From contig CAZSKP010000001.1 in assembly GCA_964607485.1 (NCBI GenBank), positions 64,001-128,000 on the forward strand: a stretch of 64,000 bases of DNA, in the 5' to 3' direction. Below are positions 1 to 64,000 of this stretch, piece by piece. A program made the position numbers and the translations under genes. The notes under the pieces are model-generated. The model saw nothing but the letters and a program-made list of their open reading frames with translations, had not been told where the DNA came from and made no database searches. This DNA is from an uncultured bacterium. Lineage in GTDB: Bacteria > Abyssobacteria > SURF-5. Positions within the stretch are counted from its first letter, which is position 1, and each line of letters starts with the position of its first letter.

Positions 1-1
1 C

Positions 2-619
2 GGTGTAATCAGGGACATGCTCGACCCGCAATTCGGGCTGGAATGTACGCCCGATACCATCAGGAAAGAGCTGGACTACATCGATGAAGCCGTGTTTCGC
101 GCCCGGGACATTACACAGAAACTGTTGAACTTTGTGCGGAAGACCGAACCGCGGCTGGTCCCGTGCAACATCAACCAGGTGCTGGAGGACATCATTGGCG
201 GCCTCAAAGAGCGTGAGTTGGAGGTTACCGGAATCAAAGTGGTTCGCGATCTCGACCCCGAGCTTCCCGACGTCATGCTCGACCCCGACCAGATGCGGCA
301 GGTGTTCCTGAACATCGTGAACAACGCGGGCGACGCCGTTGAGGGGCCCGGCACCATCACGCTCACTACACGGTGCAATGACAGCCACATCCGGGCCACC
401 GTCACCGATACGGGCAAGGGCATGACATCGGAACAGATGGAGAGGATATTCGACCCGTTCTTCACCACGAAAGAAGTCGGCAAAGGGACGGGCCTGGGCT
501 TGAGCATAAGCCTGAGCATCGTACAGTCGATGCACGGTGAGATAGAGGTTCAGAGCATGCCGGGGGCGGGAAGTTCGTTTACGGTAGTGCTCCCGCGATA
601 TCGAGCGGAGGAAAACTAA
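2..619 (+). CDS. Sensor histidine kinase, C-terminal HATPase part (5'-truncated by window edge)
   Basis: N box QVFLNIVNNAGDA, G1 DTGKGM, F box FDPFFTTK, G2 GTGLGL; frame is open to the window start. Confidence 0.95.
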   Translation, partial: GVIRDMLDPQFGLECTPDTIRKELDYIDEAVFRARDITQKLLNFVRKTEPRLVPCNINQVLEDIIGGLKERELEVTGIKVVRDLDPELPDVMLDPDQMRQVFLNIVNNAGDAVEGPGTITLTTRCNDSHIRATVTDTGKGMTSEQMERIFDPFFTTKEVGKGTGLGLSISLSIVQSMHGEIEVQSMPGAGSSFTVVLPRYRAEEN

Positions 620-620
620 C

Positions 621-2687
621 ATGTCGAACAGCGTTGCAACAAACCACATAGACGGCAGGGCAAGAGTGTTGCTCGTCGATGACGAGGATAAATTCAGGCA
701 GGCGATGAGACGGCAGCTCGAAGTCCGCGACTATAAGGTCTGGGACGTGAACAACGGCGAGGACGCCATCAAGATTGTCCGCCACAAGAATCCCGAGGTC
801 GTCATCCTCGACCAGCGCATGCCGAAGATGGACGGCATCCAGACCCTGCGCGAGATCAAGAAGATTCGGCCCGAGATGCAGGTGATCATGCTGACCGGCT
901 ATGGGAGCACCGAATCGGCGCGCGTGACGGGCAAGTACGACGTGTTTCATTACATGCAGAAACCGTGCGTGCTGGAAGAGCTGATCACGGTTATCGAGGC
1001 GGCCCGACAGGAACGGGTGTACGCCATGGCCCGGCACGAGATACCCGACGTCAAGCGGGGCACGCTCGGGCAGTGGCTTATCGGCGCGCACAACGCGAGG
1101 CCCGGCTTCATCATCCTGGGTTTCCTGCTGTTCGCCATCATACTCGCTGCGCCGCCGCCCAGGAAACTCGTGACGCTGCTCAGCACGGAGAAGGCCAGCG
1201 ACGCGGGCCAGAGCATTATGGGCTATGCCGAGTATCGCAAGATGAAACCCGGCCAGACGATATCCGACTATTACAGCGACAAGGAAGGCTGGACAAAGAA
1301 GGTCACGAAAGAAGACGGGACGTCCGCATCCGTTCCGCTGAGCCCGCGGCAGACTGCGTTTCGGGCGCGCGTCATGATCGGGACGCTGGTCGTCGCCGCG
1401 CTCTTTTGGGCCACGGGCGCGATGCCGGTGGGAGTGACCGCGCTCCTGGTCGGGATGTTGATGTATTTCCTCGGGGTCATGCCGCCCGACAAGGTGGCGG
1501 CCGCCTATGCGAAGGATTCGGTCGTGTTCATCTTCGGCGTGCTGGCGATTTCGGCCGCCATATCGAAAACCGGCCTCGACCGCCGCATCGGCCTGCTGCT
1601 ACTCGGCACGAGCACGTCGCTGGCCCGGCTGGCGTTCATCTTCTGCCCGCTCTTGGCGGTCTCCGCGTCGTTCCTGTCCGAGCACGCGCTGGTCGCGTTC
1701 ATCGCACCCATTTTCATTCTCGTATACAGCGGCGCCATTCGCGCGGCCAACATCACGAAGGACCGCAGCCTGGCCGTCATGATGATTCTCATGCTTTCAT
1801 TCGTGGCGAACGTGGGCGGACCGGGCTCTCCGGCCGCAGGCGGACGCAACGCGGTCATGCTCGGCATCCTCGCCGACTACGGTCTCGCGCCCACATTCGG
1901 ACGGTGGGTGATGTACGGACTGCCCTGCGTGCCGGTCATGGCGTTGGCCATCAGCTCGTACTTCTTCCTCGCGTTCCGGCGCAAAATCCAAATCAAGAAT
2001 CTTGACGTCGCCGCCGAGGTCAGGCGCGAGGCGCAGAAGATCGGCAAGATGACCCGCAACGAATATCGAACGGCCGCAGTTCTCGTGCTGCTGGTCGTGT
2101 TGTGGTCAACGGTCTCGAACCGTTTCGGCATGGGCGGACCAGTGCTCCTCTGCATCGTGCTGCTTAACATCCTCGGCATTCTTCGCTGGCGCGACATCAA
2201 CCATATTCACTGGGACGTCGTGGCGCTCTACGCGAGCGCGAGCGCGATGGGCGCCGGCCTTGCCGTCACGGGGGCCGCCCTCTGGATGGCCGACGCCTTC
2301 GTCAGCATCCTGCCCGGCTTCATGAAGAGCGGCGAGGGACTGTGCATCGCCACGAGCATATTCACCGGCGTCATCACCAATTTCATGAGCGATGGAGCCA
2401 CCGTCGCCGCCATCGGGCCGATTACCGTCCCCATGGCCGCCCTGTCTCAGACGCCGCCGCTGATGGTCGGCCTGGCCACGGCGTTCGCCTCGTCGTTCGC
2501 CTTCATGTTGATTATCGGGACTCCCAACAACGCGATCGCATACAGCATGGCCAGGGACCCGGAAACGGGCGAACAGCTCGTGACCGTCACGGACTTTCTC
2601 AAACACGGCGCGGTCGCGCTCGTGCTCTCGTTGGCCGTGCTGTGGATATGGGTGTTCTTCGGATACTGGCGATGGGTCGGCTTCTGA
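621..2687 (+). CDS. Receiver domain fused to an SLC13/DASS-family permease
   Basis: N-terminal REC (LLVDDE, ILDQRMP, LTGYG, QKP) followed by a long multi-TM region with DASS-like motifs (KTGLDRRI, IHWDVV, ASSFAFML..GTPNNAI). Confidence 0.9.
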   Translation: MSNSVATNHIDGRARVLLVDDEDKFRQAMRRQLEVRDYKVWDVNNGEDAIKIVRHKNPEVVILDQRMPKMDGIQTLREIKKIRPEMQVIMLTGYGSTESARVTGKYDVFHYMQKPCVLEELITVIEAARQERVYAMARHEIPDVKRGTLGQWLIGAHNARPGFIILGFLLFAIILAAPPPRKLVTLLSTEKASDAGQSIMGYAEYRKMKPGQTISDYYSDKEGWTKKVTKEDGTSASVPLSPRQTAFRARVMIGTLVVAALFWATGAMPVGVTALLVGMLMYFLGVMPPDKVAAAYAKDSVVFIFGVLAISAAISKTGLDRRIGLLLLGTSTSLARLAFIFCPLLAVSASFLSEHALVAFIAPIFILVYSGAIRAANITKDRSLAVMMILMLSFVANVGGPGSPAAGGRNAVMLGILADYGLAPTFGRWVMYGLPCVPVMALAISSYFFLAFRRKIQIKNLDVAAEVRREAQKIGKMTRNEYRTAAVLVLLVVLWSTVSNRFGMGGPVLLCIVLLNILGILRWRDINHIHWDVVALYASASAMGAGLAVTGAALWMADAFVSILPGFMKSGEGLCIATSIFTGVITNFMSDGATVAAIGPITVPMAALSQTPPLMVGLATAFASSFAFMLIIGTPNNAIAYSMARDPETGEQLVTVTDFLKHGAVALVLSLAVLWIWVFFGYWRWVGF

Positions 2688-2709
2688 GGAAGCTGGAGGA
2701 AATCGAACA

Positions 2710-3201
2710 ATGGCTAAAGAGAAGATCAACCTGTTGATTGTGGACGACGAGGAGCGGTTCCTCGAATCCACGAAGAAGAGGCTCGAAGTCAGGGATTTCA
2801 ACGTCATTGCCGTGAACAGGGGTGACAAGGCCATCGAGGCCGCGCGCAACCACCCCGTCGACGTTGCTCTGGTGGACCTCAAGATGCCCGGCATGAACGG
2901 AGAACAGACCCTGGAGGCGCTGAAGAAGGAGCACAAGTGGCTGGAGGTCGTCATCCTCACCGGCCACGGCTCCACCGAATCCGCCGTGGAATGCACGAAG
3001 AAGGGAGCGTACTTCTACCTGCAGAAACCCTGCGAACTCGAGCGGCTCCTCTCCGTGCTGACCGACGCCTACAAACGACGAGTCATGAACAAGATGACGA
3101 TCAAGCAGGATCGCATGGAGGAGATTCTCGGCATGGCCGACTCGGGGTCGCCGCTGGGAATCCTGCGCAGGATACGGGAACTGGACGAAGAAGGGGAATG
3201 A
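2710..3201 (+). CDS. Single-domain response regulator with ~40-aa C-terminal tail
   Basis: VDDE, LVDLKMP, LTGHG, QKP; SD GGAGGA upstream. Confidence 0.93.
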   Translation: MAKEKINLLIVDDEERFLESTKKRLEVRDFNVIAVNRGDKAIEAARNHPVDVALVDLKMPGMNGEQTLEALKKEHKWLEVVILTGHGSTESAVECTKKGAYFYLQKPCELERLLSVLTDAYKRRVMNKMTIKQDRMEEILGMADSGSPLGILRRIRELDEEGE

Positions 3202-3205
3202 CGCC

Positions 3206-4936
3206 GTGGAGGCGAGCAACTTCAAAATCACTCGGCGCATCATCCTGCGGCGAGTCCTTCTGGTGCCGTTCGTAACGATGACGCTCGTGTTCTGCACGCT
3301 GGTTTACTATTTCGCGACCGACCTCCGTTCCGCCGTCGAGGCGGAGCTGGTGCGCATCGCCGGCGCTCACCGCGACGTAATCGAACAATTTCTCCGCGAA
3401 CGGTGCCTCGACCTTCAATACGTTGGCGCCTCCTGTTCCTACGAAGAGATCGCCCGCGAGGACCGGCTTGAAGAGATTTTCGAAAACCTGCAGATGCGGT
3501 CGCCGGCGTTTTTCGACATCGGCGTCTTCGACGCGGACGGAAACCACGTCGCCTACGTCGGACCGTACGACCTTCGGGGCAAAAACTACGCGCAGGCCGA
3601 ATGGTTTCGGCAGTCCCAGACAAAGAGCCCCTACGTCTCCGACCTGTTCTACGGATACCGCAGCGTGCCCCATTTCGTCATCGCCGTACGCCGTGAGGAA
3701 GGCGGCCGCACGTGGTTCCTCCGGACGACCATCGACTGGTTCTTTTTCAATGATCTTGTCGGAAACATCCGTGTCGGAAAAACGGGCGAAGCATACCTGA
3801 TAAACCAGGAGGGTCAGTTCCAAACGCGCCGTCGCACGGGTGGCGACCTGATGGAGCCCGACCCTGACTATGCCGTTTATGAAATCGATGAGAACGATGT
3901 CTCCTACTTTACGGCGTCTGATTCGACGGGCGAGCGGCATCTGTATGCCACCGGCCGAATTCCTTCGACGGACTGGCTCCTGGTGGTTCGGCAGGAAGTC
4001 GGCGACGCCTACGCCTCGCTCATCCGCGCCGTCCTCATTGCCGTCGCCATGATCGTCGCCGGCGGAGCCGTGGCAGTCTTTATGGCTTTCATGCTCGCCT
4101 CCGGCGTCGCCAATCAGCTCACCGTGGCCGACCTGGAGAGACGCCGGATGGGCACACAGTTAATCATGGCGGGCAAGCTCGCCGAGATTGGCGAGATGAG
4201 CGCCGGAGTCGCACACGAGATGAACAACCCGCTCCAGGTAATAAAGGGGGAAGAGACGTACATCAAGGATATCTTGGACGATATGGAGACAAACGGGAGC
4301 GGAAACAATTCCGAGAATTTCCGGTTGCTTCGGGAATCTATTGACCAGATAGCGCTTCAGGTCGATAGGGGAAAGCAGATCACCGAAGGGCTGCTGGGGT
4401 TCGCGCGCAAGGCAGACACGAGGATCGAGCCAATCGAGCTGCGGTCATTGATACCCGACGTCGTCGGAATGATCGAGCGACGCGCTCAGGTGGAAAACAT
4501 CCGCATCGTTCAGGAATTCGAAGCAGACCTGCCCACGGTGCCCAGCGACCCCGTTCAGCTTCAGCAGGTATTCCTCAACCTGCTCAACAACGCGATTGAC
4601 GCGCTCAAGGAAAAGGGCGGAGGAGAGATTCGGATCACGGCGACGCAGGAGGCCGATGACCTGATGGTATCGGTTACGGACAACGGCTGCGGCATCCCGC
4701 CCGAGCACATGGAGAAGATATTCCTCCCCTTCTTCACCACGAAACCGGTGGGACAGGGCACGGGGCTGGGCTTGAGCACGTGTTACGGCATCGTGGAGCA
4801 CCTGGGTGGGCAGATCACGGTCGCGAGCGAGGTGAACGTGGGAACCGTCTTCACGATACGGCTTCCCCTGTCCGGCCCTCCCGAACAACGAGAACGCGAG
4901 CCGATGGGCCAGATGCAAGGAGGTTCGGCGAAGTGA
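3206..4936 (+). CDS. Membrane sensor histidine kinase with extracytoplasmic Cache-like domain
   Basis: TM-periplasmic-TM layout; H box AHEMNNPL; N/G1/F/G2 boxes. Confidence 0.93.
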   Translation: MEASNFKITRRIILRRVLLVPFVTMTLVFCTLVYYFATDLRSAVEAELVRIAGAHRDVIEQFLRERCLDLQYVGASCSYEEIAREDRLEEIFENLQMRSPAFFDIGVFDADGNHVAYVGPYDLRGKNYAQAEWFRQSQTKSPYVSDLFYGYRSVPHFVIAVRREEGGRTWFLRTTIDWFFFNDLVGNIRVGKTGEAYLINQEGQFQTRRRTGGDLMEPDPDYAVYEIDENDVSYFTASDSTGERHLYATGRIPSTDWLLVVRQEVGDAYASLIRAVLIAVAMIVAGGAVAVFMAFMLASGVANQLTVADLERRRMGTQLIMAGKLAEIGEMSAGVAHEMNNPLQVIKGEETYIKDILDDMETNGSGNNSENFRLLRESIDQIALQVDRGKQITEGLLGFARKADTRIEPIELRSLIPDVVGMIERRAQVENIRIVQEFEADLPTVPSDPVQLQQVFLNLLNNAIDALKEKGGGEIRITATQEADDLMVSVTDNGCGIPPEHMEKIFLPFFTTKPVGQGTGLGLSTCYGIVEHLGGQITVASEVNVGTVFTIRLPLSGPPEQREREPMGQMQGGSAK

Positions 4937-5385
4937 ATGCCATCAATCTGCTCATTGTGGACGACGAAGAACGGCTTCTGGCAACTCATAAGAAGCTCCT
5001 GGACAAGCGCGGGCTAAACACGGCCACGTGTACCAACGGGCTCGATGCGCTGAAGATTCTGAAAGAGCAGCCCATCGACGTCGTGCTCCTCGACGTGAAA
5101 ATGCCCGGAATGGACGGCATGGAGGTCCTGCGCCGAATCAAGCAGGATGCGTCCGGAGTCGAGGTGATTCTGATCACGGGAAATCTGTCCGTCGAATCGG
5201 AGGTCGCGGGGTTGCAGGAGGGAGCGTTCGGCTATTTGAAGAAGCCGGTCACCATTACGGAAATTCAGAAAAAGGTGGAAGAGGCCTTCGTTCACAGGCA
5301 GGCGCGGTCGGGAAACGTCCGTGAAACCGCGCTCCAAGCGACCGACTCAGACCGAGGGCTTCCGCGCACAGAAGAAGGAAACTAG
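4933..5385 (+). CDS. Single-domain response regulator
   Basis: GTG start overlaps upstream TGA (GTGA); VDDE, LLDVKMP, KKP. Confidence 0.92.
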   Translation: MNAINLLIVDDEERLLATHKKLLDKRGLNTATCTNGLDALKILKEQPIDVVLLDVKMPGMDGMEVLRRIKQDASGVEVILITGNLSVESEVAGLQEGAFGYLKKPVTITEIQKKVEEAFVHRQARSGNVRETALQATDSDRGLPRTEEGN

Positions 5386-5406
5386 GAACGGGGGAGTAAG
5401 GGACAC

Positions 5407-7140
5407 ATGGAAACCGCCGATTTCAAAGGCACCCGGATGATGATTCTCAGCAGGGTTCTGCTGGTTCCATTCGTGGCGGTCATGCTCGTGTTCGGCACGC
5501 TCGTCTATTACTTCGCCACCAATCTTCGGAGCCAGGTGGAGGAAAGACTTGCGTACGTCGCCGACGGACACCGCCAGATTATCGAACAGTTTCTGCATGA
5601 ACGATGTTCCGACCTTGAATACGCCGCGAGTTCGCACAGCTTCGAGGAACTCAGCGGTGCCCGACGCCTGGCCGAAGTCTTTGAAGCATTGCAGACGCGG
5701 ACGCAGGCGTTCTTTGACCTGGGACTCTTTGACGCTCAGGGCAACCATGTCGCCTACGTCGGGCCGTATGACCTGAAAGGCAAGAACTATGCACAGGCGG
5801 AGTGGTTTCTCCAGGTTCGGGAAAAGGGACAATACATCTCCGACGTGTTTCTCGGCTATCGCAATATTCCCCACTTCGTCATCGCGGTTCGTCGTGAAGA
5901 ATCCAGCCGCGTCTGGTACCTCCGCGCGACGATAGACACGCTTTTCTTCAACGATCTGGTTGAAAACATCCGCATTGGAAAGACGGGAGAGGCCTACCTT
6001 GTGAACCGTGGGGGAGTGTTCCAGACGCCGAGGCGTTCCGGAGGAGCGTTGATGGGGATCGACCCGGATTACGGCGTTTACCAGGTCCACGAAGGCGCCG
6101 TCGCCTCCTTTGCGGCCGATGACGACGCCGGCTCTCGACATCTCTACGCCACGTGCCGTCTCGCATCCACCGGATGGCTTCTGGTGGTGCGTCAGGAAAT
6201 CGGCGAGGCCTACGCGCCTCTCGTTCGCGCCGTGTTTCTCGCAATCGCAATAATCCTAGCGGGAGGCGTGGTGGTGGTCACGATGGGCTTCCTGCTCGCC
6301 ACCGGCGTCACGAATCAACTGAGCGCCGCCGACATGGAGAGACGCCGAATGGGAAGCCAGTTGATCATTGCGGGCAAGCTCGCCGAGGTCGGCGAGATGA
6401 GCGCCGGACTGGCGCACGAGATCAACAATCCCCTCCAGGTGATGAAATCGGAGGAGGCGCTCGCCGTAGAGATTCTGGACGAAATGAAGGCGAACGGCAA
6501 TCCCGGCCAGGCCGAAAATATCCAGATGGTCCGGGATTGCATAACCCGAATGGGCGGTCAGATTGACCGATGCAAGAGGATAACCCTGGGGCTCCTGAAG
6601 TTTGCCCGCGAATCCGAAGCGGCCATCCAGCAGATAGACCTGAAGCCATTCATGCGAGAGGTCGTCGCGATGGTGGAGCGCAGGGCCGCCGTCGAGAATA
6701 TACACCTTCTGCAGGAATTCGCCCCGGACCTGCCTCGATTTCAGAGCGACCCGGCTCAACTGCAACAGGTGTTCCTCAATCTGCTCAACAACGCCATTGA
6801 CGCGCTTGCCGACAAGAATGAAGGCGAGATACGGGTCACAGCGTCCCGTGGCGATGATGAGGTGGTCATATCGGTGGCGGACAATGGCTGCGGCATCGCC
6901 CCCGAACATATGGAAAAGATATTTCTGCCGTTCTTCACTACGAAACCGGTCGGGCGGGGAACGGGGCTGGGGCTGAGCACGTGTTACGGCATCGTGACGC
7001 GCCTCGGCGGAAGGATTACCGTGAGCAGCGAACCGAATGCGGGGTCGGTTTTCACCCTGCACTTTCCGCTCAGCGATCCTTCCGAGCAGTCCAAAGCGTG
7101 GCTGCCCGCCCGCGAACGAGGACAAGGAGGAGCAACATGA
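5407..7140 (+). CDS. Membrane sensor histidine kinase (paralog of 3206-4936)
   Basis: H box AHEINNPL; shared segments with the upstream kinase such as NHVAYVGPYDLxGKNYAQAEWF. Confidence 0.93.
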   Translation: METADFKGTRMMILSRVLLVPFVAVMLVFGTLVYYFATNLRSQVEERLAYVADGHRQIIEQFLHERCSDLEYAASSHSFEELSGARRLAEVFEALQTRTQAFFDLGLFDAQGNHVAYVGPYDLKGKNYAQAEWFLQVREKGQYISDVFLGYRNIPHFVIAVRREESSRVWYLRATIDTLFFNDLVENIRIGKTGEAYLVNRGGVFQTPRRSGGALMGIDPDYGVYQVHEGAVASFAADDDAGSRHLYATCRLASTGWLLVVRQEIGEAYAPLVRAVFLAIAIILAGGVVVVTMGFLLATGVTNQLSAADMERRRMGSQLIIAGKLAEVGEMSAGLAHEINNPLQVMKSEEALAVEILDEMKANGNPGQAENIQMVRDCITRMGGQIDRCKRITLGLLKFARESEAAIQQIDLKPFMREVVAMVERRAAVENIHLLQEFAPDLPRFQSDPAQLQQVFLNLLNNAIDALADKNEGEIRVTASRGDDEVVISVADNGCGIAPEHMEKIFLPFFTTKPVGRGTGLGLSTCYGIVTRLGGRITVSSEPNAGSVFTLHFPLSDPSEQSKAWLPARERGQGGAT

Positions 7141-7589
7141 GCGCATTGCATTTGCTGCTGGTGGATGATGAGGAGCAGTTCCTGTCCACAACCAAGAAGC
7201 TCCTGGAGAAACGCGGCGTCGACACGATCACCTGCACGAACGGGTTCGACGCGTTGGAGATTCTCCGGAAGCGTCGCATCGACGTGGTGGTTCTCGACAT
7301 CAAGATGCCGGGGATCGACGGGATCGACGTGTTGACCAGGATCAAGCGCGATCATCCCGTCGTCGAAGTCATCCTGCTCACCGGCCATGCGTCCGTGGAA
7401 TCGGCGGTGGAGGGGCTGAAACTGGGCGCCTTCGACTACTTGACGAAACCGTCCAAGGTTTCGGAGATCATGGCCAAGGTGGAGGAGGCCTTCGAGAGGA
7501 AAAAGGCCAAGGAGGAGAAGGCCCGGAAGACCAAATTCGACAACATCATCCGTCATCCCATGGCCGTGTATGAAAAAGACGAGGAGTGA
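7137..7589 (+). CDS. Single-domain response regulator with charged C-terminal helix
   Basis: ATGA overlap with kinase stop; SD AGGAGGAG; VDDE, VLDIKMP, LTGH, TKP. Confidence 0.93.
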   Translation: MSALHLLLVDDEEQFLSTTKKLLEKRGVDTITCTNGFDALEILRKRRIDVVVLDIKMPGIDGIDVLTRIKRDHPVVEVILLTGHASVESAVEGLKLGAFDYLTKPSKVSEIMAKVEEAFERKKAKEEKARKTKFDNIIRHPMAVYEKDEE

Positions 7590-7623
7590 CCCTGGTCCGT
7601 GTGGCGCCATCGGAGTGTAACCA

Positions 7624-9471
7624 ATGACCACAGAGAAGCGAAAAGCGACAGGTTACGATAAGTACATCGATTGGAAAATCTTCGTCATTCCCGTGCTGCT
7701 GCTGTTTGCGATCATGTACGCGCCGGCCACCGACGGCATGCGTGATGTGGGAACCGAGTACGGCGTCGGTCCGCAAAAGGTCATCGACTATCTTTCCGAG
7801 CAGATGTTCAAGAGACCGACCGCCGACCTCGACCAGTGGCAGTTGTTGACATGTCGGATCATCGAACAGTCGATGCGCGGCGGCGCGATGGGCCGCGCCA
7901 GGTTCCTGAAACGCGACGAGAAGTGGTGCAGGAGCAACGGCATTCCCGTGGACTCGACGAACCTCGCGCGCGCCAAGGAGTTTGTCGGCGGCATGGATGA
8001 CGACTCGTACCGGGAGCTTCTGATGTCGGCGGCGAAGCTGCGCACCGAGGAGCTGCATTATGAAGGACTCTCCGGGGCCGACCGCAAGCTCGCCGACAAA
8101 GCCACGTGGAAGCTGAAGGTAGCGCTGGCCGTGACGGTGTTCACGGTATTCTGCTTCGTGAGCGGATGCATACCGCTGCCCGCCGTGGCGTTCTGCATCG
8201 GGTTGGCGTTTACGTTCACCGGCGTCGTCTCACGCACCGAGGTGGCGGCGTTCTACTGGAGCGACGCGGTCTGGTTCATCATGGGCAGCCTGATGTTCGC
8301 CTCCGCGTTCGTCAAGACGGGGGTGGACCGCCGCATATGCCTCATGCTGTTCAGCAAGCTGGCCCGGCCGAGCGTCGCGGCCATCACGCTCGTAATGATT
8401 ACCGTCATAGCTCCCGCCGCCTCGTTCATCTCCGACCACGCGCTTGCGGCCATCTTTCTCCCAATCGCCATCATCCTGCATCGCGGCAGTCAGGTGGAGG
8501 GCAACCCTACCGACTTGGAGCTCGGGAAAATGCTCGTGATCACCGTGGCGATGGCATGCAACATCGGCGGCTTCGGCGCGCCGAGCGGCGGGGCTCGCAA
8601 TGTGATCATGATGACCTACCTCGAGGACATGTTCGGGATGGACATCGGGTATTTCACGTGGATGACGTATGCCATGCCGTTCGTGCTCGTCATGATGCCG
8701 CTCACGTGGCTCGCCATCCAATGGCGGTTCAAGCCTGCCACGCGCGACCTCTCCACCGCGATGAGATTCCTCAAAGACGACATCACTCGAATGGGAAGGT
8801 GGAGCCGGCAGCAGGTCGTCACGCTGATTATCTTCGCGGTAATGGTGTGGTTCTGGTTCACCGAGAAATCATTCTTCGATATCGGCATCTATCCCGTCCG
8901 CCTCGGCATCGGCGTGGTTGCCGTGGCCGGGGGAGTCGCATACATCCTGGCTGGTGTGGTCAACTGGCGCGACTATCAAGAAAAGGTTGACTGGGGCGTC
9001 GTATGGCTTTATGCGGGGGCTATCATTTTCGGCAAGGTCCTCGACGAAACGGGCGCCGCCTACTTCATCGCCCGAACGGCCGTGAACGGGCTCGCTCACT
9101 TCGGCATCGCCGCCGGCATTCCGCTCATCGCGATGGCGAGCGTGCTAACCGGATGCATCACGCAGATCATGGCCGACGGACCGGCAGCGGCCGCCGTCGG
9201 GCCAATTACGCTGAATATGGCGGGCATCGTTCATCCGGGCACGGTCATGCTTCCGTTCATGACCATGGCCACCGCCGCGGCTTCGAGCTTCGCCTACTGC
9301 CTGGTCATCGGCACTCCGCCCAATGCGATCGTGTACGCAAGCGGATACCTCGAGCCGAAGGATTACCTCCGGGTCGGTATCCCGGTGTGGTTTCTGTCGA
9401 ACATCGTGCTCTTCCTGTTGGTTGGAGTGTATTGGATGGCCCGGGGATTCGGCGGACTGCCGGGTTTTTAG
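7624..9471 (+). CDS. SLC13/DASS-family permease with a large soluble loop after the first TM
   Basis: KTGVDRRI, VDWGVV, ASSFAYCL..GTPPNAIVYASG, multiple TMs. Confidence 0.9.
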   Translation: MTTEKRKATGYDKYIDWKIFVIPVLLLFAIMYAPATDGMRDVGTEYGVGPQKVIDYLSEQMFKRPTADLDQWQLLTCRIIEQSMRGGAMGRARFLKRDEKWCRSNGIPVDSTNLARAKEFVGGMDDDSYRELLMSAAKLRTEELHYEGLSGADRKLADKATWKLKVALAVTVFTVFCFVSGCIPLPAVAFCIGLAFTFTGVVSRTEVAAFYWSDAVWFIMGSLMFASAFVKTGVDRRICLMLFSKLARPSVAAITLVMITVIAPAASFISDHALAAIFLPIAIILHRGSQVEGNPTDLELGKMLVITVAMACNIGGFGAPSGGARNVIMMTYLEDMFGMDIGYFTWMTYAMPFVLVMMPLTWLAIQWRFKPATRDLSTAMRFLKDDITRMGRWSRQQVVTLIIFAVMVWFWFTEKSFFDIGIYPVRLGIGVVAVAGGVAYILAGVVNWRDYQEKVDWGVVWLYAGAIIFGKVLDETGAAYFIARTAVNGLAHFGIAAGIPLIAMASVLTGCITQIMADGPAAAAVGPITLNMAGIVHPGTVMLPFMTMATAAASSFAYCLVIGTPPNAIVYASGYLEPKDYLRVGIPVWFLSNIVLFLLVGVYWMARGFGGLPGF

Positions 9472-9488
9472 AAAGGGAGGAACCGTTT

Positions 9489-10427
9489 GTGGATAAGGCC
9501 GATGCCATAAGGGTCCTGATCGTTGACGACGAAGAGCGCTTTCGCGCCAACACCGCCGCCATCCTCAATCGGCGCGGCTTTGTAGCGACGGCCGTCGGCA
9601 GCGGGATCGAAGCAATACAGGAGATCAAGAAGCAGCCGTTCGACGTCGTCATCCTCGACGTGAAGATGCCGGGCATGGACGGACACGAGGCGCTGCGCGA
9701 GATCAAGAAAATCCGGCCGGAGCTCGAGGTGATCATGCTCACGGGCCACGGCACGCTCACCTCGGCGCTTGTCAGTCTGCGCGGCGGCGTGTTCGACTAT
9801 CTCGCCAAGCCGTGCGACATCGATGTCCTTGCCGCGAAGGTCCGCAGCGCTTATGCGAAGGAAAAAGGATTGGCGGAAGTGGAGCGTCGCGCGAGAGACA
9901 TCATGGTGCCGCTCTCCTCGTTCAGCGCCGTCCACGACGACCAGACCGTGGCCGGGGCGATTCAGGTGATTCTTCGTTCGTTCAAGACGATCATGAGCAC
10001 GGCGACAGTGCACGAGACGGTGCACCGTTCCACGCTCATACTCGACAGGAACGACAACGTCATCGGCGTGCTCAGTTTTGCCGACCTCCTGCAAGGCCTG
10101 CAGCCCGTCTATATGCGGCTCCTCAAGGAGCGGCCGCCGCTGGCCGACTCTTTGCACCTGGAACCGTTCAGCTATTCAGGAATGTTTACGATTATGGTGC
10201 GCGACCTGGCCAACAAGCGGGTCCGCGACCTGATGTCAGAGGCGCCTCCCGATATCGACGCCGACGCGAACCTGATGGAGGCTGCAAGCCGGCTGTTGGT
10301 GCTGAGAGTGCCGCGGATGCTGGTCATCGAGGGCGGGAAGACAATCGGCGTTCTTCGGGAACAGGACCTCTTCTTCGAGATAGCGAGGATCGTAGGGGAG
10401 CGTGAGGGGGAAGAGAGGGACTCATAG
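9489..10427 (+). CDS. Response regulator with C-terminal CBS domain pair
   Basis: SD GGGAGG then GTG; REC motifs; CBS motifs ARDIMVP, IGVLSFADLL, VRDLMSE, IGVLREQDLF. Confidence 0.9.
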   Translation: MDKADAIRVLIVDDEERFRANTAAILNRRGFVATAVGSGIEAIQEIKKQPFDVVILDVKMPGMDGHEALREIKKIRPELEVIMLTGHGTLTSALVSLRGGVFDYLAKPCDIDVLAAKVRSAYAKEKGLAEVERRARDIMVPLSSFSAVHDDQTVAGAIQVILRSFKTIMSTATVHETVHRSTLILDRNDNVIGVLSFADLLQGLQPVYMRLLKERPPLADSLHLEPFSYSGMFTIMVRDLANKRVRDLMSEAPPDIDADANLMEAASRLLVLRVPRMLVIEGGKTIGVLREQDLFFEIARIVGEREGEERDS

Positions 10428-10498
10428 AAACCACGAACATGAATGGAAGTTCCGTCGACGCCCGGGGCGCCGAAGATTTCGAAAGGAGTGAGAACGCC

Positions 10499-10936
10499 AT
10501 GAGCAAGCAAAAGAACATCCGCGTACTGATCGTGGACGACGAGGAGCGCTTCCGCACGACGGCAACGGCCACGCTCGCAAAGCGCGGTTTCGATGTCAAG
10601 GCGGTGGAGGGCGGAGCCGAGGCGCTCGAAGAGATACGGAAGGATGCGGTCGATGTCGTGGTGCTCGACGTCAAGATGCCCGGCATGGATGGAAACGAGG
10701 CCCTCCGAGAGATGAAGATACTCCGGCCGGACCTCGAGGTGATCATGCTCACCGGTCACGGCACCGTGGACTCGGCCCTCGAAGGATGGCGTGACGAGGC
10801 GTTCGCGTACCTCACAAAGCCGTATGACATGGAATTGCTCGCGGAGAAGATTCGCGACGCATACGGCAAGAAGAAGGGACTGGACGGGACAGTGTGGTAC
10901 TCCGTATGGTCTAAGGACCAGCCTCCCGGACATTGA
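10499..10936 (+). CDS. Single-domain response regulator (CBS-less paralog of flanking REC-CBS genes)
   Basis: SD AGGAG; VDDE, VLDVKMP, LTGHG, TKP. Confidence 0.92.
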   Translation: MSKQKNIRVLIVDDEERFRTTATATLAKRGFDVKAVEGGAEALEEIRKDAVDVVVLDVKMPGMDGNEALREMKILRPDLEVIMLTGHGTVDSALEGWRDEAFAYLTKPYDMELLAEKIRDAYGKKKGLDGTVWYSVWSKDQPPGH

Positions 10937-10990
10937 CCACGCGTCGCCGGCCCGGAAGAGCGGCGGATTGTCCTTATTGGAGCATCGGAC

Positions 10991-11932
10991 ATGGAAAAGG
11001 ACGAAACAGTTCACGTTCTCGTCGTAGACGATGAGGACCGTTTCCGGATCACCACTACGGTCAGCCTCAAGAGGCGCGGGTTTGCCGTCAGAGCCGTGGC
11101 TGGCGGCGACGAAGCCATCGAGGAAGTGAAGAAGGGCGACGTGGATGTCGTAATTCTCGACGTGAAGATGCCCGGCATTGACGGGCACGAGACCCTGCGG
11201 GAGATACGGCGCCTCAGGCCGGGTATTCAGGTGATAATGCTGACCGGATATGGGTCGGTCGGTTCGGCGCTGGAGGGCTGGCACGAGGGAGTGTTTGCGT
11301 ATCTGACGAAGCCGTCGAGCATCGATTTCCTTGCAGAGAGAATCAGGGAGGCGTACGCGAAGAAGAAGGGCGCCCCATGTGAGGAGCGCCGAGTGAAGGA
11401 CATCATGGAGCCGCTGTCGGCGTTCATCAGCACGGTTCGCCGGGACCAGTCGGTAGCCGAAGCCATTCAGGAGATGCACCGTTTCTTTGCACACACCATT
11501 GCGGCCACGAAACGCAAAGAAGCCCTGCTCCGTTCTCTGTTAGTCACGGATGAGCGGAGCAGGGTCATCGGTGTGATCGGTCTCACCGACCTCCTGCGCG
11601 GACTGCAGCCGTCCTGCATGCGGTTGCCCGACGACCGGCCGGCCGCGGCGGATACGACGTACCTCGACCCGTCGAGCTGCCTGGGAAACTTTGCCACGAT
11701 GGTCCGCGGCCTGGCCACGAAGAAGGTCGGGGAACTGATGTCGGAGAGGCCCGCTACCATCGACGCCAATGCCGGTCTCATAGAAGCCACGAACCGGCTC
11801 TTATCGCTCAGGGTCCATAGTCTGTTGGTGATGGATGACGGCGAGGCGGTGGGAGTGGTCAGGGACAAGGACCTGTTTCTGGAAATGGCGAACATCGTGA
11901 GAGAGCGTCCTGCGGAGGCCGGGGCCTCATGA
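10991..11932 (+). CDS. Response regulator with C-terminal CBS domain pair
   Basis: REC motifs; VKDIME, IGVIGLTDLL, VGELMSE, VGVVRDKDLF. Confidence 0.9.
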   Translation: MEKDETVHVLVVDDEDRFRITTTVSLKRRGFAVRAVAGGDEAIEEVKKGDVDVVILDVKMPGIDGHETLREIRRLRPGIQVIMLTGYGSVGSALEGWHEGVFAYLTKPSSIDFLAERIREAYAKKKGAPCEERRVKDIMEPLSAFISTVRRDQSVAEAIQEMHRFFAHTIAATKRKEALLRSLLVTDERSRVIGVIGLTDLLRGLQPSCMRLPDDRPAAADTTYLDPSSCLGNFATMVRGLATKKVGELMSERPATIDANAGLIEATNRLLSLRVHSLLVMDDGEAVGVVRDKDLFLEMANIVRERPAEAGAS

Positions 11933-12017
11933 TGAACCACGGACGCCTCAGGCTCGACCGGCATGGCGTGTCCGACCGTTTCTTGATCGGCCTTTGGCCA
12001 AGAGAGAGGAGCCAACC

Positions 12018-12707
12018 ATGAAAGCGCCGGCGTTCAACAACAAGACCTACCAGGTGGATGCGGGTGGGTTTCTGACGGACCCCGAGCAATGGGACGAGGA
12101 TTTTGCGGCTAGGCTCGCGCCGGAATTAGGAATTCCCCACGGACTGACGGAAGAGCACTGGAAAGTCATCCGCTTCATCCGGGGGACGTATGAGCGAGAA
12201 GGGAGATGCCCGCTGATATTCACGACCTGCAGGGCCAACGACCTTCACCTCAAGGACTTGCAGAAGCTCTTTCCCGCCGGGTACTTGCGAGGGGCCTGCA
12301 AGCTCGCGGGCATCACGTATAAGGAGGCGTGCTTCGCTCCGGGCCTCGTTTCGATAGGAGACCGGACCGCCGCTCCACGAGCCGCCGAGGAGGGCCGCCG
12401 CGCCGTTCCTCCCGTGGCCGAGAAGACCTATACGATAGACACGCAGGGATTCCTCGTGAATCCCGACGACTGGGACCAGCGGTTTGCGCTGCTCAAAGCG
12501 TACGAGATGGGGATTTTGGAGACATTCTCGAACAGGCATTGGGAAGTCATCTACTTCATTCGCGACAGCTATGACGAGAACGGTGTCGTCCCGACGGTGT
12601 ACGAAACCTGCGAGGCAAACAACCTGGACATCGAGAGTCTCGAAAAACTCTTCCCTCACGGGTATCACCGCGGCGCGATCAAGATGGCCGGTCTGAGGGT
12701 CCGATAG
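12018..12707 (+). CDS. Tandem (two-domain) DsrC/TusE-family sulfur-relay-like protein
   Basis: Two copies of DxxGFLxxPxxW...HWxVIxFIRxxY...LxKLFPxGYxRGAxKxAG; SD GAGGAG. Confidence 0.88.
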   Translation: MKAPAFNNKTYQVDAGGFLTDPEQWDEDFAARLAPELGIPHGLTEEHWKVIRFIRGTYEREGRCPLIFTTCRANDLHLKDLQKLFPAGYLRGACKLAGITYKEACFAPGLVSIGDRTAAPRAAEEGRRAVPPVAEKTYTIDTQGFLVNPDDWDQRFALLKAYEMGILETFSNRHWEVIYFIRDSYDENGVVPTVYETCEANNLDIESLEKLFPHGYHRGAIKMAGLRVR

Positions 12708-12785
12708 ATGATGCCGTTCCGGGTTCGCGGAACAGAGGGCAGCTTGTCTTCGGAGACATGGAGACAGGAAGGAGGAAGAGTGCAA

Positions 12786-13184
12786 ATGAACGCCCGCAAA
12801 TCCGTGCTTTTCGTCGATGACAACAAGGAGTTTCGAAAAGCGATGAGAAAAGTGTTCGAGAGGTCAGGCTACGCATTCACAGAGGCCTGCGACGGGCTGG
12901 AGGCGCTTGCTCTCCTTTCGCAGAACAGGTTCGACCTCATCCTTTCCGACCTCAGGATGCCTAACCTGGACGGAATGGGACTGATGGAGGAGCTCAGCAG
13001 GCAGGAGCTGGACGTGCCCGTTATCTTCATCACGGCATACGGAGACGTCGAGTCGTACTTGGAGCTGATGAACATGGGCGCTTACGACTACCTTAACAAG
13101 CCCTTCGGCACGGAGGAGATTCTCAGCGTCGTCGGAAGCGCACTCGATACACACAGAACTCCGCTCCACAGCCCGAGCCGCTGA
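12786..13184 (+). CDS. Single-domain response regulator
   Basis: FVDDN, LSDLRMP, ITAYG, NKP. Confidence 0.92.
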   Translation: MNARKSVLFVDDNKEFRKAMRKVFERSGYAFTEACDGLEALALLSQNRFDLILSDLRMPNLDGMGLMEELSRQELDVPVIFITAYGDVESYLELMNMGAYDYLNKPFGTEEILSVVGSALDTHRTPLHSPSR

Positions 13185-13217
13185 CCCCCACACGGGCCGG
13201 ACAGCGGGCCCATTTCC

Positions 13218-14543
13218 TCAAAGGTCTTTGATGCGGGCGTTCTTCGAGGAGTTTGCCAGAACACCCCGGAAGCTGTCGAGGGATGAAGATATTTTCTCCA
13301 CAGCTTCAGATTCAACAAGAGGGACAGCGGCGACGCCGCTGTTTTCAAGTCGGTCCACAACTCCCTGGAGCGTCAGGTTGTCAATGTCGAGTGCCGGCTG
13401 GTAGGAAGGCACCTTTCCTTCATCACCGCAGATTTCAGAGAGAATTCCCGCCTCAATCAGTTCAAAGACGGTCTGGTTTACCAGTCTTATGGGGGTCTTC
13501 AGCTCTTTCGAGATGTCGTCGGCCGTAGGAGATGGAAGCCCCTCGCGGAACTTCCTGACACACAAATGCGCGACGGCGAGCGTGACCAATCGCTTGAACG
13601 CCGGGCTGATTTTCATACAATCCTGCTCGAACTCGTACGTCCCCACGTTCTGGTGAGCGAAGGAGACCTCGGCCCCGTAGAGCAGTATCAACCAGCTCAA
13701 CTGCAGCCAAATCAAGAAGAGGGGCAATGCGGCGAAGCTTCCGTAGATGGCGTTGTAACGATTAATCCCGATCTGAAACGTGATGTAGGCCCACTGCACA
13801 ATCTGGTAGATAGTACCCGCCAGAATCCCGCCCAGCAAAGCCGAGCGCGCGTTCACTTTTCCGTTGGGCAAGAAGAGATATACGAAAGCAAAAAGTCCCC
13901 ACAGGAGACCGAAAGGAAGTACTTTGAGCAGAATCAGGATGGGCTCGGCAATGAATGCAAGGTAGCTGTGAGTTAACAGAATGTTCTTAACCTGGCTGCT
14001 CACTGCGACAGTCATGCCTCCCGCCATTATGAACAAAATCGGAGCGATAAGCATGAATGAAAGATAATCGCTGAACTTGCGTGTCCAGCTTCGCTGCTTT
14101 TTGATGCCCCAAATTTCGTTGAACGACCGCTCCATGTTTCCCAGCACTTTGATGACCGTCCAGAAAAGGAATACCACGCCGATGCCGGCTATCAGGCCTC
14201 CCTTTGTGTTGTCGAGCATATTGCGCGCAAAAATGATAGCCCGGGAAACTACTTCCTCATGTCCGTGAAACTGCTCTCTGACCCGCTCTTCGAGGACATG
14301 ATCGAACCCGAAGCCTTTTGCAATTCCGAAGGCCATGGCCAGGATCGGGACGATGGAAAGCAGAGTGTAGAAGGTCAACGCGGAGGCCCGCAGCGTGCAC
14401 TTGTCTTTGTCGAACCCTTTGACGGATAAGGTGATCACTCGCAGCAGCTTGATCCATAGCGACCTTCGCCGCGGTTGCTCGTCCAAACGGATACGCCACA
14501 GATCCTCACGGAGAAACTTGTGTAATTCACGCGGCTTCACCAT
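13218..14543 (-). CDS. YihY/BrkB-family inner membrane protein with C-terminal wHTH-like extension
   Basis: ASALTFYTLLSIVP, FNEIWG, YNAIYGSFAALPLFLIWL..LxGAE motifs. Confidence 0.92.
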   Translation of the reverse strand: MVKPRELHKFLREDLWRIRLDEQPRRRSLWIKLLRVITLSVKGFDKDKCTLRASALTFYTLLSIVPILAMAFGIAKGFGFDHVLEERVREQFHGHEEVVSRAIIFARNMLDNTKGGLIAGIGVVFLFWTVIKVLGNMERSFNEIWGIKKQRSWTRKFSDYLSFMLIAPILFIMAGGMTVAVSSQVKNILLTHSYLAFIAEPILILLKVLPFGLLWGLFAFVYLFLPNGKVNARSALLGGILAGTIYQIVQWAYITFQIGINRYNAIYGSFAALPLFLIWLQLSWLILLYGAEVSFAHQNVGTYEFEQDCMKISPAFKRLVTLAVAHLCVRKFREGLPSPTADDISKELKTPIRLVNQTVFELIEAGILSEICGDEGKVPSYQPALDIDNLTLQGVVDRLENSGVAAVPLVESEAVEKISSSLDSFRGVLANSSKNARIKDL

Positions 14544-14647
14544 CTCTTCACCTCCGCACAGAAGGGACGTTCACGCGCGGTTCACCTGCCCTTCTCGCGA
14601 GCGTAGTCTCTTAGTTCTTGTCCCCAGGCCTACTGCTCCCCAGAAAT

Positions 14648-17008
14648 TTACTGCCGCGCCATGGCTTGTTTCATTTCGGCGCTTGAATCCTGTGTCGCCT
14701 CGCCGTCAACGTCCACGGTAACGCTGTGAATCGTTCCCGTGAACGCGAACGGCGCTGTGAGTTCGGGAGTTATCGGGGCGCCCGGCAAAGCGCCTACGCT
14801 GACTCCGCCGGATAGTCCCATCGAAAACGGAGTGGTGAACGGCATATCGAGCTGTCCGGCCGGTTTGCCATCGATGTAGAGCGTACCGCGTCCCGGCGCG
14901 CCTTTTCCTCCGGCCAAATCCGGCTCTCCCGTCGGTTCGAACACGTATCGCAACTGGTGGCGGCCTTCGGGAACGCCGTCGTTTGACTCGACATGATAGA
15001 TAACTCTGGCGACGTAGTTATGGGCATAGTGAAGTTTTCGGTTCTTCACAAAGACCACGTAGCCTCCTTCATTGTCGCCATGACACAGCAGCACGCCTTC
15101 GGCGCCGCCCTTGGGAATTTCGACGTCGGCGGTGATGCTGTGCGGCCGATTGAGCACCCTCACGCCGGCGAAGGTCGGCACCGGCTGTGTGTCGGGGTAG
15201 TAAACATACTTCTTGCGTTCAGGAGCGACCAGCGGACGCTCTACCAGCACCCGTATTATGCCCCGGCTGTCGATGGGCAGCACGTTGTACTTGCCCGCCT
15301 CGACGTACCACTGTGCGATCATCTCGGTGAGCTTGCCGGGTTCCTTGTCGGCCAGGTTATGGTTCTCCGCGAAGTCCTCTGTAACGTGATAGAGTTCCCA
15401 ATGCTTTGCGTCGAGCTCCGTCAGCGTCTCGGCATACATTGGCGCGCCGAAAGGCATGCCCGCCTCCGTAAACGATGTGCCCGGCCACGGGCAGACCGCG
15501 CGCCAGCCGTCGTGGTAAATCGAGCGATGGCCCAACATCTCGAAGTACTGCGTGTGATGCCGGGAGGAAGCGTCTGCATCGTCAAACGTATGCGCCAAGC
15601 TCACGCCTTCCATGGGCGACTGCGTGACACCTTTGATAACCGTCGGCGGCTCGACGCCCAACGCTTGCAATACCGTCGGCGTCATGTCGGTCGCATGGGC
15701 ATACTGCGTGCGGATTTCTCCCTTCGCTTTGATGCCTTTCGGCCAATGCACAATGAACGGGTCGCTGATGCCGCCGCGATAGGTCTCTCGCTTCCAGCGG
15801 CGGAACGGCGTGTTGCCCGCCCATGTCCATCCCCAGGAGTAGTGGTTGAAGACCTCCGGCCCGCCCAGTTTATCGATAAGCTTGAGGTTTTCCTCGAGGC
15901 TCTCGGGCACATTGTTGAAAAAGAGATTTTCGTTCACCGAGCCGGTGGGGCCGCCCTCGGCGCTTGCGCCGTTGTCTGAGAGCACCATGATGATGGTGTT
16001 CTCAAATTCGCCGATGCTCTTGAGGAAATCGAGGAGGCGGCCGATGTGGTGGTCGGTGTGCGTCAGGAATCCGGCGTACACTTCCATCATGCGCGCGTAC
16101 AATTTCTTTTCTTCGGCCGAGCATTCATCCCACGGTTTCACGTCCGGGTCGTGGCGGGAAAGCTCTGTTTCCTTGGGAATGATGCCCAGCTCTTTCTGTC
16201 TGCAGAACACCTTCTCGCGGTATGCTTCCCATCCGTCGTCGAACTTGCCCTTGTATTTGTCGGCCCATTCCTTCGGAACATGATGGGGCGCATGCGTCGC
16301 GCCGGGGCAGAAGTACATGAAGAATGGCTTGTCGGGGGTCACCTGCTTGGCGTCGGCGATGAAGCTGATGGCCCTGTCGGCGAGGTCCTCCGTCAAATGA
16401 TAGCCTTCTTCGGGTTTCTTAGGTGGGCTGACGTGGTGGTTATCGTACGTCAGGTCGGGATAGTACTGATGTGTGTCTGCGCCAAGGAAACCGTAATAGC
16501 GCTCGAATCCGCGCCCCAAAGGCCATCGATCAAACGGTCCCGCGGCGGAGAGCTGATCGGGCGGCGTCAGGTGCCACTTGCCGACGGCAAACGTGTTGTA
16601 GCCGTGCTGCAAGAGAATTTCCGAGAGAAATCCATTCTCGAACGGGATGTTTCCGTTGGAGCCCGGATATCCCATCGACCCTTCGGTGATGCAAGCCATC
16701 GCATTCGAGTGGTGGTTGTGACCGGTCAGAACGCAGGAGCGCGTGGGCGAGCACAGCGCCGTGGTGTGCATATTGTTGTAGCGCAGGCCGTTGGCAGCGA
16801 GGCGGTCGAGATTCGGCGTCTCAATCGGGGCGCCATAGCAACCGATTTGGCCGAAGCCGGTGTCGTCAAGGATGATGAACAACACGTTAGGCGCGCCATC
16901 CTTCGCGCGCGGCGGCATCGGCCATGCGGGTGTCGAGACCTCAAACGTACGCCCCATCACTCCGGGGAATGCGGTTCCAGGCTTGTACTCTCTCAGACTC
17001 ATCATCAT
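14648..17008 (-). CDS. Arylsulfatase (Cys-type, ~780-aa long form), no signal peptide evident
   Basis: PNVLFIILDDTG, LCSPTRSCVLTG (CxPxR), GKWHL, SDNGAS, WELY. Confidence 0.95.
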   Translation of the reverse strand: MMMSLREYKPGTAFPGVMGRTFEVSTPAWPMPPRAKDGAPNVLFIILDDTGFGQIGCYGAPIETPNLDRLAANGLRYNNMHTTALCSPTRSCVLTGHNHHSNAMACITEGSMGYPGSNGNIPFENGFLSEILLQHGYNTFAVGKWHLTPPDQLSAAGPFDRWPLGRGFERYYGFLGADTHQYYPDLTYDNHHVSPPKKPEEGYHLTEDLADRAISFIADAKQVTPDKPFFMYFCPGATHAPHHVPKEWADKYKGKFDDGWEAYREKVFCRQKELGIIPKETELSRHDPDVKPWDECSAEEKKLYARMMEVYAGFLTHTDHHIGRLLDFLKSIGEFENTIIMVLSDNGASAEGGPTGSVNENLFFNNVPESLEENLKLIDKLGGPEVFNHYSWGWTWAGNTPFRRWKRETYRGGISDPFIVHWPKGIKAKGEIRTQYAHATDMTPTVLQALGVEPPTVIKGVTQSPMEGVSLAHTFDDADASSRHHTQYFEMLGHRSIYHDGWRAVCPWPGTSFTEAGMPFGAPMYAETLTELDAKHWELYHVTEDFAENHNLADKEPGKLTEMIAQWYVEAGKYNVLPIDSRGIIRVLVERPLVAPERKKYVYYPDTQPVPTFAGVRVLNRPHSITADVEIPKGGAEGVLLCHGDNEGGYVVFVKNRKLHYAHNYVARVIYHVESNDGVPEGRHQLRYVFEPTGEPDLAGGKGAPGRGTLYIDGKPAGQLDMPFTTPFSMGLSGGVSVGALPGAPITPELTAPFAFTGTIHSVTVDVDGEATQDSSAEMKQAMARQ

Positions 17009-17333
17009 TTCTCCTTACGTGTTGCTGTTGTGTAGATAGTGTAAGCCGGTTTCCATAATGGGAGAGAAGCCGGGCTTGTGCTCCACTCTTATTGTCACGG
17101 CAAAATGGGAGAAAGGATAGCCACAGAGAAGTATAGCTCATATCTTGGAGCGCTTCAAGCGAAGGTCGAAAGAGCCACTTTGTCCACAACAACTCGGCCC
17201 CGCTTTCGGCTTCTGAACCATAAGGCCACATTTGAACATCCTAATGGGCGATATGTTGACTCTTAAGGTGTCGGGAATAGTGCAGATTTCGCCAAGGAGT
17301 GTATTGTACCTTTTGTTTTTGCGAAATCCCCGA

Positions 17334-17363
17334 TTGACAAACTTTCTCTCCCGCATGTATCAT
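17334..17363 (+). promoter_or_regulatory. Putative sigma70 promoter for the TAXI-TRAP operon
   Basis: TTGACA-N18-TATCAT. Confidence 0.6.
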
Positions 17364-17448
17364 TATGTCGCCACAAATTATAAGGAAATGTCTTTCACCT
17401 GGTGTTGCCAATCGCGAACGTGGGGCGCCGCCCCAAGAAATGGTCAGT

Positions 17449-18411
17449 ATGATGAGGAAGCTCTTTAAGCCCATAAGCGCCATCTGTATTGCCCTGCTGC
17501 TATCCGGTACCTTAAGCATTGAGTCGTTCGCCGAAGTCTACAGATTCTCCGGCGGCCCGGCCGGGGGGACCTTTCAGTACTACGCAAGTGCAATTTCCAC
17601 CCTTTCCAGAAAGCACGGAATGAGGGTGTTGGCAAGTTCTTCCGGCGGCTCTATCGAAAATATCAGACTTGTCAATGCGGGAAAATCCGATTTCGCCGTG
17701 GCATATTCGGGACACGTATACCAGGGAAGAAACGGGTTGATGGAAGGCGACCCGGCGAAATACGAAGATGTTTTGGCCGTGGCATATCTCTATGGCGCTC
17801 CTGCTCAATTGATAGTGAGGGCGAACTCGGGCATTAGGAGTGCAAGAGAGCTTGAGGGCAAGAGAGTAGGGGTCGGAAACGCAGGGTCCGGCGCTGCGGC
17901 CAATGCCGAGATTTTCTTCTCAGAACTCGGCATCTGGGACAAAATCGAGAGAGACTTCTTGGGGTACCGGGAGGCGGCGTCTGCTTTCAACAACAGGCAA
18001 TTGGATGCATTTTGGGTATTTGCGGGTTTTCCGAATGCCTCAGTGATAGAGGCGGCGCTCCAGAACAAGATCAGGTTGGTCAATGTGTACACCGATGCTG
18101 AAGAAATCGGAATGTTTAAGAAATATCCCTATTTCTCGAAGGCAACCATTCCTGCCGGCGTCTATAAGGGTGTGACGAGAGAAACTCTCACCTTCGACGA
18201 TTCGGCGTTGTTGGTGGCTAACAGCAAAGTGCCTGCCGACGTGGTCTATTCACTCCTGAAGACTATCTTCAGCAAAGAAGGGCTCGCGCACATGGTGGAG
18301 GTGCACAAATCGGCAAAAGCGATGAGTATCGAAAATGGGCTCAAGGGGATTGTCACGCCTCTTCATCCCGGCGCCGAAAGATTCTGGCAGGAGAAAGGGA
18401 AGCTCAAATAG
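17449..18411 (+). CDS. TAXI-family TRAP transporter solute-binding protein
   Basis: Signal peptide; GPAGGTFQ, SGGSIENI, GKRVGVGNAGSG, PLHPGAERFWQE. Confidence 0.93.
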   Translation: MMRKLFKPISAICIALLLSGTLSIESFAEVYRFSGGPAGGTFQYYASAISTLSRKHGMRVLASSSGGSIENIRLVNAGKSDFAVAYSGHVYQGRNGLMEGDPAKYEDVLAVAYLYGAPAQLIVRANSGIRSARELEGKRVGVGNAGSGAAANAEIFFSELGIWDKIERDFLGYREAASAFNNRQLDAFWVFAGFPNASVIEAALQNKIRLVNVYTDAEEIGMFKKYPYFSKATIPAGVYKGVTRETLTFDDSALLVANSKVPADVVYSLLKTIFSKEGLAHMVEVHKSAKAMSIENGLKGIVTPLHPGAERFWQEKGKLK

Positions 18412-18431
18412 GAGCGACATTGCAATAGGAG

Positions 18432-18464
18432 AAAAGGCAGTGGGGTTGCCTGCTGCCTTTTTTT
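18432..18464 (+). terminator. Stem-loop plus U tract between binding protein and permease (partial terminator or mRNA stabiliser)
   Basis: AAAAGGCAGTGGG-GTTG-CCTGCTGCCTTTTTTT. Confidence 0.6.
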
Positions 18465-18501
18465 GTTTACCTCACGGGTTGTCTGAGCAGGGGTTGAGCG
18501 G

Positions 18502-20223
18502 GTGTACGATGAACTGAACAGGATAGAAAAAGCCGTCTTTGATGTTCTGTCGGTCATCCTGGTCCTTTTCTACGCCTATTCCGCCGTTTTGAGGCCGGCT
18601 GCGACTCAGTATCACCGAGGCATCTATTGCCTCATAACGTATGTCCTTGTCTTTCTCGTCTACAAATCACACCACAAGTTCTTGCGAGCTGTTGACTACG
18701 TCCTGATTGTCTTTTCGATCGTGACCATCGGATATTGGATTCTGAACTTCGAGGCAATCAATTATCGGGCCGGAGCAGAAACAGTACTTGACCAGACAAT
18801 TGCCGTAATCGGTGTCCTGACCGGAATAGAACTGGCCAGAAGGGTAGTGGGGCTTCCTTTTGTGATTATCGGCAGTGTGCTCCTGGTCTACGGTGTCTTT
18901 GGGCCGTACATGCCTGACCTTATTGCTCATCCCGGCGACACGTTCGTAGGATTGTGCACCACCTGCTTCTTCAAGAGCGACGGTGTGTTCGGCATTATGG
19001 CAAATGTGCTCGCGACGTATGTGCTTTTGTTTGTGCTGTTCGGCGCATTTCTGGAAAAGTCGGGCGCACAGCGCTTCTTCCTTGATTTTCCCTTGGCGGC
19101 GGTAGGGCACAGGACAGGGGGACCGGCCAAAGTATCCGTCCTGGCAAGCGCGCTCTTCGGTTCGATATCCGGCAGCGCCATCGCCAATACGGTGTCCACG
19201 GGCGCTTTCACCATTCCCATGATGAAAAAGGCGGGATTTCGCCCGCATGTGGCCGGCGGAATCGAGCCCGCTGCGTCCATTGCGGGAATGTTCCTTCCTC
19301 CAATCATGGGCGCCGGCGGCTTCATCATGGCGGAGCTTACGGGTGTTCCGTATTCCAGGATCATGCTCATCGCCGTTTTCCCCGCTCTTATGTATGTGTT
19401 CAGCGTATTCGTCATGGTGCATTTTGAGGCCAAGATGCATAACATTAGGGGCGAGAAAAGCGAACATAGCGCCATGCAGATTTTGAAGAAGGAATGGTAC
19501 TACACGCTGCCATTGATTATCATCTTCATTTTGATGCTGAAGGGCTACTCTGCGGGTTTTGCGGCCGTGATGGGAATTCTTTCATGTCTCGTGTTAAGTT
19601 GGCTGAAAAGAGAAACAAGAATCGGCCCAAGGAGATTTGTGGAGGCCTCGAGAGCCGGGGCGGAAAACAGCCTGAGAATAGGAGCCACCGTCGGAGTGAT
19701 CGGAATCATAATAGCCGTTCTGACATTTTCCGGGCTCATCCTGACTTTTGCCGATATAGTTATCCAACTCGCGGCCGGAAGGCTGTGGCTGACGATTCTT
19801 CTTATTGCACTGGCCTCCCTGGTTCTCGGAATGGGGGTACCTGTCACGGCCGCGTATCTCATCACCGCTGTGGTTGCGGTCCCGGCTCTTGTTCATCTTG
19901 GCGTGAACGAGGTCGCAGCTCACATGATCGTCTATTGGCTGTCGCAAGATTCCAACATTACTCCGCCGGTGTGCATAGCTGTCTTCGCCGGCGCTACGAT
20001 TGCCAAGGCGAACATGTGGAGAACCGCATTCTCCTCGTTCAAATTTGCGAAGTTTCTGTATCTATCACCCTTCTTGTTCGGATATGTCCCCGGCTACACG
20101 CTGAATGGGAGCAACATGGACATATTGAAAAGCTTCGTGTTGATTATAGTCGGAACCTATTTGTTCTCCTACATCACAAGCTTCCACTGGTGGTACTATT
20201 TGAAAGGAAGGAAGAATCGCTGA
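18502..20223 (+). CDS. TRAP transporter fused 4TM/12TM permease (TAXI type)
   Basis: GGPAKVSV, FGSISGSAIANTVSTG..TIPMMKK, PPIMGAGGF, LGMGVP, ITPPV. Confidence 0.95.
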   Translation: MYDELNRIEKAVFDVLSVILVLFYAYSAVLRPAATQYHRGIYCLITYVLVFLVYKSHHKFLRAVDYVLIVFSIVTIGYWILNFEAINYRAGAETVLDQTIAVIGVLTGIELARRVVGLPFVIIGSVLLVYGVFGPYMPDLIAHPGDTFVGLCTTCFFKSDGVFGIMANVLATYVLLFVLFGAFLEKSGAQRFFLDFPLAAVGHRTGGPAKVSVLASALFGSISGSAIANTVSTGAFTIPMMKKAGFRPHVAGGIEPAASIAGMFLPPIMGAGGFIMAELTGVPYSRIMLIAVFPALMYVFSVFVMVHFEAKMHNIRGEKSEHSAMQILKKEWYYTLPLIIIFILMLKGYSAGFAAVMGILSCLVLSWLKRETRIGPRRFVEASRAGAENSLRIGATVGVIGIIIAVLTFSGLILTFADIVIQLAAGRLWLTILLIALASLVLGMGVPVTAAYLITAVVAVPALVHLGVNEVAAHMIVYWLSQDSNITPPVCIAVFAGATIAKANMWRTAFSSFKFAKFLYLSPFLFGYVPGYTLNGSNMDILKSFVLIIVGTYLFSYITSFHWWYYLKGRKNR

Positions 20224-20259
20224 ATCCCGGGTGCCGCAAAATACACTGTTGCTCGTTAG

Positions 20260-20288
20260 TTGACACCCTGCGGGTTCAGAGTTATAGT
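20260..20288 (+). promoter_or_regulatory. Putative sigma70 promoter
   Basis: TTGACA-N17-TATAGT. Confidence 0.7.
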
Positions 20289-20377
20289 ATCTCCTATTCA
20301 TCGTTCGCTTGTGACGGGAGATGTAAGCCTGTGACGGAGATGCTCAACCGCAAGATTCAGTTGAAGGAGCCCTGACA

Positions 20378-21931
20378 ATGTCCCTGATAAAGAAGATAGG
20401 CGCTCTCGTTGTCACCGTAGCTCTTCTCGTAGTCCTCTTTGTCTACTATGGGCGGATGACCGCCTACCGGGATTCGTTCGACCGTCGCGACGTTTTGATC
20501 GCGGGCTCCATACCCGCACAGATATACCTGCCCGCGACGGAGAAGCCGCCCATCGTAGTTGTCGCGCACGGATTCACTGCGGACAAAGAGATGATGCAAT
20601 CGCTTGCATACAGCCTGGTCCGAGACGGATTCGCCGTCGTGACGTTTGATTTCCGAGGACACGGACAGAACGTCACGGGCTTCGACCCTAACCGGCTTCA
20701 AGAGGATATGGCGCATGTTGTCGCTTTTTGTAGAAACTTGGACAAGAACATGCCCGTGCCCTTCGGCCGGAGGTTCAAAGAAGTCGATACGAAGCGAATC
20801 GCTATAATCGGCCACTCGATGGGTGGCGGCGCGGTGGTGACCTACGGTGTCGGCGATCCGACCATCGATGCGACCGTGCCCATTTCCGGTGTCGCCGCCA
20901 GAGTGACGGACATCCGGCCAAAAGATCTCTTCATCATTTACGCCGAGAATGATCCCCCCGACCTTCGTCAAGCGGCCAGGAAAATGCTGGAGGATTCCAC
21001 TGACGAGGAACAGACCGCCCCCGATACGACGTACGGTTCATTCGACAACGGCTCGGCACGCCGGCTGAGCATGGTCAAAGGGACGGACCACCTCACGATC
21101 TTGATTTCTGCGGACGCTCAAGGACAGATACTGAACTGGCTGCATCAGGTGTGGAATATTCCATCCACGAATACAAAGGTCTCAGACCCCAGGCTGGCTT
21201 GGGCGGGATGGGCGTACGTTTTCTCGTTCCTGCTGTTCTTCTGTTGCTGCTATGCGTTGTCCTGGTACCTGCCCACTATCCCCACACGGTCCGGCCTCGC
21301 GGTGGTGCTGAATCTGGTCCTTTTTGCGATTGTCTGTTTCCTGACGCTGTTCGTCATCATGCTGGCGCTGCCGCTGTCGTTCCTGCCGATGCCCGTGGGA
21401 GACTACCTCGTCTCGTACTTCTTCGTCGCGGGGATTATCTATTTCCTGGTGGCGTCATGGAGGGGAAACATCGAGTTCGCCGACTTCGCCTCGCATCCGG
21501 CGAGGACGCTCTTCGCGGCATTTGTGCTGTTCCTGCTCGTTTACCTGACCTTTGGGTCGATCACGACGGAGACATGGTTTCGCCAGCTCTTCACGGGTCA
21601 AAGGCTTCTCTGGGCGCTGGTGATGCTGCCGCTGCTTCTCCCGTTCTTCATTGCGTTCGAGGCTTCCTTCAAGCGCGGGAACACGCTAGTGGCTCTGATC
21701 GCTTCGCTGCTCGGAGTCTTCATTGCTCTTGGGATGATCGTTGTGAGCGTCGGGCTGCGATTGACCGACGATTTTGTCATGCTGATCATCATTCCGATGG
21801 TGCTCTACAACATCATCTTTCAATTATTCTCGGTATATATTTACCACCTGAGCAGGAATTACTTTATCACAGCCGTGTTTAATGCCATGATTATGGCGTG
21901 GCAGTACGCCGTCCTGTTCCCGATCCGTTGA
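20378..21931 (+). CDS. Alpha/beta-fold hydrolase with N-terminal anchor and C-terminal multi-TM domain
   Basis: HGF oxyanion motif, DFRGHG, nucleophile elbow GHSMGG, late DH; hydrophobic C-terminal half. Confidence 0.88.
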   Translation: MSLIKKIGALVVTVALLVVLFVYYGRMTAYRDSFDRRDVLIAGSIPAQIYLPATEKPPIVVVAHGFTADKEMMQSLAYSLVRDGFAVVTFDFRGHGQNVTGFDPNRLQEDMAHVVAFCRNLDKNMPVPFGRRFKEVDTKRIAIIGHSMGGGAVVTYGVGDPTIDATVPISGVAARVTDIRPKDLFIIYAENDPPDLRQAARKMLEDSTDEEQTAPDTTYGSFDNGSARRLSMVKGTDHLTILISADAQGQILNWLHQVWNIPSTNTKVSDPRLAWAGWAYVFSFLLFFCCCYALSWYLPTIPTRSGLAVVLNLVLFAIVCFLTLFVIMLALPLSFLPMPVGDYLVSYFFVAGIIYFLVASWRGNIEFADFASHPARTLFAAFVLFLLVYLTFGSITTETWFRQLFTGQRLLWALVMLPLLLPFFIAFEASFKRGNTLVALIASLLGVFIALGMIVVSVGLRLTDDFVMLIIIPMVLYNIIFQLFSVYIYHLSRNYFITAVFNAMIMAWQYAVLFPIR

Positions 21932-21981
21932 GTTACCAAGGGAACCTATCCGCCGGCGGACTTGAACAACCGCGCCGAGAA

Positions 21982-22545
21982 TCAAGCCGATTTGCTGAGC
22001 TTGACGGCTGTGCCGTAGGCAAAGAGCTCGGCGGCGGTTCCTACAACGCTGGTGGTCATGTAGCGGACATTTATTACTGCGTCCGCTCCCATTTCTTGCG
22101 CCTGGGCAATCATCCTGTCGGTTGCTACCTTGCGCGCTCTCCCCATCATGTCCGTATATTCGGTTATCTCGCCGCCAAGGATCAACCGAATCAGGGCAGA
22201 CAGGTCTTTCCCGAGCCAGATTGCATATATCGTGTTTCCCTGGACCATGCCTAGGCTCTCGCTTATTTCCTGGCCCGGCAGCTCCCAGAAGCTCGACAGC
22301 ACCATCGATGGGCGGGGCTCAACGGCCGCAGGCTCAGGCGGCGGCAACCTTCTTCCACTCTGTTCAACAGCCACCGTCAGTAGGACCAAGAGTATGCCGC
22401 CCAACAGGGAGTAGACCGCTATCCTGAGCCACCAGGGTATGACCGGATCGTCCGAAACAGTCACGTGCCAGGGCACCCCGATAAACACGACCGTGAACAG
22501 TCCGATGACAAAGCCAAGCGTACCTACGTATCTCAGTGTTTTCAT
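21982..22545 (-). CDS. YbjQ/UPF0145-family protein with two N-terminal TM helices
   Basis: GGEITEY..ARKVA..M..AQEMGADAVINVRY..AYGTAVK. Confidence 0.88.
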   Translation of the reverse strand: MKTLRYVGTLGFVIGLFTVVFIGVPWHVTVSDDPVIPWWLRIAVYSLLGGILLVLLTVAVEQSGRRLPPPEPAAVEPRPSMVLSSFWELPGQEISESLGMVQGNTIYAIWLGKDLSALIRLILGGEITEYTDMMGRARKVATDRMIAQAQEMGADAVINVRYMTTSVVGTAAELFAYGTAVKLSKSA

Positions 22546-22573
22546 AAACCCTCCCACAAAGTTGTCTTCACGC

Positions 22574-23632
22574 TTACGTTGGTTTCCTCGCCGTGATGGC
22601 GCTCCGATGCGCCGCCGTCGGTGTGAACCTCACGTCGGAAAAGCCCGCCTCTTCGAGCATGGCTTGCATTTCCGATATCGAATAGCATTTCCCTTCGGTT
22701 GAGAACATCAGAAGCACAGAGTATTCGGCCACCGGCAAGGGGCCGTCTTTCTCAGCGCGAAGATGAGCGTCGTGGATTACTACCATTCCCCCCGGCTCGA
22801 GGTTCCGGTATGAATTCTCCAGGAGTCTTCTCACGTTGTCACAGTCCCAGTCGTGCAGTACGTGCGAGAACAGATGAACGTCGAATCCCGCAGGAAGTTC
22901 GTCGTCAAACATGTCACCTGGTATGACTGATATTCGAGTGGAGAGATTTCTCTTCTCCATCAAGGATTTGGCGATACCGTCCACCGGCGACTTTTCAAAA
23001 ACAGCAGCCGAGAGATGAGGGTGTTGCAGCGCGAAGGCCGACGCATAGACTCCGGACCCGCCGGCGACATCTAATAATCGCTGATGCTTCGATAGGTCGA
23101 TTGCTCTTGCCAGCGCGGGCGCAAGATACGCGCCCCGGCTGTCCATGCCGGCCGTGAAGGATTCGGCAAAGTCCCCCCGTGCCATTGCGTGAACCCATTC
23201 CTTTTCGTCCTTCTTCGCTCCCCAGGACGCCGGCTTTCCCGTTCTCAGGACATTCAGCATATCGTGGCAAATGGGCCGCTCCTTCAATGAAGCGACATAA
23301 GGACCCAGATACCACTGGGACGAATCGGTCAGGTGCTCGTGCGCGAGCGCGGTCAGATGAAACCGGCCGTCCTTCTCTTGTATGAGATCCCACGACTTGA
23401 AAAGGGTGAGCATCACATCGGCGGGTCGTTGTTGAATGCGAAGCGAGGAGCTGATTTCGTCCACGGTGGCCGGATTGCCCCGAAGCCAGGAAAAGAAGTT
23501 GAGATGGCCGACGGCTGCTATAAACAGATCAGGAGCGTACACGCTGTCCCTGAGCCTGAAAAGACTGGCTGGGTCCGATGATGGGAACGCAGCGGAATTG
23601 TCCGCCTCCATGGCCGGCCTCCCTTTGCCCAT
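22574..23632 (-). CDS. SAM-dependent O-methyltransferase (dimerisation plus Methyltransf_2 type)
   Basis: LLDVAGGSG, GDMF, SHVLHDW, LEPGG; start may be 23611. Confidence 0.9.
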   Translation of the reverse strand: MGKGRPAMEADNSAAFPSSDPASLFRLRDSVYAPDLFIAAVGHLNFFSWLRGNPATVDEISSSLRIQQRPADVMLTLFKSWDLIQEKDGRFHLTALAHEHLTDSSQWYLGPYVASLKERPICHDMLNVLRTGKPASWGAKKDEKEWVHAMARGDFAESFTAGMDSRGAYLAPALARAIDLSKHQRLLDVAGGSGVYASAFALQHPHLSAAVFEKSPVDGIAKSLMEKRNLSTRISVIPGDMFDDELPAGFDVHLFSHVLHDWDCDNVRRLLENSYRNLEPGGMVVIHDAHLRAEKDGPLPVAEYSVLLMFSTEGKCYSISEMQAMLEEAGFSDVRFTPTAAHRSAITARKPT

Positions 23633-23659
23633 CGGCGCGCGAGCCGCTCCTGTTTCACA

Positions 23660-25054
23660 TCAGCTATTCTGTCCGACCAACTCCCTCACGAACTCGTCGA
23701 AGACCTTGGCGTATTGCTCGACGTCGGCCCGCGTGCTGTCGGTGGAAACGAGCGCCATCTCGTGAACCGGCGTGAGCATGATGCCTCGATTCATGAAGTA
23801 TATGTGAGAGAGCGCCTCGACGGGCCCGGTCAAGGTCTGCGTGATGTCTTCGGCGTCCATGGTGAGCAGAGCTTCGCCACCGTTCTTGGGGGGTTCCGGG
23901 GTGAAGCGGAATTCCACTCTGCAGCCGACGCGGCCCACGTACCACGGCAGGTCCACGGACTGTATGGATTCGATCATGCTCTTCTGCAGCCATTCGGCCA
24001 GCGCAATCGTGTGCCCGTACACTTCCTCGGTCATGAGGTTTTCGAGCGTCGCTCTCATCGCGGCAATCGCCATGGGATTCCCCGACAATGTTCCTCCGAA
24101 GCCGAAGAAGTTCCCCCACGCCGGCCGGGCATTCAGCATCTCGCCGATTTCCTTGTTGACGCCTCCAACAGCGCCGGGGATGCCGCCGCCGAGAGGCTTC
24201 CCGAGCGTGAGCATGTCAGGCTCCAGCTTGAGAATTCCCGTGAGCCCTGCCGGGCCGGCGCAGATCGTATGCGTCTCGTCGATCAGCAACACCGTCCCGT
24301 AGCGGCGCGTCAATTCCCTCATCGCCTCGTGATAGCCGGGGTCGGGCTGTATTATTCCAATGTTGGTCATTGCCGGCTCGGTTATCATAATAGCGATATC
24401 TTGCGGCGCCAGCGCCTTTTCGAGGGCGTCCACGTCGTTGAATTCGACGATGCGCGTCACCTTCGAGGGGTCCTCAAACGCAGGCCCCATCTGAAGAGGC
24501 AGGTAGGTCGGATCCTCATCGAAACCGAGAAAGCACAGCGTCTCGTCCACGCTTCCGTGGTACGTGCCGTTCACCGTCAGGACCATCCTTCTGCCCGTGA
24601 ATTCGCGCGCCACCTTGATGAGCATTCGGTTCACGTCGCTCGCCGTCATGAAGACGTGCCAGTATGGAAGGCCGAAACGATTTGTCAACTCCTCCGCCAC
24701 GTAGATGGCGTCTTCTGTGGGAAGCATCGTCGTGATGCCCCGCTTGCTTATCTGCTCCATCACCGCCTTGATCACCGGCTCCGGCGAATGCCCGTACAAC
24801 GCCCCCGTGTCGCCCAGACACAGGTCGAGATACTCATGCCCGTCGACATCAGTCAGCCGAGACCCCCGTGCTTCCTTCACAAAGACGGGAAACGGCCCCA
24901 CCCAGATGCGCATCCAGCTCATCGGAACGCCGCCAAGCAGCGATTTCTTCGCTCTCTCGTGCAATTTTTTCGACTTCGGCCGCTCTGCGACGTACCGTTC
25001 GACCTCACGCTCCATCAGCGTCTCTACTCTTGCTTTGTCAATTTCCTGCACCAA
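23660..25054 (-). CDS. Class III PLP aminotransferase (GSA-aminomutase-like, probably not canonical HemL)
   Basis: DVDGHEYLD, YHG, LLIDETHT, PDMLTLGKPLGGG, GGTLSGNP; lacks the HemL NSGTEA motif (MTASDVN instead). Confidence 0.88.
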   Translation of the reverse strand: MVQEIDKARVETLMEREVERYVAERPKSKKLHERAKKSLLGGVPMSWMRIWVGPFPVFVKEARGSRLTDVDGHEYLDLCLGDTGALYGHSPEPVIKAVMEQISKRGITTMLPTEDAIYVAEELTNRFGLPYWHVFMTASDVNRMLIKVAREFTGRRMVLTVNGTYHGSVDETLCFLGFDEDPTYLPLQMGPAFEDPSKVTRIVEFNDVDALEKALAPQDIAIMITEPAMTNIGIIQPDPGYHEAMRELTRRYGTVLLIDETHTICAGPAGLTGILKLEPDMLTLGKPLGGGIPGAVGGVNKEIGEMLNARPAWGNFFGFGGTLSGNPMAIAAMRATLENLMTEEVYGHTIALAEWLQKSMIESIQSVDLPWYVGRVGCRVEFRFTPEPPKNGGEALLTMDAEDITQTLTGPVEALSHIYFMNRGIMLTPVHEMALVSTDSTRADVEQYAKVFDEFVRELVGQNS

Positions 25055-25200
25055 CGGAACAACCTCCTCTCAACTTTTCCCACTACCTCATGTCGAGCCT
25101 GCTCTGACCGACGCGGTCAGCAACCGATTGAACTGTGCTCGGCCCGGCCAGCTTCTCGGTAAAGTATACACCATCCGGGGCCATTCAACCAAGCATACTG

Positions 25201-25229
25201 TTGACAGGCTTCGCAAACAATCATATACT
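25201..25229 (+). promoter_or_regulatory. Putative sigma70 promoter for the maturase-sulfatase operon
   Basis: TTGACA-N17-TATACT. Confidence 0.75.
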
Positions 25230-25318
25230 GCGAGTCAGTGATGCTCGAAGCTCAACGCCGGCCAAGCGGTGTTGTTCGAGCGAATCCGGGAACAGAAGAC
25301 AAATGCTGAAGAGAATCG

Positions 25319-26608
25319 ATGCCGACCGCTGACGCCCCGCCCGCTTTTCATGTGATGGCCAAGCCTCGGGGAGCCGTCTGCAACCTCGAGTGCCGGTACT
25401 GTTTCTTTCTCAAGAAAGAGAAGCTCTACCCGGGCAGCGATTTTCGGATGTCCGACGAGGTACTCGAAAGCTATATCCGCCAGATGCTCGAGGCGCATCA
25501 AGCACAGCGCGTGACCATCGCGTGGCAGGGTGGCGAGCCGACTCTCATGGGCCTCGATTTCTTTCGGAAATCCATTGAATACCAACGCAAATATCAGAAG
25601 CCCGGCACTGTTATCGAAAACACGATCCAGACTAACGGCGTTCTCATCGATGAAGAGTGGTGCCGGTTCCTCCACGAGCACACGTTTCTGGTCGGGCTCA
25701 GCCTCGATGGCCCCGAGGAATTGCACAACGCCTATCGAATGGACAAGGCCGGCCGGCCGGTTTTTGATAAGGTGATGCGGGCGGCTCGGCTGATGCAGCA
25801 GCACGAGGTGGAATTCAACATCCTGGCGACCGTCAACGCCGCCAATGCCGACCATCCTCTGGAGGTGTACCGGTTTTTTCGCGACGTGGTCGGAGCACGG
25901 TTCATTCAGTTCATACCCATTGTCGAGCGCGACAACGAGTCGGGCTTCGTCGAGGGGAACGCGGTCACGGAACGCTCCGTGAAGCCGGAGCAATACGGTC
26001 GTTTTCTCATCGCTATCTTTGACGAATGGGTACGACGAGACGTCGGCCGCATGTTTGTCAATCACTTCGACGCGGCGCTGGCCTCGTGGGCGGGAGCGCC
26101 TCCTGCGACGTGCGTCACCGCGCCCACGTGCGGTTTTGCGATGGTGCTGGAGCACAACGGCGATCTCTACTCGTGCGACCATTTCGTCGAGCCGAAGTAC
26201 CTTTTGGGCAACATCGTCGAACAACCCCTGACTGAACTTGCGACGTCTGAGAAGCAGCGCACATTCGGCCGGGACAAGCGGGACACGCTGCCCCGCCACT
26301 GCCGCGATTGCGAGTTTCTTTTCGCGTGTCATGGCGAGTGTCCGAAGAATCGACTCCTGGAAACGCCGGATGGCGAGCCGGGCCTCAACTATCTCTGTGC
26401 CGGTTTGAAATTGCTTTTCGCTCATATCGACCGGCCCATGAAGATCATGACGGAACTCTTGCGGAGGAGGCAGCCGCCTGCGGAAATCATGCGCATCCTT
26501 GCGGGGGAGGAGGCCCAGCTGAAGCGCGCCCTCGCAGCGGCGAAGCGGAACGACCCATGCCCGTGCGGAAGTGGACTCAAATTCAAGCGCTGCCACGGAA
26601 AGGGCTGA
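25319..26608 (+). CDS. Anaerobic sulfatase maturase (radical SAM/SPASM) with C-terminal SEC-C motif
   Basis: CNLECRYC, WQGGEP, YSCDHF, CRDC..C.GECP, RNDPCPCGSGLKFKRCHG. Confidence 0.96.
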   Translation: MPTADAPPAFHVMAKPRGAVCNLECRYCFFLKKEKLYPGSDFRMSDEVLESYIRQMLEAHQAQRVTIAWQGGEPTLMGLDFFRKSIEYQRKYQKPGTVIENTIQTNGVLIDEEWCRFLHEHTFLVGLSLDGPEELHNAYRMDKAGRPVFDKVMRAARLMQQHEVEFNILATVNAANADHPLEVYRFFRDVVGARFIQFIPIVERDNESGFVEGNAVTERSVKPEQYGRFLIAIFDEWVRRDVGRMFVNHFDAALASWAGAPPATCVTAPTCGFAMVLEHNGDLYSCDHFVEPKYLLGNIVEQPLTELATSEKQRTFGRDKRDTLPRHCRDCEFLFACHGECPKNRLLETPDGEPGLNYLCAGLKLLFAHIDRPMKIMTELLRRRQPPAEIMRILAGEEAQLKRALAAAKRNDPCPCGSGLKFKRCHGKG

Positions 26609-26639
26609 TGCAGGCGACATGCCGGACGGAGGAGAGGAA

Positions 26640-28013
26640 ATGAAAAAAGATTCCAAGCGCCCCAACATCGTCTATTTCCTGTGCGACAACCTCGGTTTCG
26701 GAGAGCTGGGGTGTTACGGCGGCGGGATTCTGCGGGGGGTCGAGACGAAACGTCTTGACCAATTCGCCGATGAAGGGCTCAAGCTGCTCAACTTCGCGCC
26801 CGAGGCGCAGTGCACGCCCACCCGTTCCGCGCTGATGACGGGCCGCTACGCCATTCGCTCCGGCACGCATACCGTTGCGCTGGCGGGTTCCGGCGGAGGC
26901 ATCGTGGCATGGGAGCGGACGATGGGCGACATCTTGGCGGAGGCGGGTTACGCCACCGCGATCTACGGCAAATGGCACATCGGGACGGAAAAGGGGCGCT
27001 GGCCGACCGACCACGGCTTCGATGAGTGGTACGGCATACCGCGCAGCTACGACGAGTGTCTCTGGCCGGACGACCCGTGGTACGACCCCAACCGCGACCC
27101 CGCCTCGCATGTGCTCGAATGCCGAAAGGGCGAGGACGTGCAGGCGGTGAAGCAACAGACTCTTGAGGTCCGGCGCAACATCGACGTCGAATACATGGAG
27201 CGGGCAAAGAAATTCCTCAAGCGGAGCGTGAAGGCAAGCACGCCGTTCTTCCTCTATTTCAACCACTCGATGCTTCACCTGCCGACTGTGCCGCGAGACG
27301 AATTCAAGGGGAAGACCGGCAACGACGACTATGCCGACTCTACGCTGGAGCTCGACTCGGACTTCGGCGTCCTGCTCGACTATCTCGACGAGCTGGGAGT
27401 CGCCGACAATACCATCGTCGTCTTCTCGGGAGACAACGGCCCCGAGGAGCTGGAGCCGTGGCGGGGCACTTCGGGATTTTTCGAGGGCTCATATTTCACG
27501 GGAATGGAGGGCTCGCTGCGGACGCCATGCCTCGTTCGTTACCCGGGCAGAGTGCCGGCAGGCCGCCAGAGCAACGAGATCGTTCACATCACCGATATGT
27601 TTACCACGCTGCTGAGATGGGCCGGCTGCGAGATACCGTCCGACCGCGCCATCGACGGCATCGACCAGCGGGCGTTCTTCGAGGGCAGGCAGGAGAATTC
27701 AAGTCGGGAGGGGTTCCCCTTCTGGAACGGGCCGACGCTTTACGGAGTCAAGTGGCGCAACTTCAAGGCCAAGATGATGGAGCAGCGGTACTACACCGAC
27801 CCGGCCCTTCCGATTCCCAACCCGAATCTGGTGAACCTGACCGTTGACCCGAAGGAGCGAAAGCCGCTCAACTATCCGCACCTGCACTCGTGGGTGGGTT
27901 TCCACATGATGCTCATCCTCATGCAATTTCAGGAGAGCGTGCAGAGGGAGCCGCTCATCCCGCCCGGAGCGCCCGTGGACTATGTGCCCAGGCCGCCGAA
28001 ATCGACGCAATGA
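26640..28013 (+). CDS. Arylsulfatase (Cys-type)
   Basis: RPNIV, QCTPTRSALMTG, GKWHIG, SGDNGP, EGSLRTP; SD GGAGAGG. Confidence 0.95.
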   Translation: MKKDSKRPNIVYFLCDNLGFGELGCYGGGILRGVETKRLDQFADEGLKLLNFAPEAQCTPTRSALMTGRYAIRSGTHTVALAGSGGGIVAWERTMGDILAEAGYATAIYGKWHIGTEKGRWPTDHGFDEWYGIPRSYDECLWPDDPWYDPNRDPASHVLECRKGEDVQAVKQQTLEVRRNIDVEYMERAKKFLKRSVKASTPFFLYFNHSMLHLPTVPRDEFKGKTGNDDYADSTLELDSDFGVLLDYLDELGVADNTIVVFSGDNGPEELEPWRGTSGFFEGSYFTGMEGSLRTPCLVRYPGRVPAGRQSNEIVHITDMFTTLLRWAGCEIPSDRAIDGIDQRAFFEGRQENSSREGFPFWNGPTLYGVKWRNFKAKMMEQRYYTDPALPIPNPNLVNLTVDPKERKPLNYPHLHSWVGFHMMLILMQFQESVQREPLIPPGAPVDYVPRPPKSTQ

Positions 28014-28205
28014 GGCATTTCGCAGGTTTTACTATTTCGGCTCTTGGCAAGGTGCAGAATAGAAAACGTTACCTGCATTTCACTGGAAACGGAAACAACT
28101 GAAGAATCCCGGCGTAACCTTATAATATTTGCTTCGGCAGTTATTTTTCGCCTCCTTCAGAACGGCACCCTCGTCTGAAAGGTATGCGTGCTCGCTGCTG
28201 ACAGC

Positions 28206-29324
28206 TTACCTTTTGGCGCCGGCTGCCGCCAGCAATCTCACAATATCGGTGTGGTTCCCGTATGCGGCGTACTTCATCGCGGTATTGCCATTCTCGGTCT
28301 GCAATGTGTAATCGGCCCCCCTCGCAAGCAATTCATCGACCACATCGGCGTGGCCGTTGACGGCCGCCATCATCAGGGCCGTATTACCGTACATGTCCCG
28401 AGCGTTCAGAGAGGCGCCTCTGTCCAACAGGGCAGTCGCGACTTCGATATCGCCCGTTTGCGCAGCCTGCATCAGCGCCGTCCAATTTCTCAAGTTTGTC
28501 GCATTCACGTCGGCCCCGTTCTCCAGCAAGAGCAGAGCGGTCTCGGTACGACCTTTTTGAGTCGCTTCCATTACGGCGGTCCAATTCGCCTGTCTCGGAT
28601 TTGTTGCATTTGCTGACGCTCCTTTGTCAAGCAGCATTCTTATGATTTCGGTTCGGCCCCACTGGGATGCGACCATGACGAGGCCGTTCATATATTTCGT
28701 ATCTTCCGTAAGCTGAGGAGCTTCTTCCAACAGAGTTCTGACTGTTTCGGTGCGTCCCGCGCGCACTGCGAGCCCGCAGGCCGACCAGCCGCCGCTTTTC
28801 TGGCGGGGGTCGGCGCCGTCTTTCAACAACGCCTTCACTTTTTCCGTGTCACCTGCCTCCGCGGCTTTCATCAAGGGCGTTCGAGGCGAGGAATCCATTC
28901 CCCGGAATCCTCTGCTCCGCATAACGTAGTGTCTCCTCCCGGACAGTGTGGGAAACAGTTCCAGCGTGGACCCATACCAGGCGTGTGTCAACGTCGGCGT
29001 ACCGACCGCAAGCAGACCAACGACAAGCGAGCAGCCGGCGAGAGTCTTGCTCGCTCGCATCGCGTATGCCGCGATGAGGGCGGTCAGGCACAGCAGTATG
29101 GCGGCAATCCCCAGGAAGTAGGTAAGGATGTTGGCCGCTGAGAAGAGCGAACCGATCAACTCCAGGGGGATGTAAAGTCTTCGCAAACTCGGGCCGAATA
29201 CCGCCACGCCAAGGAGCGGGACCGCGGCGCACCCGAGCGCAAGTAACCCGAAGACCAATCCAACGGCGCTGAGAGCGGTCACCAGATCGGACCTCTTCGC
29301 GGGGACCTTTTGAGCTTCATTCAT
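28206..29324 (-). CDS. Membrane-anchored ankyrin-repeat protein
   Basis: About 3 N-terminal TMs; repeats TPLMKAA, TAVMEAT, TALMQAA, TALMMAA, TAMKYAA with GAD/GAS turns. Confidence 0.92.
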   Translation of the reverse strand: MNEAQKVPAKRSDLVTALSAVGLVFGLLALGCAAVPLLGVAVFGPSLRRLYIPLELIGSLFSAANILTYFLGIAAILLCLTALIAAYAMRASKTLAGCSLVVGLLAVGTPTLTHAWYGSTLELFPTLSGRRHYVMRSRGFRGMDSSPRTPLMKAAEAGDTEKVKALLKDGADPRQKSGGWSACGLAVRAGRTETVRTLLEEAPQLTEDTKYMNGLVMVASQWGRTEIIRMLLDKGASANATNPRQANWTAVMEATQKGRTETALLLLENGADVNATNLRNWTALMQAAQTGDIEVATALLDRGASLNARDMYGNTALMMAAVNGHADVVDELLARGADYTLQTENGNTAMKYAAYGNHTDIVRLLAAAGAKR

Positions 29325-31711
29325 GATTTGTTTTCTCCCTCGCTTGCCGAGGGCGCCGATACCGCATCCGCGCTCGGAGGGTCAGTGGTCAAGTTCTTTT
29401 GGAGAAATTTCGATCCGATTGAGAACTTGGAGAAGTGCTTGATCTCGACGGTGATTTCGTTGTGGTCGGGATCGACAGTACCGCCGAGCGGCACCCATAC
29501 GGGGTGTTCGGGGTTGGACTCGTCGTAGTAGTAGATTTCGAGCATGCCCTCGTCGAGGCCGGTCACTTCTTCGTCGGTGTATCGAATCGTGAGCGTCATT
29601 GGCTCGATGAATTTCGGCTTCTCGACTCCTTCGGCGTCCAGCAGGCGCAGAGCGACTACCTGTTGTTCTCCTTCTTCCAGCTCAGCTTCTTCACCAACGG
29701 AAAGCGGCGTGCTGATTTTCACTTTGAAGTTTTCTTGCAGCGTGCCGGGCGGGACAATCAAGTTGGTGCCGCTGTTGTCGATCAACACGCCGCCGAGGTC
29801 CATATCCATGTCGGCCTCGATATCGAAACTGACAATTCTCAATTCGTATACCGGGTCCTGGTACTGGGTGTACACGAGCCGGTTGCCCTCCGGCGAGAGC
29901 CGCAAAAAGAGCTGGTTGCCGGGCAGGTGTATCTGCGTGTAGCGGCTCGGCTGGTCGGGACGGGCGTCGGCGTAGAACATGTCGAAATCGCACTCGTACA
30001 TATAGGTCGGGTTTATGGCTTTCCACGCCCCGTTGACGTCTTCCGCGAAGAACGCGAGGGATTCGTCGAACGAGAAGTTGCTGGGCAACTGCGGGTTTCG
30101 CGACGGGGCCACCTTCTTGAGCCGCGGGTCCTTGGGCGAGCGAGGCGGCTCGGCGAATCCATCGAGAATGTCCTCGACGTCATACAGGATGTAGGTATTC
30201 AGATGGTCGAAATCGAGGTCTTCCGCGGCTGTGAAGAGCACCATGCTCCCGGAATACGACCAGCCGCCGCCCATGACAAAGAATTCTCTTGGGTTGAAAT
30301 TCGTGAGGAACAGCCCCGGCGCCGTCGGCACCGACTGTCCATCCTGTTCGATGGGAATGTATGCGAGGTTGCCCCAATTTGCGCAGAGCATTGCATCGCC
30401 CCATGGGAGCTTCAATATCCACGGCGAGAGTGTCTTGCCCACTGGGAGCGGAAGAAACATGGGGATATCGTGAAACGGGCTGTCGAACTCCCGGATGGGT
30501 CCCTCGACGGGGTCTATGGGAGCTATCTTTATGTGATACGGTCCGCTCCACCACCAGTTCCAGCCCCATTTGTTGAAGTCCATGTGGTCGGCGACCATGA
30601 AGAGAACATGGCGGTTGTCGGGAGCCCACGTGATGGGGAAGAACGGCAGCACCGTGTCATACTCCTGCGAGATGTCCCATGGGTTGTTCGGGTCGTCGAG
30701 GCGCACGACTCGCACGCGCGCCGGCCACGAGACCGTCGAGGCCTCGATGAAGGCTATCATCGAGCCGTCGTGAGACCAGACTGGGCAGCTCGCGGCATAA
30801 TAGGGCGTCAGGGGAACGGCCTTCTGCTTTCCGATTGATATGGTGCGGTTGGACGGCGCAAAGAGCTTCTCGTAATAGTTCGCGGCGACATCCGCCGGCA
30901 TCGCCTGCGCGAGATTGAGAAAGTCTCCCCGCGTGAACGATGTGAATTGCCAGCCGGCTCCGGCCGCATGCGAGCTCCGAGGGTCATTCAGCAAGGTCGC
31001 GCTCGCTTTTTCCGCTTGCGCCGCGGCGCGAGATACATAAGTTGATATCATCTTATCGAAGCGTTCGCGTATGCGCTCGAGCGTCGAAGCTTTTGCGACG
31101 GCAAACGGATTATGCGGCTCCACCGCGGCGAAGTGAACCGTATCCCCTCTCAGTATCGCCTGGTGAGCGAAAGCCAGATTGTGTTCGGCGCCGCTTTGCG
31201 TGTTCAGCTCGATGTTTCCGGATATGCAGGTAACGGTAGAGGAGTCTTCGTTGACGGAAACGTTGAAGACCGACCTTCCAGCCGTCAGCACACTGGTTCC
31301 GACGGAGACTCTCAGCGGGTCGTCCATTTCTGCAACTGCGACCGTGACGTTCCCGTCCACGACCGACAAGCGGCGAGCGCCCATGATTTCTATTTCTGAC
31401 GCGCCATCGGCAAGCAGCCTCAGGCCATCGAAAGACATAAACGATTGGCGCGATTCCGGCGTTTCAATCCTCATTCCCTTTGTCAAACGCTGTCCGCTCC
31501 TGAGCGGCCGCCAATCACCTCCGGCAGGCTTGGCCTGAATGGCCTCGGAACCTCGAATGAGTACGCCGGTGAGCTGATAGGAGAACGTCCTGCTGAAGTA
31601 GAAGTGGAGGAACAGGCATGCGGAGATGACAAGCAAGATCAGACATGCACCCACACCAATCAGCAGCTTCTTCAGAATCTTGCCTGAACGGTTCGCAGCC
31701 TTCATGGTCAT
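29321..31711 (-). CDS. Membrane-anchored multidomain protein: FecR-like, TolB/PD40-like propeller, ZU5-like C-terminus
   Basis: N-terminal TM; WRPL..GQRL..G.RIET FecR-like start; PVWSHDG, ITWAPDN, LSPEGN repeats; GG..IVPPG..F.EP.TLTI.Y..HFSKF. Confidence 0.7.
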   Translation of the reverse strand: MTMKAANRSGKILKKLLIGVGACLILLVISACLFLHFYFSRTFSYQLTGVLIRGSEAIQAKPAGGDWRPLRSGQRLTKGMRIETPESRQSFMSFDGLRLLADGASEIEIMGARRLSVVDGNVTVAVAEMDDPLRVSVGTSVLTAGRSVFNVSVNEDSSTVTCISGNIELNTQSGAEHNLAFAHQAILRGDTVHFAAVEPHNPFAVAKASTLERIRERFDKMISTYVSRAAAQAEKASATLLNDPRSSHAAGAGWQFTSFTRGDFLNLAQAMPADVAANYYEKLFAPSNRTISIGKQKAVPLTPYYAASCPVWSHDGSMIAFIEASTVSWPARVRVVRLDDPNNPWDISQEYDTVLPFFPITWAPDNRHVLFMVADHMDFNKWGWNWWWSGPYHIKIAPIDPVEGPIREFDSPFHDIPMFLPLPVGKTLSPWILKLPWGDAMLCANWGNLAYIPIEQDGQSVPTAPGLFLTNFNPREFFVMGGGWSYSGSMVLFTAAEDLDFDHLNTYILYDVEDILDGFAEPPRSPKDPRLKKVAPSRNPQLPSNFSFDESLAFFAEDVNGAWKAINPTYMYECDFDMFYADARPDQPSRYTQIHLPGNQLFLRLSPEGNRLVYTQYQDPVYELRIVSFDIEADMDMDLGGVLIDNSGTNLIVPPGTLQENFKVKISTPLSVGEEAELEEGEQQVVALRLLDAEGVEKPKFIEPMTLTIRYTDEEVTGLDEGMLEIYYYDESNPEHPVWVPLGGTVDPDHNEITVEIKHFSKFSIGSKFLQKNLTTDPPSADAVSAPSASEGENKS

Positions 31712-31984
31712 TCCCCCCTCCTGGAATGCACAATGTGCTGGTCTGAGTGCTCAGTTGTGGTTGTTTAGCAGGCTCTCTTCGGCAGTGTATCTCCTTGTTG
31801 GCAGGTTGTCCGTTGATTCTTGTACGAAAATCTGTATAGTATGGAGAGAATATCACTTCTGTTAATCTCTGTCAAGACTGCCTTTGGCTCGCTCTCCAAT
31901 GAGAAGTCCGGCCGAATCTTATCCCGCCTCTCCACCCTGCAATAGGAATGCTCTCACCATGGGCGCGCGCCCACAGTGGTTTTG

Positions 31985-32050
31985 AAGCTGGAGAGAAAGC
32001 GGGGCACCTCGGGATTCTTCGAGGGGTCGTATTTCGCGGAAATGGGGACG
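31985..32050 (+). pseudogene. Short remnant of a sulfatase paralog
   Basis: Encodes LE..RGTSGFFEGSYF, matching 27450-27510 of the intact sulfatase. Confidence 0.75.
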
Positions 32051-32101
32051 ACTCGCGCACCCGCGACATCAGGAGTGTCGGCTCCGCTCGTCTTCGCTCT
32101 A

Positions 32102-34003
32102 TTAGAAGTGCAGGGTTACGGAATCAATCTCAATGGACGTTTCCGGCTGGTCGCTCAATCGTAATCCTAATTTGAGAATCGGTTCGAGCATCGACCATCC
32201 GTTGATATAGAGAGGTATGGTGTATGTGTGAAACATTCCGTCGTTCTTCACTGAGAACGTTATACATTTCCGTCCGTCATATGTCGGATCGTTTGCCGTT
32301 ATCCACAATAGCTGACCCTGAAGGGTCTCTTTCCGGCGGTTGATTGCCCGGTAGACGACTTGAACGCACTTGACATTCTCACCCAGGTAGGGGCTGCTGA
32401 GCATCGAAAAAGAGCCCGATGTGATATATGTAAGCTCCTTGCTCTGTCTGTTACGTACGAGCGCCAACTCATGCACCGGTGTCCACTGATAGAAATCCAG
32501 GCGTCTCGAGAAATCCCAATGCACTGAGTGATCGGAACGTGGCACACGAGATACCGGGAAAATCTGCTGGAATCTCCTCTTTGCTTTATCCCATTTAAAG
32601 AGATAGTGCTTCGTCTGTCCCGACTCACAGACGGTGGTCTCGGGAGATTTCACAAATGGGCGAGTCCATCGATACGCGACTTTGTATTGACATCCCCTCT
32701 TCTCTCCGAGCAGCGAGAAACAATCGGGAAGCCCGATAGGGAAACAGATGATTCCATGGTCAAATTCCGGGATATCGAAGAAATAGACTCTGCTACGTCC
32801 TTCTATGAGTGGCTCGACATCCTCCTTAAAGCTTTCTTGTATCCTCTTGGAGGTCTGCCAGGCATGCGACCAGTCGCGACCCGTGGCCATGGTGTTCGCC
32901 GAATACAGGGCTATCAGCAGGCAGGCCAATACCGCCGCAGGTTTTTTCAACCGAGTTGACTCCATCGGGACGGCAAACATCTGGCCAAGAATAATTGCAA
33001 AGCCTACCGAGGGCAGGTAAAAGAACCGACCGCCGATATTTGCCAGGCTGACCGTTGGAAAAGACGTTACAACCACCCAAGCCACTCCAAAGAGGACGGT
33101 GGTTCTGGTTTTCTTGTCGCCCAGCATACACAAAACCAGAATTATGGAAATTAGGGCAACCGCAAACACAACGAGCCACTGCGCTTTTTCGAAACTCATG
33201 AAGGGAACTGCGAACTTCTCGATTACAAACCAATAATCTAGAAGCACTTTGGGATGAAGAAACTTGCCGACAGGCACGCGTGACAATCCGTAAAGCGGCA
33301 GCACCCGATTCCTGAACACGAGATACACGAAGAACAGTGCGAAATAGGGCCCGCTCAACAACAGCGCGTTCGAAAAGAGCTTTCGGTTGACTTTCTTGTC
33401 AAAGAGCCGAACGAATGAAAAGACGAAGATGACCGCAGGCAGCACAATAACATTTTCCTTGGACAATATGGCACACATCGCAGCGGCAAGCGATCCGACA
33501 TAGTAGAGATATCGTTTCCGCTCGAGAAAGAGAATTAAGAAGATCAACGAGAGCAAGAAAAAAAAGGTGCACAGGGTATCAAAGAAGTAAAGGATACCCA
33601 TTACAGCTTCGATATGGCCCGTAAAGACCGAAAAGACGCCCGCACCGACGAGAGCGACAGCATTCTTCTGAAACATCTTTCTTATGAGAATGTAAACGAG
33701 CACTGCATTGGCTACATGAATGCTCAAAGTGAATAAATGGTAGTAGAAAGGGGCGAGCGCAAAAAGCTTATAGAGGGGCAACAAAATAAGATACGGAAGG
33801 GGACGGAAATAAGCGGTGCCTGACCTCGCTAGATTAATCAGACCCTTCCAGGAAAAAGCGAGATGTTCAAACTCCCAGAAGAAGGTGAAATCGTCGGCCA
33901 GGAATTGCCCATTGACTTTGGCTGAAAAGACAATGAAGTTGAGGGCGATGAGGAGAAGTATTGATGAGTTGCGTCGTAGCAAGTCTTTAATGTCGCATCC
34001 CAT
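32102..34003 (-). CDS. Multi-TM glycosyltransferase-like (GT-C/PMT-ArnT-like) membrane protein, low GC
   Basis: FLADDF, YFRPL, HIEAV, SKENV, RFFYLP motifs typical of GT-C-like proteins; an extended -10 TGTTATACT at 34053-34061 favours the ATG at 34003. Confidence 0.72.
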   Translation of the reverse strand: MGCDIKDLLRRNSSILLLIALNFIVFSAKVNGQFLADDFTFFWEFEHLAFSWKGLINLARSGTAYFRPLPYLILLPLYKLFALAPFYYHLFTLSIHVANAVLVYILIRKMFQKNAVALVGAGVFSVFTGHIEAVMGILYFFDTLCTFFFLLSLIFLILFLERKRYLYYVGSLAAAMCAILSKENVIVLPAVIFVFSFVRLFDKKVNRKLFSNALLLSGPYFALFFVYLVFRNRVLPLYGLSRVPVGKFLHPKVLLDYWFVIEKFAVPFMSFEKAQWLVVFAVALISIILVLCMLGDKKTRTTVLFGVAWVVVTSFPTVSLANIGGRFFYLPSVGFAIILGQMFAVPMESTRLKKPAAVLACLLIALYSANTMATGRDWSHAWQTSKRIQESFKEDVEPLIEGRSRVYFFDIPEFDHGIICFPIGLPDCFSLLGEKRGCQYKVAYRWTRPFVKSPETTVCESGQTKHYLFKWDKAKRRFQQIFPVSRVPRSDHSVHWDFSRRLDFYQWTPVHELALVRNRQSKELTYITSGSFSMLSSPYLGENVKCVQVVYRAINRRKETLQGQLLWITANDPTYDGRKCITFSVKNDGMFHTYTIPLYINGWSMLEPILKLGLRLSDQPETSIEIDSVTLHF

Positions 34004-34243
34004 GGAAGAGTGTTGAACCGGCACAGGTACTCCTGGGTCTCTCGCAAGAACCAGTATAACAGAAAGCGACACGATTTTTGCAAGAGCGGCCGAGAAATCG
34101 AGGTGGAGATTTGAGCAGCCTATAGCGGTCAGGCATTACCCGAGCGGGTGGAGGCGGGCCGTGCGCAGTAGCCGGCACAGACGGAAATTATGCAGAGGCC
34201 GTCGAGGAGAAATTCCCGGCGGCCTTCGGCGTGTTGTCCTTCG

Positions 34244-34774
34244 TTACTCGACGAGCACAATCCCGAAATACTGGCCGGGACAATCGTAGTCCTTCACCAC
34301 CTCGATGGTGTACCCGTTGTTGCGGACCGTCTGGTAAACGTCGATGCCGGAGCCTTCCATCGAGGGCCTGAGCTGTTGCGGGAAGCGGCATCCCGCCTTG
34401 AGCGCGCAGGCGTCGCATTGGTGGCACGGGCCTTCTCCCATCGACCACGCCTTGTAATAACCCGACAGGAACACCTCGCGCTCCAGGGGAACGATGACGG
34501 AGTTCACCTTCAAGAGTTCGCCTTTTACGAGGATCGCCGTCTTGTAGCAGTCGAGTATCGCCCGTGTCTGCTCCGGCGTGGGCGAGTAGGGCGGGCACGA
34601 GAGCCTCCTGCCGTAGCCCGCGCAGCCGAACTGGCACCGCATTCGTACCCATGGAGCCGTGACGACGGTATCGGCCGAGACGACCTTCGCTTCCTTCGCC
34701 CCCAGCTCGAGCGCACGCGTGCAGAAACGAGCCATGCCGGATTTTGCAGACACGTCCTTCTTCCGCTTTGCCAT
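34244..34774 (-). CDS. DUF2284-type Cys-rich predicted metal-binding protein
   Basis: WVRMRCQFGC..YG...CPP, GPCHQCDAC, CRFP..RPSMEGSGIDV. Confidence 0.88.
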   Translation of the reverse strand: MAKRKKDVSAKSGMARFCTRALELGAKEAKVVSADTVVTAPWVRMRCQFGCAGYGRRLSCPPYSPTPEQTRAILDCYKTAILVKGELLKVNSVIVPLEREVFLSGYYKAWSMGEGPCHQCDACALKAGCRFPQQLRPSMEGSGIDVYQTVRNNGYTIEVVKDYDCPGQYFGIVLVE

Positions 34775-34957
34775 TTGAAGTTTCCTTTCCCGAGAAAAGC
34801 GTTCCGGAGAGATGTCAGGCAAATTCTAGTTTACCATGAACCGGAGGGGCGGTCAAATTGCTTCCTTGAAGAATGAAGATGCGCCGACAGCTTTGTCAAG
34901 GGTGAGAGATTTTCGTCTCGTAGATCGCCAGCGGAAGGGAGAAAAGGCGGGCCCCTG

Positions 34958-35113
34958 TCACATTACGTAATTGCCACGGGTCATCGCGAAGTACATGAAG
35001 ATGACGAGCAGAATCAAGCCTATGGTGAGAAAGATCAGGAACCTCACCGTATTGGCGGCCGGCGGGGGGTTGTCGCCCTTGCTCTTCTTTTTTTTGCGCT
35101 TGCGCTTTGCCAT
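34958..35113 (-). CDS. Small single-pass membrane protein (51 aa, not in the ORF track)
   Basis: MAKRKRKKKKSKGDNPPPAANTVRFLIFLTIGLILLVIFMYFAMTRGNYVM: basic N-terminus plus one TM. Confidence 0.65.
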   Translation of the reverse strand: MAKRKRKKKKSKGDNPPPAANTVRFLIFLTIGLILLVIFMYFAMTRGNYVM

Positions 35114-35160
35114 CTATCGATGATGTGCTCCCGGGAGATTACGTTGCCGGTCGCGGTTGC

Positions 35161-35346
35161 TCACTTCTTGCCAAGCTCCATGTAATATTCCAGGCACCGC
35201 CTGCAGCCGCCGTCCGACTGCTTCCAGTCCGGATGCTCTTTCGAAATTCTGTCGAGCACATATTTTTCCGTCTCGAAGTGGGCGTGAAAGTGCTCTCTCG
35301 ATATTTCCGAACCGCACAGGGGGCAGATAACCTTCTTCATGAACAT
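35161..35346 (-). CDS. Small putative zinc-binding protein (61 aa)
   Basis: CPLC...HAH, later H..W..GGCRRC; SD GAAGGAGG. Confidence 0.72.
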   Translation of the reverse strand: MFMKKVICPLCGSEISREHFHAHFETEKYVLDRISKEHPDWKQSDGGCRRCLEYYMELGKK

Positions 35347-35420
35347 ATATCCCTCCTTCGCGAGGATGGATTTCCCATGCCTTGGCGCGGCGAATCCCTT
35401 CGATGCTGCCGCTTGTCATT

Positions 35421-35449
35421 ATTATATCGAAACGGCGTCGCAGAGGCAA
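35421..35449 (-). promoter_or_regulatory. Putative sigma70 promoter for the small-protein pair
   Basis: TTGCCT-N17-TATAAT on the minus strand. Confidence 0.65.
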
Positions 35450-35564
35450 GTTGCCAGGCTGGACTTGTTTTTTCGCGGCTGGTATGGTATTTTTATTATG
35501 TGGGTTGTCGTAGAGAGCGCCGATGACGAGTCCGGCTCTTTTCGCTGCGGTCTGGTGATTCAGA

Positions 35565-35930
35565 ATGCCCGAGCCTGCAACCAAGAGGAATTCTCACAGG
35601 AGTACGGAAAGGTACCAGTGCCCGCCGTTCTTTTCGGCTCGCATCACCAGCGGCGGAAAGGTCGAGGAGCGCGCCACGGTGGAGAATCTCAGTCTGCGCG
35701 GGTTGAACGCCAGGACATCGTGCAGCTTCGGGCGAGGCAGCGTCGCCGAGGTCGAGTTAGCGAGCAAGTATGTCGCGCCCGTCAAGGTTCGAGCGCGTGT
35801 GAAGTGGGTGACGCCGCCGGAGTGCGAGGGAGCTTCGCATGTCGTCGGCTTTTCAATACTCAGAGTCCGCATCGCCGACTGGTTCAGGTTCATGAGGCTT
35901 ATTGCCCAAGTCAAGAAGGAAGTGTGGTAG
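35565..35930 (+). CDS. PilZ-domain protein
   Basis: RSTER (RxxxR), NLSLRG (D/NxSxxG), ARVKWV, VGFS. Confidence 0.75.
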   Translation: MPEPATKRNSHRSTERYQCPPFFSARITSGGKVEERATVENLSLRGLNARTSCSFGRGSVAEVELASKYVAPVKVRARVKWVTPPECEGASHVVGFSILRVRIADWFRFMRLIAQVKKEVW

Positions 35931-36329
35931 ATGTTCACATCAGAGGTTCCACTGAAATCGCCCCGCGATTATGACGGTCCCGAGAGGCGGGTGGCTCCGA
36001 GGATTGAGGTAAATTACCCGATCCGAGTTCGGTTCGCCCTGCCCACGGGCGAACAACTCGAGAGATACTCTCAGATCAGGAACGTCTCATCCGCAGGCCT
36101 TCTCTTTACGTGTATGGATTCGCTTGAACCGGGCACCGAGGTGGACGTATCCATCGGGATTCCGTTCGTGCACGCCGCTTCGCTACCCATGGCGCAGCTC
36201 AACGGCGAGGCGCTGGTGCTACGTTCCGGTTCGCCCGGCCCGGACGAAGAATATGCGGTCGGCAGGGAGGTCGCCCTGAAATTCCTCAAGCCGCCGACCC
36301 TCTCGACCGAACTCTCAATGTTCGACTGA
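35931..36329 (+). CDS. PilZ-domain protein
   Basis: ERRVAPR, NVSSAG, VALKF. Confidence 0.85.
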   Translation: MFTSEVPLKSPRDYDGPERRVAPRIEVNYPIRVRFALPTGEQLERYSQIRNVSSAGLLFTCMDSLEPGTEVDVSIGIPFVHAASLPMAQLNGEALVLRSGSPGPDEEYAVGREVALKFLKPPTLSTELSMFD

Positions 36330-36450
36330 CGCCGCCCTTACCCCTTCAGCGTTGTTTGACCCCACCATTCGGAAGCGGCGTTTCCTATCCGGCGCATCAT
36401 TCAGCGCGGGGCGGTGGGACGCCACACGCATCCTGTGGCACTTCCCTGTA

Positions 36451-36852
36451 CTATATGATTTCGCTCGTCGGCTGAGGCAAATTCCCGATGTAACCGCTCC
36501 TGCGAAACCCAAGCGCCTCGTGCATCTTGACTGAGACTTCGTTGTCCTCCTCGGTCGAACTGAACAGCTTTCCGTTCATCGAATGCCGGGCGACCTTCTC
36601 GATCAACCTTCGTGCGATTCCACGCCGCCTGAAATCCGGGTGCACGAGCAGCAGCGATATGTAGAGGCAACCGATGAAGTTCGTCTCGAACGTAATCAGG
36701 CCCACGACGCGGCTGCCATCGGCGGCCACATACATCCGGCGATGCCCGATTCGTTGCCGCAGGAATCGTCTCCGTTTGTCGCTGCCGACGACTATCCGGT
36801 GTAGCTCCGCACACTGCTCGTGATCGTCTTCCGTCGCGATTCGCAGTTCCAT
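36451..36852 (-). CDS. GNAT family N-acetyltransferase
   Basis: VHPDFRRRGIA, N....MHEALGF. Confidence 0.9.
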   Translation of the reverse strand: MELRIATEDDHEQCAELHRIVVGSDKRRRFLRQRIGHRRMYVAADGSRVVGLITFETNFIGCLYISLLLVHPDFRRRGIARRLIEKVARHSMNGKLFSSTEEDNEVSVKMHEALGFRRSGYIGNLPQPTSEII

Positions 36853-36864
36853 AGGGGGGCTCCT

Positions 36865-37692
36865 TCAGGAGGAGGGAAGTCTGAGATGGTGTTCCTTGAT
36901 ATACTTGAGCGTTGTCGGCAGTTGGTCCGGTGTCATCTCGAGGGTCATCAGCGCGCGCACTTTCTTCTCGCGGAGCAGCCGGTAGGCTCGTCGGTAGTCC
37001 ACGTTTCCCTCGCCGAAGGCAAGGTGCAGGTCGTTCTCCGCATCGTTGTCGTTGATGTGAACCTTGACGACGTATTTCCCCAGCACGTCAACCCATTCTT
37101 CGAGCGGCACGGCCGAGTAGACGTTTACGTGGCCGATGTCGAGGCAGATCTGCATGTTGGGTGAATCGACCGTCTCGATCACCCTTCGCAGCAGATAGGG
37201 CGCGTTCAAAAACATGTTTTCAATCGCGATGACGATGCCCAGCCTTCTCGCGTGATTGACGACGGGCTTCCAAATTTTCATGCTCGTCTTGAGCCAGATT
37301 TCGCGGTAGTCTTTCGGAACCAGCGGGTTGAGCCCGAGGTGGAACACGACTATCTTGGCCTTCAGCAGTGCGCTGATGTTGAGCGCGCGCATGAAGTTGA
37401 ACTTCGTGTAATCGCGAATTATCGTGTCCTGGCTTCCCGGGTTGAGGTCGAACAGCGGGCCGTGGACGCTCACGCCGACGCCCTCGGCTTCGAGCCGCTC
37501 GCCCATCGTCTTCACTTCGGCGCGGGGGAAGTTGCGAATCCAGCCGGTGTCGTACATCATCACCTCGACATCCAGATTGTTCGCTTTCAGGAATTCGAGA
37601 TTTTCTTCGAGCGCTTCAAAGGGGATGGTGACGGCGTAGCGAGCATTGTTGATTCGGTTTCCGCTATCGTGTCTTTTTCGGCCTGAAGGCAT
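36865..37692 (-). CDS. Sugar-phosphate isomerase/epimerase (AP endonuclease 2 TIM barrel)
   Basis: VHGP..DLNPGS, VFH, IEN, CLDIGH, HINDN..DLHL..GEG, TLE. Confidence 0.88.
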   Translation of the reverse strand: MPSGRKRHDSGNRINNARYAVTIPFEALEENLEFLKANNLDVEVMMYDTGWIRNFPRAEVKTMGERLEAEGVGVSVHGPLFDLNPGSQDTIIRDYTKFNFMRALNISALLKAKIVVFHLGLNPLVPKDYREIWLKTSMKIWKPVVNHARRLGIVIAIENMFLNAPYLLRRVIETVDSPNMQICLDIGHVNVYSAVPLEEWVDVLGKYVVKVHINDNDAENDLHLAFGEGNVDYRRAYRLLREKKVRALMTLEMTPDQLPTTLKYIKEHHLRLPSS

Positions 37693-38044
37693 CCTTAATC
37701 ACCTCAACACGAGGGCGTTTCTTTTCGTCTTCCATTGTCACGGCGACGACGTCGAAGCGGCATTCGCCATCCTCGATGCGGTTCTTCTGCATGTACCATC
37801 GGGCGGCGTTGCAGAGCCGCTTCCGTTTGCGGGCGAGGATGGTTTCCTGCGGCAGTCCAAACTCGACCGAGCTTCGCGTTCTGACTTCCACGAAAACCAG
37901 GCACTTGCCGTCGCGGGCGACGATATCGATCTCGCCCGCCGGCGTGCGAAAGTTTCGCTCCACAATCTTGTAGCGCGATTTCTTCAGCGCCCGGACCGCG
38001 TGGTCTTCTCCTTCCGCGCCTCGTTCGATGTGTATTGCCGTCAA
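37664..38044 (-). CDS. yraN: YraN/UPF0102 predicted nuclease
   Basis: G..GE..A, RNFR...GEIDIVA, LVFVEVRTR, RFDVVAV. Confidence 0.93.
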   Translation of the reverse strand: MTAIHIERGAEGEDHAVRALKKSRYKIVERNFRTPAGEIDIVARDGKCLVFVEVRTRSSVEFGLPQETILARKRKRLCNAARWYMQKNRIEDGECRFDVVAVTMEDEKKRPRVEVIKDAFRPKKTR

Positions 38045-38048
38045 CGCA

Positions 38049-38762
38049 TCATTCCTTTTGGAGAAGGAATATTCGGATTTCGCCGAAGATCTGCGTCTGC
38101 CGTGCGGCCAGCTCCTTGAGCCGTATCAGTTCCAGCAGGGCGAGGAAGGTGGAAATCAGGATGGCCTTCGTCTTCACGCCTCCCTCGAATATTTCGTCGA
38201 GCAGCATGTTTTGTTTTTCGCGGAGTCGAGTCCTGATCTCCTCCATCTTCTCCTCTATGCTTACCTCTTCGAGCGTGATCTCGCTGAACGATTCCTCGGC
38301 TGCGTATTCCAGCACGCGCTTGAAAGCCTGCAGGAGCTCGAACAGAGACACATCAATCAACGGTTCGCCCGTCTCGCCGTCGGTCTCCTCCCTGAAGCTC
38401 CGTTGAAAGAACTTGCTCTCCGAAACGGCTTTTTCCTCGAGATGGCCGGCAAACTCCTTGTACTTCTTGTATTCGAGAATCTGTTCGATGAGCTCGAACC
38501 TCGGGTCTTCCTCCTGCTCCTCTTCGACGGTCTGGGTCGGCAGCAGCATGCGCGATTTTATCTCCATCAAGGTGGCCGCCATCAGGAGGAACTCGCTGGC
38601 GATCTCCAGGTCGAGCTCCCTCATCAATTTCAGATATTCTATGTATTGGTCCGTGATGGTGGAGATGGGGATGTCGTAGATATCGACTTCGTTCATCTTG
38701 ATAAGATGGAGGAGCAGGTCGAGCGGTCCCTCGAAGTTGCTGAGTTTGAGTTTGTAGGTCAT
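38049..38762 (-). CDS. scpA: Segregation and condensation protein A
   Basis: FEGPLDLLLHLI, EFLLMAATLMEIKSRMLLP, FLALLEL. Confidence 0.95.
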   Translation of the reverse strand: MTYKLKLSNFEGPLDLLLHLIKMNEVDIYDIPISTITDQYIEYLKLMRELDLEIASEFLLMAATLMEIKSRMLLPTQTVEEEQEEDPRFELIEQILEYKKYKEFAGHLEEKAVSESKFFQRSFREETDGETGEPLIDVSLFELLQAFKRVLEYAAEESFSEITLEEVSIEEKMEEIRTRLREKQNMLLDEIFEGGVKTKAILISTFLALLELIRLKELAARQTQIFGEIRIFLLQKE

Positions 38763-39745
38763 ATCAGCATCGCCTTTCGGACATCCTTCATTGTGGCCTT
38801 CGCGGCGGTCCTCGCCCGTTCGGCGCCCTCGGTGAGAATCTCTCTGACGCGTTCGGGGTCGGATGCCAGCTCGGAGCGGACGGCCCTGAACGGCCGCATG
38901 TATTCGTTCAGATATTCGGCCAGCGCACGCTTGTCCTCCACGCAGCCGACCTCGGCCGTGCGGCATTCGCGGTTCACGCGTTCCACCCATTCCGCCGGCG
39001 CGAAAATCTTCTGCAGGTCGAAAACCGGGCAGATGTCCGGATTGCCGGGGTCGGTCCTAAGCTTGCGGGCGGGGTCGGTGAGCATCTTCATCACCTTTTC
39101 GGTGGTTTCTTCCTCGGAGTCCGAGAGCAGGATGGCGTTGCCGTACCTCTTACTCATCTTTTTGCCGTCGATACCCCGCACGAGCGGCGTCTCGGTCAGA
39201 AGCGACTGGGGTTCGGGAAAAACGTTGCCGTAAAGATGGCGAAACCTTCGGGAGAGTTCGCGAGTGAATTCGAGGTGGGGGACCTGGTCCTGTCCGACGG
39301 GAACGGCGTCCGCCTTGTAAATGAGAATGTCTGCGGCCTGGAGCAGCGGATAGCCGAGGAATCCGTGTGTCGAAATATCGCGGCCCTTGTATTCCTCCAG
39401 CGCCTCCTTGTAAGTGGGCACACGCTCGAGCCAGCCGAGCGGCGTTATCATCGAAAACAGCAGGTAGAGTTCGGCGTGCTCCTTCACGTGAGATTGAACG
39501 AAGATGACGCTCTTTTCCGGGTCAAGCCCGGCCGCGAGCCAATCGACCACCATCTCGATGATGTCCGATTGGATGGCCCCGGAATTTTCGTATTCAGTCG
39601 TCAGGGCATGCCAGTCGGCGACCATGTAAAACGTTTCGTTGCCTTCGTCCTGCAGGCGTTTCCAGTTGCTGAGAGCCCCGAGAAGATGACCGATGTGGAG
39701 CTTCCCGCTGGGGCGCATTCCGCTCAGTATCCTCATTTTCTCCAT
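38759..39745 (-). CDS. trpS: Tryptophan-tRNA ligase
   Basis: SGMRPSGKLHIGH, YPLLQAADI, VPVGQDQ, KMSK. Confidence 0.97.
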   Translation of the reverse strand: MEKMRILSGMRPSGKLHIGHLLGALSNWKRLQDEGNETFYMVADWHALTTEYENSGAIQSDIIEMVVDWLAAGLDPEKSVIFVQSHVKEHAELYLLFSMITPLGWLERVPTYKEALEEYKGRDISTHGFLGYPLLQAADILIYKADAVPVGQDQVPHLEFTRELSRRFRHLYGNVFPEPQSLLTETPLVRGIDGKKMSKRYGNAILLSDSEEETTEKVMKMLTDPARKLRTDPGNPDICPVFDLQKIFAPAEWVERVNRECRTAEVGCVEDKRALAEYLNEYMRPFRAVRSELASDPERVREILTEGAERARTAAKATMKDVRKAMLI

Positions 39746-39768
39746 CTGCTTCTCCGTTGCATTCCTCC

Positions 39769-41145
39769 TTACCCGACTTCGTTGTAGTGTCGCTCTCTGA
39801 ATGCCACGCCCAGCTCCTCGCATGCGAGTTTCCTGCACGCCTCGAGCTCGCCGGGGTCCGTATCGAGCGCTGTCACGCTGACTTCCAGAATGTGCTTCTT
39901 GCATTCCCGTATGAACTCCACGACCGACGCGAACGTCTCCGGCCCGAACCTCGGCCTGCACAGGTCGAAATACTTTTCGGCGCTGGAGCTGTTGAGACTT
40001 ATCGAGACCGAATCGATCAGCCCCTTCAACTCGGGCACGACATTGCGGCCGTGGATGAGGTTGGCCTGCCCGTTCGTGTTGACGCGCACCTTGTAGCCGG
40101 AACGCTTCAGCCGGCTCGCCACCTGCTTTATCACGTCGAGACGCAGGAAAGGCTCGCCCAATCCGCAGAACACCACCTCTTTGAAAGACCGACCCCGTTC
40201 GGCCTTGAGCGCGTCCATGATTTCGTCGGCGCTCGGGTCGCGCTTGAGCGAGAGGTTGTGTCCCTTCACGTAGGGGCTCTTGAACCGCGTGCAGAACGTG
40301 CATTCGTTCGTGCATGCGCCCGTGACGTTTATATAGAGCGAATCCCTTATTGGGTAAACCACGACGTCGCCGTTCTCGGCCATCGGCAAACCAAAGAGCT
40401 GCTTTGCGTTCAGAGAGGTCATGCGGTCGATGTCGTCCACGCTCAGGCCCTTTATCCGCGCCAGTTCCTCGGCGACGAACCGGACAAACGCCGGCTCGTT
40501 CCGCTTTCCCCTCTTCGGCTGTGGCGTGAGATAGGGCGCATCGGTTTCTATGACCATTCTCTCTATCGGCACTTGCTCGACGACCGAGCGCAGGCGGTTT
40601 GCGTTCGGGTACGTGAGCGGCCCCGCGACGGAGATGTGGAATCCCCATTCGAGCGCCTTCGTGGCAAGCTGGGCGTCGCCGGAAAAACAATGCATCACTC
40701 CGCCGACCAGCCTCGGGGCGTGCTTCGACAGTATTTCGGCGGTGGGACCGTGCGCGTCGCGGTCGTGTATGATGACGGGCAGCCCCAGCTCCTCCGCCAC
40801 TGCGAGCTGGGCTTCGAACGCCTTGCGTTGTTTATCCCGCGGTGAGAGATCGCGATAGAAATCGAGGCCGATCTCGCCGATTGCGACCACCTTCGGATGC
40901 TGGGCCAGTCGCCGCAGCTCTTGCACGGCGGAGTCGTCCAGCGATGAGGCGTCGTGCGGATGCACGCCCACGCTGGCCAGGAGCCTGCCGCTCTGCTCGG
41001 ACATCGCGATGGCCCTCTTGCTCGACTCGATGTCGAAGCCGATGACAACGATGTATTCCACACCCGCCTCCTCGGCGTTGTCGAGCACCTTCGGCCAGTC
41101 TTCCCCGAATTCCGGCATCTGCAAATGTGCGTGGCTGTCGATCAC
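39769..41145 (-). CDS. tatD: TatD-family nuclease fused to a TatD-associated radical SAM domain
   Basis: IDSHAH, GVHPH, GEIGLDF, ETDAPYL, then LYINVT..CTNECTFC, VFCGLGEP, NTNG. Confidence 0.93.
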   Translation of the reverse strand: MIDSHAHLQMPEFGEDWPKVLDNAEEAGVEYIVVIGFDIESSKRAIAMSEQSGRLLASVGVHPHDASSLDDSAVQELRRLAQHPKVVAIGEIGLDFYRDLSPRDKQRKAFEAQLAVAEELGLPVIIHDRDAHGPTAEILSKHAPRLVGGVMHCFSGDAQLATKALEWGFHISVAGPLTYPNANRLRSVVEQVPIERMVIETDAPYLTPQPKRGKRNEPAFVRFVAEELARIKGLSVDDIDRMTSLNAKQLFGLPMAENGDVVVYPIRDSLYINVTGACTNECTFCTRFKSPYVKGHNLSLKRDPSADEIMDALKAERGRSFKEVVFCGLGEPFLRLDVIKQVASRLKRSGYKVRVNTNGQANLIHGRNVVPELKGLIDSVSISLNSSSAEKYFDLCRPRFGPETFASVVEFIRECKKHILEVSVTALDTDPGELEACRKLACEELGVAFRERHYNEVG

Positions 41146-42674
41146 TCTTTCACCTTTGGGAAAAGCGGCTCGCCCGGCCTGGTCACCGTTCCAGCCGGAA
41201 GCTGCCCCCACTTCTCGGCCGCCTCGAACGAGATGTTCTCGAAATCGTCGGCCCCGAGCTGCGACCACATTTTCGCCGCAGCAACGGGCATGAACGGAGC
41301 GAGCAGGACGGTTATCGTTTGGAGCGATTCAACGAGGTTGTACAGCACGGTATCCAGTCGCGCTTTCTTCTCCGGCTCCTTGGCGAGGTGCCACGGCGCG
41401 TTTTCCTCGACATATTTGTTGCACCTTCGAACGAACGCCCAGATTTCTTCCAGCGCGGCGCTGAACTGCAACTGGTCCATCTGCGCCTTGACGCGCGCGG
41501 GCAGCGCCTTCGCCATGTCGAGAAGCTCTCCGTCGGCCGCGACTTCATCCTCGGGCCGTGGCAATATGCCTTCGTTGTAACGTTTCAGCATCGCGAGCGT
41601 CCGGCTGAAGAGGTTGCCGAGGTCGTTGGCCAGCTCGTTGTTCATCCTGGTTATCATCGCGGCGAGGGAAAAGTCGGCGTCTTTTCCGAACGTACCCTCA
41701 CGCAGAAGAAAGTAGCGGACGGCGTCGGCGCCGTATTTCTCCGCCAGTCCGATCGGGTCCACAACGTTGCCGAGCGATTTCGACATCTTCTGGCCCTCGA
41801 CCGTCCACCAGCCGTGTCCGAACACGCGCTTGGGCAGGGGCAGTTCGGCGGCCATCAGCATGGCGGGCCAAATGACCGTGTGGAACCACAGAATCTCTTT
41901 TCCTATCAAATGCAGGTCGGCGGGCCAGTACTTTTGGAACCGTTCCTCGCCGCTCCCGTAGCCGAGAGCCGTGATGTAGTTCACCAACGCATCGAACCAC
42001 ACATAGATGACATGGTCCGGGTCGCCGGGGACGGGGACTCCCCATTTCACGGTGGTTCGGCTAACGCTCAGGTCGTTCAACCCCTGATGGATTCGGCTCA
42101 CGATTTCATTACGACGCGTTTCCGGCTCGACGAATCCGGGGTTGTCCTCAATGTACTTGAGAAGCTTATCCTCAAAGGCGGAGAGTTTGAAGAAGTAGCT
42201 CTTTTCTTTCAGACGCTGGACCGCCCGCCCGCAGTCGGGGCAATTCCCATCGACCAATTGCGTCTCTGTCCAGAACGCCTCATCGGGCACGCAATACCAT
42301 CCCTCATAATCACCCAGGTAGATGTAACCCTTCGCCCTGAGAATATCGAAAATTTTCCGGACGCCCGTCTCGTGATACTCGTCGGTCGTCCGGATAAGGT
42401 GGTTGTGGCTTATGTTGAGCTTCTTCCACGCCTCCTTGAAACGTTCCACCACTTCGTCGGCCAGTTCCTTGGGCGTTTTGCCGCGTTCGGCGGCCGACTG
42501 GGCGATCTTGTTTCCGTGCTCATCGGTGCCGGTCAGGAAGAAGACGTCGTATCCCTCCATCCTCTTGAAACGAGCGTACACGTCGGCGGCAATCGTGCAG
42601 TAGGCGTGTCCGATATGCGGGACATCGTTCACGTAGTATATGGGCGTGGTGAGATAGAATTTCTTTTCAGGCAT
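41142..42674 (-). CDS. metG: Methionine-tRNA ligase (short form without C-terminal tRNA-binding domain)
   Basis: YYVNDVPHIGH, GTDEHG, YVWFDAL, KMSKS. Confidence 0.97.
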   Translation of the reverse strand: MPEKKFYLTTPIYYVNDVPHIGHAYCTIAADVYARFKRMEGYDVFFLTGTDEHGNKIAQSAAERGKTPKELADEVVERFKEAWKKLNISHNHLIRTTDEYHETGVRKIFDILRAKGYIYLGDYEGWYCVPDEAFWTETQLVDGNCPDCGRAVQRLKEKSYFFKLSAFEDKLLKYIEDNPGFVEPETRRNEIVSRIHQGLNDLSVSRTTVKWGVPVPGDPDHVIYVWFDALVNYITALGYGSGEERFQKYWPADLHLIGKEILWFHTVIWPAMLMAAELPLPKRVFGHGWWTVEGQKMSKSLGNVVDPIGLAEKYGADAVRYFLLREGTFGKDADFSLAAMITRMNNELANDLGNLFSRTLAMLKRYNEGILPRPEDEVAADGELLDMAKALPARVKAQMDQLQFSAALEEIWAFVRRCNKYVEENAPWHLAKEPEKKARLDTVLYNLVESLQTITVLLAPFMPVAAAKMWSQLGADDFENISFEAAEKWGQLPAGTVTRPGEPLFPKVKE

Positions 42675-43413
42675 CGACGGGACCGTTTCCTCTCTCATCA
42701 TTTTCTAAGTTATCATCTGCGGCATCGGCGGCGCTGTCCTCGGCCTTGTCATCTTTCTCTTTTTCCGCTTCGGCGTAGCAGGCGTATTCATACTGGATGC
42801 AGCACATGAGCCGCCCGCATTGTCCCGAGATCTTCGTGGGGTTGAGCGCGAGGCTCTGTTTCTTCGCCATCTTGATCGAAACGGGGGAGAACTCCCTCAG
42901 GAATGTGGCGCAGCAAAGGGGCCTGCCGCAGCAGCCCATCCCGCCGACGATGCGCGCCTCGTCGCGGACGCCTATCTGGCGCAATTCTATGCGCGTGCGA
43001 AACTGGTGGGCGAGGTCCTTGACCAATTCCCTGAAATCGACGCGCGTCTCGGACCGAAAATAAAAGAGGATTTTGCTCTTGTCGAAAGTCGCCTCGACTC
43101 CGACGAGCTTCATGGGAAGCTCTCGTTCCTCGATTTTGTTCTCGCAAATCTTGAAGGCTTCATCCTCGAGCTTAAGCAACTCCGCGTGGCGTTTTTTGTC
43201 CTCCGAGGTCGCCTTGCGGACGGCCTTCATCAGTCCGCACAGACATTTCGGCTCAAAGGTAATGTTGCGCGGTTCGACGACGACCTCGCCCAACTTCAGG
43301 CCGAGGTCGGTCTTGACGATACAGGCGTCGCCGGGTTGCAGTTTCAGTCCCTCGGATTGAAACGTGTGAATCCGGCCCTGTTCCTTGAACTTTATCTTGC
43401 CTACTCCAATCAT
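42667..43413 (-). CDS. ricT: PSP1-domain protein (YaaT/RicT-like)
   Basis: RVDFRELVKDL..RIELRQIGVRDEA, CGRPLCC, KISGQCGRLMCC. Confidence 0.93.
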   Translation of the reverse strand: MIGVGKIKFKEQGRIHTFQSEGLKLQPGDACIVKTDLGLKLGEVVVEPRNITFEPKCLCGLMKAVRKATSEDKKRHAELLKLEDEAFKICENKIEERELPMKLVGVEATFDKSKILFYFRSETRVDFRELVKDLAHQFRTRIELRQIGVRDEARIVGGMGCCGRPLCCATFLREFSPVSIKMAKKQSLALNPTKISGQCGRLMCCIQYEYACYAEAEKEKDDKAEDSAADAADDNLENDERGNGPVDA

Positions 43414-43467
43414 TTCAGCACCTCTAAGATGTGGCTTATATCATTAACGGGCTTGCGCCCGATTCTC

Positions 43468-44568
43468 TCACGCGCTGCGCAGCCTCAACAGGAGGTCCAT
43501 GAACACACGGTCCTCCCCGACGTAATGAGAGCAGTACCCCGAGGCTCGTTCGATGTCTTCCATGTTTTGCGCTATCGCCGAGCGGCTCATTTCTTTGGCG
43601 CGGGCGCGGAGCAGGTCGATTCTGTTGCGGTTAATGACGAGTTCTTCGGCGTTTGTTTCCTTCACTACCAATATGTCCCTGTAGAGAGTGAGCAGCAAGC
43701 CTAAACAGTCGTTCAGGAATTCCCTGTAGTATCTGTCAACAAATGACTTACGCAAGTCCTCCGTCGATGACTTCATTGCCGGGGTCAGGTCCTCGCCACC
43801 TGTGGAAATCCTGCTCGCGGCCTGCTCCTGGAGGCTGGCGCGCTCGTCGGCGAACAGCTCCAGCACCCGGTCGTAGGCCTCCAACCTTGCGGGATAGCTT
43901 TCAAGCGATTCGACGATGCTCGTGATGGCGTCGAAGCGCTGCGGGTCGGCGAACTGAAGTCCGCGCGTGACCTGCCCGTCGGCAAGTTCGGCGGCGACGG
44001 CGGCTCGTTCGGTGTCAATATGAAAATCCGACACCAGTATCCGCGCGACCGATTCGGCGCGAAGCCTGCCGAACTTAATCGGCTGGCACCGCGAGGCGAC
44101 GGTCGGAAGCACGCTCTCGGGCCGTTCCGTGACGAGCACGAACACGGTGAACGGAGGCGGCTCCTCGAGCGTCTTGAGGAGTTTGTTTGCGGCGTCGATG
44201 CCGAGGCGGTGCGCTTCGGACAGCACGAACACCTTGTATTTTCCCTTCATCGGCCGCATGTAGGCGAAGGGGAGCAGCTCCTCGATCTGCTTGACGGTGA
44301 TAGTCGAAGACCTCTTGGTCGGCATGACCGTTTGCACGTCGGGATGTTTCCCCTCCGCGATCAGCCGGCATGGGGCGCATGTTCCGCAGGGGTTGTCGTC
44401 CCGCATTTTTTCGCAGTTCAATGCCTTGGCGAAAACGGTCGCCGTGAGCTTCCGGCCGACGCCGGACGGTCCGACAAAGAGATAGGCGTGCGCCACCCGA
44501 TTCTTCTTTATGGCCGACTGGAGCGTGCGCACCGCCGTGGATTGGTCGTATATCTTGTGGAAGCTCAT
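43468..44568 (-). CDS. holB: DNA polymerase III subunit delta-prime
   Basis: HAYLFVGPSGVGR, C..PCGTC..C, HPD, ANKLLKTLEEP, SRC; follows tmk. Confidence 0.95.
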   Translation of the reverse strand: MSFHKIYDQSTAVRTLQSAIKKNRVAHAYLFVGPSGVGRKLTATVFAKALNCEKMRDDNPCGTCAPCRLIAEGKHPDVQTVMPTKRSSTITVKQIEELLPFAYMRPMKGKYKVFVLSEAHRLGIDAANKLLKTLEEPPPFTVFVLVTERPESVLPTVASRCQPIKFGRLRAESVARILVSDFHIDTERAAVAAELADGQVTRGLQFADPQRFDAITSIVESLESYPARLEAYDRVLELFADERASLQEQAASRISTGGEDLTPAMKSSTEDLRKSFVDRYYREFLNDCLGLLLTLYRDILVVKETNAEELVINRNRIDLLRARAKEMSRSAIAQNMEDIERASGYCSHYVGEDRVFMDLLLRLRSA

Positions 44569-45293
44569 GTTGCCTTCACCAGAAAAGGCTCGACGAGCGA
44601 AACGATGGTTCTGTGCACGTCCTCTATCGAGCCGGTCACGGGAATCACCTTGATGCGGTCGGGCTGCTGCTCCGCAAGCTGAAGGTATCCTTTGCGGACA
44701 CGCCGGTGGAACTCTTTGTGTTCGTTCTCCATCCGGTCAACCGTTTCGATACTGTCGCTATTGGCAAATTCTCTCTTCGCGGAAAGCGTGCGGCGGATGC
44801 CGAGGTCTACGTCCATGTCGAGGAGGACTGTAATATCGGGTTTGAGTCCGCCTGTGGCGAGATCATTCACTTGCTGGATTGCTTTTACTGGAATTCCCCG
44901 CCCGTGTCCCTGATAGGCGAGCGTGGCATCGGAGAACCGGTCAGACACCACCCACATCCCGCTGTCAAGCGCGGGCCGGATGACATCTCTCACTAATTGG
45001 GCACGTGCCGCAAGAAAGAGAAGTAGTTCTGTGATCGGGGTGAGCGTTGAATGAGGGAAGAGAGCCAACTGCATGCCAGGGCGATTTATTTCACTGAGAT
45101 AGGTGAGGTCGGAATGGGCGGGAGAGAGTAGTATCTCTCGAATTCTTTCTCCAACTCCCGTTCCGCCGGGTTCCCTTGTCCCAATGACCTGCATGCCTCT
45201 CTTGTACAGATACTCGGCGAGCAGGGCAGCCTGGGTTGTTTTGCCGCTTCCCTCGACGCCTTCTATCGTGATAAATTTCCCGCGTTTATCCAT
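44565..45293 (-). CDS. tmk: Thymidylate kinase (with insertion)
   Basis: EGVEGSGKTT, TREPGG, DRFSDATLAYQG, PD. Confidence 0.96.
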   Translation of the reverse strand: MDKRGKFITIEGVEGSGKTTQAALLAEYLYKRGMQVIGTREPGGTGVGERIREILLSPAHSDLTYLSEINRPGMQLALFPHSTLTPITELLLFLAARAQLVRDVIRPALDSGMWVVSDRFSDATLAYQGHGRGIPVKAIQQVNDLATGGLKPDITVLLDMDVDLGIRRTLSAKREFANSDSIETVDRMENEHKEFHRRVRKGYLQLAEQQPDRIKVIPVTGSIEDVHRTIVSLVEPFLVKAT

Positions 45294-46158
45294 GCTGGTT
45301 TTTTCGATTGAGCACGTCTCTCATCCGCTTTGCCGAGCTGAAGAAGTCGAAGAGCTTTTCGTATTCGCCTTCGCTCAGGTACAGGTCGAACTCCTCCAGG
45401 TCGCTGCGGAGCGTGGCCATTGCTTCCCTGATTTCTTTCGGGTTGTTCATGCAGATGTCGGCCCACATCTCCGGGTCGCTCGAGGCGATGCGGGTGGTGT
45501 CGAGGAATCCCTTGCCGACGAGCCCGGCGCGGTCCTCCGGCAGCGTCCTCAGTCCCGCAACCAGCAGCGCGGCCACTATGTGAGGCAGGTGGCTGGTCTG
45601 AGCCACCACTCGGTCGTGATCCACCGGCGTCATCTCTACGACGTTTCCGCCGACGCGTTTCCACATGTCTCTCACAGTAGCTGCCACGTCCGGGTCGGTC
45701 GCCGGAGTCGGTGTGACAAAGACGGTTGCGCCCTTGAAGAGGTCGGCCGAGGCGTGCTGAACTCCCTTCTTCTCGGATCCGGTGAAGGGATGGCTTCCGA
45801 CAAACCTGGGGCCGGCCCGATACATTCTTTCGACCGCTTCGACAATCGTCCACTTCACGCTGCCGACGTCGGTAATCACGCACTTCTCCTCGAGCGAGCT
45901 CTCCATTTCGGCGATGATTCCCGCGATGGAACCGACGGGGGTCGAGACCACGATGAGGTCGGCCCCGGCCGCGGCTTCGGGAAATTCGTCGACCGCTTCG
46001 TCGATGGCGCCCGCCTTGAGCCCTGCTTCTATCGAGGCCCGGCTGCGTCCCAAACCGACGACCTTTTCACAGAGTCCCCTTGCCTTCAGCGCGAGCCCCA
46101 CGGACCCGCCCAGAAGTCCGACGCCTACTATCGCCACTCTATTGAAAAACAATTTCAC
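45286..46158 (-). CDS. tyrA: Prephenate/arogenate dehydrogenase
   Basis: GVGLLGGS, DVGSVK, HPFTGSE, HD..SHLPH, DTTRIA.S.PEMW. Confidence 0.93.
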   Translation of the reverse strand: MKLFFNRVAIVGVGLLGGSVGLALKARGLCEKVVGLGRSRASIEAGLKAGAIDEAVDEFPEAAAGADLIVVSTPVGSIAGIIAEMESSLEEKCVITDVGSVKWTIVEAVERMYRAGPRFVGSHPFTGSEKKGVQHASADLFKGATVFVTPTPATDPDVAATVRDMWKRVGGNVVEMTPVDHDRVVAQTSHLPHIVAALLVAGLRTLPEDRAGLVGKGFLDTTRIASSDPEMWADICMNNPKEIREAMATLRSDLEEFDLYLSEGEYEKLFDFFSSAKRMRDVLNRKNQHG

Positions 46159-46208
46159 CGTCCCTGAGAATAATGAATTATTATCGCAATCTTCATTCTG
46201 CGTTTTAC

Positions 46209-46238
46209 TGCAGGGGCGGTTCGCGAACCGTCCCTGCA
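46209..46238. repeat. REP-like palindrome
   Basis: TGCAGGGGCGGTTCG|CGAACCGTCCCTGCA, 30 bp with one mismatched pair. Confidence 0.75.
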
Positions 46239-46260
46239 TTGTCCGACGTACTCACTGTCT

Positions 46261-47004
46261 CTATTGCTCGGGTGGACTTTCGATTGTCGCGATATCGATG
46301 GCTCGCCTCAGGCTGAAAGAGCCCTCGTAGAGCGCTTTGCCAATTATCATTCCGATGATGCGGCCGGGCGCGAGCCTGGATATTTCGGCCACGTCGGCCA
46401 GGCTCGATATGCCGCCCGAAGCCACTATGGGAATCGAAACTCCGTCGGCCATCTTCTTGAGCGCGTCTTTGTTCGGCCCGGCGAGCATGCCGTCGCACGA
46501 GATATCGGTATAAATGATGAGTCCTGCGCCCTCTTCGGCGACCCTGTTGCCGAACTGAATCGCATCGACGTCTGTCACGTCGCGCCAGCCCTTGACCGCG
46601 ACCTTGCCGTCGCGCGCGTCAATGCCGACGGCGATCTTCTCGCCGAACTCCTTGCACGCCTCGCCGAGGAAATCGGTGGACTGAAACGCGGCGGTGCCCA
46701 GCACCGCGCGGTCCACGCCTATTTCGAACACCCGGGCAAGAATGTCCAGCGTGCGATTGCCACCGCCGAACTGAATCGGGATGTCCACTGCCGCGCGTAT
46801 CGCCTTGAGCGAGGACAGATTCTGCGGCTCGCCGGCAAAGGCGCCGTCGAGGTCAACCACATGCAGCCACTTGGCTCCCTGTTGCGCCCAATCTCGGGCG
46901 ACCTGCGCAGGGTCGTCGGAGTAGGCCTTCTCCTTTTCGGGCTTTCCTTGCTGGAGGCGAACACAGCGGCCGGCCTTGAGGTCAATCGCTGGGAGGATTA
47001 TCAT
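46261..47004 (-). CDS. hisA: ProFAR isomerase
   Basis: [26 protein letters not shown]...GP, ASGG. Confidence 0.96.
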
Positions 47005-47362
47005 TCTTATCCAGGTGTGCTTTGGCGACTTCCACCAACTGGCTGAACACCTGACTGTCATTCACGGCAAGCTCGGCCAGCATCTTTCGGTCAACCTCGA
47101 TCGAAGCCTTGTTCAGCCCGTCCATGAACCGGTTATAGGACAGGCCGTTCAATCGCGCCGCTGCGTTGATGCGTGTTATCCAGAGGCGGCGGAACTGCCT
47201 TTTGCGCGTTCTCCGGTCGCGGTACGAGAACCGGAGGCTGCGCATGACGGCCTCGTTTGCGGTGCGGAACATCCTGCTCTTTCCGCCGTAGTAGCCACTC
47301 GCCATCTTCAGAACCTTGCGCCGGCGGCTGCGTGAGGCTGGGCTGTTGCGTGTCCTTGGCAT
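46982..47362 (-). CDS. rplT: 50S ribosomal protein L20
   Basis: [30 protein letters not shown]. Confidence 0.98.
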
Positions 47363-47413
47363 TGTTCAGTTCACTCCTTTTTTAGGTCTCGACCCGAGCG
47401 CGGCTGAATTCTA

Positions 47414-47608
47414 TCAGACCGACAGGAGTCTCTCGATCCGCTTCTGGTCGGCTTTTGCGACTATGCCGGTCTTCCTCAGTTTACGCTTGCGCGAGCTGGT
47501 CTTCTTCGTCAGCAGATGGCCCTTATAGGCCCGGCTGCGCTTGAACTTGCCGGTCGCGGTCTTCTTGAAGCGTTTCGCCGCGCCTCGGTTGCTTTTCATC
47601 TTGGGCAT
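47414..47608 (-). CDS. rpmI: 50S ribosomal protein L35
   Basis: [17 protein letters not shown]...H.LTKK. Confidence 0.98.
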
Positions 47609-47684
47609 TTTGTACTCCTTCTTCCGGAGCGTGACAAAAAGACACCCCTACTTTTTTTCAATCCAACAGGTTATCTCCCAGAAG

Positions 47685-48218
47685 TTAGTGCTTGGGCACC
47701 AGCACGAGGGTCATGTTTCGGCCCTCAAGCCTGGGCTGCTGCTCGACGGACGCTATGTCCTGAGTATCCTGAACGAGTCGTTCGAGTATTTTCCTGCCGC
47801 GGTCGGTATGAACCATTTCACGGCCGCGGAACATTATGGTTATTTTGGCCTTGTTGCCCTCGGTCAGGAATTTTTGTACGTGTTTCAGTTTGAACTGATA
47901 GTCATGCTCCTCGGTCTTCGGCCGAAACTTCATCTCCTTCACGACTATCATGTGCTGATGCTTCTTGGCCTCCTTGGCCCGCTTGCTTTGCTCGTACTTG
48001 TATTTGCCGTAGTCCATTATTCGGCAGACGGGAGGCGAAGCCGTGGGAGCCACCTCCACAAGGTCGAGCTCTTGTTCCCGGGCCAGCTTGAGACCTTCCT
48101 CGGCCGACATGATGCCGATCTGCTCTCCATCCGCGCCGATGAGACGTATCGACCTGGCGCGAATCCTTTCGTTCACTCTGGTCTTGTCAACCGTTCGTCT
48201 GGTTCTGTTAAACTTTAT
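47685..48218 (-). CDS. infC: Translation initiation factor IF-3, probable ATA start
   Basis: NERI, LDLVEV...PPVCRIMDYGKYKYE, FRGRE; in-frame ATA 8 nt after SD GGAGGT. Confidence 0.95.
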   Translation of the reverse strand: MKFNRTRRTVDKTRVNERIRARSIRLIGADGEQIGIMSAEEGLKLAREQELDLVEVAPTASPPVCRIMDYGKYKYEQSKRAKEAKKHQHMIVVKEMKFRPKTEEHDYQFKLKHVQKFLTEGNKAKITIMFRGREMVHTDRGRKILERLVQDTQDIASVEQQPRLEGRNMTLVLVPKH

Positions 48219-48257
48219 CGCGCACCACCTCCCCGTTCATCAGAACGTGCGATAAGG

Positions 48258-48380
48258 AAAAATAAAAAAAGATGGCAGAATGCCATCTTCTCGCGTGGAT
48301 AACCCACGCGAGCCCGATAACCCCGCGAGCAACCACACTGTGGCGCAACGGGGTGAGAAGCTGTGGCTTCTGCTTCTGAC
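48258..48380 (-). promoter_or_regulatory. L20 ribosomal leader with attenuator terminator
   Basis: AGCAGAAGC...GCTTCTCACC start as I recall it from Firmicute L20 leaders; ends in GATGGC-ATTCT-GCCATC-U tract; sits upstream of infC-rpmI-rplT. Confidence 0.8.
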
Positions 48381-48424
48381 GTCGCTGTGTCTATTCACCG
48401 TATGTGTATCTCTTGCTGGGATGA

Positions 48425-48454
48425 ATAGTAACACAGTCGCGCCTCCTGTGTCAA
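48425..48454 (-). promoter_or_regulatory. Putative sigma70 promoter of the infC operon
   Basis: TTGACA-N18-TACTAT with TGn extension. Confidence 0.65.
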
Positions 48455-48560
48455 GCGGTCGGCGGGGGCAGAAAGGCCGCTCCCTGGCCCAATATGTAGA
48501 GGAAACACGCCATTTGCCCCGAAAAAACACAATATTTTGTATTGTTAAGCTCCAATTTTC

Positions 48561-48590
48561 TTGACAAGCGTTCAAACGGGATGATATACT
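48561..48590 (+). promoter_or_regulatory. Putative sigma70 promoter of the fliQ operon
   Basis: TTGACA-N18-TATACT with TGn extension. Confidence 0.7.
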
Positions 48591-48677
48591 TCAAAAGTAA
48601 CGGTGATAAAGGGTTTTGTCGTGTCATCGGTGTGTTGGGAGCGAGGCGCAAGAATGAAGATATGGTGGTGATGCGGA

Positions 48678-48947
48678 ATGACTCCTCAAACTGTAGTGGA
48701 TATCGGACGTGAAGCCTTGATGATTACGCTGCTCATTGCGGCGCCCCCGCTCTTGGCCGGTCTGGCCGTCGGCTTGATTATCAGCATATTTCAGGCGGTC
48801 ACCCAGATTCAGGAGTTCACGCTCACGTTTATCCCGAAAATACTCGCGGTGTTTGTGGCCACGATGATATTTCTTCCGTGGATGCTTCAGATTTTCCTTG
48901 GATACACCACCAATCTTTTCATACAGATTCCCATGTTGGCCAAATGA
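48678..48947 (+). CDS. fliQ: Flagellar export protein FliQ
   Basis: GLIISIFQAVTQIQE.TLTFIPK, PWM. Confidence 0.96.
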   Translation: MTPQTVVDIGREALMITLLIAAPPLLAGLAVGLIISIFQAVTQIQEFTLTFIPKILAVFVATMIFLPWMLQIFLGYTTNLFIQIPMLAK

Positions 48948-48980
48948 GCGGAGTTGGCCGGCCAAAGATTTGAGGATTGG

Positions 48981-49760
48981 GTGGAGAATCCGTTCATATT
49001 CACCGTTTTAAGGTTTGAGGCGTTCCTGCTGATATTCATGCGGGTGGGCGCCATGCTGTTTGTGGCTCCCGTGTTCGGTGGCGGCGTCGTGCCGACGCAG
49101 ACAAAGGTGTTGCTGTCTCTGGTGCTGTCGCTCGTGTTGCTCCCGATGGTGCGAGTCCCGAGCGGGGCGTTGCCTCTCGACGTCGTGCCGCTGGCCTGGC
49201 TGGGGGTGAACGAGCTGCTCGTGGGGCTGGTGATGGGCGCGTCGCTCATTTTCCTCTTTGCGGCGATTCAATATGCGGGACAGATTGTCGATTTCCAGAT
49301 GGGTTTCAGCATCGTGAACCTGATCGATCCCACGCAGGACGTACAGATTCCGGTCATGGGGTTCTTCCATTTCTTAATTGCCACGCTGATTTTTCTGGCC
49401 ATGGACGCGCATCACTGGATCATTCGCGCTCTGACGGACAGCTTCGAGATCGTCCCGCTCATGACAGCGGGCTTCTCGGGTCTGGTGGTAGGCAACGTTG
49501 CGAGGGCGTTCGGCGACCTGTTCGTCGTGGCCATGAGGATTGCCGCGCCGGCCATCGCCGTGCTGATGCTGTACAACGCCGCTCTGGGCATCATCGCCAA
49601 GACGGTGCCCCAGATTAATCTGTTGATAGTCGGCTTTCCGGTGCGCATCGCCATCGGCATGATCGTGGTCGGGCTCTCGATGGCGTTCTTCTACCCGTAT
49701 CTGTCGCACGCTTTCGACCTGATGATTGCGGACGTTTATGCGGTGATAAGGCAATTATGA
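48981..49760 (+). CDS. fliR: Flagellar export protein FliR
   Basis: AGQIVDFQMGFS..DP, PQINLLIVGFP. Confidence 0.95.
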   Translation: MENPFIFTVLRFEAFLLIFMRVGAMLFVAPVFGGGVVPTQTKVLLSLVLSLVLLPMVRVPSGALPLDVVPLAWLGVNELLVGLVMGASLIFLFAAIQYAGQIVDFQMGFSIVNLIDPTQDVQIPVMGFFHFLIATLIFLAMDAHHWIIRALTDSFEIVPLMTAGFSGLVVGNVARAFGDLFVVAMRIAAPAIAVLMLYNAALGIIAKTVPQINLLIVGFPVRIAIGMIVVGLSMAFFYPYLSHAFDLMIADVYAVIRQL

Positions 49761-49768
49761 GGTGAGCC

Positions 49769-50872
49769 ATGCCCGAACCGTATGCGGGCGAAAAGACAGA
49801 GCCGGCGACCCCGCGCAGACGTGAGGAAGTGCGGAAGAAAGGGCAGGTCGCAAAGAGCACCGATCTCAACTCGGCGATCGTGCTTCTGGCGGCAACCCTC
49901 GCGCTCTATTTCCTCGTGCCGGCGCTGATGCGAGGGCTCAGCGACGTGACGCGTTCGTATTTGGAAGACGCCGCCACCATGCAGGTAGATATCGATTCGG
50001 TCCAGGCTTTGCTGATAAAGATGGTGTTCCAGGTGAGCGGCTTTTTCGTTCCGTTCATGCTGATAATTCTGGCGGCCGCGCTGCTGTCGAACGTCATGCA
50101 GGTCGGGTTCAACCTGAGCGGTTACCCGATGATACCCCGGATCGAGAAGCTCAGCCCGACGGCGGGGCTGAGGAGAATGTTTTCGGCTCGTTCGTTCGCC
50201 GAGCTGATGAAATCCATCTTCAAAATCGGGGTGGTGGGCGCGATAGCTTTCATCACGATTCGGGGCGAGTTCGACAGGCTGATGTCGCTGATGAACGTGG
50301 ATGTGTGGGGCGCGTGGGCATTCTTCGGAAAAGTATGTTTCACGCTCGGGATGAGGATCGCGATCGCGTTTCTCATGATCGGGCTGGCGGACTACGGCTT
50401 CCAGCGCTACCAGTTCGAGCAGGACATAAAGATGACGAAAGAGGAAGTGCGTCAGGAGCTGAAGGACTTCGAGGGCGACCCGCAGATTCGGGCCCGCATC
50501 AGGCGCGTTCGCAGACAGATGGCGATAAGCCGCATGATGGCCGAGGTTCCCCGCGCGCACGTTGTGGTCACGAATCCGACCTTCCTGGCCGTCGCGCTCA
50601 GGTATGAAATGGAAAAGATGCACGCTCCGGTGGTTGTGGCCAAGGGGGCGCGTTTGATGGCCGAGCGCATCAGGGAGGTCGCGGTTTCCAACGGAGTTCC
50701 CATAGTCGAGAATGCCCCGCTCACGCAGATGCTCTACAAGTCGGTCGAGGTGGGCGGACAAATTCCCGAACAGCTCTACCGGGCTGTTGCCGAGGTGCTC
50801 GCATACGTGTACCAGATAGACAAGCGGGGCCGCGAACGGTGGGCGTCGTTAAGCGGCGCGGCCACCCGATGA
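49769..50872 (+). CDS. flhB: Flagellar export switch protein FlhB
   Basis: EKTEPATPRR, EGDP, autocleavage site NPT(F), VAKG. Confidence 0.96.
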   Translation: MPEPYAGEKTEPATPRRREEVRKKGQVAKSTDLNSAIVLLAATLALYFLVPALMRGLSDVTRSYLEDAATMQVDIDSVQALLIKMVFQVSGFFVPFMLIILAAALLSNVMQVGFNLSGYPMIPRIEKLSPTAGLRRMFSARSFAELMKSIFKIGVVGAIAFITIRGEFDRLMSLMNVDVWGAWAFFGKVCFTLGMRIAIAFLMIGLADYGFQRYQFEQDIKMTKEEVRQELKDFEGDPQIRARIRRVRRQMAISRMMAEVPRAHVVVTNPTFLAVALRYEMEKMHAPVVVAKGARLMAERIREVAVSNGVPIVENAPLTQMLYKSVEVGGQIPEQLYRAVAEVLAYVYQIDKRGRERWASLSGAATR

Positions 50873-50920
50873 GTCTGAGCGGGGTGCAAAGTCCCGTAAC
50901 GAGGGATTGCGGACGATAGA

Positions 50921-53005
50921 ATGGGTCAGACGGCGATAAGCTCCAGATTCCTGCGGATGTCGCGCAACCAGGACGTGATTGTTGCGGTCATCATCATCGG
51001 CATTCTGTTCATCATGCTGGTGCGGATTCCGCCGTGGACGCTCGACCTGCTGCTGACGCTGAACATTTCGATTTCCGTGCTGATGATTCTCGTGACGATG
51101 TACGTGCAGGAGCCGCTGCAGTTTTCCGTGTTCCCGTCGCTCCTGCTCGTCACCACGCTGTTTCGCCTCGCGCTGAACGTGGCCTCGACGCGGCTCATCC
51201 TCATCGAGGCCTATGCCGGAAAAGTCATCCAGGCCTTCGGCACGTTCGTCGTGGGCGGCAACTACGTCGTAGGCATGATCATCTTCCTCATCATCGTGGT
51301 CATCCAATTCGTCGTGATTACGCGCGGCGCGGGACGCATTTCGGAAGTCGCAGCCAGGTTCACGCTCGACGCGATGCCCGGCAAACAGATGAGCATCGAC
51401 GCCGACCTGAACGCCGGCCTCATCACGGAGGACCAGGCGCGCGCCCGCAGGCGCTCCATCGAGGACGAGGCCGACTTCTACGGCGCGATGGACGGCGCGA
51501 CGAAGTTCATACGGGGCGATGTCATCGCGGGCCTGATAATCACCGGCATCAACATAGTCGGCGGTCTGATAATCGGCGTGCTTCAACTCGGCCTGACCCT
51601 CGGCGAGGCCGCGCGCGTGTACACGACACTGACAGTCGGCGACGGGCTGGTCGCGCAGGTGCCCGCCCTGTTCATCTCGACGTCGGCGGGCATAATCATC
51701 ACCCGAACCGTTTCCGAGGAGAACCTCGGCTCCGACATAACGCGGCAGATGTTCACCTTTCCCCGCGCGGTCGCAATCGCGGCGATGCTGTTAGTCGTAT
51801 TCGGCCTCGTTCCCGGCCTGCCCACGGTTCCGTTCCTGATGGTCGCCGCCGGAGCCGGGTTCGTGTGGTATCAGCTCAACCGGTCGCAAGTGGAGAAGAG
51901 GTTGGCCGGAGAGCGCGAGCGCAAGGCCCGAGAAGAGGCCGCGCCGAAGGCGCCGGAGAACGTTGAAGGCCTCCTGAAGGTGGACGCCATGGAGATAGAG
52001 ATCGGCTACGGGCTCATCCCGCTGGCCGACCCAAAACAGGGCGGCGACCTGCTCGACAGAATTTCCGACATCCGTCGCCGCATGGCTTTGAGGGTAGGAA
52101 TAGTGTTGCCGCCGATTCGCATCCGGGACAACATGGCGCTCAAGCCGAATGAATACACGATAAAGATACGGGGCAACGAGGTCGCCCGCGGCGAGCTTCT
52201 GACCGACCATTACTTGATTATGAATCCCGGAAATGTGATGGAGAAGATTCCCGGAATAGAAACCAAGGAGCCGGCCTTCGGGCTGGATGCCACGTGGATC
52301 ACCGAATCCCAGCGAGCCCGGGCGGAACAGTTGGGGTACACGATCGTTGACCCGCCGTCGGTCCTGGCCACGCACCTGACGGAAATCATACAAGCGCGCG
52401 CCCACGAGCTGTTGGGAAGGCAGGAAGTAAACAACCTGATAGAGAACATAAAGAAGACCTCGCCCGTCGTCGTGGAGGAACTCATTCCCAGCCTTCTTAC
52501 GATGGGAGACATCCAGAAGGTGCTCCGCAATCTGCTCAAGGAGAGGATTGCCATCCGGAATATCGAGACCATATTGGAAACCCTCGCCGACTACGCCCGG
52601 CGCACGAAGGATACGGTCGTGCTGACCGAATACGTGCGGCAGGCTCTCGGGCGGACGATATGCCAAGAGTACATGGACGACAAGGGCCAGATAGTCGCCG
52701 TGACGCTCGACCCACGATTGGAGCAGAAAATTTCAGATTCGTTGAAGGAATCTGAGGGCATTACATACATTGCGCTCGACCCGATGACCGCGCAGAAGAT
52801 CATATCCGCCGCGACGATGGAATCCAAGCGAATGGTAAACGAAGGCCGACAGCCCATCGTGGTGTGCTCGCCCAGGGTACGGCCCTATTTCAAACAAATG
52901 GTTCAAAGCTCTCTTCCGGGTCTGGTCGTGCTCAGCTTCGCCGAAATAGTGCAGGAAGCGAGACTTCACGCCGAAAGGATGGTGAGCGTCGAAGGTGGAC
53001 CTTAA
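50921..53005 (+). CDS. flhA: Flagellar export gate FlhA
   Basis: EVAARFTLDAMPGKQMSIDADL, GAMDGATKF, GDGLVAQ. Confidence 0.98.
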   Translation: MGQTAISSRFLRMSRNQDVIVAVIIIGILFIMLVRIPPWTLDLLLTLNISISVLMILVTMYVQEPLQFSVFPSLLLVTTLFRLALNVASTRLILIEAYAGKVIQAFGTFVVGGNYVVGMIIFLIIVVIQFVVITRGAGRISEVAARFTLDAMPGKQMSIDADLNAGLITEDQARARRRSIEDEADFYGAMDGATKFIRGDVIAGLIITGINIVGGLIIGVLQLGLTLGEAARVYTTLTVGDGLVAQVPALFISTSAGIIITRTVSEENLGSDITRQMFTFPRAVAIAAMLLVVFGLVPGLPTVPFLMVAAGAGFVWYQLNRSQVEKRLAGERERKAREEAAPKAPENVEGLLKVDAMEIEIGYGLIPLADPKQGGDLLDRISDIRRRMALRVGIVLPPIRIRDNMALKPNEYTIKIRGNEVARGELLTDHYLIMNPGNVMEKIPGIETKEPAFGLDATWITESQRARAEQLGYTIVDPPSVLATHLTEIIQARAHELLGRQEVNNLIENIKKTSPVVVEELIPSLLTMGDIQKVLRNLLKERIAIRNIETILETLADYARRTKDTVVLTEYVRQALGRTICQEYMDDKGQIVAVTLDPRLEQKISDSLKESEGITYIALDPMTAQKIISAATMESKRMVNEGRQPIVVCSPRVRPYFKQMVQSSLPGLVVLSFAEIVQEARLHAERMVSVEGGP

Positions 53006-54155
53006 GCGATTTCGCGCAAACACGATGCAGGCGGCCCTGGCGCAGGTGAAGCAGGAGCTTGGCCCCGAGGCCGTCATTCTGAACACCAAGACATTCTACC
53101 AGGGCGGCTTTTTCGGATTGGGCAAGAGAGAAGTCGTCGAGATACTGGCGTCCAAAGAGGTGAACATCGTCGACACGCCCCCGTCGTTCGCCCATCAGAA
53201 GAAGGCCTACGCGCGCCATCACACCTCCGGACGGACCTGGCCCCCACTGTGGCAAGATTCCGGAGCGGACGATGGGAAACCCGACGAAATTCTCAAGGAG
53301 CTCGCCTCGCTGAAATCGCAGGTGGAGCTGCTGACGAGGGAGTGCGTCCGCGACCCCGACTGTCCCCCGGTGCTGAACGAATACTACCAGAACCTGCTGG
53401 GCGCGGGAGTCTCCAGGCTTCTGGCGAAGGAACTGGTCGGCGCCGTGCACACCGCTCTGAGCGAGTCCGACCTCGAAGACCGCGCAAAGGTGGAAAAGAA
53501 GCTCGCGGATGAGATGGGGAAACTCATCAAGCTGAGCGGACCGATAAAATGCGATGGCCGCAAGGTTCGCAAGATCGTCATGACCGGTCCGACGGGCGTC
53601 GGAAAGACGACCACGATAGCCAAGCTCGCCGCCCAGTATTCGATCAAGGAAAGGCGAAAGGTCGGGCTCATCACCGCCGACACGTACCGCATCGCCGCAG
53701 TGGAACAACTGAAGGTGTATGCGGACATCATAGGTGTGACGCTCGATGTCGTGCTCACGCCGAAAGAGCTCCGCGAGGCAGTCGCGCGTCACTCCGACAA
53801 AGAGATCATTTTCATCGACACCGCCGGCCGGAGCCAACAGAACCAGACGAGGCTGGTGGAGCTGAAGAGCTTCGTCGAATCCGCCGAGCCCGATGAGAAC
53901 CATCTCCTGATAAGCGCGACCACAGATAGGGACGAGATGTTCAACGTCATCGATAAGTTCAACATCGTCGAGGTCTCGAGCTTTATCTTCTCGAAAGTGG
54001 ACGAGTGCAGGAGGCCGGGGCTCATCTTCGATGTCCTGTCGAACTCCGACAAACCTGTCTCGTACATCACGACGGGCCAGGATGTTCCCGACGACATAGA
54101 GGTGGCCACGCAGGCGGGGCTTCTCAACCTGCTGTTCAGGAACGGCGAAAAATGA
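52995..54155 (+). CDS. flhF: SRP-family GTPase FlhF
   Basis: GPTGVGKTTT, DTYRIAA, DTAG, KVDE, GQDVPDD. Confidence 0.96.
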   Translation: MDLKRFRANTMQAALAQVKQELGPEAVILNTKTFYQGGFFGLGKREVVEILASKEVNIVDTPPSFAHQKKAYARHHTSGRTWPPLWQDSGADDGKPDEILKELASLKSQVELLTRECVRDPDCPPVLNEYYQNLLGAGVSRLLAKELVGAVHTALSESDLEDRAKVEKKLADEMGKLIKLSGPIKCDGRKVRKIVMTGPTGVGKTTTIAKLAAQYSIKERRKVGLITADTYRIAAVEQLKVYADIIGVTLDVVLTPKELREAVARHSDKEIIFIDTAGRSQQNQTRLVELKSFVESAEPDENHLLISATTDRDEMFNVIDKFNIVEVSSFIFSKVDECRRPGLIFDVLSNSDKPVSYITTGQDVPDDIEVATQAGLLNLLFRNGEK

Positions 54156-55015
54156 GCGACCAGGCACAAAAACTGCGCGAGCTTGCGGCCGCGTTCAAGG
54201 CGCAGCCGCGCATCATCACCGTCACGAGCGGCAAGGGCGGCGTCGGCAAGTCGAACGTGGTGATAAACCTCGCCATCGCCATTTCGCGGATGGGAAAGCG
54301 CGTGCTGGTCATCGACGCCGACCTGGGGCTTGCAAACGTCGATATACTGCTCGGGCTGAAGAACAGGTTCAATCTTCAGTACGTGATAGAAGGCAAGATG
54401 AAGCTCAAGGACATCGTCGTGGTCGGCCCGGCGGGAATAAAGGTGGTTCCCGGCAGCTCGGGCATACCCCGCATCGCCAACATGAGCAGCCGCAAACGCC
54501 AGGAATTCATCGCCTCGTTCAAAGAGCTCGAGGGCGAGGCCGACATGATTCTCATCGACACCTCCGCCGGGATGACGAAGAATGTGATCAACTTCACGCT
54601 GCTGGCCGACGACATAATACTCGTGACCACGCCCGAGCCGTCGGCGGTCACCGATGCCTACGCGATGATAAAGGTGATACACGCCGAGAAGCCCGAGGCC
54701 AAGGTGGGCCTCGTTGTGAACCAGGCGCGCTCCGAGGCGCAGGCGCTGGATGTGGCGACCAAGATCGCACAGGTAGCCCGGCAGTTCCTCAATTTTCACG
54801 TGTACGTGCTCGGGACGATGCCGAGCGACCCGTATGTGCCCAGAGCGGTCATGCAGCGACAGCCCTGGACTGAGCTCTACCCCAGGGCGGCCGCCACGAA
54901 GGCGGTGAGGCAAATCGCCGCCAAATTGCTCAACGGCGAGGACCGGCCCGCAACGGAGAAAAACGGCTTCATCCAGCGGGTGTCGGCCTATTTCAGGGCG
55001 GGCGACCAGGCATAG
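54152..55015 (+). CDS. flhG: MinD-like flagellar number regulator FlhG/FleN
   Basis: DQAQKLR N-terminus, GKGGVGKS, DADLGLAN, PEP..TDAY. Confidence 0.95.
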   Translation: MSDQAQKLRELAAAFKAQPRIITVTSGKGGVGKSNVVINLAIAISRMGKRVLVIDADLGLANVDILLGLKNRFNLQYVIEGKMKLKDIVVVGPAGIKVVPGSSGIPRIANMSSRKRQEFIASFKELEGEADMILIDTSAGMTKNVINFTLLADDIILVTTPEPSAVTDAYAMIKVIHAEKPEAKVGLVVNQARSEAQALDVATKIAQVARQFLNFHVYVLGTMPSDPYVPRAVMQRQPWTELYPRAAATKAVRQIAAKLLNGEDRPATEKNGFIQRVSAYFRAGDQA

Positions 55016-55091
55016 GGCGCGCGCCGGAATGCGGACATGTGGGCGCAGAGCCCGCCGGATGTCTTATCTTGTTCTTATTTATTCCTTGCTG

Positions 55092-55100
55092 TGGTATAAT
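55092..55100 (+). promoter_or_regulatory. Extended -10 promoter upstream of fliM
   Basis: TGGTATAAT in an AT-rich gap. Confidence 0.55.
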
Positions 55101-55153
55101 TACGAAGACATCGGTCGCGGGCTCACGACGGACCCGAGAGGGGGGAGCGCGAC

Positions 55154-56137
55154 GTGGCTGACATACTGAGCCAGGAAGAAGTTGACGCCCTTCTTGCAGC
55201 GGTATCGGAAGGGGAAGCCCAGGTCGAACGCCCCGAAGCGCCGCCGAAGCGGTACGACGTTGCGAAATACGATTTCAAGAGACCCGAGCGGGTGTCGAAG
55301 GAGCAGTTTCGGGGCTTCCAGACGCTGTCGGAACTGTTTTCGCGCGACCTGAGCACGGCGCTCGGAGGGTCGCTGAGGGCAATCGCGCGCGTTTCCGTCG
55401 TCTCAGTTGACCAGATCACGTACGATGAATACGTGATGTCAATATCGAACCCCACCTCTTACAACGTCATCCAGCTTCCGCCGCTCGACGGCAATCTGAT
55501 ACTCGAATTCAGCCCATCGCTCATCTTCCCCATAATAGACCGGCTGCTCGGCGGCAGGGGCGTGGCGATTGCCAGGACGCGCGAGCTGACCGAGATAGAA
55601 CAAAAGCTTGTCGCCAAGATTGTCGAGATTGTCCTGAGAACTCTCGTCCGGGCGTGGCGGCACCTCGAGGAATTTTCATGGAAGCTCGTTGCGCAGGAGA
55701 ACGACCCCCAGATTGTGCAGATAGTGACCGGCAGCGAGATAGTGCTTGCCATCAAGTTCGAGCTGAGCATCGGCGATATCGCCGGAACGATGAGCCTGTG
55801 TCTGCCCGTGCTCGCCATCGAGCCGATACTGGAGAAAGTGGGGGCTGAGTACACCTTCTACGGCGCCAGGCCGGAGTACAAAGGCCCGCAAACCGCCGCG
55901 ATGGTCGAGGAAATAGTCATGCATGCGAACGCGAATGTCGAGGCGTATATGGCAGGCTCCGCCATATCCGTGAGGGACCTCCTGAGGTTGCAGACAGGCG
56001 ATATAGTCAGGCTCGACAACAGCGTTGCAGAGGAAAGCTGCGTTACGGTGAGTGTATCCGGAAAACCGAAGTTCAGGGCCAAACAAGGACGAATAGGCAA
56101 CAAGCAGGCCATTCAGATAGTCGCCAGACTCCATTGA
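55154..56137 (+). CDS. fliM: Flagellar motor switch protein FliM
   Basis: CheY-binding LSQEEVDALL, YDFKRP, IDRLLGG.G, TEIE. Confidence 0.96.
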   Translation: MADILSQEEVDALLAAVSEGEAQVERPEAPPKRYDVAKYDFKRPERVSKEQFRGFQTLSELFSRDLSTALGGSLRAIARVSVVSVDQITYDEYVMSISNPTSYNVIQLPPLDGNLILEFSPSLIFPIIDRLLGGRGVAIARTRELTEIEQKLVAKIVEIVLRTLVRAWRHLEEFSWKLVAQENDPQIVQIVTGSEIVLAIKFELSIGDIAGTMSLCLPVLAIEPILEKVGAEYTFYGARPEYKGPQTAAMVEEIVMHANANVEAYMAGSAISVRDLLRLQTGDIVRLDNSVAEESCVTVSVSGKPKFRAKQGRIGNKQAIQIVARLH

Positions 56138-56164
56138 GGCCGAACGAGCCTGGAGGTCAACGAT

Positions 56165-57133
56165 ATGGCAGATAGGCGCAGTGACCAAGAGATGTCGCAA
56201 AGTCAGTCCGACACAGCGTGGAGCCACCAGTTCGCCGACGTGCTCGGGTCGATTCTGACGTCCGCGTCAGTCATGTTCCCCGTCAGCGAAGAGTTCGACA
56301 TCAGGTTCTCCGTCGCGCTCGTGGGAGAGATGGGCAAGGATGAGTTCGCCAACCTGCTCGGAGAGATGCCGGTCATTGCGGACATCGGCATCAGCGAAGA
56401 CCTCGGGGAAAAAGCCGCCATATTGACCGATATACCCACGGCATCGGCGCTCGCCGGCCTCGTCTCCACGGGAGAGCCGAAGCAGATGGACACCCTGAGC
56501 GAAGACGACATCGCCTCGCTCAGCGACGCCTTGAGTCCCATCCTCGAAGCCTTTTCGGCTTCCTGCCGCGACGCGACGGGAAGGCCGTTCGGCTCGATTG
56601 AGAATATCGAGATCTCCGACCCCGTCAGTCAGGAGCGCATGGTCGAGGAACTGCCGGAGTCGCTCTGTCGCGCGACTGCGTCGGTCAGTATAGGCAAAGA
56701 AGTGAGCGGCCGGCTCGCCCTCGTTGTGCCCCTCAACCTGGCACAGACGATGGCTGAGGCCGAGGCTGAGGCGGCCGCCGCCTCGAAGCCCCAAGTTCGC
56801 TCTTACGAGCCCGTCGAAATCGAGCAGGATACGACCGCTCGTCCCGAAGCCCGGGCGACGCGGGAGCCTTCAATGGAAAACATCGACCTCATTCTCGACA
56901 TCCAACTGGAGCTCACCGCAAGGTTGGGACAGGTGGAGATGGCCATAGGCGAGATCATGAAGCTTGCCCCCGGCTCCGTCATCGACATCGACCGGTTTGC
57001 GGACGAGCCCATCGAACTGGTCGTGAACGACCGACCCATTGCGCGAGGCGAGATAGTCGTCGTTCAGGAAAACTTCGGCATAAGGATCACCGAGATAATT
57101 AGTCCGAAGGAGCGAATAAAGAGTCTGAGATAA
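56165..57133 (+). CDS. fliN: FliY/FliN-type switch protein (CheC-like N-domain plus SpoA domain)
   Basis: C-terminal NIDLILDI..LG..GSVI..GEIVVVQENFGIRITEI. Confidence 0.88.
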   Translation: MADRRSDQEMSQSQSDTAWSHQFADVLGSILTSASVMFPVSEEFDIRFSVALVGEMGKDEFANLLGEMPVIADIGISEDLGEKAAILTDIPTASALAGLVSTGEPKQMDTLSEDDIASLSDALSPILEAFSASCRDATGRPFGSIENIEISDPVSQERMVEELPESLCRATASVSIGKEVSGRLALVVPLNLAQTMAEAEAEAAAASKPQVRSYEPVEIEQDTTARPEARATREPSMENIDLILDIQLELTARLGQVEMAIGEIMKLAPGSVIDIDRFADEPIELVVNDRPIARGEIVVVQENFGIRITEIISPKERIKSLR

Positions 57134-57254
57134 TCGACGCACGGAAAGGCATGCTCTCGACGTTCGCCCCTGCCAAGTCGCATTCCAAGCGCGCCGTTTT
57201 TTACGCGCGTCGGGATTCTACACCCTCGATTGTGACTCTCATTGGAGAGCTTTT

Positions 57255-58046
57255 TTGAAAAAGGACCAGGTCACGAAAAAAAACCTCGACAGGCTCTGGA
57301 AGGAGTACAAAGAGGAGGGAAGCGCACAGGCGAGGGAAACGATCATCACCGAGTATCTGCGCCTCGTCAAGTTCATCGCCGGCAGAATGGCGATGAATTC
57401 GCCTCCACAAGTGGAGGAAGACGACCTCATCGGCTGGGGCGTGCTGGGACTCTTGGACGCGGTCGAGAAATTCGACCTCGAACAGAAAGTCAATTTTGAA
57501 ACGTACGCCTCCGTGAGGATACGCGGCCACATCATCGACCAGATACGGTCGCTCGACTGGGCTCCGCGTTCATTGAGACAGAAGGCGCGCCAGATGAGCC
57601 GGGCGTCGGCAAGGTTGAAGGACGAACTCGGCCGCGAGCCGACCGAGGCGGAGCTGGCAAGCGAACTGCAAATGACCGATGACGAAGTGTTTCAGTTGAG
57701 GACCGAGATACATGGCGCATATGTGCTCTCGCTCGATACGGCGATATCGGCCGAGGACGAGTCGGGCGAGACGACCCTGGGGCAGGTTACGGGCGACGCG
57801 AGCACTCCCTCGCCCGAGGATTCGATGAACCGAAAAGAAGTGGAACAGCGATTGGCGAAGGCGATCGAACGACTGCCAACCGACGAACGACAGGTGATCA
57901 CGCTGTACTACTATGACGAACTGACGCTCAAGGAAATCGGCGAGGTTCTCGGCCTTTCCGAATCTCGCATATGTCAGATTCACAGGGCGGTCATACGAAA
58001 ACTCGAACGACACCTGAGGGACATTCTTCGAGATGCGGTTTTTTGA
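57255..58046 (+). CDS. fliA: Flagellar sigma factor sigma28 (FliA/WhiG), TTG start
   Basis: DDLIG.G..GLLDA.EKFD, FETYA..RIRG.IID..R.LDW.PRS.R, LYY.DELTLKEIG.VL..SESRI.QIH. Confidence 0.95.
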   Translation: MKKDQVTKKNLDRLWKEYKEEGSAQARETIITEYLRLVKFIAGRMAMNSPPQVEEDDLIGWGVLGLLDAVEKFDLEQKVNFETYASVRIRGHIIDQIRSLDWAPRSLRQKARQMSRASARLKDELGREPTEAELASELQMTDDEVFQLRTEIHGAYVLSLDTAISAEDESGETTLGQVTGDASTPSPEDSMNRKEVEQRLAKAIERLPTDERQVITLYYYDELTLKEIGEVLGLSESRICQIHRAVIRKLERHLRDILRDAVF

Positions 58047-58572
58047 GATATTCTTCTTAGTCATCGGAGCGGGGCTTCTCGCGCTGGCGGCCTGGTTGGG
58101 AAAAAGGCGGGACAAGGAGGAAGACCGCCGTGCGCCGAGGCAGATTGTGTCGGGCCTGTCCGGCGGCAATGCCGTCAAGCTCCAGACCTCGCTCACGGAA
58201 TTGCTCAACGAATTGCACACGCTCAGCCGGGATATGACGGTCGACCTCGAGCAGAAGCTGTCAGAGTTAAAGGAATTGCTTCAATTGGCCGATACGAAGC
58301 TTGAGGAACTTTCGTCGGCCAACAGCAGAGGACGATACATGGGCAATTCACCGGCCAGACAGCGAGCGGACGGAGACAGTCTCCCAAAACCGTCCGAACC
58401 GGAACTCGAAATCACCGTAGAAGACAACGATGCTCCATCCCCGCCCCCCAATCGATATCAGCAGATATATCAGATGGCAGACGAAGGGTTCCGCCTCGAC
58501 GACATCGCCCGGCATGTGCAGATGGGCAAGGGCGAGATTCAGCTTATCTTGAGCCTCCGAAAAAAGGACTGA
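58033..58572 (+). CDS. Membrane-anchored coiled-coil protein with C-terminal HTH-like motif (flagellar-cluster associated)
   Basis: N-terminal TM, heptads, IARHVQMGKGEIQLILSL. Confidence 0.75.
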   Translation: MRFFEIFFLVIGAGLLALAAWLGKRRDKEEDRRAPRQIVSGLSGGNAVKLQTSLTELLNELHTLSRDMTVDLEQKLSELKELLQLADTKLEELSSANSRGRYMGNSPARQRADGDSLPKPSEPELEITVEDNDAPSPPPNRYQQIYQMADEGFRLDDIARHVQMGKGEIQLILSLRKKD

Positions 58573-58577
58573 ACCTC

Positions 58578-60128
58578 ATGCCCGTCCGTTTCCCCGGCGA
58601 ACTCCCCCTTGAACCGATGACCGATTCCACCGCTCGCGGTCTCTCCGGGCTCAGGCACGGAGAGCTGTTGACCGGAAAAGTGACGCGCGTCGATGCCGAC
58701 GGCAGGGCCGCCGTCAGGTTCGCCGATTTCGAGGTGCAGACCCGTGCGAACAGCCTTCTCCAGGCCGGAACGAGGGTGTTTGCGCACGTGCAAAAGAACC
58801 GCGACGAAACTCTCCTCACACTGCTGCCCAATACGAGAGAAGGCGACATTCTCACCGGCGACCTTGTCTCATCCCGTTCATCCGAGAGCCTCGCCCGATT
58901 CGGCGAATCCGAGCTCAGAGTCCGCCTTCCGTCCTCGGAAGCTGCGTTGCCGGAGGGAGCGTCCGTCCGGGCGCAGGTGCAGGTGTCGGCGGGCAGGCCC
59001 GTCCTTCAGGCGCTGCCGGGAGGAGCCTCGCAGACGGTTGTAAGCGGAACCGTCGTGAGCGTGCGGGAGGATGGAAGCATACTGCTCGACGTCGAAGGAA
59101 CGGCCCTGATTGCAAACGGGGCGGAGGGCTTGAAAGCGGGCGACAGCGTGCAGGCGGCGGTGCGGGAGGCTGACGGCAAGCTGCTCCTGCAGGTCTTGCC
59201 CCAGACACCTTCTTCCGAGCAGGCGGCGCCCGCACTCGGAGGGGAAATCGGGGAACTGCTCGGGAAATTTCTCGCCATGCCGCAGTATGCCCGACTGCTG
59301 GAGGCATTCCTCTCCGGCGAGCTCAAGCTCGACGGCGCCGGCCGCGACCTGCTGTTGCTTCTTCAGCAACTGGCAGGAGGAACCGAGGCCGACAGGGCCG
59401 AATGGGCCTCGACCCTCGCCCGGACGCTCGAGACAATTCTCCTCAATCCGCAAGGGGAAGGTTTCACGGGGCAGGTGGGCGACGCAATCACCAACTCGGG
59501 CATCTTTCTCGAATCGCGCCTCGCGCAGGCGGCGCTTTCGCAGGAGCTTGACCCTGCCATATCGGGCGACCTGAAGCTTGCGCTCCTTCTCGCCGACCAG
59601 AAGCTCTCGCAGATGCTTCAAGCCGCCGGCGCGAAGGGCACAGAGCTGCCTCCCCATCTCGCCGAGATAGCGGCGAAGGTCGGCCAGCTTCTCGACGCGG
59701 TGACAGCGGGGCAGTTCCTGAACGTCCGCATGCTTCCCTCGCAGCAGATATATATCCAACTCCCGTTTTCCGGAGGAGCCGAGCTCGACCGCGTGGAGAT
59801 TCGAATCTCGCCGCGCGAAAAAGGCGGCTCCCGCAAGATCGACCCAAGAAATGTGTTGCTCACGCTGGCCGTCACGACCTCAAAGCTCGGCCGAATAAAG
59901 GCCGCGCTCTCCATAATCGACGGGCAGATAAGCTGCCAGTTCAAGGCCTCCCGCGAATCGGTCGTGGAGCTTCTTACCAGCAACGCCGACGCTCTCAGGA
60001 GCGGCCTTGAAAAGCTGCATTACCGGGTCGCGCACATCGGCTGCACGATGAGCGGCGACGAGCGCGACCTCTCGCTTTTCGACGAGCCGGCCGCATTCCC
60101 TCAGGAAGGACTCGATGTGCGAATATGA
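58578..60128 (+). CDS. FliK-like hook-length control family protein
   Basis: SGIFLES motif, C-terminal LxVxTxxLGxI..I.CQF, GLDVRI end; adjacent to a FlhB-C-like gene. Confidence 0.72.
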   Translation: MPVRFPGELPLEPMTDSTARGLSGLRHGELLTGKVTRVDADGRAAVRFADFEVQTRANSLLQAGTRVFAHVQKNRDETLLTLLPNTREGDILTGDLVSSRSSESLARFGESELRVRLPSSEAALPEGASVRAQVQVSAGRPVLQALPGGASQTVVSGTVVSVREDGSILLDVEGTALIANGAEGLKAGDSVQAAVREADGKLLLQVLPQTPSSEQAAPALGGEIGELLGKFLAMPQYARLLEAFLSGELKLDGAGRDLLLLLQQLAGGTEADRAEWASTLARTLETILLNPQGEGFTGQVGDAITNSGIFLESRLAQAALSQELDPAISGDLKLALLLADQKLSQMLQAAGAKGTELPPHLAEIAAKVGQLLDAVTAGQFLNVRMLPSQQIYIQLPFSGGAELDRVEIRISPREKGGSRKIDPRNVLLTLAVTTSKLGRIKAALSIIDGQISCQFKASRESVVELLTSNADALRSGLEKLHYRVAHIGCTMSGDERDLSLFDEPAAFPQEGLDVRI

Positions 60129-60424
60129 CGCGAGATAACGAGGAAAAACCCGCCGCCGAACTCCCTCAGAGGGCGGTGGCGCTGCGGTATAACCGGGACA
60201 AGGAACAGGCTCCTAGAATCGTTGCGAAAGGGAGCGGATACCTTGCCGAGCGCATAATCGAGGTGGCCCGCGCCCACGGCGTCACCATCTATGAAGACAA
60301 AGAATTGATCGAACTCCTTTCCCGAATAGAGCTTTACCAGGTGATTCCGGTGGAGCTCTACCAGATTATCGCCGAAGTGCTCGCCTTCGTGTATCGCCTC
60401 AACAAAGACGCCCTCAAACTGTAG
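60125..60424 (+). CDS. Stand-alone FlhB C-terminal-like (EscU/YscU/HrcU) protein
   Basis: AVALRY...AP.IVAKG.G.LAERII, IP.ELY..IAEVLAFVY. Confidence 0.93.
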   Translation: MTRDNEEKPAAELPQRAVALRYNRDKEQAPRIVAKGSGYLAERIIEVARAHGVTIYEDKELIELLSRIELYQVIPVELYQIIAEVLAFVYRLNKDALKL

Positions 60425-60764
60425 CGCCCGCCGGCCCCGCCTCGGTGGAAAACCCCGAAAAGAGGCATCGGCGGTCTTTTTTGAGGCCGGATTCCTGAAA
60501 AAAAGCATTTCCCCAATTCCAGCGGCTTTATTGGTCATGCCATAACATTTTTATTGACAATGAGTTATGATTTAGGCCCCCCAATTGAGGGTCCTGGCAA
60601 GGTTCTTGCCATGTTATATGGATGAAAGTCCGAAAGTTGGCACGAAGTTATGGAGGAGGATGAGGCCGGAGGCGGTCGCCTCCATCGAAAAAGGCGCGTG
60701 GCTCTCAGAAACTCAGTTCACCGCTGATACAAAGTCTTCTTAAGAATCCAGTAAGATATGTGAG

Positions 60765-61043
60765 GTGAGCGAGACCATGCGAGCCATGATAATCGTGGCC
60801 ATAATCCTCGGCGTGCTGGCCGGCATTTACCTGTACGTGATGGCGCTTTGCTATCTCTGCGACGTGTATGAACAAAAGAAACTGGCCAAACAGGAAGCCG
60901 AAGAGAAGAGACGCAGGGAAGATCTCAAGCGCATCATCGAGGAGACGGAGATGAGGCGCAGGGCGGAAATGGAACGGCGGAAGAAGGTAGCCGAAGAGCG
61001 CAGGCGACGGGGGCCAATAAGGGCCGGGAAGACATTCGCATAG
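60765..61043 (+). CDS. Hypothetical single-TM protein with charged helix
   Basis: Hydrophobic N-terminus followed by an E/K/R-rich tract. Confidence 0.6.
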   Translation: MSETMRAMIIVAIILGVLAGIYLYVMALCYLCDVYEQKKLAKQEAEEKRRREDLKRIIEETEMRRRAEMERRKKVAEERRRRGPIRAGKTFA

Positions 61044-61073
61044 GTCGATGGCGCGGCATGTAGGACGACCTTG

Positions 61074-61102
61074 TTGCCTTTGACGCCAAAAAATGATAAG
61101 AT
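61074..61102 (+). promoter_or_regulatory. Putative sigma70 promoter with no long downstream ORF
   Basis: TTGCCT-N17-TAAGAT with TGn extension. Confidence 0.5.
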
Positions 61103-61108
61103 AACAAT

Positions 61109-61436
61109 GGATTATAGCGATAGAATGTTTGACAACCATTATACCGAAGGAGAAAGGCAAGACCGAGGGAATCAAAAGAAAATGATTTTGCGGGCAGCCT
61201 AAAATGGTGTGGGTGGACGGTGGGCGCCGGTCACCGGGGACGGCTGGCGCCTATGCCCGCAAAAGATGGTTTTTCGGGAAAGGTATTCCGTACCTCCTAA
61301 AATAACAACAAACGGGAGTCCCGCGTGCCAGTCGGAATCCTTTCCCGAATTTTTTGTTTTTTGTCAGGGAGTGGCAAAGGAAGAAGAGAGATAGGGACAA
61401 GCGGCGGCCCGAGATGCGGGCCGCTCTTTTTTATTT
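61109..61436 (+). ncRNA. Candidate structured small RNA
   Basis: Promoter, two long stems whose G-U pairs favour the + strand, U tract, terminal GC hairpin plus U tract. Confidence 0.4.
61404..61436 (+). terminator. Intrinsic terminator
   Basis: GCGGCCC-GAGATGC-GGGCCGC-TCTTTTTTATTT. Confidence 0.75.
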
Positions 61437-61952
61437 CAAGCGCGACGTCTCGAGGTAGCGCCGGGGCAGCGTCTGGTAGAGCTCGGTCGCGAACGTCCAC
61501 AGTTGCTCCTGCTCGGGAGTCACGTCGCCCACGATTTTTCCCGGAACCCCCATCACGATCTTCTTGGCCGGCACCTGCATCCTCGGAGGCACGACACAGC
61601 CGCTGCCGATGATGCAGCCGTCTCCGATGTCGGCGAAATCCTGTATGACCGCGTTCATGCCCACGAGCACGTGCTCGTGTAATATGACACCGTGCAGCAC
61701 CGAGCCGTGGCCGACGTGACTGTTCGGGCCCAGTCGCACGGTGAAATCGGGCCGGGCGTGGATGATGCAGTTGTCCTGCACGTTCGAGCCGTCGCCCACC
61801 TCGATGTCGCACCAGTCGGCCCTCAGCCGCGCGCCGGGTCCGATAAAGCAGTTTTTCCCGATCTTCACTCCTCCGATGAGCGTGGCCTCCGGATGAACAA
61901 ACGAACCGTCGCCAACGTCCGGCGTCTTTCCCTCGAATTCGTATATGGGCAT
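61431..61952 (-). CDS. Gamma-carbonic anhydrase family hexapeptide-repeat protein
   Basis: LRAD, SNVQDNCIIH, VGH..VLHG, IVMGVPGK. Confidence 0.92.
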   Translation of the reverse strand: MPIYEFEGKTPDVGDGSFVHPEATLIGGVKIGKNCFIGPGARLRADWCDIEVGDGSNVQDNCIIHARPDFTVRLGPNSHVGHGSVLHGVILHEHVLVGMNAVIQDFADIGDGCIIGSGCVVPPRMQVPAKKIVMGVPGKIVGDVTPEQEQLWTFATELYQTLPRRYLETSRLK

Positions 61953-61980
61953 GGACTTTTCCTTTCGATGAAAAGGGCGC

Positions 61981-62164
61981 AGGTCTAGAGGGCGTGTTGC
62001 CAAAACCATTAGGGGTCATTGCGAGGGAGGGTCAAAAACCCGACCGAAGCAATCTCGGAGACGTTCTCTCCACATTATCGGGATTGCTTCGTCGCCTTGC
62101 TCCTCGCAATGACGAGTCAGATAACAATGTGAGAAGCCATTTGGGCAACACGCCTTCTAGACCT
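61981..62164. mobile_element. MITE-like element with terminal inverted repeats and an internal REP-like palindrome
   Basis: AGGTCTAGAGGGCGTGTTGCCAAA ... TTGGGCAACACGCCTTCTAGACCT (24 bp, 2 mismatches). Confidence 0.7.
62015..62113. repeat. GTCATTGCGAG...CTCGCAATGAC palindromic repeat
   Basis: Outer arms GTCATTGCGAGG/CCTCGCAATGAC; inner arms CGAAGCAATCTC/GGGATTGCTTCG. Confidence 0.8.
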
Positions 62165-62183
62165 GACCCCCTCGCCGCTCGCG

Positions 62184-62891
62184 TTACGTCAGCTTGTACT
62201 CCTCGCCCGGGCTGAGGGTGACGACCTTTACGTCGGGCGCTTTCTCTTTCGCCAGCTTCACGAAGCCGCCCGCGTCGGGCTCCAGTATGGGGAACGTCTG
62301 ATAGTGCATCGGAATGACGGCCTTGGGCTTGAGCAGCGTGAGCGCGTGCGCCGCCTGGTACGGGTCCATCGTGAAACAGCTCCCGACAGGCAAGAGCGCG
62401 AGGTCGAGCTTGTACATCTCGCCCAGCGTCGCCATCGTGCCAAAGATGCCCGTGTCGCCCGCGTGATAAATCCTCTTGCCGTTCTCCAGCGTGACGATGA
62501 AGCCGGACGGGTTGCCCGTCGCCGACGAGTGGAACGCCTGCGTCATCGTCACCTTGATGCCGTCGAGTGTGGCCGTGCCGCCGATGTTCATCCCGAAGCC
62601 GCCGTTGACGACCTGCTCCGGCGGGATGCCCATCTCGCCCTGCAGCTTGGCCATCGTTTCGACGAGCCCGACGAGCGTCGCCTTCGTGCTCTGCGCTATC
62701 TCGACCGCCTGGCCCATGTGGTCGAAATGGTCGTGCGTGATGAGGATGTAGTCGATGTCCTTGACATCCGAGAGCGGCGTGACGCACGAGGGGTTGCCCT
62801 CGAACCATGGATCGATGAGTATCTTCTTTCCGTTCGCGCTCGTTATCTCGAAATTGGCGTGTCCGTGCCACTTCACGATTACGTCGCCCAT
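62184..62891 (-). CDS. Metallo-beta-lactamase-fold hydrolase (UPF0173 type)
   Basis: WHGHA, IDPW, THDHFDH, AFHSS, YHAGDT, IPMHY.TFP. Confidence 0.93.
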   Translation of the reverse strand: MGDVIVKWHGHANFEITSANGKKILIDPWFEGNPSCVTPLSDVKDIDYILITHDHFDHMGQAVEIAQSTKATLVGLVETMAKLQGEMGIPPEQVVNGGFGMNIGGTATLDGIKVTMTQAFHSSATGNPSGFIVTLENGKRIYHAGDTGIFGTMATLGEMYKLDLALLPVGSCFTMDPYQAAHALTLLKPKAVIPMHYQTFPILEPDAGGFVKLAKEKAPDVKVVTLSPGEEYKLT

Positions 62892-63153
62892 TTCAAACCT
62901 CCTGTGTTTTCAAACCGACGATTGTGCTTGGAACCATCTGAGGAGACAAAGCCGAGGACAGGCGCAATTATAACAGAGCGAGATGGTGAATTCAAAGCAG
63001 GGTTGCAGAACCACAGACTGGACGAGTTAAGTATACAACTAGCCTTCTTCCCAAACACTAACAGGATCTGGTAGAGTGCTTGGTTGGAACGAAGCGGAGG
63101 CGTAGCCGTAGCGGAGTTCCAACCGGCGCGTGAGCCAGGGGAAGGAGGAACAG

Positions 63154-64000
63154 ATGACGGTAGCGGAGAAGAAGGTCGTTCGACAGCGGTTGAGCGTGCT
63201 CGAGCTTTCCGAGGCGCTCGGCAACGTCTCGGAGGCGTGCCGCAGGAGGGGAATCTCACGGACGCAGTTCTACGAGTACAAGCGTCGGTTTCAAACCCAC
63301 GGGATCGCGGGCCTGAAGGACCTGCCGCCGATCCACAAGACGCATCCGCAGACCACGCCGCCCGAGGTCGTGGAGCAGATACTTTCCCTCTCGCTTTCCA
63401 ATCCAATGTGGGGCTGTGTGCGCTTGAGCAATCAGCTCAGGCTCGTGGGTATCTCCGTCTCCAGTCCGACGATCCAGAACATTCTGATCAAGCACGAGAT
63501 GGGCTCGCGCTACCAGCGGCTTCTCAAGCTCGAAGAGAGCGCCGTGAAAGAGAAGAGCGAACTCACGCCCGAGCAGGTGAGGGCGATCGAGAAGGCCAAT
63601 CCCTGCTTTAAGGAGCGTCACGTGGAAAGCGCGCGTCCGGGCGAACTGTTGAGCCAGGACACGTTCTTTGTGGGTCAGCTGAAGGGCGTGGGCAAGGTAT
63701 ATCTGCAGGCCGTGGTCGAGACCTTCGGCAGCTATGCGTTCGGCTACCTGCATACGGGCAAGCTTCCCGAGCATGCGGCGGCGGTGCTTCACAACGACGT
63801 GCTCCCGCAGTACGAGCAGTGGGAGATCGAGGTGGGGGCCGTTCTGACTGACAACGGCCGGGAATACTGCGGCACGGAGCATCATCCGTACGAGCTCTAC
63901 CTTGCCCTGAATGACATCGAGCACAGGACGACGAAGGTGAAGCGGCCACAGACAAACGGGTTTGTTGAACGGTTCAACCGGACCGCGCTCGATGAGTTCT
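63154..64000 (+). mobile_element. IS481-family transposase (3'-truncated by window edge; absent from the ORF track)
   Basis: SD GGAGG, then MTVAEKKVVRQRLSVLELSEALGNVSEACRRRGISRTQFY (HTH); DDE core QDTF, TDNGREYC, PQTNGFVERFNRT. Confidence 0.93.

What the first reader, a model, noticed from the sequence alone, without database searches (positions are those of the whole stretch)
2..13184. Candidate novel system: output-less multi-receiver phosphorelay built around two DASS-like transporters, CBS sensors and a DsrC-like protein
Seen in sequence: 13 co-oriented, closely spaced genes with 3 histidine kinases and 8 receiver domains. All receivers keep the acidic pair, phospho-Asp, Thr and Lys. None in the window carries an HTH, AAA+ or enzymatic output. 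The only effector-like parts are a transporter covalently fused to a receiver, a second transporter, two CBS pairs and a tandem DsrC. Established: CBS pairs bind adenylates, DsrC/TusE proteins carry sulfur via cysteines, and DASS proteins move di-anions including sulfate. Inference: the cluster is a post-translational controller that integrates an external ligand (Cache kinases), energy charge (CBS) and sulfur/redox state (DsrC) to gate anion uptake. The 5' part of the operon lies outside the window. Related neighbourhoods may already be present in sulfate-reducer genomes; I cannot check whether they have been described.
Basis: partly seen in the sequence, partly recalled or inferred. Interest (0 to 1): 0.85.

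Follow-up and report, generated by a model that had tools for sequence, protein, structure and literature searches.

The report
Sigma-54-controlled kinase, receiver and anion-carrier cluster
This is a real, large cluster of sensor kinases, output-less receiver proteins and two anion carriers (one fused to a receiver), but the same kind of cluster is already in print for sulfate reducers, and its missing DNA-binding regulator is most likely encoded elsewhere in the genome.

Summary
The window carries 13 co-oriented genes: 3 dCache histidine kinases, 8 intact receivers, a receiver-DASS fusion, a second DASS carrier, two receiver-CBS proteins and a tandem DsrC-like protein. None has a DNA-binding or enzymatic output.

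The unit is larger than described. Five more co-oriented genes lie upstream: receiver-CBS, acetyl-CoA synthetase, a monocarboxylate carrier, an ADP-forming acyl-CoA synthetase and a CoA-transferase/GNAT fusion.

"Output-less" is true only locally. In 7 of 13 informative related loci, a 4-helix-bundle kinase and an NtrC-type sigma-54 activator sit directly upstream of the first kinase. Here that pair lies on another contig (C37). A 38-bp palindromic site occurs only 4 times in the genome. Each copy is followed by a sigma-54-type promoter. The copies lie before the first kinase, before receiver-CBS/acs (shared with a divergent [FeFe]-hydrogenase operon), after the C37 activator gene, and at one further locus.

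The tandem DsrC is not a conserved member. In two same-family genomes it lies in the hydrogenase operon.

A 2025 paper describes DASS/two-component/CBS clusters in 26 sulfate reducers and proposes nearly the same model. This scan has met the receiver-DASS fusion five times before. Direct gating of transport by phosphorylation remains untested.

The parts
2..619 (+). 3' part of dCache histidine kinase g1. The whole gene is G000:C1:62829-64619, 596 aa.
   Evidence: Pfam HATPase_c 5.3e-27. The full-length protein has dCache_1, HisKA and HATPase_c (protein 14). The H-box AHEINNPL is visible.
621..2687 (+). Receiver fused to a DASS-fold carrier (g2, 688 aa)
   Evidence: Response_reg 2.2e-26 and Na_sulph_symp 4.4e-38. 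In the family search, 2085 proteins reached E<=1e-3 among 8000 scored, and the best 120 all carry REC+DASS at 673-694 aa. In a 17-sequence alignment D20 D21 D64 T92 K114 are invariant, as are SEH 353-355 and SDG 590-592.
2710..3201 (+). Single-domain receiver g3, always next to the fusion
   Evidence: Response_reg 2.6e-26. A g3-type receiver lies directly downstream of REC-DASS in 11 of 11 informative loci.
3206..4936 (+). dCache histidine kinase g4
   Evidence: dCache_1, HisKA and HATPase_c. It is 64% identical to g6.
4933..5385 (+). Single-domain receiver g5. Its start overlaps the g4 stop by 4 bases.
   Evidence: Response_reg 3.5e-30. It is 57% identical to g7.
5407..7140 (+). dCache histidine kinase g6
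   Evidence: dCache_1 8.8e-17 and HATPase_c 1.5e-30.
7137..7589 (+). Single-domain receiver g7 (ATGA overlap with g6)
   Evidence: Response_reg 5.5e-32.
7624..9471 (+). DASS-fold carrier g8 with a 165-aa N-terminal extension
   Evidence: Na_sulph_symp 9.3e-49. NCBIfam TIGR00785 scores 217.5 bits against a cut-off of 198.6. In the alignment to VcINDY, the two SNT motifs are replaced by SDH and ADG.
9489..10427 (+). Receiver-CBS protein g9 (312 aa)
   Evidence: Response_reg and CBS. The AlphaFold2 model shows a receiver plus two CBS units, mean pLDDT 78. Fold matches include a CBS-pair protein with AMP, 4gqy_D.
10439..10936 (+). Single-domain receiver g10, of the same receiver subfamily as the REC-CBS proteins
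   Evidence: Response_reg 2.9e-28. It is 54-59% identical to the receivers of u1, g9 and g11.
10991..11932 (+). Receiver-CBS protein g11
   Evidence: Response_reg 7.3e-27 and CBS 2.7e-16 in two stretches.
12018..12707 (+). Tandem DsrC-like protein g12 (229 aa). It is an accessory here, not a conserved member of the cluster.
   Evidence: DsrC 5.8e-45 in two stretches. The model has two DsrC folds (TM 0.90, normalised to the target, against 2v4j_C) joined by a disordered linker at 104-132. The family search gave 882 proteins at E<=1e-3 among 1224 candidates.
12708..13184 (+). Single-domain receiver g13. It belongs to the subfamily that follows the NtrC gene on C37 and in one relative. The true start may be the Met at 12786.
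   Evidence: Response_reg 3e-31. It is 52-54% identical to the C37, L004 and L006 receivers, against 26-31% to the other receivers of the cluster.

Best explanation
The region is one copy of a conserved, sigma-54-controlled sensing and uptake locus. It is of the 'DASS carrier + Cache kinases + output-less receivers + CBS proteins' kind already described in sulfate reducers. It most likely works on two levels.

Level 1 is transcription. This level is inferred from conserved DNA sites and synteny. An NtrC-type activator with its own 4-helix-bundle kinase is encoded on contig C37 in this genome and directly upstream in most relatives. It binds a roughly 40-bp palindrome (CTGTCAGGATTcTTTACA-N4-TGTAAAgATTTCCGTCAG). 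From there it fires sigma-54 promoters in front of four targets: the kinase/REC-DASS cluster; the REC-CBS/acetyl-CoA synthetase unit together with the divergent [FeFe]-hydrogenase operon; its own downstream receiver; and one further locus.

Level 2 is protein activity. This level is inferred only. Each of the three periplasmic dCache kinases phosphorylates the receiver(s) encoded next to it. These receivers have no output domain, and one is covalently joined to a DASS carrier. The signal therefore most likely changes carrier activity or the kinases' own signalling through protein contacts. The CBS pairs would add an adenylate or metabolite input.

The substrate is not established. It could be sulfate, as proposed in print, or an organic acid, as the co-regulated acs, monocarboxylate-carrier and CoA-transferase genes suggest. 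The tandem DsrC-like gene is a lineage-specific passenger that normally belongs to the neighbouring hydrogenase/GAF-kinase unit.
For: Inventory.

Conserved core: the g1-type kinase lies directly upstream of REC-DASS in 9 of 9 informative loci, and the g3-type receiver directly downstream in 11 of 11. REC-DASS is present in 8 of 11 genomes of the phylum. One relative (L120) has the order 4HB-kinase, NtrC, g1, g2, g3, g6, g7, g8, g9, g10, g11.

NtrC pair: it is adjacent in 7 of 13 distinct informative loci. One relative (L125) has u3-u4-u5-4HB kinase-NtrC-g1-g2-g3. The own orthologue is at C37:479-3360, 64% and 78% identical, with domains confirmed.

Upstream site: it occurs 4 times in 4.7 Mb at up to 6 mismatches, and 0 times in the reversed and in the shuffled genome. 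Each copy is followed 121-133 bases later by a GG-N10-GC promoter. Background is 0.59 such matches per kb on both strands, so about 0.065 are expected per 220-base one-strand stretch. The same site plus promoter stands upstream of the g1-type kinase, or of the g13-type receiver that precedes it, in 6 of 6 relatives' loci examined. It also stands in the REC-CBS/hyd divergent region of a relative. In the own genome one site lies 129.5 and 128.5 bases from two divergent promoters. rpoN is present.

Function names: u2 passes the acetate-CoA ligase equivalog cut-off, and u3 passes the SfMCT monocarboxylate carrier cut-off. All kinase cores resemble AtoS best. Six of the nine receivers resemble AtoC best, and the other three rank it second to seventh behind other receivers.

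Receiver on the carrier: D20 D21 D64 T92 K114 are invariant in 17 of 17 family members.

Print: PMC11887813 section 14. Passages of PMC5840216 cite Tarpgaard 2017 that DASS genes HRM2_38230 and HRM2_38300 are highly expressed below 100 uM sulfate.
Against: No experiment exists. No RNA data were examined, so promoters, operon limits and the regulon are predictions. The activator was assigned to the palindrome by position and synteny only. The genome has at least 10 NtrC-type paralogues.

Contig C37 belongs to a binned assembly with 2.57% estimated contamination, so its membership in the same cell is not proven.

In 6 of 13 informative loci no NtrC pair is adjacent. One of these is an Acidobacteriota locus whose upstream region shows a TTGACA hexamer rather than a sigma-54-type promoter, by eye.

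Nothing shows that the dCache kinases talk to the carriers rather than to the NtrC protein.

Homology of this cluster to the published Desulfosarcina genes was not tested directly. Only the composition and the presence of 67-78% identical REC-DASS proteins in Desulfobacteraceae-labelled records support it.

The carrier hairpin tips lack the SNT motifs of characterised DASS proteins, so even anion transport is an assumption.
Confidence: 0.6

Rival explanations
1. The cluster is a self-contained, output-less post-translational controller. It integrates an external ligand (Cache kinases), energy charge (CBS) and sulfur/redox state (tandem DsrC) to gate anion uptake, with no transcriptional arm.
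For: No DNA-binding domain occurs in any of the 18 co-oriented genes. The receiver is covalently fused to a carrier and its phospho-acceptor residues are invariant. REC-CBS and REC-DASS lie on contigs of identical length in at least 10 cases across several phyla, as read from the contig-length columns. One family member fuses CBS to the tandem DsrC (P0087).
Against: The NtrC pair is adjacent in 7 of 13 informative loci, and the conserved palindrome plus sigma-54 promoters stand in front of the cluster here. DsrC2 is absent from all 12 REC-DASS loci and from all 8 related-genome loci. Its home in two same-family genomes is the hydrogenase operon. The cysteine that defines DsrC sulfur carriers is kept in only 4 of 16 tandem family members and is never C-terminal.
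Confidence: 0.15
2. Sink or co-sensor model. The single-domain receivers and the receiver on the carrier do not gate transport. They serve as phosphate sinks or connectors that tune kinase signalling into the NtrC activator. The DASS proteins serve as co-sensors that report flux to the kinases, as DctA and DcuB do for DctB and DcuS.
For: All kinase cores are of one type (AtoS-like), including the 4HB kinase. Six of the nine receivers match AtoC best and the other three match other receivers first, so cross-phosphorylation is conceivable. The g13-type receiver follows the NtrC gene on C37 and in L004/L127, under the palindrome and the sigma-54 promoter. That arrangement is the layout of a feedback sink. 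That dCache kinase + NtrC-type regulator + carrier co-sensing is an established design (DctB/DctD/DctA) is recalled, not taken from any call.
Against: There is no direct evidence. The exact 688-aa length and 67-85% identity of the fusion across phyla suggest that the joined receiver constrains the carrier itself. Three REC-CBS paralogues are hard to explain as simple sinks.
Confidence: 0.2
3. The published reading. This is a sulfate-uptake regulon of a sulfate reducer. The Cache kinases sense external sulfate, the DASS proteins import sulfate, and the CBS proteins sense APS/ATP.
For: PMC11887813 section 14. Passages of PMC5840216 on DASS expression at low sulfate in Desulfobacterium autotrophicum. 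aprA is present at 913 bits. DsrC with DsrMK-like genes lies on C34. A sulfatase lies directly downstream. SLC13A1, a sulfate carrier, is among the PDB matches.
Against: dsrA and dsrB were not found above their cut-offs in a 97.5% complete assembly. REC-DASS and REC-CBS relatives carry source names of Planctomycetota, Poribacteria, Hydrogenedentota and Acidobacteriota, which are not known sulfate reducers (the physiology is recalled). The units that share the palindrome encode acetate and monocarboxylate activation and a hydrogenase. The best PDB match is the dicarboxylate carrier VcINDY. The substrate-site motifs differ from both.
Confidence: 0.3

Closest known systems
DASS-type 'sulfate transporter' gene cluster of Desulfosarcina variabilis 3be13 and 25 other sulfate reducers (PMC11887813, Sci Adv 2025; section 14 and the Fig. 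5 legend were read)
   Same: Same composition: DASS carriers, several Cache-domain kinases, response regulators and CBS-domain proteins in one large cluster. Same proposed logic: external sensing plus a CBS-mediated internal level.
   Different: The paper calls the regulators 'WalR type' and draws them acting on promoters. Here all 9 receivers lack any DNA-binding domain. The paper does not mention a receiver-carrier fusion, sigma-54, an NtrC-type activator or a DsrC-like gene in the text I read; its figures and the supplement figures S21-S23 could not be seen. Direct sequence homology to the Dvar genes was not tested. This genome shows no dsrAB.
DctB/DctD/DctA C4-dicarboxylate system of rhizobia (recalled, not from a call)
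   Same: A periplasmic double-Cache kinase, an NtrC-type sigma-54 activator with an upstream activating site, and a carrier gene as the target. The carrier also feeds back on sensing.
   Different: In that system the Cache kinase phosphorylates the NtrC-type regulator itself. Here the NtrC protein has its own 4HB kinase, and the three Cache kinases are paired with receivers that have no output domain. The carrier is DASS, not DAACS.
AtoS/AtoC short-chain fatty acid system of E. coli
   Same: It is the best NCBIfam match for all four kinase cores and for 6 of the 9 receivers (second to seventh for the other three), and the second-best match for the C37 activator. Both are sigma-54-dependent. 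Both are linked to acyl-CoA metabolism (here acs, an ADP-forming acyl-CoA synthetase and a CoA-transferase).
   Different: All scores are far below the equivalog cut-offs (for example 207 bits against 646). The sensor domains differ. There are no ato genes.
PHO90, the yeast low-affinity phosphate carrier with an N-terminal SPX domain (PDB 8r33)
   Same: A DASS-fold carrier with a cytoplasmic regulatory domain fused to its N-terminus. The g8-family profile (alignment A3, which does not include the REC-DASS fusion g2) matches it at E 4.8e-34.
   Different: The regulatory domain is SPX, which senses inositol pyrophosphate (recalled), not a two-component receiver. It is eukaryotic.
VcINDY and other solved DASS/SLC13 carriers (4f35, 7jsk, 8w6h)
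   Same: Same fold family. Profile E-values are 8.5e-69 to 1e-51. The GTPPNAI-type motif is kept.
   Different: Both SNT hairpin-tip motifs are replaced: SDH/ADG in g8 and SEH/SDG in g2. The g2 pair is invariant in 17 of 17 family members. There is an extra N-terminal membrane segment and a hydrophilic stretch.
DsrC/TusE/RspA family
   Same: Both halves of g12 have the DsrC fold. It passes the TIGR03342 subfamily cut-off, 112.9 bits against 53.5. The first half keeps the Cys that aligns with CysB, and in this protein also a Cys 11 residues later.
   Different: It has two domains in one chain. There is no cysteine on a free C-terminal arm. The second half has neither cysteine. The CysA-like residue is kept in only 4 of 16 tandem family members.

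Membership tests
Two-component system (histidine kinase + receiver) | HisKA H-box and HATPase_c in the kinases; the acidic pair, phospho-Asp, Thr/Ser and Lys in the receivers | tested here: met
   Pfam. H-boxes are visible. The alignment of all 9 receivers is.
Multi-step phosphorelay (His-Asp-His-Asp) | An Hpt domain or protein, or a hybrid kinase with its own receiver | tested here: not met
   No Hpt family was found in any of the 18 co-oriented proteins at E<=0.01 (window genes) or E<=0.001 (upstream genes). No kinase carries a receiver.
Sigma-54-dependent promoter with an enhancer-binding protein | GG-N10-GC element at -24/-12, an upstream activator site about 100-150 bases away, rpoN and an NtrC-type AAA+ activator in the genome | tested here: met
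   Promoter-like elements and the palindrome. rpoN. The activator with Sigma54_activat and HTH_8. This is sequence evidence only. Transcript starts were not tested.
DASS / SLC13 carriers (TC 2.A.47) | A family profile match above the curated cut-off | tested here: met
   Pfam PF00939 gives 131.9 bits for g2 and 167.1 bits for g8, against a cut-off of 27. NCBIfam TIGR00785 gives 217.5 bits for g8 (passes 198.6) and 171.9 bits for g2 (below the cut-off).
DASS / SLC13 carriers (TC 2.A.47) | Two Ser-Asn-Thr motifs at the hairpin tips, which bind Na+ and substrate in VcINDY (their role is recalled) | tested here: not met
   The HMMER alignment to VcINDY puts g8 SDH and ADG at the two SNT positions. 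g2 has SEH and SDG, invariant in 17 of 17 sequences.
DsrC proper (sulfur-carrying subunit of dissimilatory sulfite reductase) | Two cysteines on a flexible C-terminal arm, the last one penultimate in the chain | tested here: not met
   The first repeat has two cysteines with the right spacing, but they are followed by a linker and a second domain. The second repeat ends ...GAIKMAGLRVR and has neither cysteine. A separate true DsrC ending ...PKPTGCV lies on C34.
CBS pair (Bateman module) | Two consecutive CBS units forming one module | tested here: met
   g11 has two Pfam stretches. For g9 only one stretch is above threshold, but the model shows two beta-alpha-beta-beta-alpha units and matches CBS-pair structures 4gqy_D and 4noc_A. 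Ligand binding was not tested.
Published DASS/TCS/CBS cluster of sulfate reducers (PMC11887813) | DASS carriers together with Cache kinases, response regulators and CBS proteins in one cluster; orthology to Dvar_38230-38430 | tested here: inconclusive
   The composition is met. A search of the one supplement file held found none of the terms.

The most novel reading that the evidence does not exclude
The receiver-DASS fusion and its satellite receivers form a two-component pathway whose output is carrier activity itself. A periplasmic Cache kinase would switch a membrane carrier on or off by phosphorylating a receiver built into it. A separate sigma-54/NtrC layer, sharing one palindromic enhancer with an [FeFe]-hydrogenase and acetate-activation genes, would set how much of the machinery is made. 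The invariant SEH/SDG hairpin tips in place of SNT would then mark a DASS subclass with a different substrate or coupling ion from any characterised member.
Probability: 0.3. Interest if true: 0.7.

Novelty: new member of a known kind. Interest (0 to 1): 0.4.

Why it matters
If phosphorylation of a built-in receiver really gates a carrier, it would be a direct route from a two-component sensor to transport without gene expression. That would be a rarely documented kind of output for this most common bacterial signalling system. The family is large and highly conserved: the top 120 of 2085 hits are 67-85% identical across several phyla. One experiment would therefore explain many genomes. For this window the practical lessons are more modest. 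The apparent lack of a DNA-binding output comes from a local rearrangement. The predicted regulon links hydrogen metabolism, acetate activation and anion uptake under one enhancer. The substrate, usually written as sulfate, is not established.

Tried and rejected
1. Complex prediction of DASS g8 (alignment A3) with REC-CBS g9 (alignment A4) returned 'no answer', score 0.01 in both runs. It counts neither for nor against binding.

2. My first two sigma-54 scans had an indexing error for the -12 GC and found nothing. They were replaced.

3. One search failed because one typed ORF range contained stop codons. That range was dropped.

4. Rfam at gathering thresholds on L003 7000-20000, which covers the leaders of u1, u2, u3 and g1, gave no match.

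5. I tested the idea that g12 and g13 form an obligate, translationally coupled pair and rejected it. g13-type receivers occur at the cluster end (L006) or after NtrC (C37, L004) without any DsrC2. The g13 start may also be 78 bases further downstream.

6. I looked for a DsrC2 remnant between hydA and the GAF kinase of this genome. Only the receiver is there, 78% identical to the relative's; DsrC2 scored E 2.5.

7. I looked for a consistent partner of the tandem DsrC family in 80 metagenome loci and found none. The 53 close same-strand neighbours fall into 38 BLAST groups, the largest with 4 members. Pfam on 35 representatives gave SelD-like/cysteine desulfurase, NtrC, a double receiver, GAF kinase, DASS, Acs, hydrogenase maturation proteins, Rrf2, GNAT and others.

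8. Literature searches for the fusion itself found no paper on receiver-DASS or receiver-CBS proteins other than PMC11887813. PMC5840216 holds none of the words 'histidine kinase', 'two-component', 'CBS', 'receiver' or 'regulator'.

9. The supplement search of PMC11887813 found none of the terms in the one file held. Figures S21-S23 were not seen and may show domain details that bear on the comparison.

10. No notes existed for this genome in the scan's index. A word search for the tandem DsrC combination found nothing.

Full report
WHAT IS THERE. Thirteen co-oriented + strand genes lie between window positions 2 and 13184. They are three dCache/HisKA/HATPase kinases (g1 partial, g4, g6), eight receiver domains, one receiver fused to a DASS-fold carrier (g2), a second DASS carrier (g8), two receiver-CBS proteins (g9, g11) and a protein with two DsrC repeats (g12). 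Every receiver scores E<=2.6e-26. An alignment shows the acidic pair, the phospho-Asp, the Thr and the Lys in all of them. The kinases keep the H-box. No HTH, AAA+ or enzymatic domain appears at E<=0.01. The one exception is a sub-threshold LexA_DNA_bind hit in the second DsrC repeat. There is also no Hpt domain and no hybrid kinase, so this is a set of two-component pairs, not a phosphorelay in the strict sense. Downstream genes (BrkB-like, sulfatase) are on the other strand, so the cluster ends at 13184.

THE UNIT IS LARGER. The window is G000:C1:64001-128000. Five more co-oriented genes lie in the 20 kb that end inside the window (L003). They are a third receiver-CBS protein (u1), acetyl-CoA synthetase (u2, passes the NCBIfam equivalog cut-off), an MFS carrier (u3), an ADP-forming acyl-CoA synthetase-like protein (u4) and a CoA-transferase fused to a Pat-like GNAT domain (u5). 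The MFS carrier passes the cut-off of the SfMCT L-lactate/monocarboxylate carrier model, 442.8 bits against 320. No DNA-binding regulator lies upstream. The set diverges from an [FeFe]-hydrogenase operon, hydC-hydB(NuoF+GltD-like)-hydA, followed by a receiver and a GAF kinase.

CONSERVATION. With the REC-DASS fusion as bait, the genome collection gave 12 true relatives at 62-83% identity. In these loci the g1-type kinase is directly upstream in 9 of 9 informative cases, and a g3-type receiver is directly downstream in 11 of 11. Further kinase-receiver pairs are common. A g8-type carrier was seen in two of these loci (L010, L015 partial), with REC-CBS beside it in L010. The tandem DsrC was seen in none.

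In the window's own phylum only 11 species genomes are held. REC-DASS is found in 8 of them. One genome (locus L120) has almost the same order as here (g1, g2, g3, g6, g7, g8, g9, g10, g11) but without DsrC2. Three of the genome-collection loci are the same contigs as three of these loci and are counted once.

In the large protein collections the fusion is a big, tightly conserved family. 2085 proteins reached E<=1e-3 among 8000 scored, and the best 120 all carry REC+DASS at 673-694 aa and 67-85% identity. Their source names include Abyssubacteria, Hydrogenedentota, Planctomycetota, Poribacteria, Thermodesulfobacteriota and Pseudomonadota. REC-CBS is equally widespread: 3301 hits among 7446 candidates, with all of the top 120 carrying REC+CBS. 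The module is therefore conserved, and it is not confined to sulfate reducers.

THE MISSING OUTPUT. In 7 of 13 distinct informative loci (L004=L127, L005=L122, L007, L011, L120, L121, L125), a kinase with a 4-helix-bundle sensor and an NtrC-type activator (REC-AAA+-HTH_8) lie directly upstream of the g1-type kinase. The 6 loci without the adjacent pair are L006=L123, L008 (which has a divergent pair nearby), L010, L012, L014 and this genome. One relative (L125) reads u3-u4-u5-4HB kinase-NtrC-g1-g2-g3. That is the order found here with the pair inserted exactly at our 236-base u5-g1 gap.

In this genome the orthologues are on contig C37 (479-3360). They are 64% and 78% identical, against 46% for the next NtrC paralogue, and their domains are confirmed. 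They are followed by a g13-type receiver and an acyl-CoA synthetase alpha-like gene.

A SHARED ENHANCER. The regions upstream of u1 and of g1 share a 38-base stretch, identical at 33 of 38 positions (read from the sites printed). A search of the whole 4.7-Mb assembly for this pattern at up to 6 mismatches finds 4 copies. The reversed genome and a locally shuffled genome each give none. The copies lie before u1, before g1, immediately after the NtrC gene on C37, and before a 202-aa unknown gene on C3.

The site is an imperfect palindrome, CTGTCAGGATTcTTTACA-N4-TGTAAAgATTTCCGTCAG. Each copy is followed 121-133 bases later by a GG-N10-GC element: CGGCACGGAATTTGCC, CGGCATATCTCTTGCT, TGGAATGCCTCTTGCT and CGGCACAGTATTTGCT. 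Such elements occur at 0.59 per kb counting both strands, so about 0.065 would be expected by chance in each 220-base one-strand stretch.

The same palindrome and promoter stand upstream of the g1-type kinase, or of the g13-type receiver that precedes it in L127, in all 6 relatives' loci examined. They also stand in the divergent REC-CBS/hydrogenase region of a relative.

In this genome the u1 copy lies 129.5 and 128.5 bases from the -12 ends of two divergent promoters. One faces REC-CBS/acs and the other faces hydC. rpoN is present.

I infer that the C37 activator is the transcriptional output of the system. I also infer that its regulon joins the hydrogenase, the acetate/monocarboxylate activation genes and the kinase/receiver/carrier cluster. 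This rests on position, synteny and motif conservation only. No RNA or binding data were examined. C37 comes from a binned assembly with 2.57% estimated contamination.

THE RECEIVERS. By sequence they fall into groups. The groups are {u1, g9, g10, g11} at 50-59% identity, {g5, g7} at 57%, g2 alone, g3 alone, and {g13, the C37 receiver, the L004 receiver, the last L006 receiver} at 52-59%. So g10 is a REC-CBS-type receiver without CBS, and g13 belongs to the kind that follows the NtrC gene. All kinase cores match AtoS best; six of the nine receivers match AtoC best and the other three rank it second to seventh. All scores are far below the equivalog cut-offs. The g9 model shows a receiver followed by two CBS units (pLDDT 78). 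Fold matches are to isolated receivers and to CBS pairs such as CBSX2 with AMP. No solved receiver-CBS protein appeared.

THE CARRIERS. The profile of the g8 family matches VcINDY best (8.5e-69). Next come NaCT, the sulfate carrier SLC13A1, NaDC and, further down, the SPX-fused phosphate carrier PHO90. In the residue-by-residue alignment to VcINDY, the two SNT motifs at the hairpin tips are replaced by SDH and ADG in g8. The corresponding SEH and SDG of g2 are invariant in 17 of 17 family members. So are the receiver's D20 D21 D64 T92 K114. The receiver is thus under selection as a phospho-acceptor. The substrate site differs from every characterised DASS protein that I could compare. Sulfate, a carboxylate or something else all remain open.

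THE TANDEM DsrC. g12 belongs to a large, unstudied family of about 217-229-aa proteins (882 hits at E<=1e-3 among 1224 candidates). They are annotated only as 'TusE/DsrC/DsvC family'. Both halves model as DsrC folds (TM 0.90, normalised to the target, against 2v4j_C) joined by a disordered linker.

The first half keeps the CysB-equivalent. The CysA-equivalent is present in only 4 of 16 tandem members, g12 among them, and is never at a free C-terminus. The second half has neither cysteine. A canonical DsrC lies on C34 next to DsrMK-like genes.

In two genomes of the same family the tandem gene lies between hydA (plus a receiver) and the GAF kinase. In one of them it is split over two frames. 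In this genome that slot holds only the receiver, and the gene sits 22 kb away at the end of the kinase cluster.

In 80 metagenome loci its neighbours are heterogeneous. DASS carriers lie downstream of it in 3 of these loci (directly adjacent in one, one gene away in two), Acs lies within the flank in 8, and kinases or NtrC-type genes occur in several. SelD-like and cysteine desulfurase genes occur in 4. One member carries an N-terminal CBS domain (P0087). A named Abyssubacteria contig holds DsrC2, REC-DASS and REC-CBS within about 20 locus tags.

I read g12 as a loosely associated accessory, not a core part. Its role is unknown.

WHAT IS IN PRINT. PMC11887813 (Sci Adv 2025; I read section 14 and the Fig. 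5 legend) reports a 30.5-kb cluster in Desulfosarcina variabilis with DASS-type 'sulfate transporters', numerous two-component systems and CBS-domain proteins. It finds related clusters in 26 sulfate-reducing species. Its model has Cache kinases sensing external sulfate and CBS proteins adding an intracellular (APS/ATP/energy) level through protein contacts.

The text that I read does not mention a receiver-carrier fusion, sigma-54, an NtrC-type activator or DsrC-like genes. It calls the regulators 'WalR type'. Its figures and supplement figures were not visible to me.

Passages of PMC5840216 cite Tarpgaard 2017 that two DASS genes of Desulfobacterium autotrophicum (HRM2_38230, HRM2_38300) are highly expressed below 100 uM sulfate.

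Against a purely dissimilatory-sulfate reading here, aprA is present, but dsrA and dsrB were not found above their cut-offs in a 97.5% complete assembly.

The scan's own notes list the receiver-DASS fusion in five other genomes, with the same reading and the same paper.

VERDICT. The cluster is real and conserved, and the receivers have no output domains. It is not a new kind of system, it is not without a transcriptional arm, and the DsrC link is weak. What remains of interest is the untested idea that a two-component signal switches a carrier directly. Also of interest is the prediction made here that one sigma-54 enhancer ties hydrogenase, acetate activation and the carrier cluster together.

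Noticed in passing
G000:C8:27500-35000 (locus L019 5500-13500): A smaller paralogous cluster holds a receiver, a dCache kinase, a receiver, a 224-aa unknown, a receiver, a DASS carrier, a phosphate-selective-type porin and an FHA protein. It diverges from fatty-acid beta-oxidation genes. It has no copy of the palindrome.
   Followed up: partly
L003 2012-7459, minus strand (G000:C1:48012-53459), just upstream of the window: An [FeFe]-hydrogenase operon has a 1032-aa subunit that fuses NuoF-like and GltD/NfnB-like domains. It is followed by a receiver and a GAF kinase. Its predicted sigma-54 promoter shares the palindromic enhancer with the REC-CBS/acs unit.
   Followed up: partly
L030 about 10130-10810 (G010:C6): In a related genome the tandem DsrC gene is split. 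Its two halves are in different reading frames, which points to a frameshift or a sequencing error.
   Followed up: no
L006 5518-7731, minus strand: In a close relative the u5-g1 gap is 3 kb. It holds a D5_N primase-like ORF on the other strand, which suggests a mobile-element insertion at the spot where other relatives carry the 4HB kinase/NtrC pair.
   Followed up: no
L003 14700-16592 (G000:C1:60700-62592): A single 630-aa protein joins an acetyl-CoA hydrolase/transferase (butyryl-CoA:acetate CoA-transferase-like) to a Pat-like GNAT acetyltransferase. It lies next to acetyl-CoA synthetase genes. Pat enzymes are known to acetylate Acs (recalled).
   Followed up: no
metagenome loci L064, L107, L108, L109: The tandem DsrC gene lies directly beside selenophosphate-synthetase-like (AIRS) and cysteine desulfurase genes. 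In one locus these two are fused into a 733-aa protein. This hints at a sulfur or selenium trafficking role in some lineages.
   Followed up: no
whole genome G000: aprA is present (C70, 913 bits), and a canonical DsrC lies beside DsrMK-like genes (C34). No dsrA or dsrB was found above the family cut-offs in a 97.5% complete assembly.
   Followed up: partly
window 13218-17008, minus strand: A BrkB/YihY-family membrane protein and a 786-aa sulfatase converge on the end of the cluster.
   Followed up: no
G000:C3:150816 (locus L021 4817-5677): The fourth copy of the palindrome plus sigma-54-type promoter stands before a 202-aa protein with no Pfam family. It lies upstream of acetone-carboxylase-like, acyl-CoA ligase and methylmalonyl-CoA mutase genes.
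   Followed up: no

Follow-up and report, generated by a model that had tools for sequence, protein, structure and literature searches.

A gene at positions 12018..12707 (plus strand) of the window, i.e., the whole stretch of 64,000 nucleotides analyzed here, encodes a tandem DsrC protein (tDsrC) and belongs to a large subfamily for which no published description was found and in which the CysB/CysA rule of DsrC proteins is inverted. We tentatively propose, with rather less than even confidence, that the window tDsrC acts through its cysteines as a sensor or adaptor for sulfane sulfur or redox state in two-component signaling and is not a co-substrate of DsrAB. The architecture of the protein, the conservation of its cysteines, its fusions, its gene neighborhoods and its co-occurrence with dsrA were observed directly. 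An earlier note on this DNA had interpreted the protein as a redox/persulfide sensor feeding a phosphorelay, an interpretation that is partly supported by our analysis.

Domain architecture of the window protein

The tDsrC ORF encodes 229 aa followed by a stop codon (P0001 in our homolog set, a 100% self-match). AGGAG precedes its ATG, and a Met is aligned with this start in 115 of the 120 best homologs. Two DsrC-like domains had already been recognized in the ORF, and the family models agreed: Pfam PF04358 (DsrC) matched the protein in two stretches (E 5e-45, 152.8 bits), while TIGR03342, with a cut-off of 53.5 bits, scored 113.1 bits for the whole protein and, when the domains were scanned singly, 63.9 bits for domain 1 and 53.7 bits for domain 2. 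Domain 1 (residues 1-102; 12018..12323, plus strand; Pfam stretch 6-105) keeps the equivalent of CysB, and domain 2 (residues 133-229; 12414..12704, plus strand) has its arm cut off after AGLRVR and contains no arm Cys. The two are joined by a linker of 30 residues with a high content of Ala, Pro and Arg (residues 103-132; 12324..12413, plus strand), which varies in length and sequence and is predicted to be disordered. Domain 1 and domain 2 are 48% identical to each other and 40-41% identical to the canonical DsrC of the same genome.

An AlphaFold2 model, based on an alignment of 141 sequences, reached a pLDDT of 84 and a pTM of 0.77, with disorder confined to the linker; pLDDT was about 87-98 across residues 11-100 of domain 1 and below 50 at residues 103-132. 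Foldseek matches for the model were single-domain DsrCs only, with target-normalized TM scores (TMt) of 0.74-0.91. Both the family-model match and the DsrC fold place the protein in the TusE/DsrC/DsvC superfamily (PF04358, TIGR03342). The two DsrC folds would have arisen by internal duplication and are predicted to pack against each other.

Conserved cysteines and comparison with DsrC, TusE and RspA-type proteins

Conservation was evaluated in 120 sequences, i.e., the best homologs with the window protein (P0001) included, and in a set of 84 homologs without the loci L010, L046, L053, L059, L072, L079, L081 and L085; the same loci are omitted from the tree and the 72-locus counts and included in the 111-locus count reported below. 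Two cysteines are invariant in both sets (120/120 and 84/84), namely Cys94 (TGC, 12297..12299), which is homologous to CysB of DsrC, and Cys198 (12609..12611), which belongs to the 'TC' of domain 2. Cys64 (12207..12209), whose counterpart in domain 2 is Val, is Cys in 116/120 and 83/84 homologs, and Cys71 (12228..12230), in the 'TC' of domain 1, in 117/120 and 76/84. Cys105 (TGC, 12330..12332), at the position homologous to CysA of DsrC, is Cys in 8/120 and 2/84 and is usually replaced by Tyr. All of these codons lie on the plus strand.

The earlier note had drawn attention to Cys codons at 12297 and 12330 with the CysB-X10-CysA spacing of DsrC, and in this respect it was correct: 10 residues separate Cys94 and Cys105, and the two fall exactly on CysB and CysA in HMMER alignments with the solved DsrCs 1ji8 and 1sau and in a BLASTP alignment with the genome's own canonical DsrC. 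Judging by these alignments, position 105 corresponds by homology to that of CysA, and the spacing is real in that sense. The surroundings of the cysteines were also as described. The arm of domain 1 reads AGITYKEAC where the canonical arm reads AGLPKPTGC, the PKPT-type arm being absent; Cys105 opens the linker and is followed by 124 further residues; domain 2 ends in GAIKMAGLRVR without a Cys; and the internal TC is present in both domains (T70-C71 and T197-C198). What did not hold is the conservation of the Cys-X10-Cys pair on which the earlier interpretation relied, as the alignment of homologs, suggested as a check for both cysteines, upheld Cys94 and failed to uphold Cys105; a non-conserved linker Cys is one half of the refuting condition given in the earlier note. 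Any Cys in the arm/linker stretch was found in 12/120 sequences, 8 of them with the Cys exactly at position 105; it recurs there in an Abyssobacteria-related clade (P0001, P0002, P0005, P0006, P0008, P0013), in P0051/P0062 and in one Chloroflexi genome. A single transition converts the consensus Tyr (TAY) into Cys (TGY). Cys105 is a lineage-specific Tyr-to-Cys variant and not a trait of the tDsrC family, and at most it would add an extra resolving thiol in the Abyssobacteria-related clade. According to the available text of PMC3397948, CysA is always kept among DsrC and TusE proteins, and TusE has CysA without CysB. The cysteine pattern of tDsrC, in which CysB is invariant and CysA dispensable, reverses this published rule and is opposite to that of TusE.

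DsrC, the gamma subunit/co-substrate of dissimilatory sulfite reductase, has been solved from Archaeoglobus fulgidus, Desulfovibrio vulgaris, Pyrobaculum aerophilum and Allochromatium vinosum. Each tDsrC domain shares its fold (Foldseek TMt as above; sequence E-values down to 2e-17), the CysB-equivalent is kept as Cys94, and tDsrC is encoded mostly in genomes with dsrA. In contrast to DsrC, tDsrC has two domains per chain, of which the second has no arm; its arm reads ITYKEG(Y) instead of LPKPTGC, and the residues before CysB are GY(L/H)RG instead of GPxKG; a CysA penultimate in a free flexible C-terminus is absent, Cys105 being internal; Cys64 is an extra conserved cysteine; and tDsrC coexists with canonical DsrC both in the host genome and in the dsr cluster of genome G090. 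The available text of PMC8477390, which uses the name RspA for DsrC homologs, describes DiSCo as calling DsrC by the arm motif AGLPKPTG(not N)CA. This motif differs from the corresponding stretches of the window protein (AGITYKEAC; AGLRVR). RspA-type proteins in the sense of Venceslau et al. 2014 are reportedly Cys-less DsrC homologs, with both arm cysteines absent and a proposed regulatory role. What tDsrC shares with them is a DsrC fold and a suspected role that is regulatory and not catalytic; however, it has an invariant CysB-equivalent in its arm region plus three more conserved Cys, and it is tandem, with kinase, Rrf2, CBS and desulfurase fusions. With E. coli TusE, tDsrC has in common the PF04358/TIGR03342 superfamily and, for some members, fusion or adjacency to cysteine desulfurases, which is reminiscent of the relay started by IscS.

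It is barely credible that the window protein is an ordinary DsrC, serving DsrAB with a trisulfide on Cys94/Cys105, or an ordinary TusE of the sulfur relay for tRNA 2-thiouridine. The CysB-X10-CysA spacing and the annotation of relatives as 'tRNA 2-thiouridine synthesizing protein E' would fit such an identity, but Cys105 lies within the chain and lacks conservation, there is no PKPTG arm, and the TusE equivalog model NF008562 gave 71.9 bits, far under its cut-off of 191; the identity is therefore contradicted on sequence grounds. Moreover, dsrA and dsrB were not found above cut-off in the host genome, an incomplete assembly (97.5% complete, 93 contigs) in which the best matches were 28.3 bits for dsrA (cut-off 392.85) and 33.7 bits for dsrB (cut-off 341.5), while a canonical two-Cys dsrC is located elsewhere in the genome with dsrTMKJOP. 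This genome check had been proposed in the earlier note, whose claim that the protein is not a DsrAB co-substrate agrees with the missing free C-terminal CysA, the missing PKPTG arm and the dsrA/dsrB search. The host genome also contains a Cys-less single-domain DsrC copy on contig C77.

Two-component cluster around the tDsrC gene

The same-strand neighbors of tDsrC in the window are all two-component or transporter genes, and no hydrogenase, desulfurase or Hdr gene was found near it there. A REC-CBS response regulator without DNA-binding output (10991..11932) ends 85 nt upstream and is 33-36% identical, over its full length, to the REC-CBS proteins of the tDsrC loci L041, L043, L058 and L035; a receiver-only response regulator (12786..13184) begins 78 nt downstream. 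Farther upstream lie a receiver-only response regulator (10439..10936), a second REC-CBS response regulator (9489..10427, with a GTG start assigned from the sequence), a DASS-family (Na_sulph_symp/CitMHS) transporter (7624..9471), two dCache histidine kinases (5407..7140 and 3206..4936), a further receiver-only response regulator (2710..3201), a receiver domain fused to a DASS transporter (621..2687) and the C-terminal part of a third dCache histidine kinase (17..619), the gene of which begins upstream of the window. All of these genes are on the plus strand. The kinase type encoded at 5407..7140 is also found two genes upstream of tDsrC in L041, L043 and L058, and a DASS gene is directly downstream of tDsrC in 4/111 other loci. 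Pfam gave no DNA-binding output for any of the six receiver proteins encoded in the cluster (0/6).

A scan of positions 7000-14700 revealed no promoter- or terminator-like sites between the REC-CBS, tDsrC and REC genes; one promoter-like site was detected in the scanned region, fewer than in shuffles, along with eleven terminator-like sites, compared to 6.4 +/- 2.8 in shuffles. Complex prediction for REC-CBS and tDsrC gave a score of 0.00, with the mark at 0.32 and controls not folded, and thus speaks neither for nor against a contact between them.

Two further explanations involve the output-less receivers. In the first one, the two helix-turn-helix-like motifs of the DsrC domains would make tDsrC a pseudo-dimeric transcription factor serving these response regulators. 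Allochromatium vinosum DsrC reportedly binds DNA, and domain 2 of the window protein has a weak LexA_DNA_bind match (E 0.0029, 17.8 bits), which lies under the Pfam cut-off of 23.7; P0009 and P0137 reach 26.3 and 22.2 bits, respectively, the match is precomputed by Pfam on several homologs, and Foldseek returned LexA with low probability. However, the window protein is acidic (pI 5.7, with a pI of 4.9 and a net charge of -6 for domain 2), the median pI of the family is 6.3 (118 sequences), and a DNA-binding protein would make the fusions to the Rrf2 DNA-binding domain redundant, so that we regard this explanation as very improbable. In the second one, tDsrC would be a redox-independent adaptor that bridges output-less receivers to their targets, with cysteines that have a structural role or coordinate a structural metal between the two domains. 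The confident two-domain packing (pTM 0.77), the distribution of the four conserved Cys across both domains and the surrounding receivers without output domains are consistent with such an adaptor, which we nevertheless consider unlikely: it leaves the desulfurase fusions and the co-occurrence with dsrA unexplained, and an invariant CysB-equivalent in a family with cysteine-based chemistry points to reactivity.

Extent of the tDsrC family, fusions and gene neighborhoods

The tDsrC family comprises 1214 clusters at 90% identity, with 337 loci in species-representative genomes from at least nine phyla. No description of a tandem-DsrC family was found in the literature searched; in the available text of PMC3397948, 'two DsrC' refers to two DsrC per DsrEFH complex and not to a tandem protein. 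Members are characterized by a length of about 217-232 aa with two DsrC domains, the motif FP(A/T)GYLRGACKLAGITY in domain 1, the C-terminus FP(D/H)GYHRGAVK(I/L)AGLRVR, and Cys64, Cys71, Cys94 and Cys198. The window protein has all of these features and is 50-70% identical to 119 other proteins among the matches listed.

The fusions of tDsrC argue for the preferred reading, i.e., a sensor or adaptor in signaling. tDsrC is fused to a six-TM HisKA-HATPase kinase in P0275 and P0276, the kinase part of which is homologous to the GAF kinase encoded after tDsrC in Abyssobacteria SURF_17; in both, tDsrC lies on the C-terminal side of the catalytic core and not where a sensor is usually placed, which counts against this reading. 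Fusions to Rrf2 (P0128, P0137) and to CBS (P0097) were also identified. Four further proteins (P0277-P0280) are fusions of a cysteine desulfurase with tDsrC, and a desulfurase gene is immediately upstream of tDsrC in 5/111 loci, both of which bear out the link to persulfide chemistry made in the earlier note. In P0281, ETF-alpha is fused to a domain-1-like DsrC domain.

The order REC-tDsrC-kinase or REC-tDsrC-REC was seen repeatedly and in several phyla. SURF_17 has hydA-REC-tDsrC-tDsrC-GAF kinase, and genome G004, from the same family as the host genome, has hydA-REC-tDsrC-GAF kinase. In L035, L041, L043 and L058, the order is dCache kinase-REC-tDsrC-(DASS or 84-aa ORF)-REC-CBS-group-3b-like hydrogenase genes, and Rrf2 is directly upstream of tDsrC in L066, L067 and G090. 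In a quick tree, the window protein is sister to the copy in the SURF_17 hydrogenase operon (SH-aLRT 94), which suggests that it moved between different two-component clusters while remaining beside receiver genes. REC or kinase genes were present within five genes of tDsrC in only 16/72 loci, so the link to signaling holds for a subset of the family. Two-component genes are abundant everywhere, and we dropped the idea of a family-wide enrichment of tDsrC beside them, 16/72 being not clearly above chance. In 39/72 loci, hydrogenase, two-component and sigma-54 activator genes are all absent nearby. With regard to the proposed sensor feeding a phosphorelay, the link to signaling has stood, given the kinase, Rrf2 and CBS fusions and the REC-tDsrC gene orders, while the feeding of a phosphorelay is not supported beyond a deduction from gene order and fusions.

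Hydrogenase/Hyp genes are the commonest immediate neighbors of tDsrC (18/111 loci) and occur within five genes of it in 20/72 loci; in L012, L019 and L051, two or three tDsrC genes come after MvhD-small-large-HycI genes. Signaling in connection with hydrogenase operons is known from the H2-sensing systems HoxBC-HoxJ-HoxA and HupUV-HupT-HupR and from SurR of Pyrococcus, an S0-responsive redox switch. As in these systems, genes for a small, possibly sensory protein, a kinase and an output-less receiver stand together in or beside hydrogenase operons. The likeness would be one of functional analogy only, as tDsrC is a DsrC-fold cysteine protein without homology to them, and no regulatory hydrogenase is involved.

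Co-occurrence with dsrAB and a possible carrier function

Genome-wide, dsrAB is the strongest correlate of tDsrC: dsrA was found above the curated cut-off in 53/64 tDsrC-carrying genomes (41/50 and 12/14), counts that led us to reject the possibility of a Dsr-independent family. Among 151 sampled Acidobacteriota genomes, all four with tDsrC (4/4) fall among the 22 with dsrA. The dsr cluster of G090 is headed by an Rrf2 gene and a desulfurase-tDsrC fusion and also contains dsrA, dsrB, a DsrL-like gene, canonical dsrC and a DsrM-like gene. In the cut-off search, dsrA was not found in three carriers of tDsrC, namely G004, SURF_17 and the host genome.

These data bring up a metabolic alternative, in which tDsrC has no signaling role and is a sulfur carrier or thiol/disulfide redox partner, i.e., a second 'bacterial heterodisulfide'. 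In dissimilatory sulfur metabolizers, it would be loaded by a desulfurase or oxidized to a disulfide and would then undergo reduction, either by hydrogenases of the cytoplasm (group 3b/3c-like [NiFe], [FeFe]) or by enzymes of the Hdr/DsrMK type. The hydrogenase/Hyp neighbors and the correlation with dsrAB suit such a carrier at least as well as a sensor. The desulfurase fusions, one of them within the dsr cluster of G090, and the ETF-alpha fusion are also in line with it, as are arrays of two to five tDsrC domains or genes, which suit stoichiometric use; furthermore, a role of DsrC as redox hub for complexes of the Hdr type has been proposed, according to the available text of PMC5947623. On the other hand, the kinase, Rrf2 and CBS fusions are unexpected for a pure carrier, most tDsrC members lack CysA, the thiol that serves as carrier in DsrC and TusE, the window has no hydrogenase, desulfurase or Hdr gene near tDsrC, and tDsrC is present in the three genomes where dsrA was not found. 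We therefore hold a purely metabolic role to be doubtful, although by no means negligible.

Proposed function

For the sensor/adaptor role that we favor, we infer a chemistry for Cys94, a contact of tDsrC with REC or kinase proteins, and a sensed signal. Domain 1 would contribute the thiols of the CysB-equivalent Cys94, of Cys64 and of Cys71, and domain 2, having lost the swinging arm, only that of Cys198. These conserved thiols, Cys94 first, may take up sulfane sulfur as a persulfide or toggle between thiol and disulfide, and their state would be read by neighboring two-component proteins, with tDsrC as the sensor or adaptor module. Candidate partners in the window are the REC-CBS protein encoded upstream, the receiver-only regulator encoded downstream and the dCache kinases; in the closest relatives, they would be the receiver and the six-TM GAF kinase of the [FeFe]-hydrogenase operon. 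In this way, tDsrC would couple the sulfur/redox state of the cell to kinase or receiver activity. The predicted role as sensor or adaptor implies physical contact and an effect on phosphotransfer, on which the fusions and the gene order are the evidence that bears. In canonical DsrC, the persulfide/sulfonate acceptor is CysA, CysB is dispensable for sulfur binding (PMC3397948, available text) and CysB is less accessible (PMC10861901, available text), so that a reactive Cys94 is not a given.

A more far-reaching version, which we consider quite unlikely in its full form, sees in tDsrC the sensory input so far missing from a class of two-component systems by which hydrogen and sulfur metabolism are tuned. 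The CysB-type thiol would be persulfidated, or oxidized and reduced, e.g., by a neighboring hydrogenase or by sulfane sulfur, and would gate a six-TM or dCache kinase together with output-less receivers. In the Abyssobacteria genomes in which dsrAB was not found, a Cys re-acquired at the CysA position might bring back the dithiol/trisulfide switch of DsrC, now placed on a flexible linker inside the chain and serving sensing and not respiration.

As a sensor of sulfane sulfur or of redox state, tDsrC would represent a new input module for bacterial signaling and offer a handle on the coordination of H2 and sulfur metabolism in uncultured sulfite/sulfate reducers (Zixibacteria, Acidobacteriota, NC10-related and Ignavibacteria lineages); as a carrier, it would constitute a second redox hub akin to DsrC. 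In dissimilatory sulfur metabolism, DsrC is the sulfur carrier of central importance, and its relatives are routinely annotated as 'TusE/DsrC'. On either reading, DsrC calls made by domain match alone would miscount tDsrC genes.

In the source (JGI) annotations, the relatives of the window protein appear under the name of TusE given above. Among metagenome contigs, the sole locus with at least 60% identity was L094 (67%), which is 1.7 kb long.

Domain architecture of the tandem-DsrC protein

The real finding of this analysis is the tandem-DsrC family itself (tDsrC, a name coined here), of which we found no description in an open-access collection of the literature that does not include the central review by Venceslau et al. 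(2014). The window gene (12018-12707, + strand) starts at an ATG with AGGAG ahead of it and encodes 229 residues, which the Pfam DsrC model PF04358 matches in two stretches (E 5e-45). When the domains were scanned singly with TIGR03342 (cut-off 53.5 bits), domain 1 reached 63.9 bits and domain 2 53.7 bits. TGC codons at 12297 and 12330 encode Cys94 and Cys105, separated by ten residues, and these correspond exactly to CysB and CysA, the two C-terminal-arm cysteines of canonical DsrC (CysA being the penultimate residue), in HMMER alignments with 1ji8 from Pyrobaculum and 1sau from Archaeoglobus and in BLASTP with the genome's canonical DsrC. The domain 1 arm reads AGITYKEAC where the canonical protein has AGLPKPTGC, a 30-residue Ala/Pro/Arg-rich linker begins at Cys105, and domain 2 terminates in AGLRVR with no cysteine there. 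Each domain has a Thr-Cys pair (Cys71 in domain 1, Cys198 in domain 2). The earlier note had described the two codons, their spacing, the linker, the cysteine-less end of domain 2 and both Thr-Cys pairs, and that description was correct in every detail.

The AlphaFold2 model, built on a 141-sequence alignment, has a mean pLDDT of 84 and a pTM of 0.77, and pLDDT falls below 50 only in residues 103-132. The model predicts a defined packing of the two domains, with Cys105 inside the flexible stretch. Foldseek against the PDB (E <= 0.001) returned only single-domain DsrC/TusE structures (8 chains, TMt 0.74-0.91), and a PDB search with the protein sequence matched 7 sequences; no solved tandem-DsrC structure was among the matches of either search. 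The two domains are 48% identical, compared with 40-41% between either domain and the genome's canonical DsrC, which indicates that tDsrC arose via internal duplication within its own lineage.

Cysteine conservation and comparison with DsrC and TusE

A word-index search restricted to proteins of 125-401 aa yielded 1214 homologues at E <= 0.001 out of 1664 candidates; the best 120 are nearly all tandem proteins of 217-232 aa with 50-70% identity. Conservation was counted in these 120 and in the 84 genes of 72 genome loci. Cys94 and Cys198 are invariant (120/120 and 84/84 each), followed by Cys64 (116/120 and 83/84) and Cys71 (117/120 and 76/84). Position 105 is Cys in 8, Tyr in 83 and Phe in 12 of the best 120 homologues, and Cys in 2, Tyr in 60 and Phe in 10 of the 84 locus genes. 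Carriers of Cys105 are an Abyssobacteria-related clade round the query (P0001, the window's own protein, with P0002, P0005, P0006, P0008 and P0013), the homologues P0051/P0062 and one Chloroflexi genome; P0004 and P0007, which also belong to this clade, carry Trp, and the same-family genome G004 has Tyr. Tyr (TAY) to Cys (TGY) is a single transition. The Cys-X10-Cys spacing is thus a lineage-specific substitution at the CysA-homologous position and not a conserved motif, and what the earlier note had proposed as the basis of a sensor is a local variant. Among the best 120, 12 sequences have a Cys anywhere in the arm/linker stretch, and 8 of these have it at position 105 exactly, a recurrence that leaves room for a possible local role of Cys105. 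The family has signatures of its own: GY(L/H)RG replaces GPxKG ahead of CysB, and ITYKEGY replaces LPKPTGC.

Stockdreher et al. 2012 (PMC3397948) state that conservation of CysA is strict across all DsrC sequences, that CysB is confined to cases in which DsrAB occurs, and that only CysA binds persulfide and sulfonate. Barbosa et al. 2024 (PMC10861901) report that the DsrC trisulfide joins both cysteines and that CysA is the more accessible. The tDsrC pattern is inverted relative to this rule, with CysB invariant and CysA mostly absent, and tDsrC therefore cannot perform the DsrAB trisulfide cycle as described. The conserved thiol set of the family differs from that of DsrC. The TusE equivalog model likewise fails on tDsrC (71.9 bits against 191), and we consider an ordinary DsrC or TusE function extremely improbable.

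Distribution and association with dsr and hydrogenase genes

The window's own genome (G000), an assembly of 93 contigs that is 97.5% complete, contains four matches to the DsrC domain: both domains of the window gene, one on contig C34 and one on C77. The C34 match is the canonical dsrC with both arm cysteines; behind it come dsrT-like, dsrM, dsrK, a 148-aa ORF, dsrO and dsrP (C34:2000-8400). Neither dsrA nor dsrB was found above the curated cut-offs in this 97.5% complete assembly (best 28.3 and 33.7 bits). The C77 copy (C77:465-815) is a 116-aa, single-domain, Cys-less DsrC-like protein with Trp at the CysB position, CysA absent and an extended C-terminus, which we take to be an RspA-like form. 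Downstream of the dsrMKJOP genes, C34:11130-11909 encodes a fusion of a receiver with a glycine-cleavage H-protein-like domain, beside a HAMP kinase.

A pattern scan with one genome per GTDB species detected 337 tDsrC loci; the best 80 fall in Zixibacteria, NC10/Methylomirabilota, Abyssobacteria, Acidobacteriota, Ignavibacteriota, Thermodesulfobacteriota, Binatia, Chloroflexi and others. Metagenome contigs added a further 443 loci, of which 80 were kept and the 31 full-length tandem loci among these were used. Locus ORFs were called by a simple custom script. Among tDsrC-carrying genomes, dsrA was above the curated cut-off in 41/50 and 12/14 in the two sets, with partial matches in two more and a split match in one. 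Of 151 evenly sampled Acidobacteriota genomes, 4 have tDsrC and 22 have dsrA, including every one of the 4 tDsrC carriers; without the centre genome, dsrA is present in 3/3 carriers versus 21/150 (hypergeometric ~0.002 by hand, with relatives not independent). At the head of one cluster in genome G090 stands an Rrf2 gene with a fusion of desulfurase to tDsrC; after them come a PsrBC-like gene, a molybdopterin oxidoreductase, dsrA, dsrB, a DsrL-like gene, canonical dsrC and a DsrM-like gene. The window's family is the exception, with three tDsrC genomes without dsrA and two dsrA genomes (G005, G007) without the tandem.

Within a five-gene radius, 20 of the 72 loci have hydrogenase/maturation genes, 16 have REC (receiver)/kinase genes and 6 have both, as raw counts with no matched background; 39 have neither of these nor a sigma-54 activator. 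Immediate same-strand neighbours (<=400 bp) at 111 loci include hydrogenase/Hyp (18), REC (6), kinase (5), cysteine desulfurase (5), DASS transporter (Na_sulph_symp/CitMHS family; 4) and Rrf2 (2), again raw counts with no matched background. Recurrent orders include HypD-HypE-tDsrC and runs of two or three consecutive tDsrC genes behind MvhD-[NiFe] small-large-HycI; in L012, L019 and L051 (Zixibacteria and another genome), a 628-aa beta-helix and ferredoxin protein precedes the latter cluster. The tDsrC family belongs in the sphere of dissimilatory sulfur and hydrogen metabolism. A solely metabolic role, as a carrier or as a redox partner for hydrogenases and Hdr/DsrMK-type enzymes, would explain the family-wide pattern nearly as well as a sensor or adaptor but fits the window context more poorly, and we regard it as rather unlikely.

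Signalling context and fusions

Every gene from before position 17 through 13184 lies on the + strand, in the order dCache kinase, receiver-DASS fusion, receiver, two dCache kinases, DASS transporter, REC-CBS, receiver, REC-CBS, tDsrC and receiver. The gaps flanking tDsrC are 85 and 78 nt, and a scan detected no terminator-like site between it and its neighbours. According to Pfam, the six receiver proteins of this cluster within the window all lack a DNA-binding output. The receiver-DASS fusion (621-2687, + strand; 688 aa, receiver N-terminal) suggests direct phospho-control of the transporter. Together with 14 kb upstream, this + strand region (17-13184) is dense in signalling genes, with three dCache kinases, seven receiver-containing proteins (three REC-CBS; none with a DNA-binding output) and two interleaved DASS transporters. 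Ahead of the cluster are an acetyl-CoA synthetase, an MFS transporter, an ADP-forming acyl-CoA synthetase and an acetyl-CoA transferase/GNAT gene. Converging on its end from the minus strand are a BrkB/YihY-family membrane protein (13218-14543) and a 786-aa sulfatase (14648-17008), next to which is a TAXI-type TRAP transporter (17365-20223).

Four related genomes share the order dCache kinase-REC-tDsrC-(DASS or 84-aa ORF)-REC-CBS-group-3b-like hydrogenase genes. Their REC-CBS proteins are 33-36% identical to the window's over the full length, and in locus L041 a 616-aa DASS gene follows tDsrC, so the window gene set is a conserved module in altered order.

Fusions join tDsrC to Rrf2 (P0128 and P0137, both keeping the Rrf2 Cys cluster) and to CBS (P0097). 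Among 1816 candidates longer than 401 aa, 11 matched at E <= 1e-10: two six-TM kinase-tDsrC fusions, four cysteine desulfurase-tDsrC fusions, one ETF-alpha fused to a single domain-1-like DsrC domain, and four proteins with four DsrC domains; forms with three and five domains occur too. The kinase part of the six-TM fusions is homologous to the GAF kinase of the Abyssobacteria relative SURF_17 (35% identity in the core and 25% in the membrane portion). Both sulfur donors, in the form of desulfurases, and signal transducers (kinases, Rrf2, CBS, receivers) have been joined to the family.

We tentatively favour tDsrC as a cysteine-based sulfane-sulfur/redox module that may act as a sensor or adaptor in signalling contexts like that of the window, because this covers the metabolic link, the thiols and the fusions with the fewest assumptions. 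An adaptor acting independently of redox state seems distinctly less probable. DNA-binding output by tDsrC itself is very unlikely, since domain 2 is acidic and the Rrf2 fusions count against it. The regulatory role put forward in the earlier note gains partial support from new, independent evidence, and its Cys-X10-Cys pair does not stand as a family feature.

Relocation within the window's family

The contig that holds tDsrC also carries, 26 kb upstream, an [FeFe]-hydrogenase operon (C1:45600-53500, minus strand), which comprises nuoE-like, nuoF/gltD-like and hydA genes, a 135-aa receiver, a six-TM GAF histidine kinase and hydG/E/F-type maturases; tblastn with subunits from related loci found no [NiFe]-hydrogenase in this genome. 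Tandem genes occur in 2/9 same-family genomes, in the order hydA-REC-tDsrC-tDsrC-GAF kinase-hydG in SURF_17 (L006; G006 coordinates match) and hydA-REC-tDsrC-GAF kinase in G004. In G004 the frame of the tDsrC gene changes at eight consecutive G in the linker (L190 10460-10540, contig C6), through either a fault of assembly or a true division into two single-domain ORFs. The hydA-REC-kinase locus of the window's genome has just 28 bp at the site of the tDsrC genes elsewhere. A quick tree places the window's single tDsrC, on a long branch, as sister to the second of the two SURF_17 copies (SH-aLRT 94), and the hydA-locus receiver is 78% conserved among three family genomes and ~30% identical to the window receivers. 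The window tDsrC has thus moved from one two-component setting into another.
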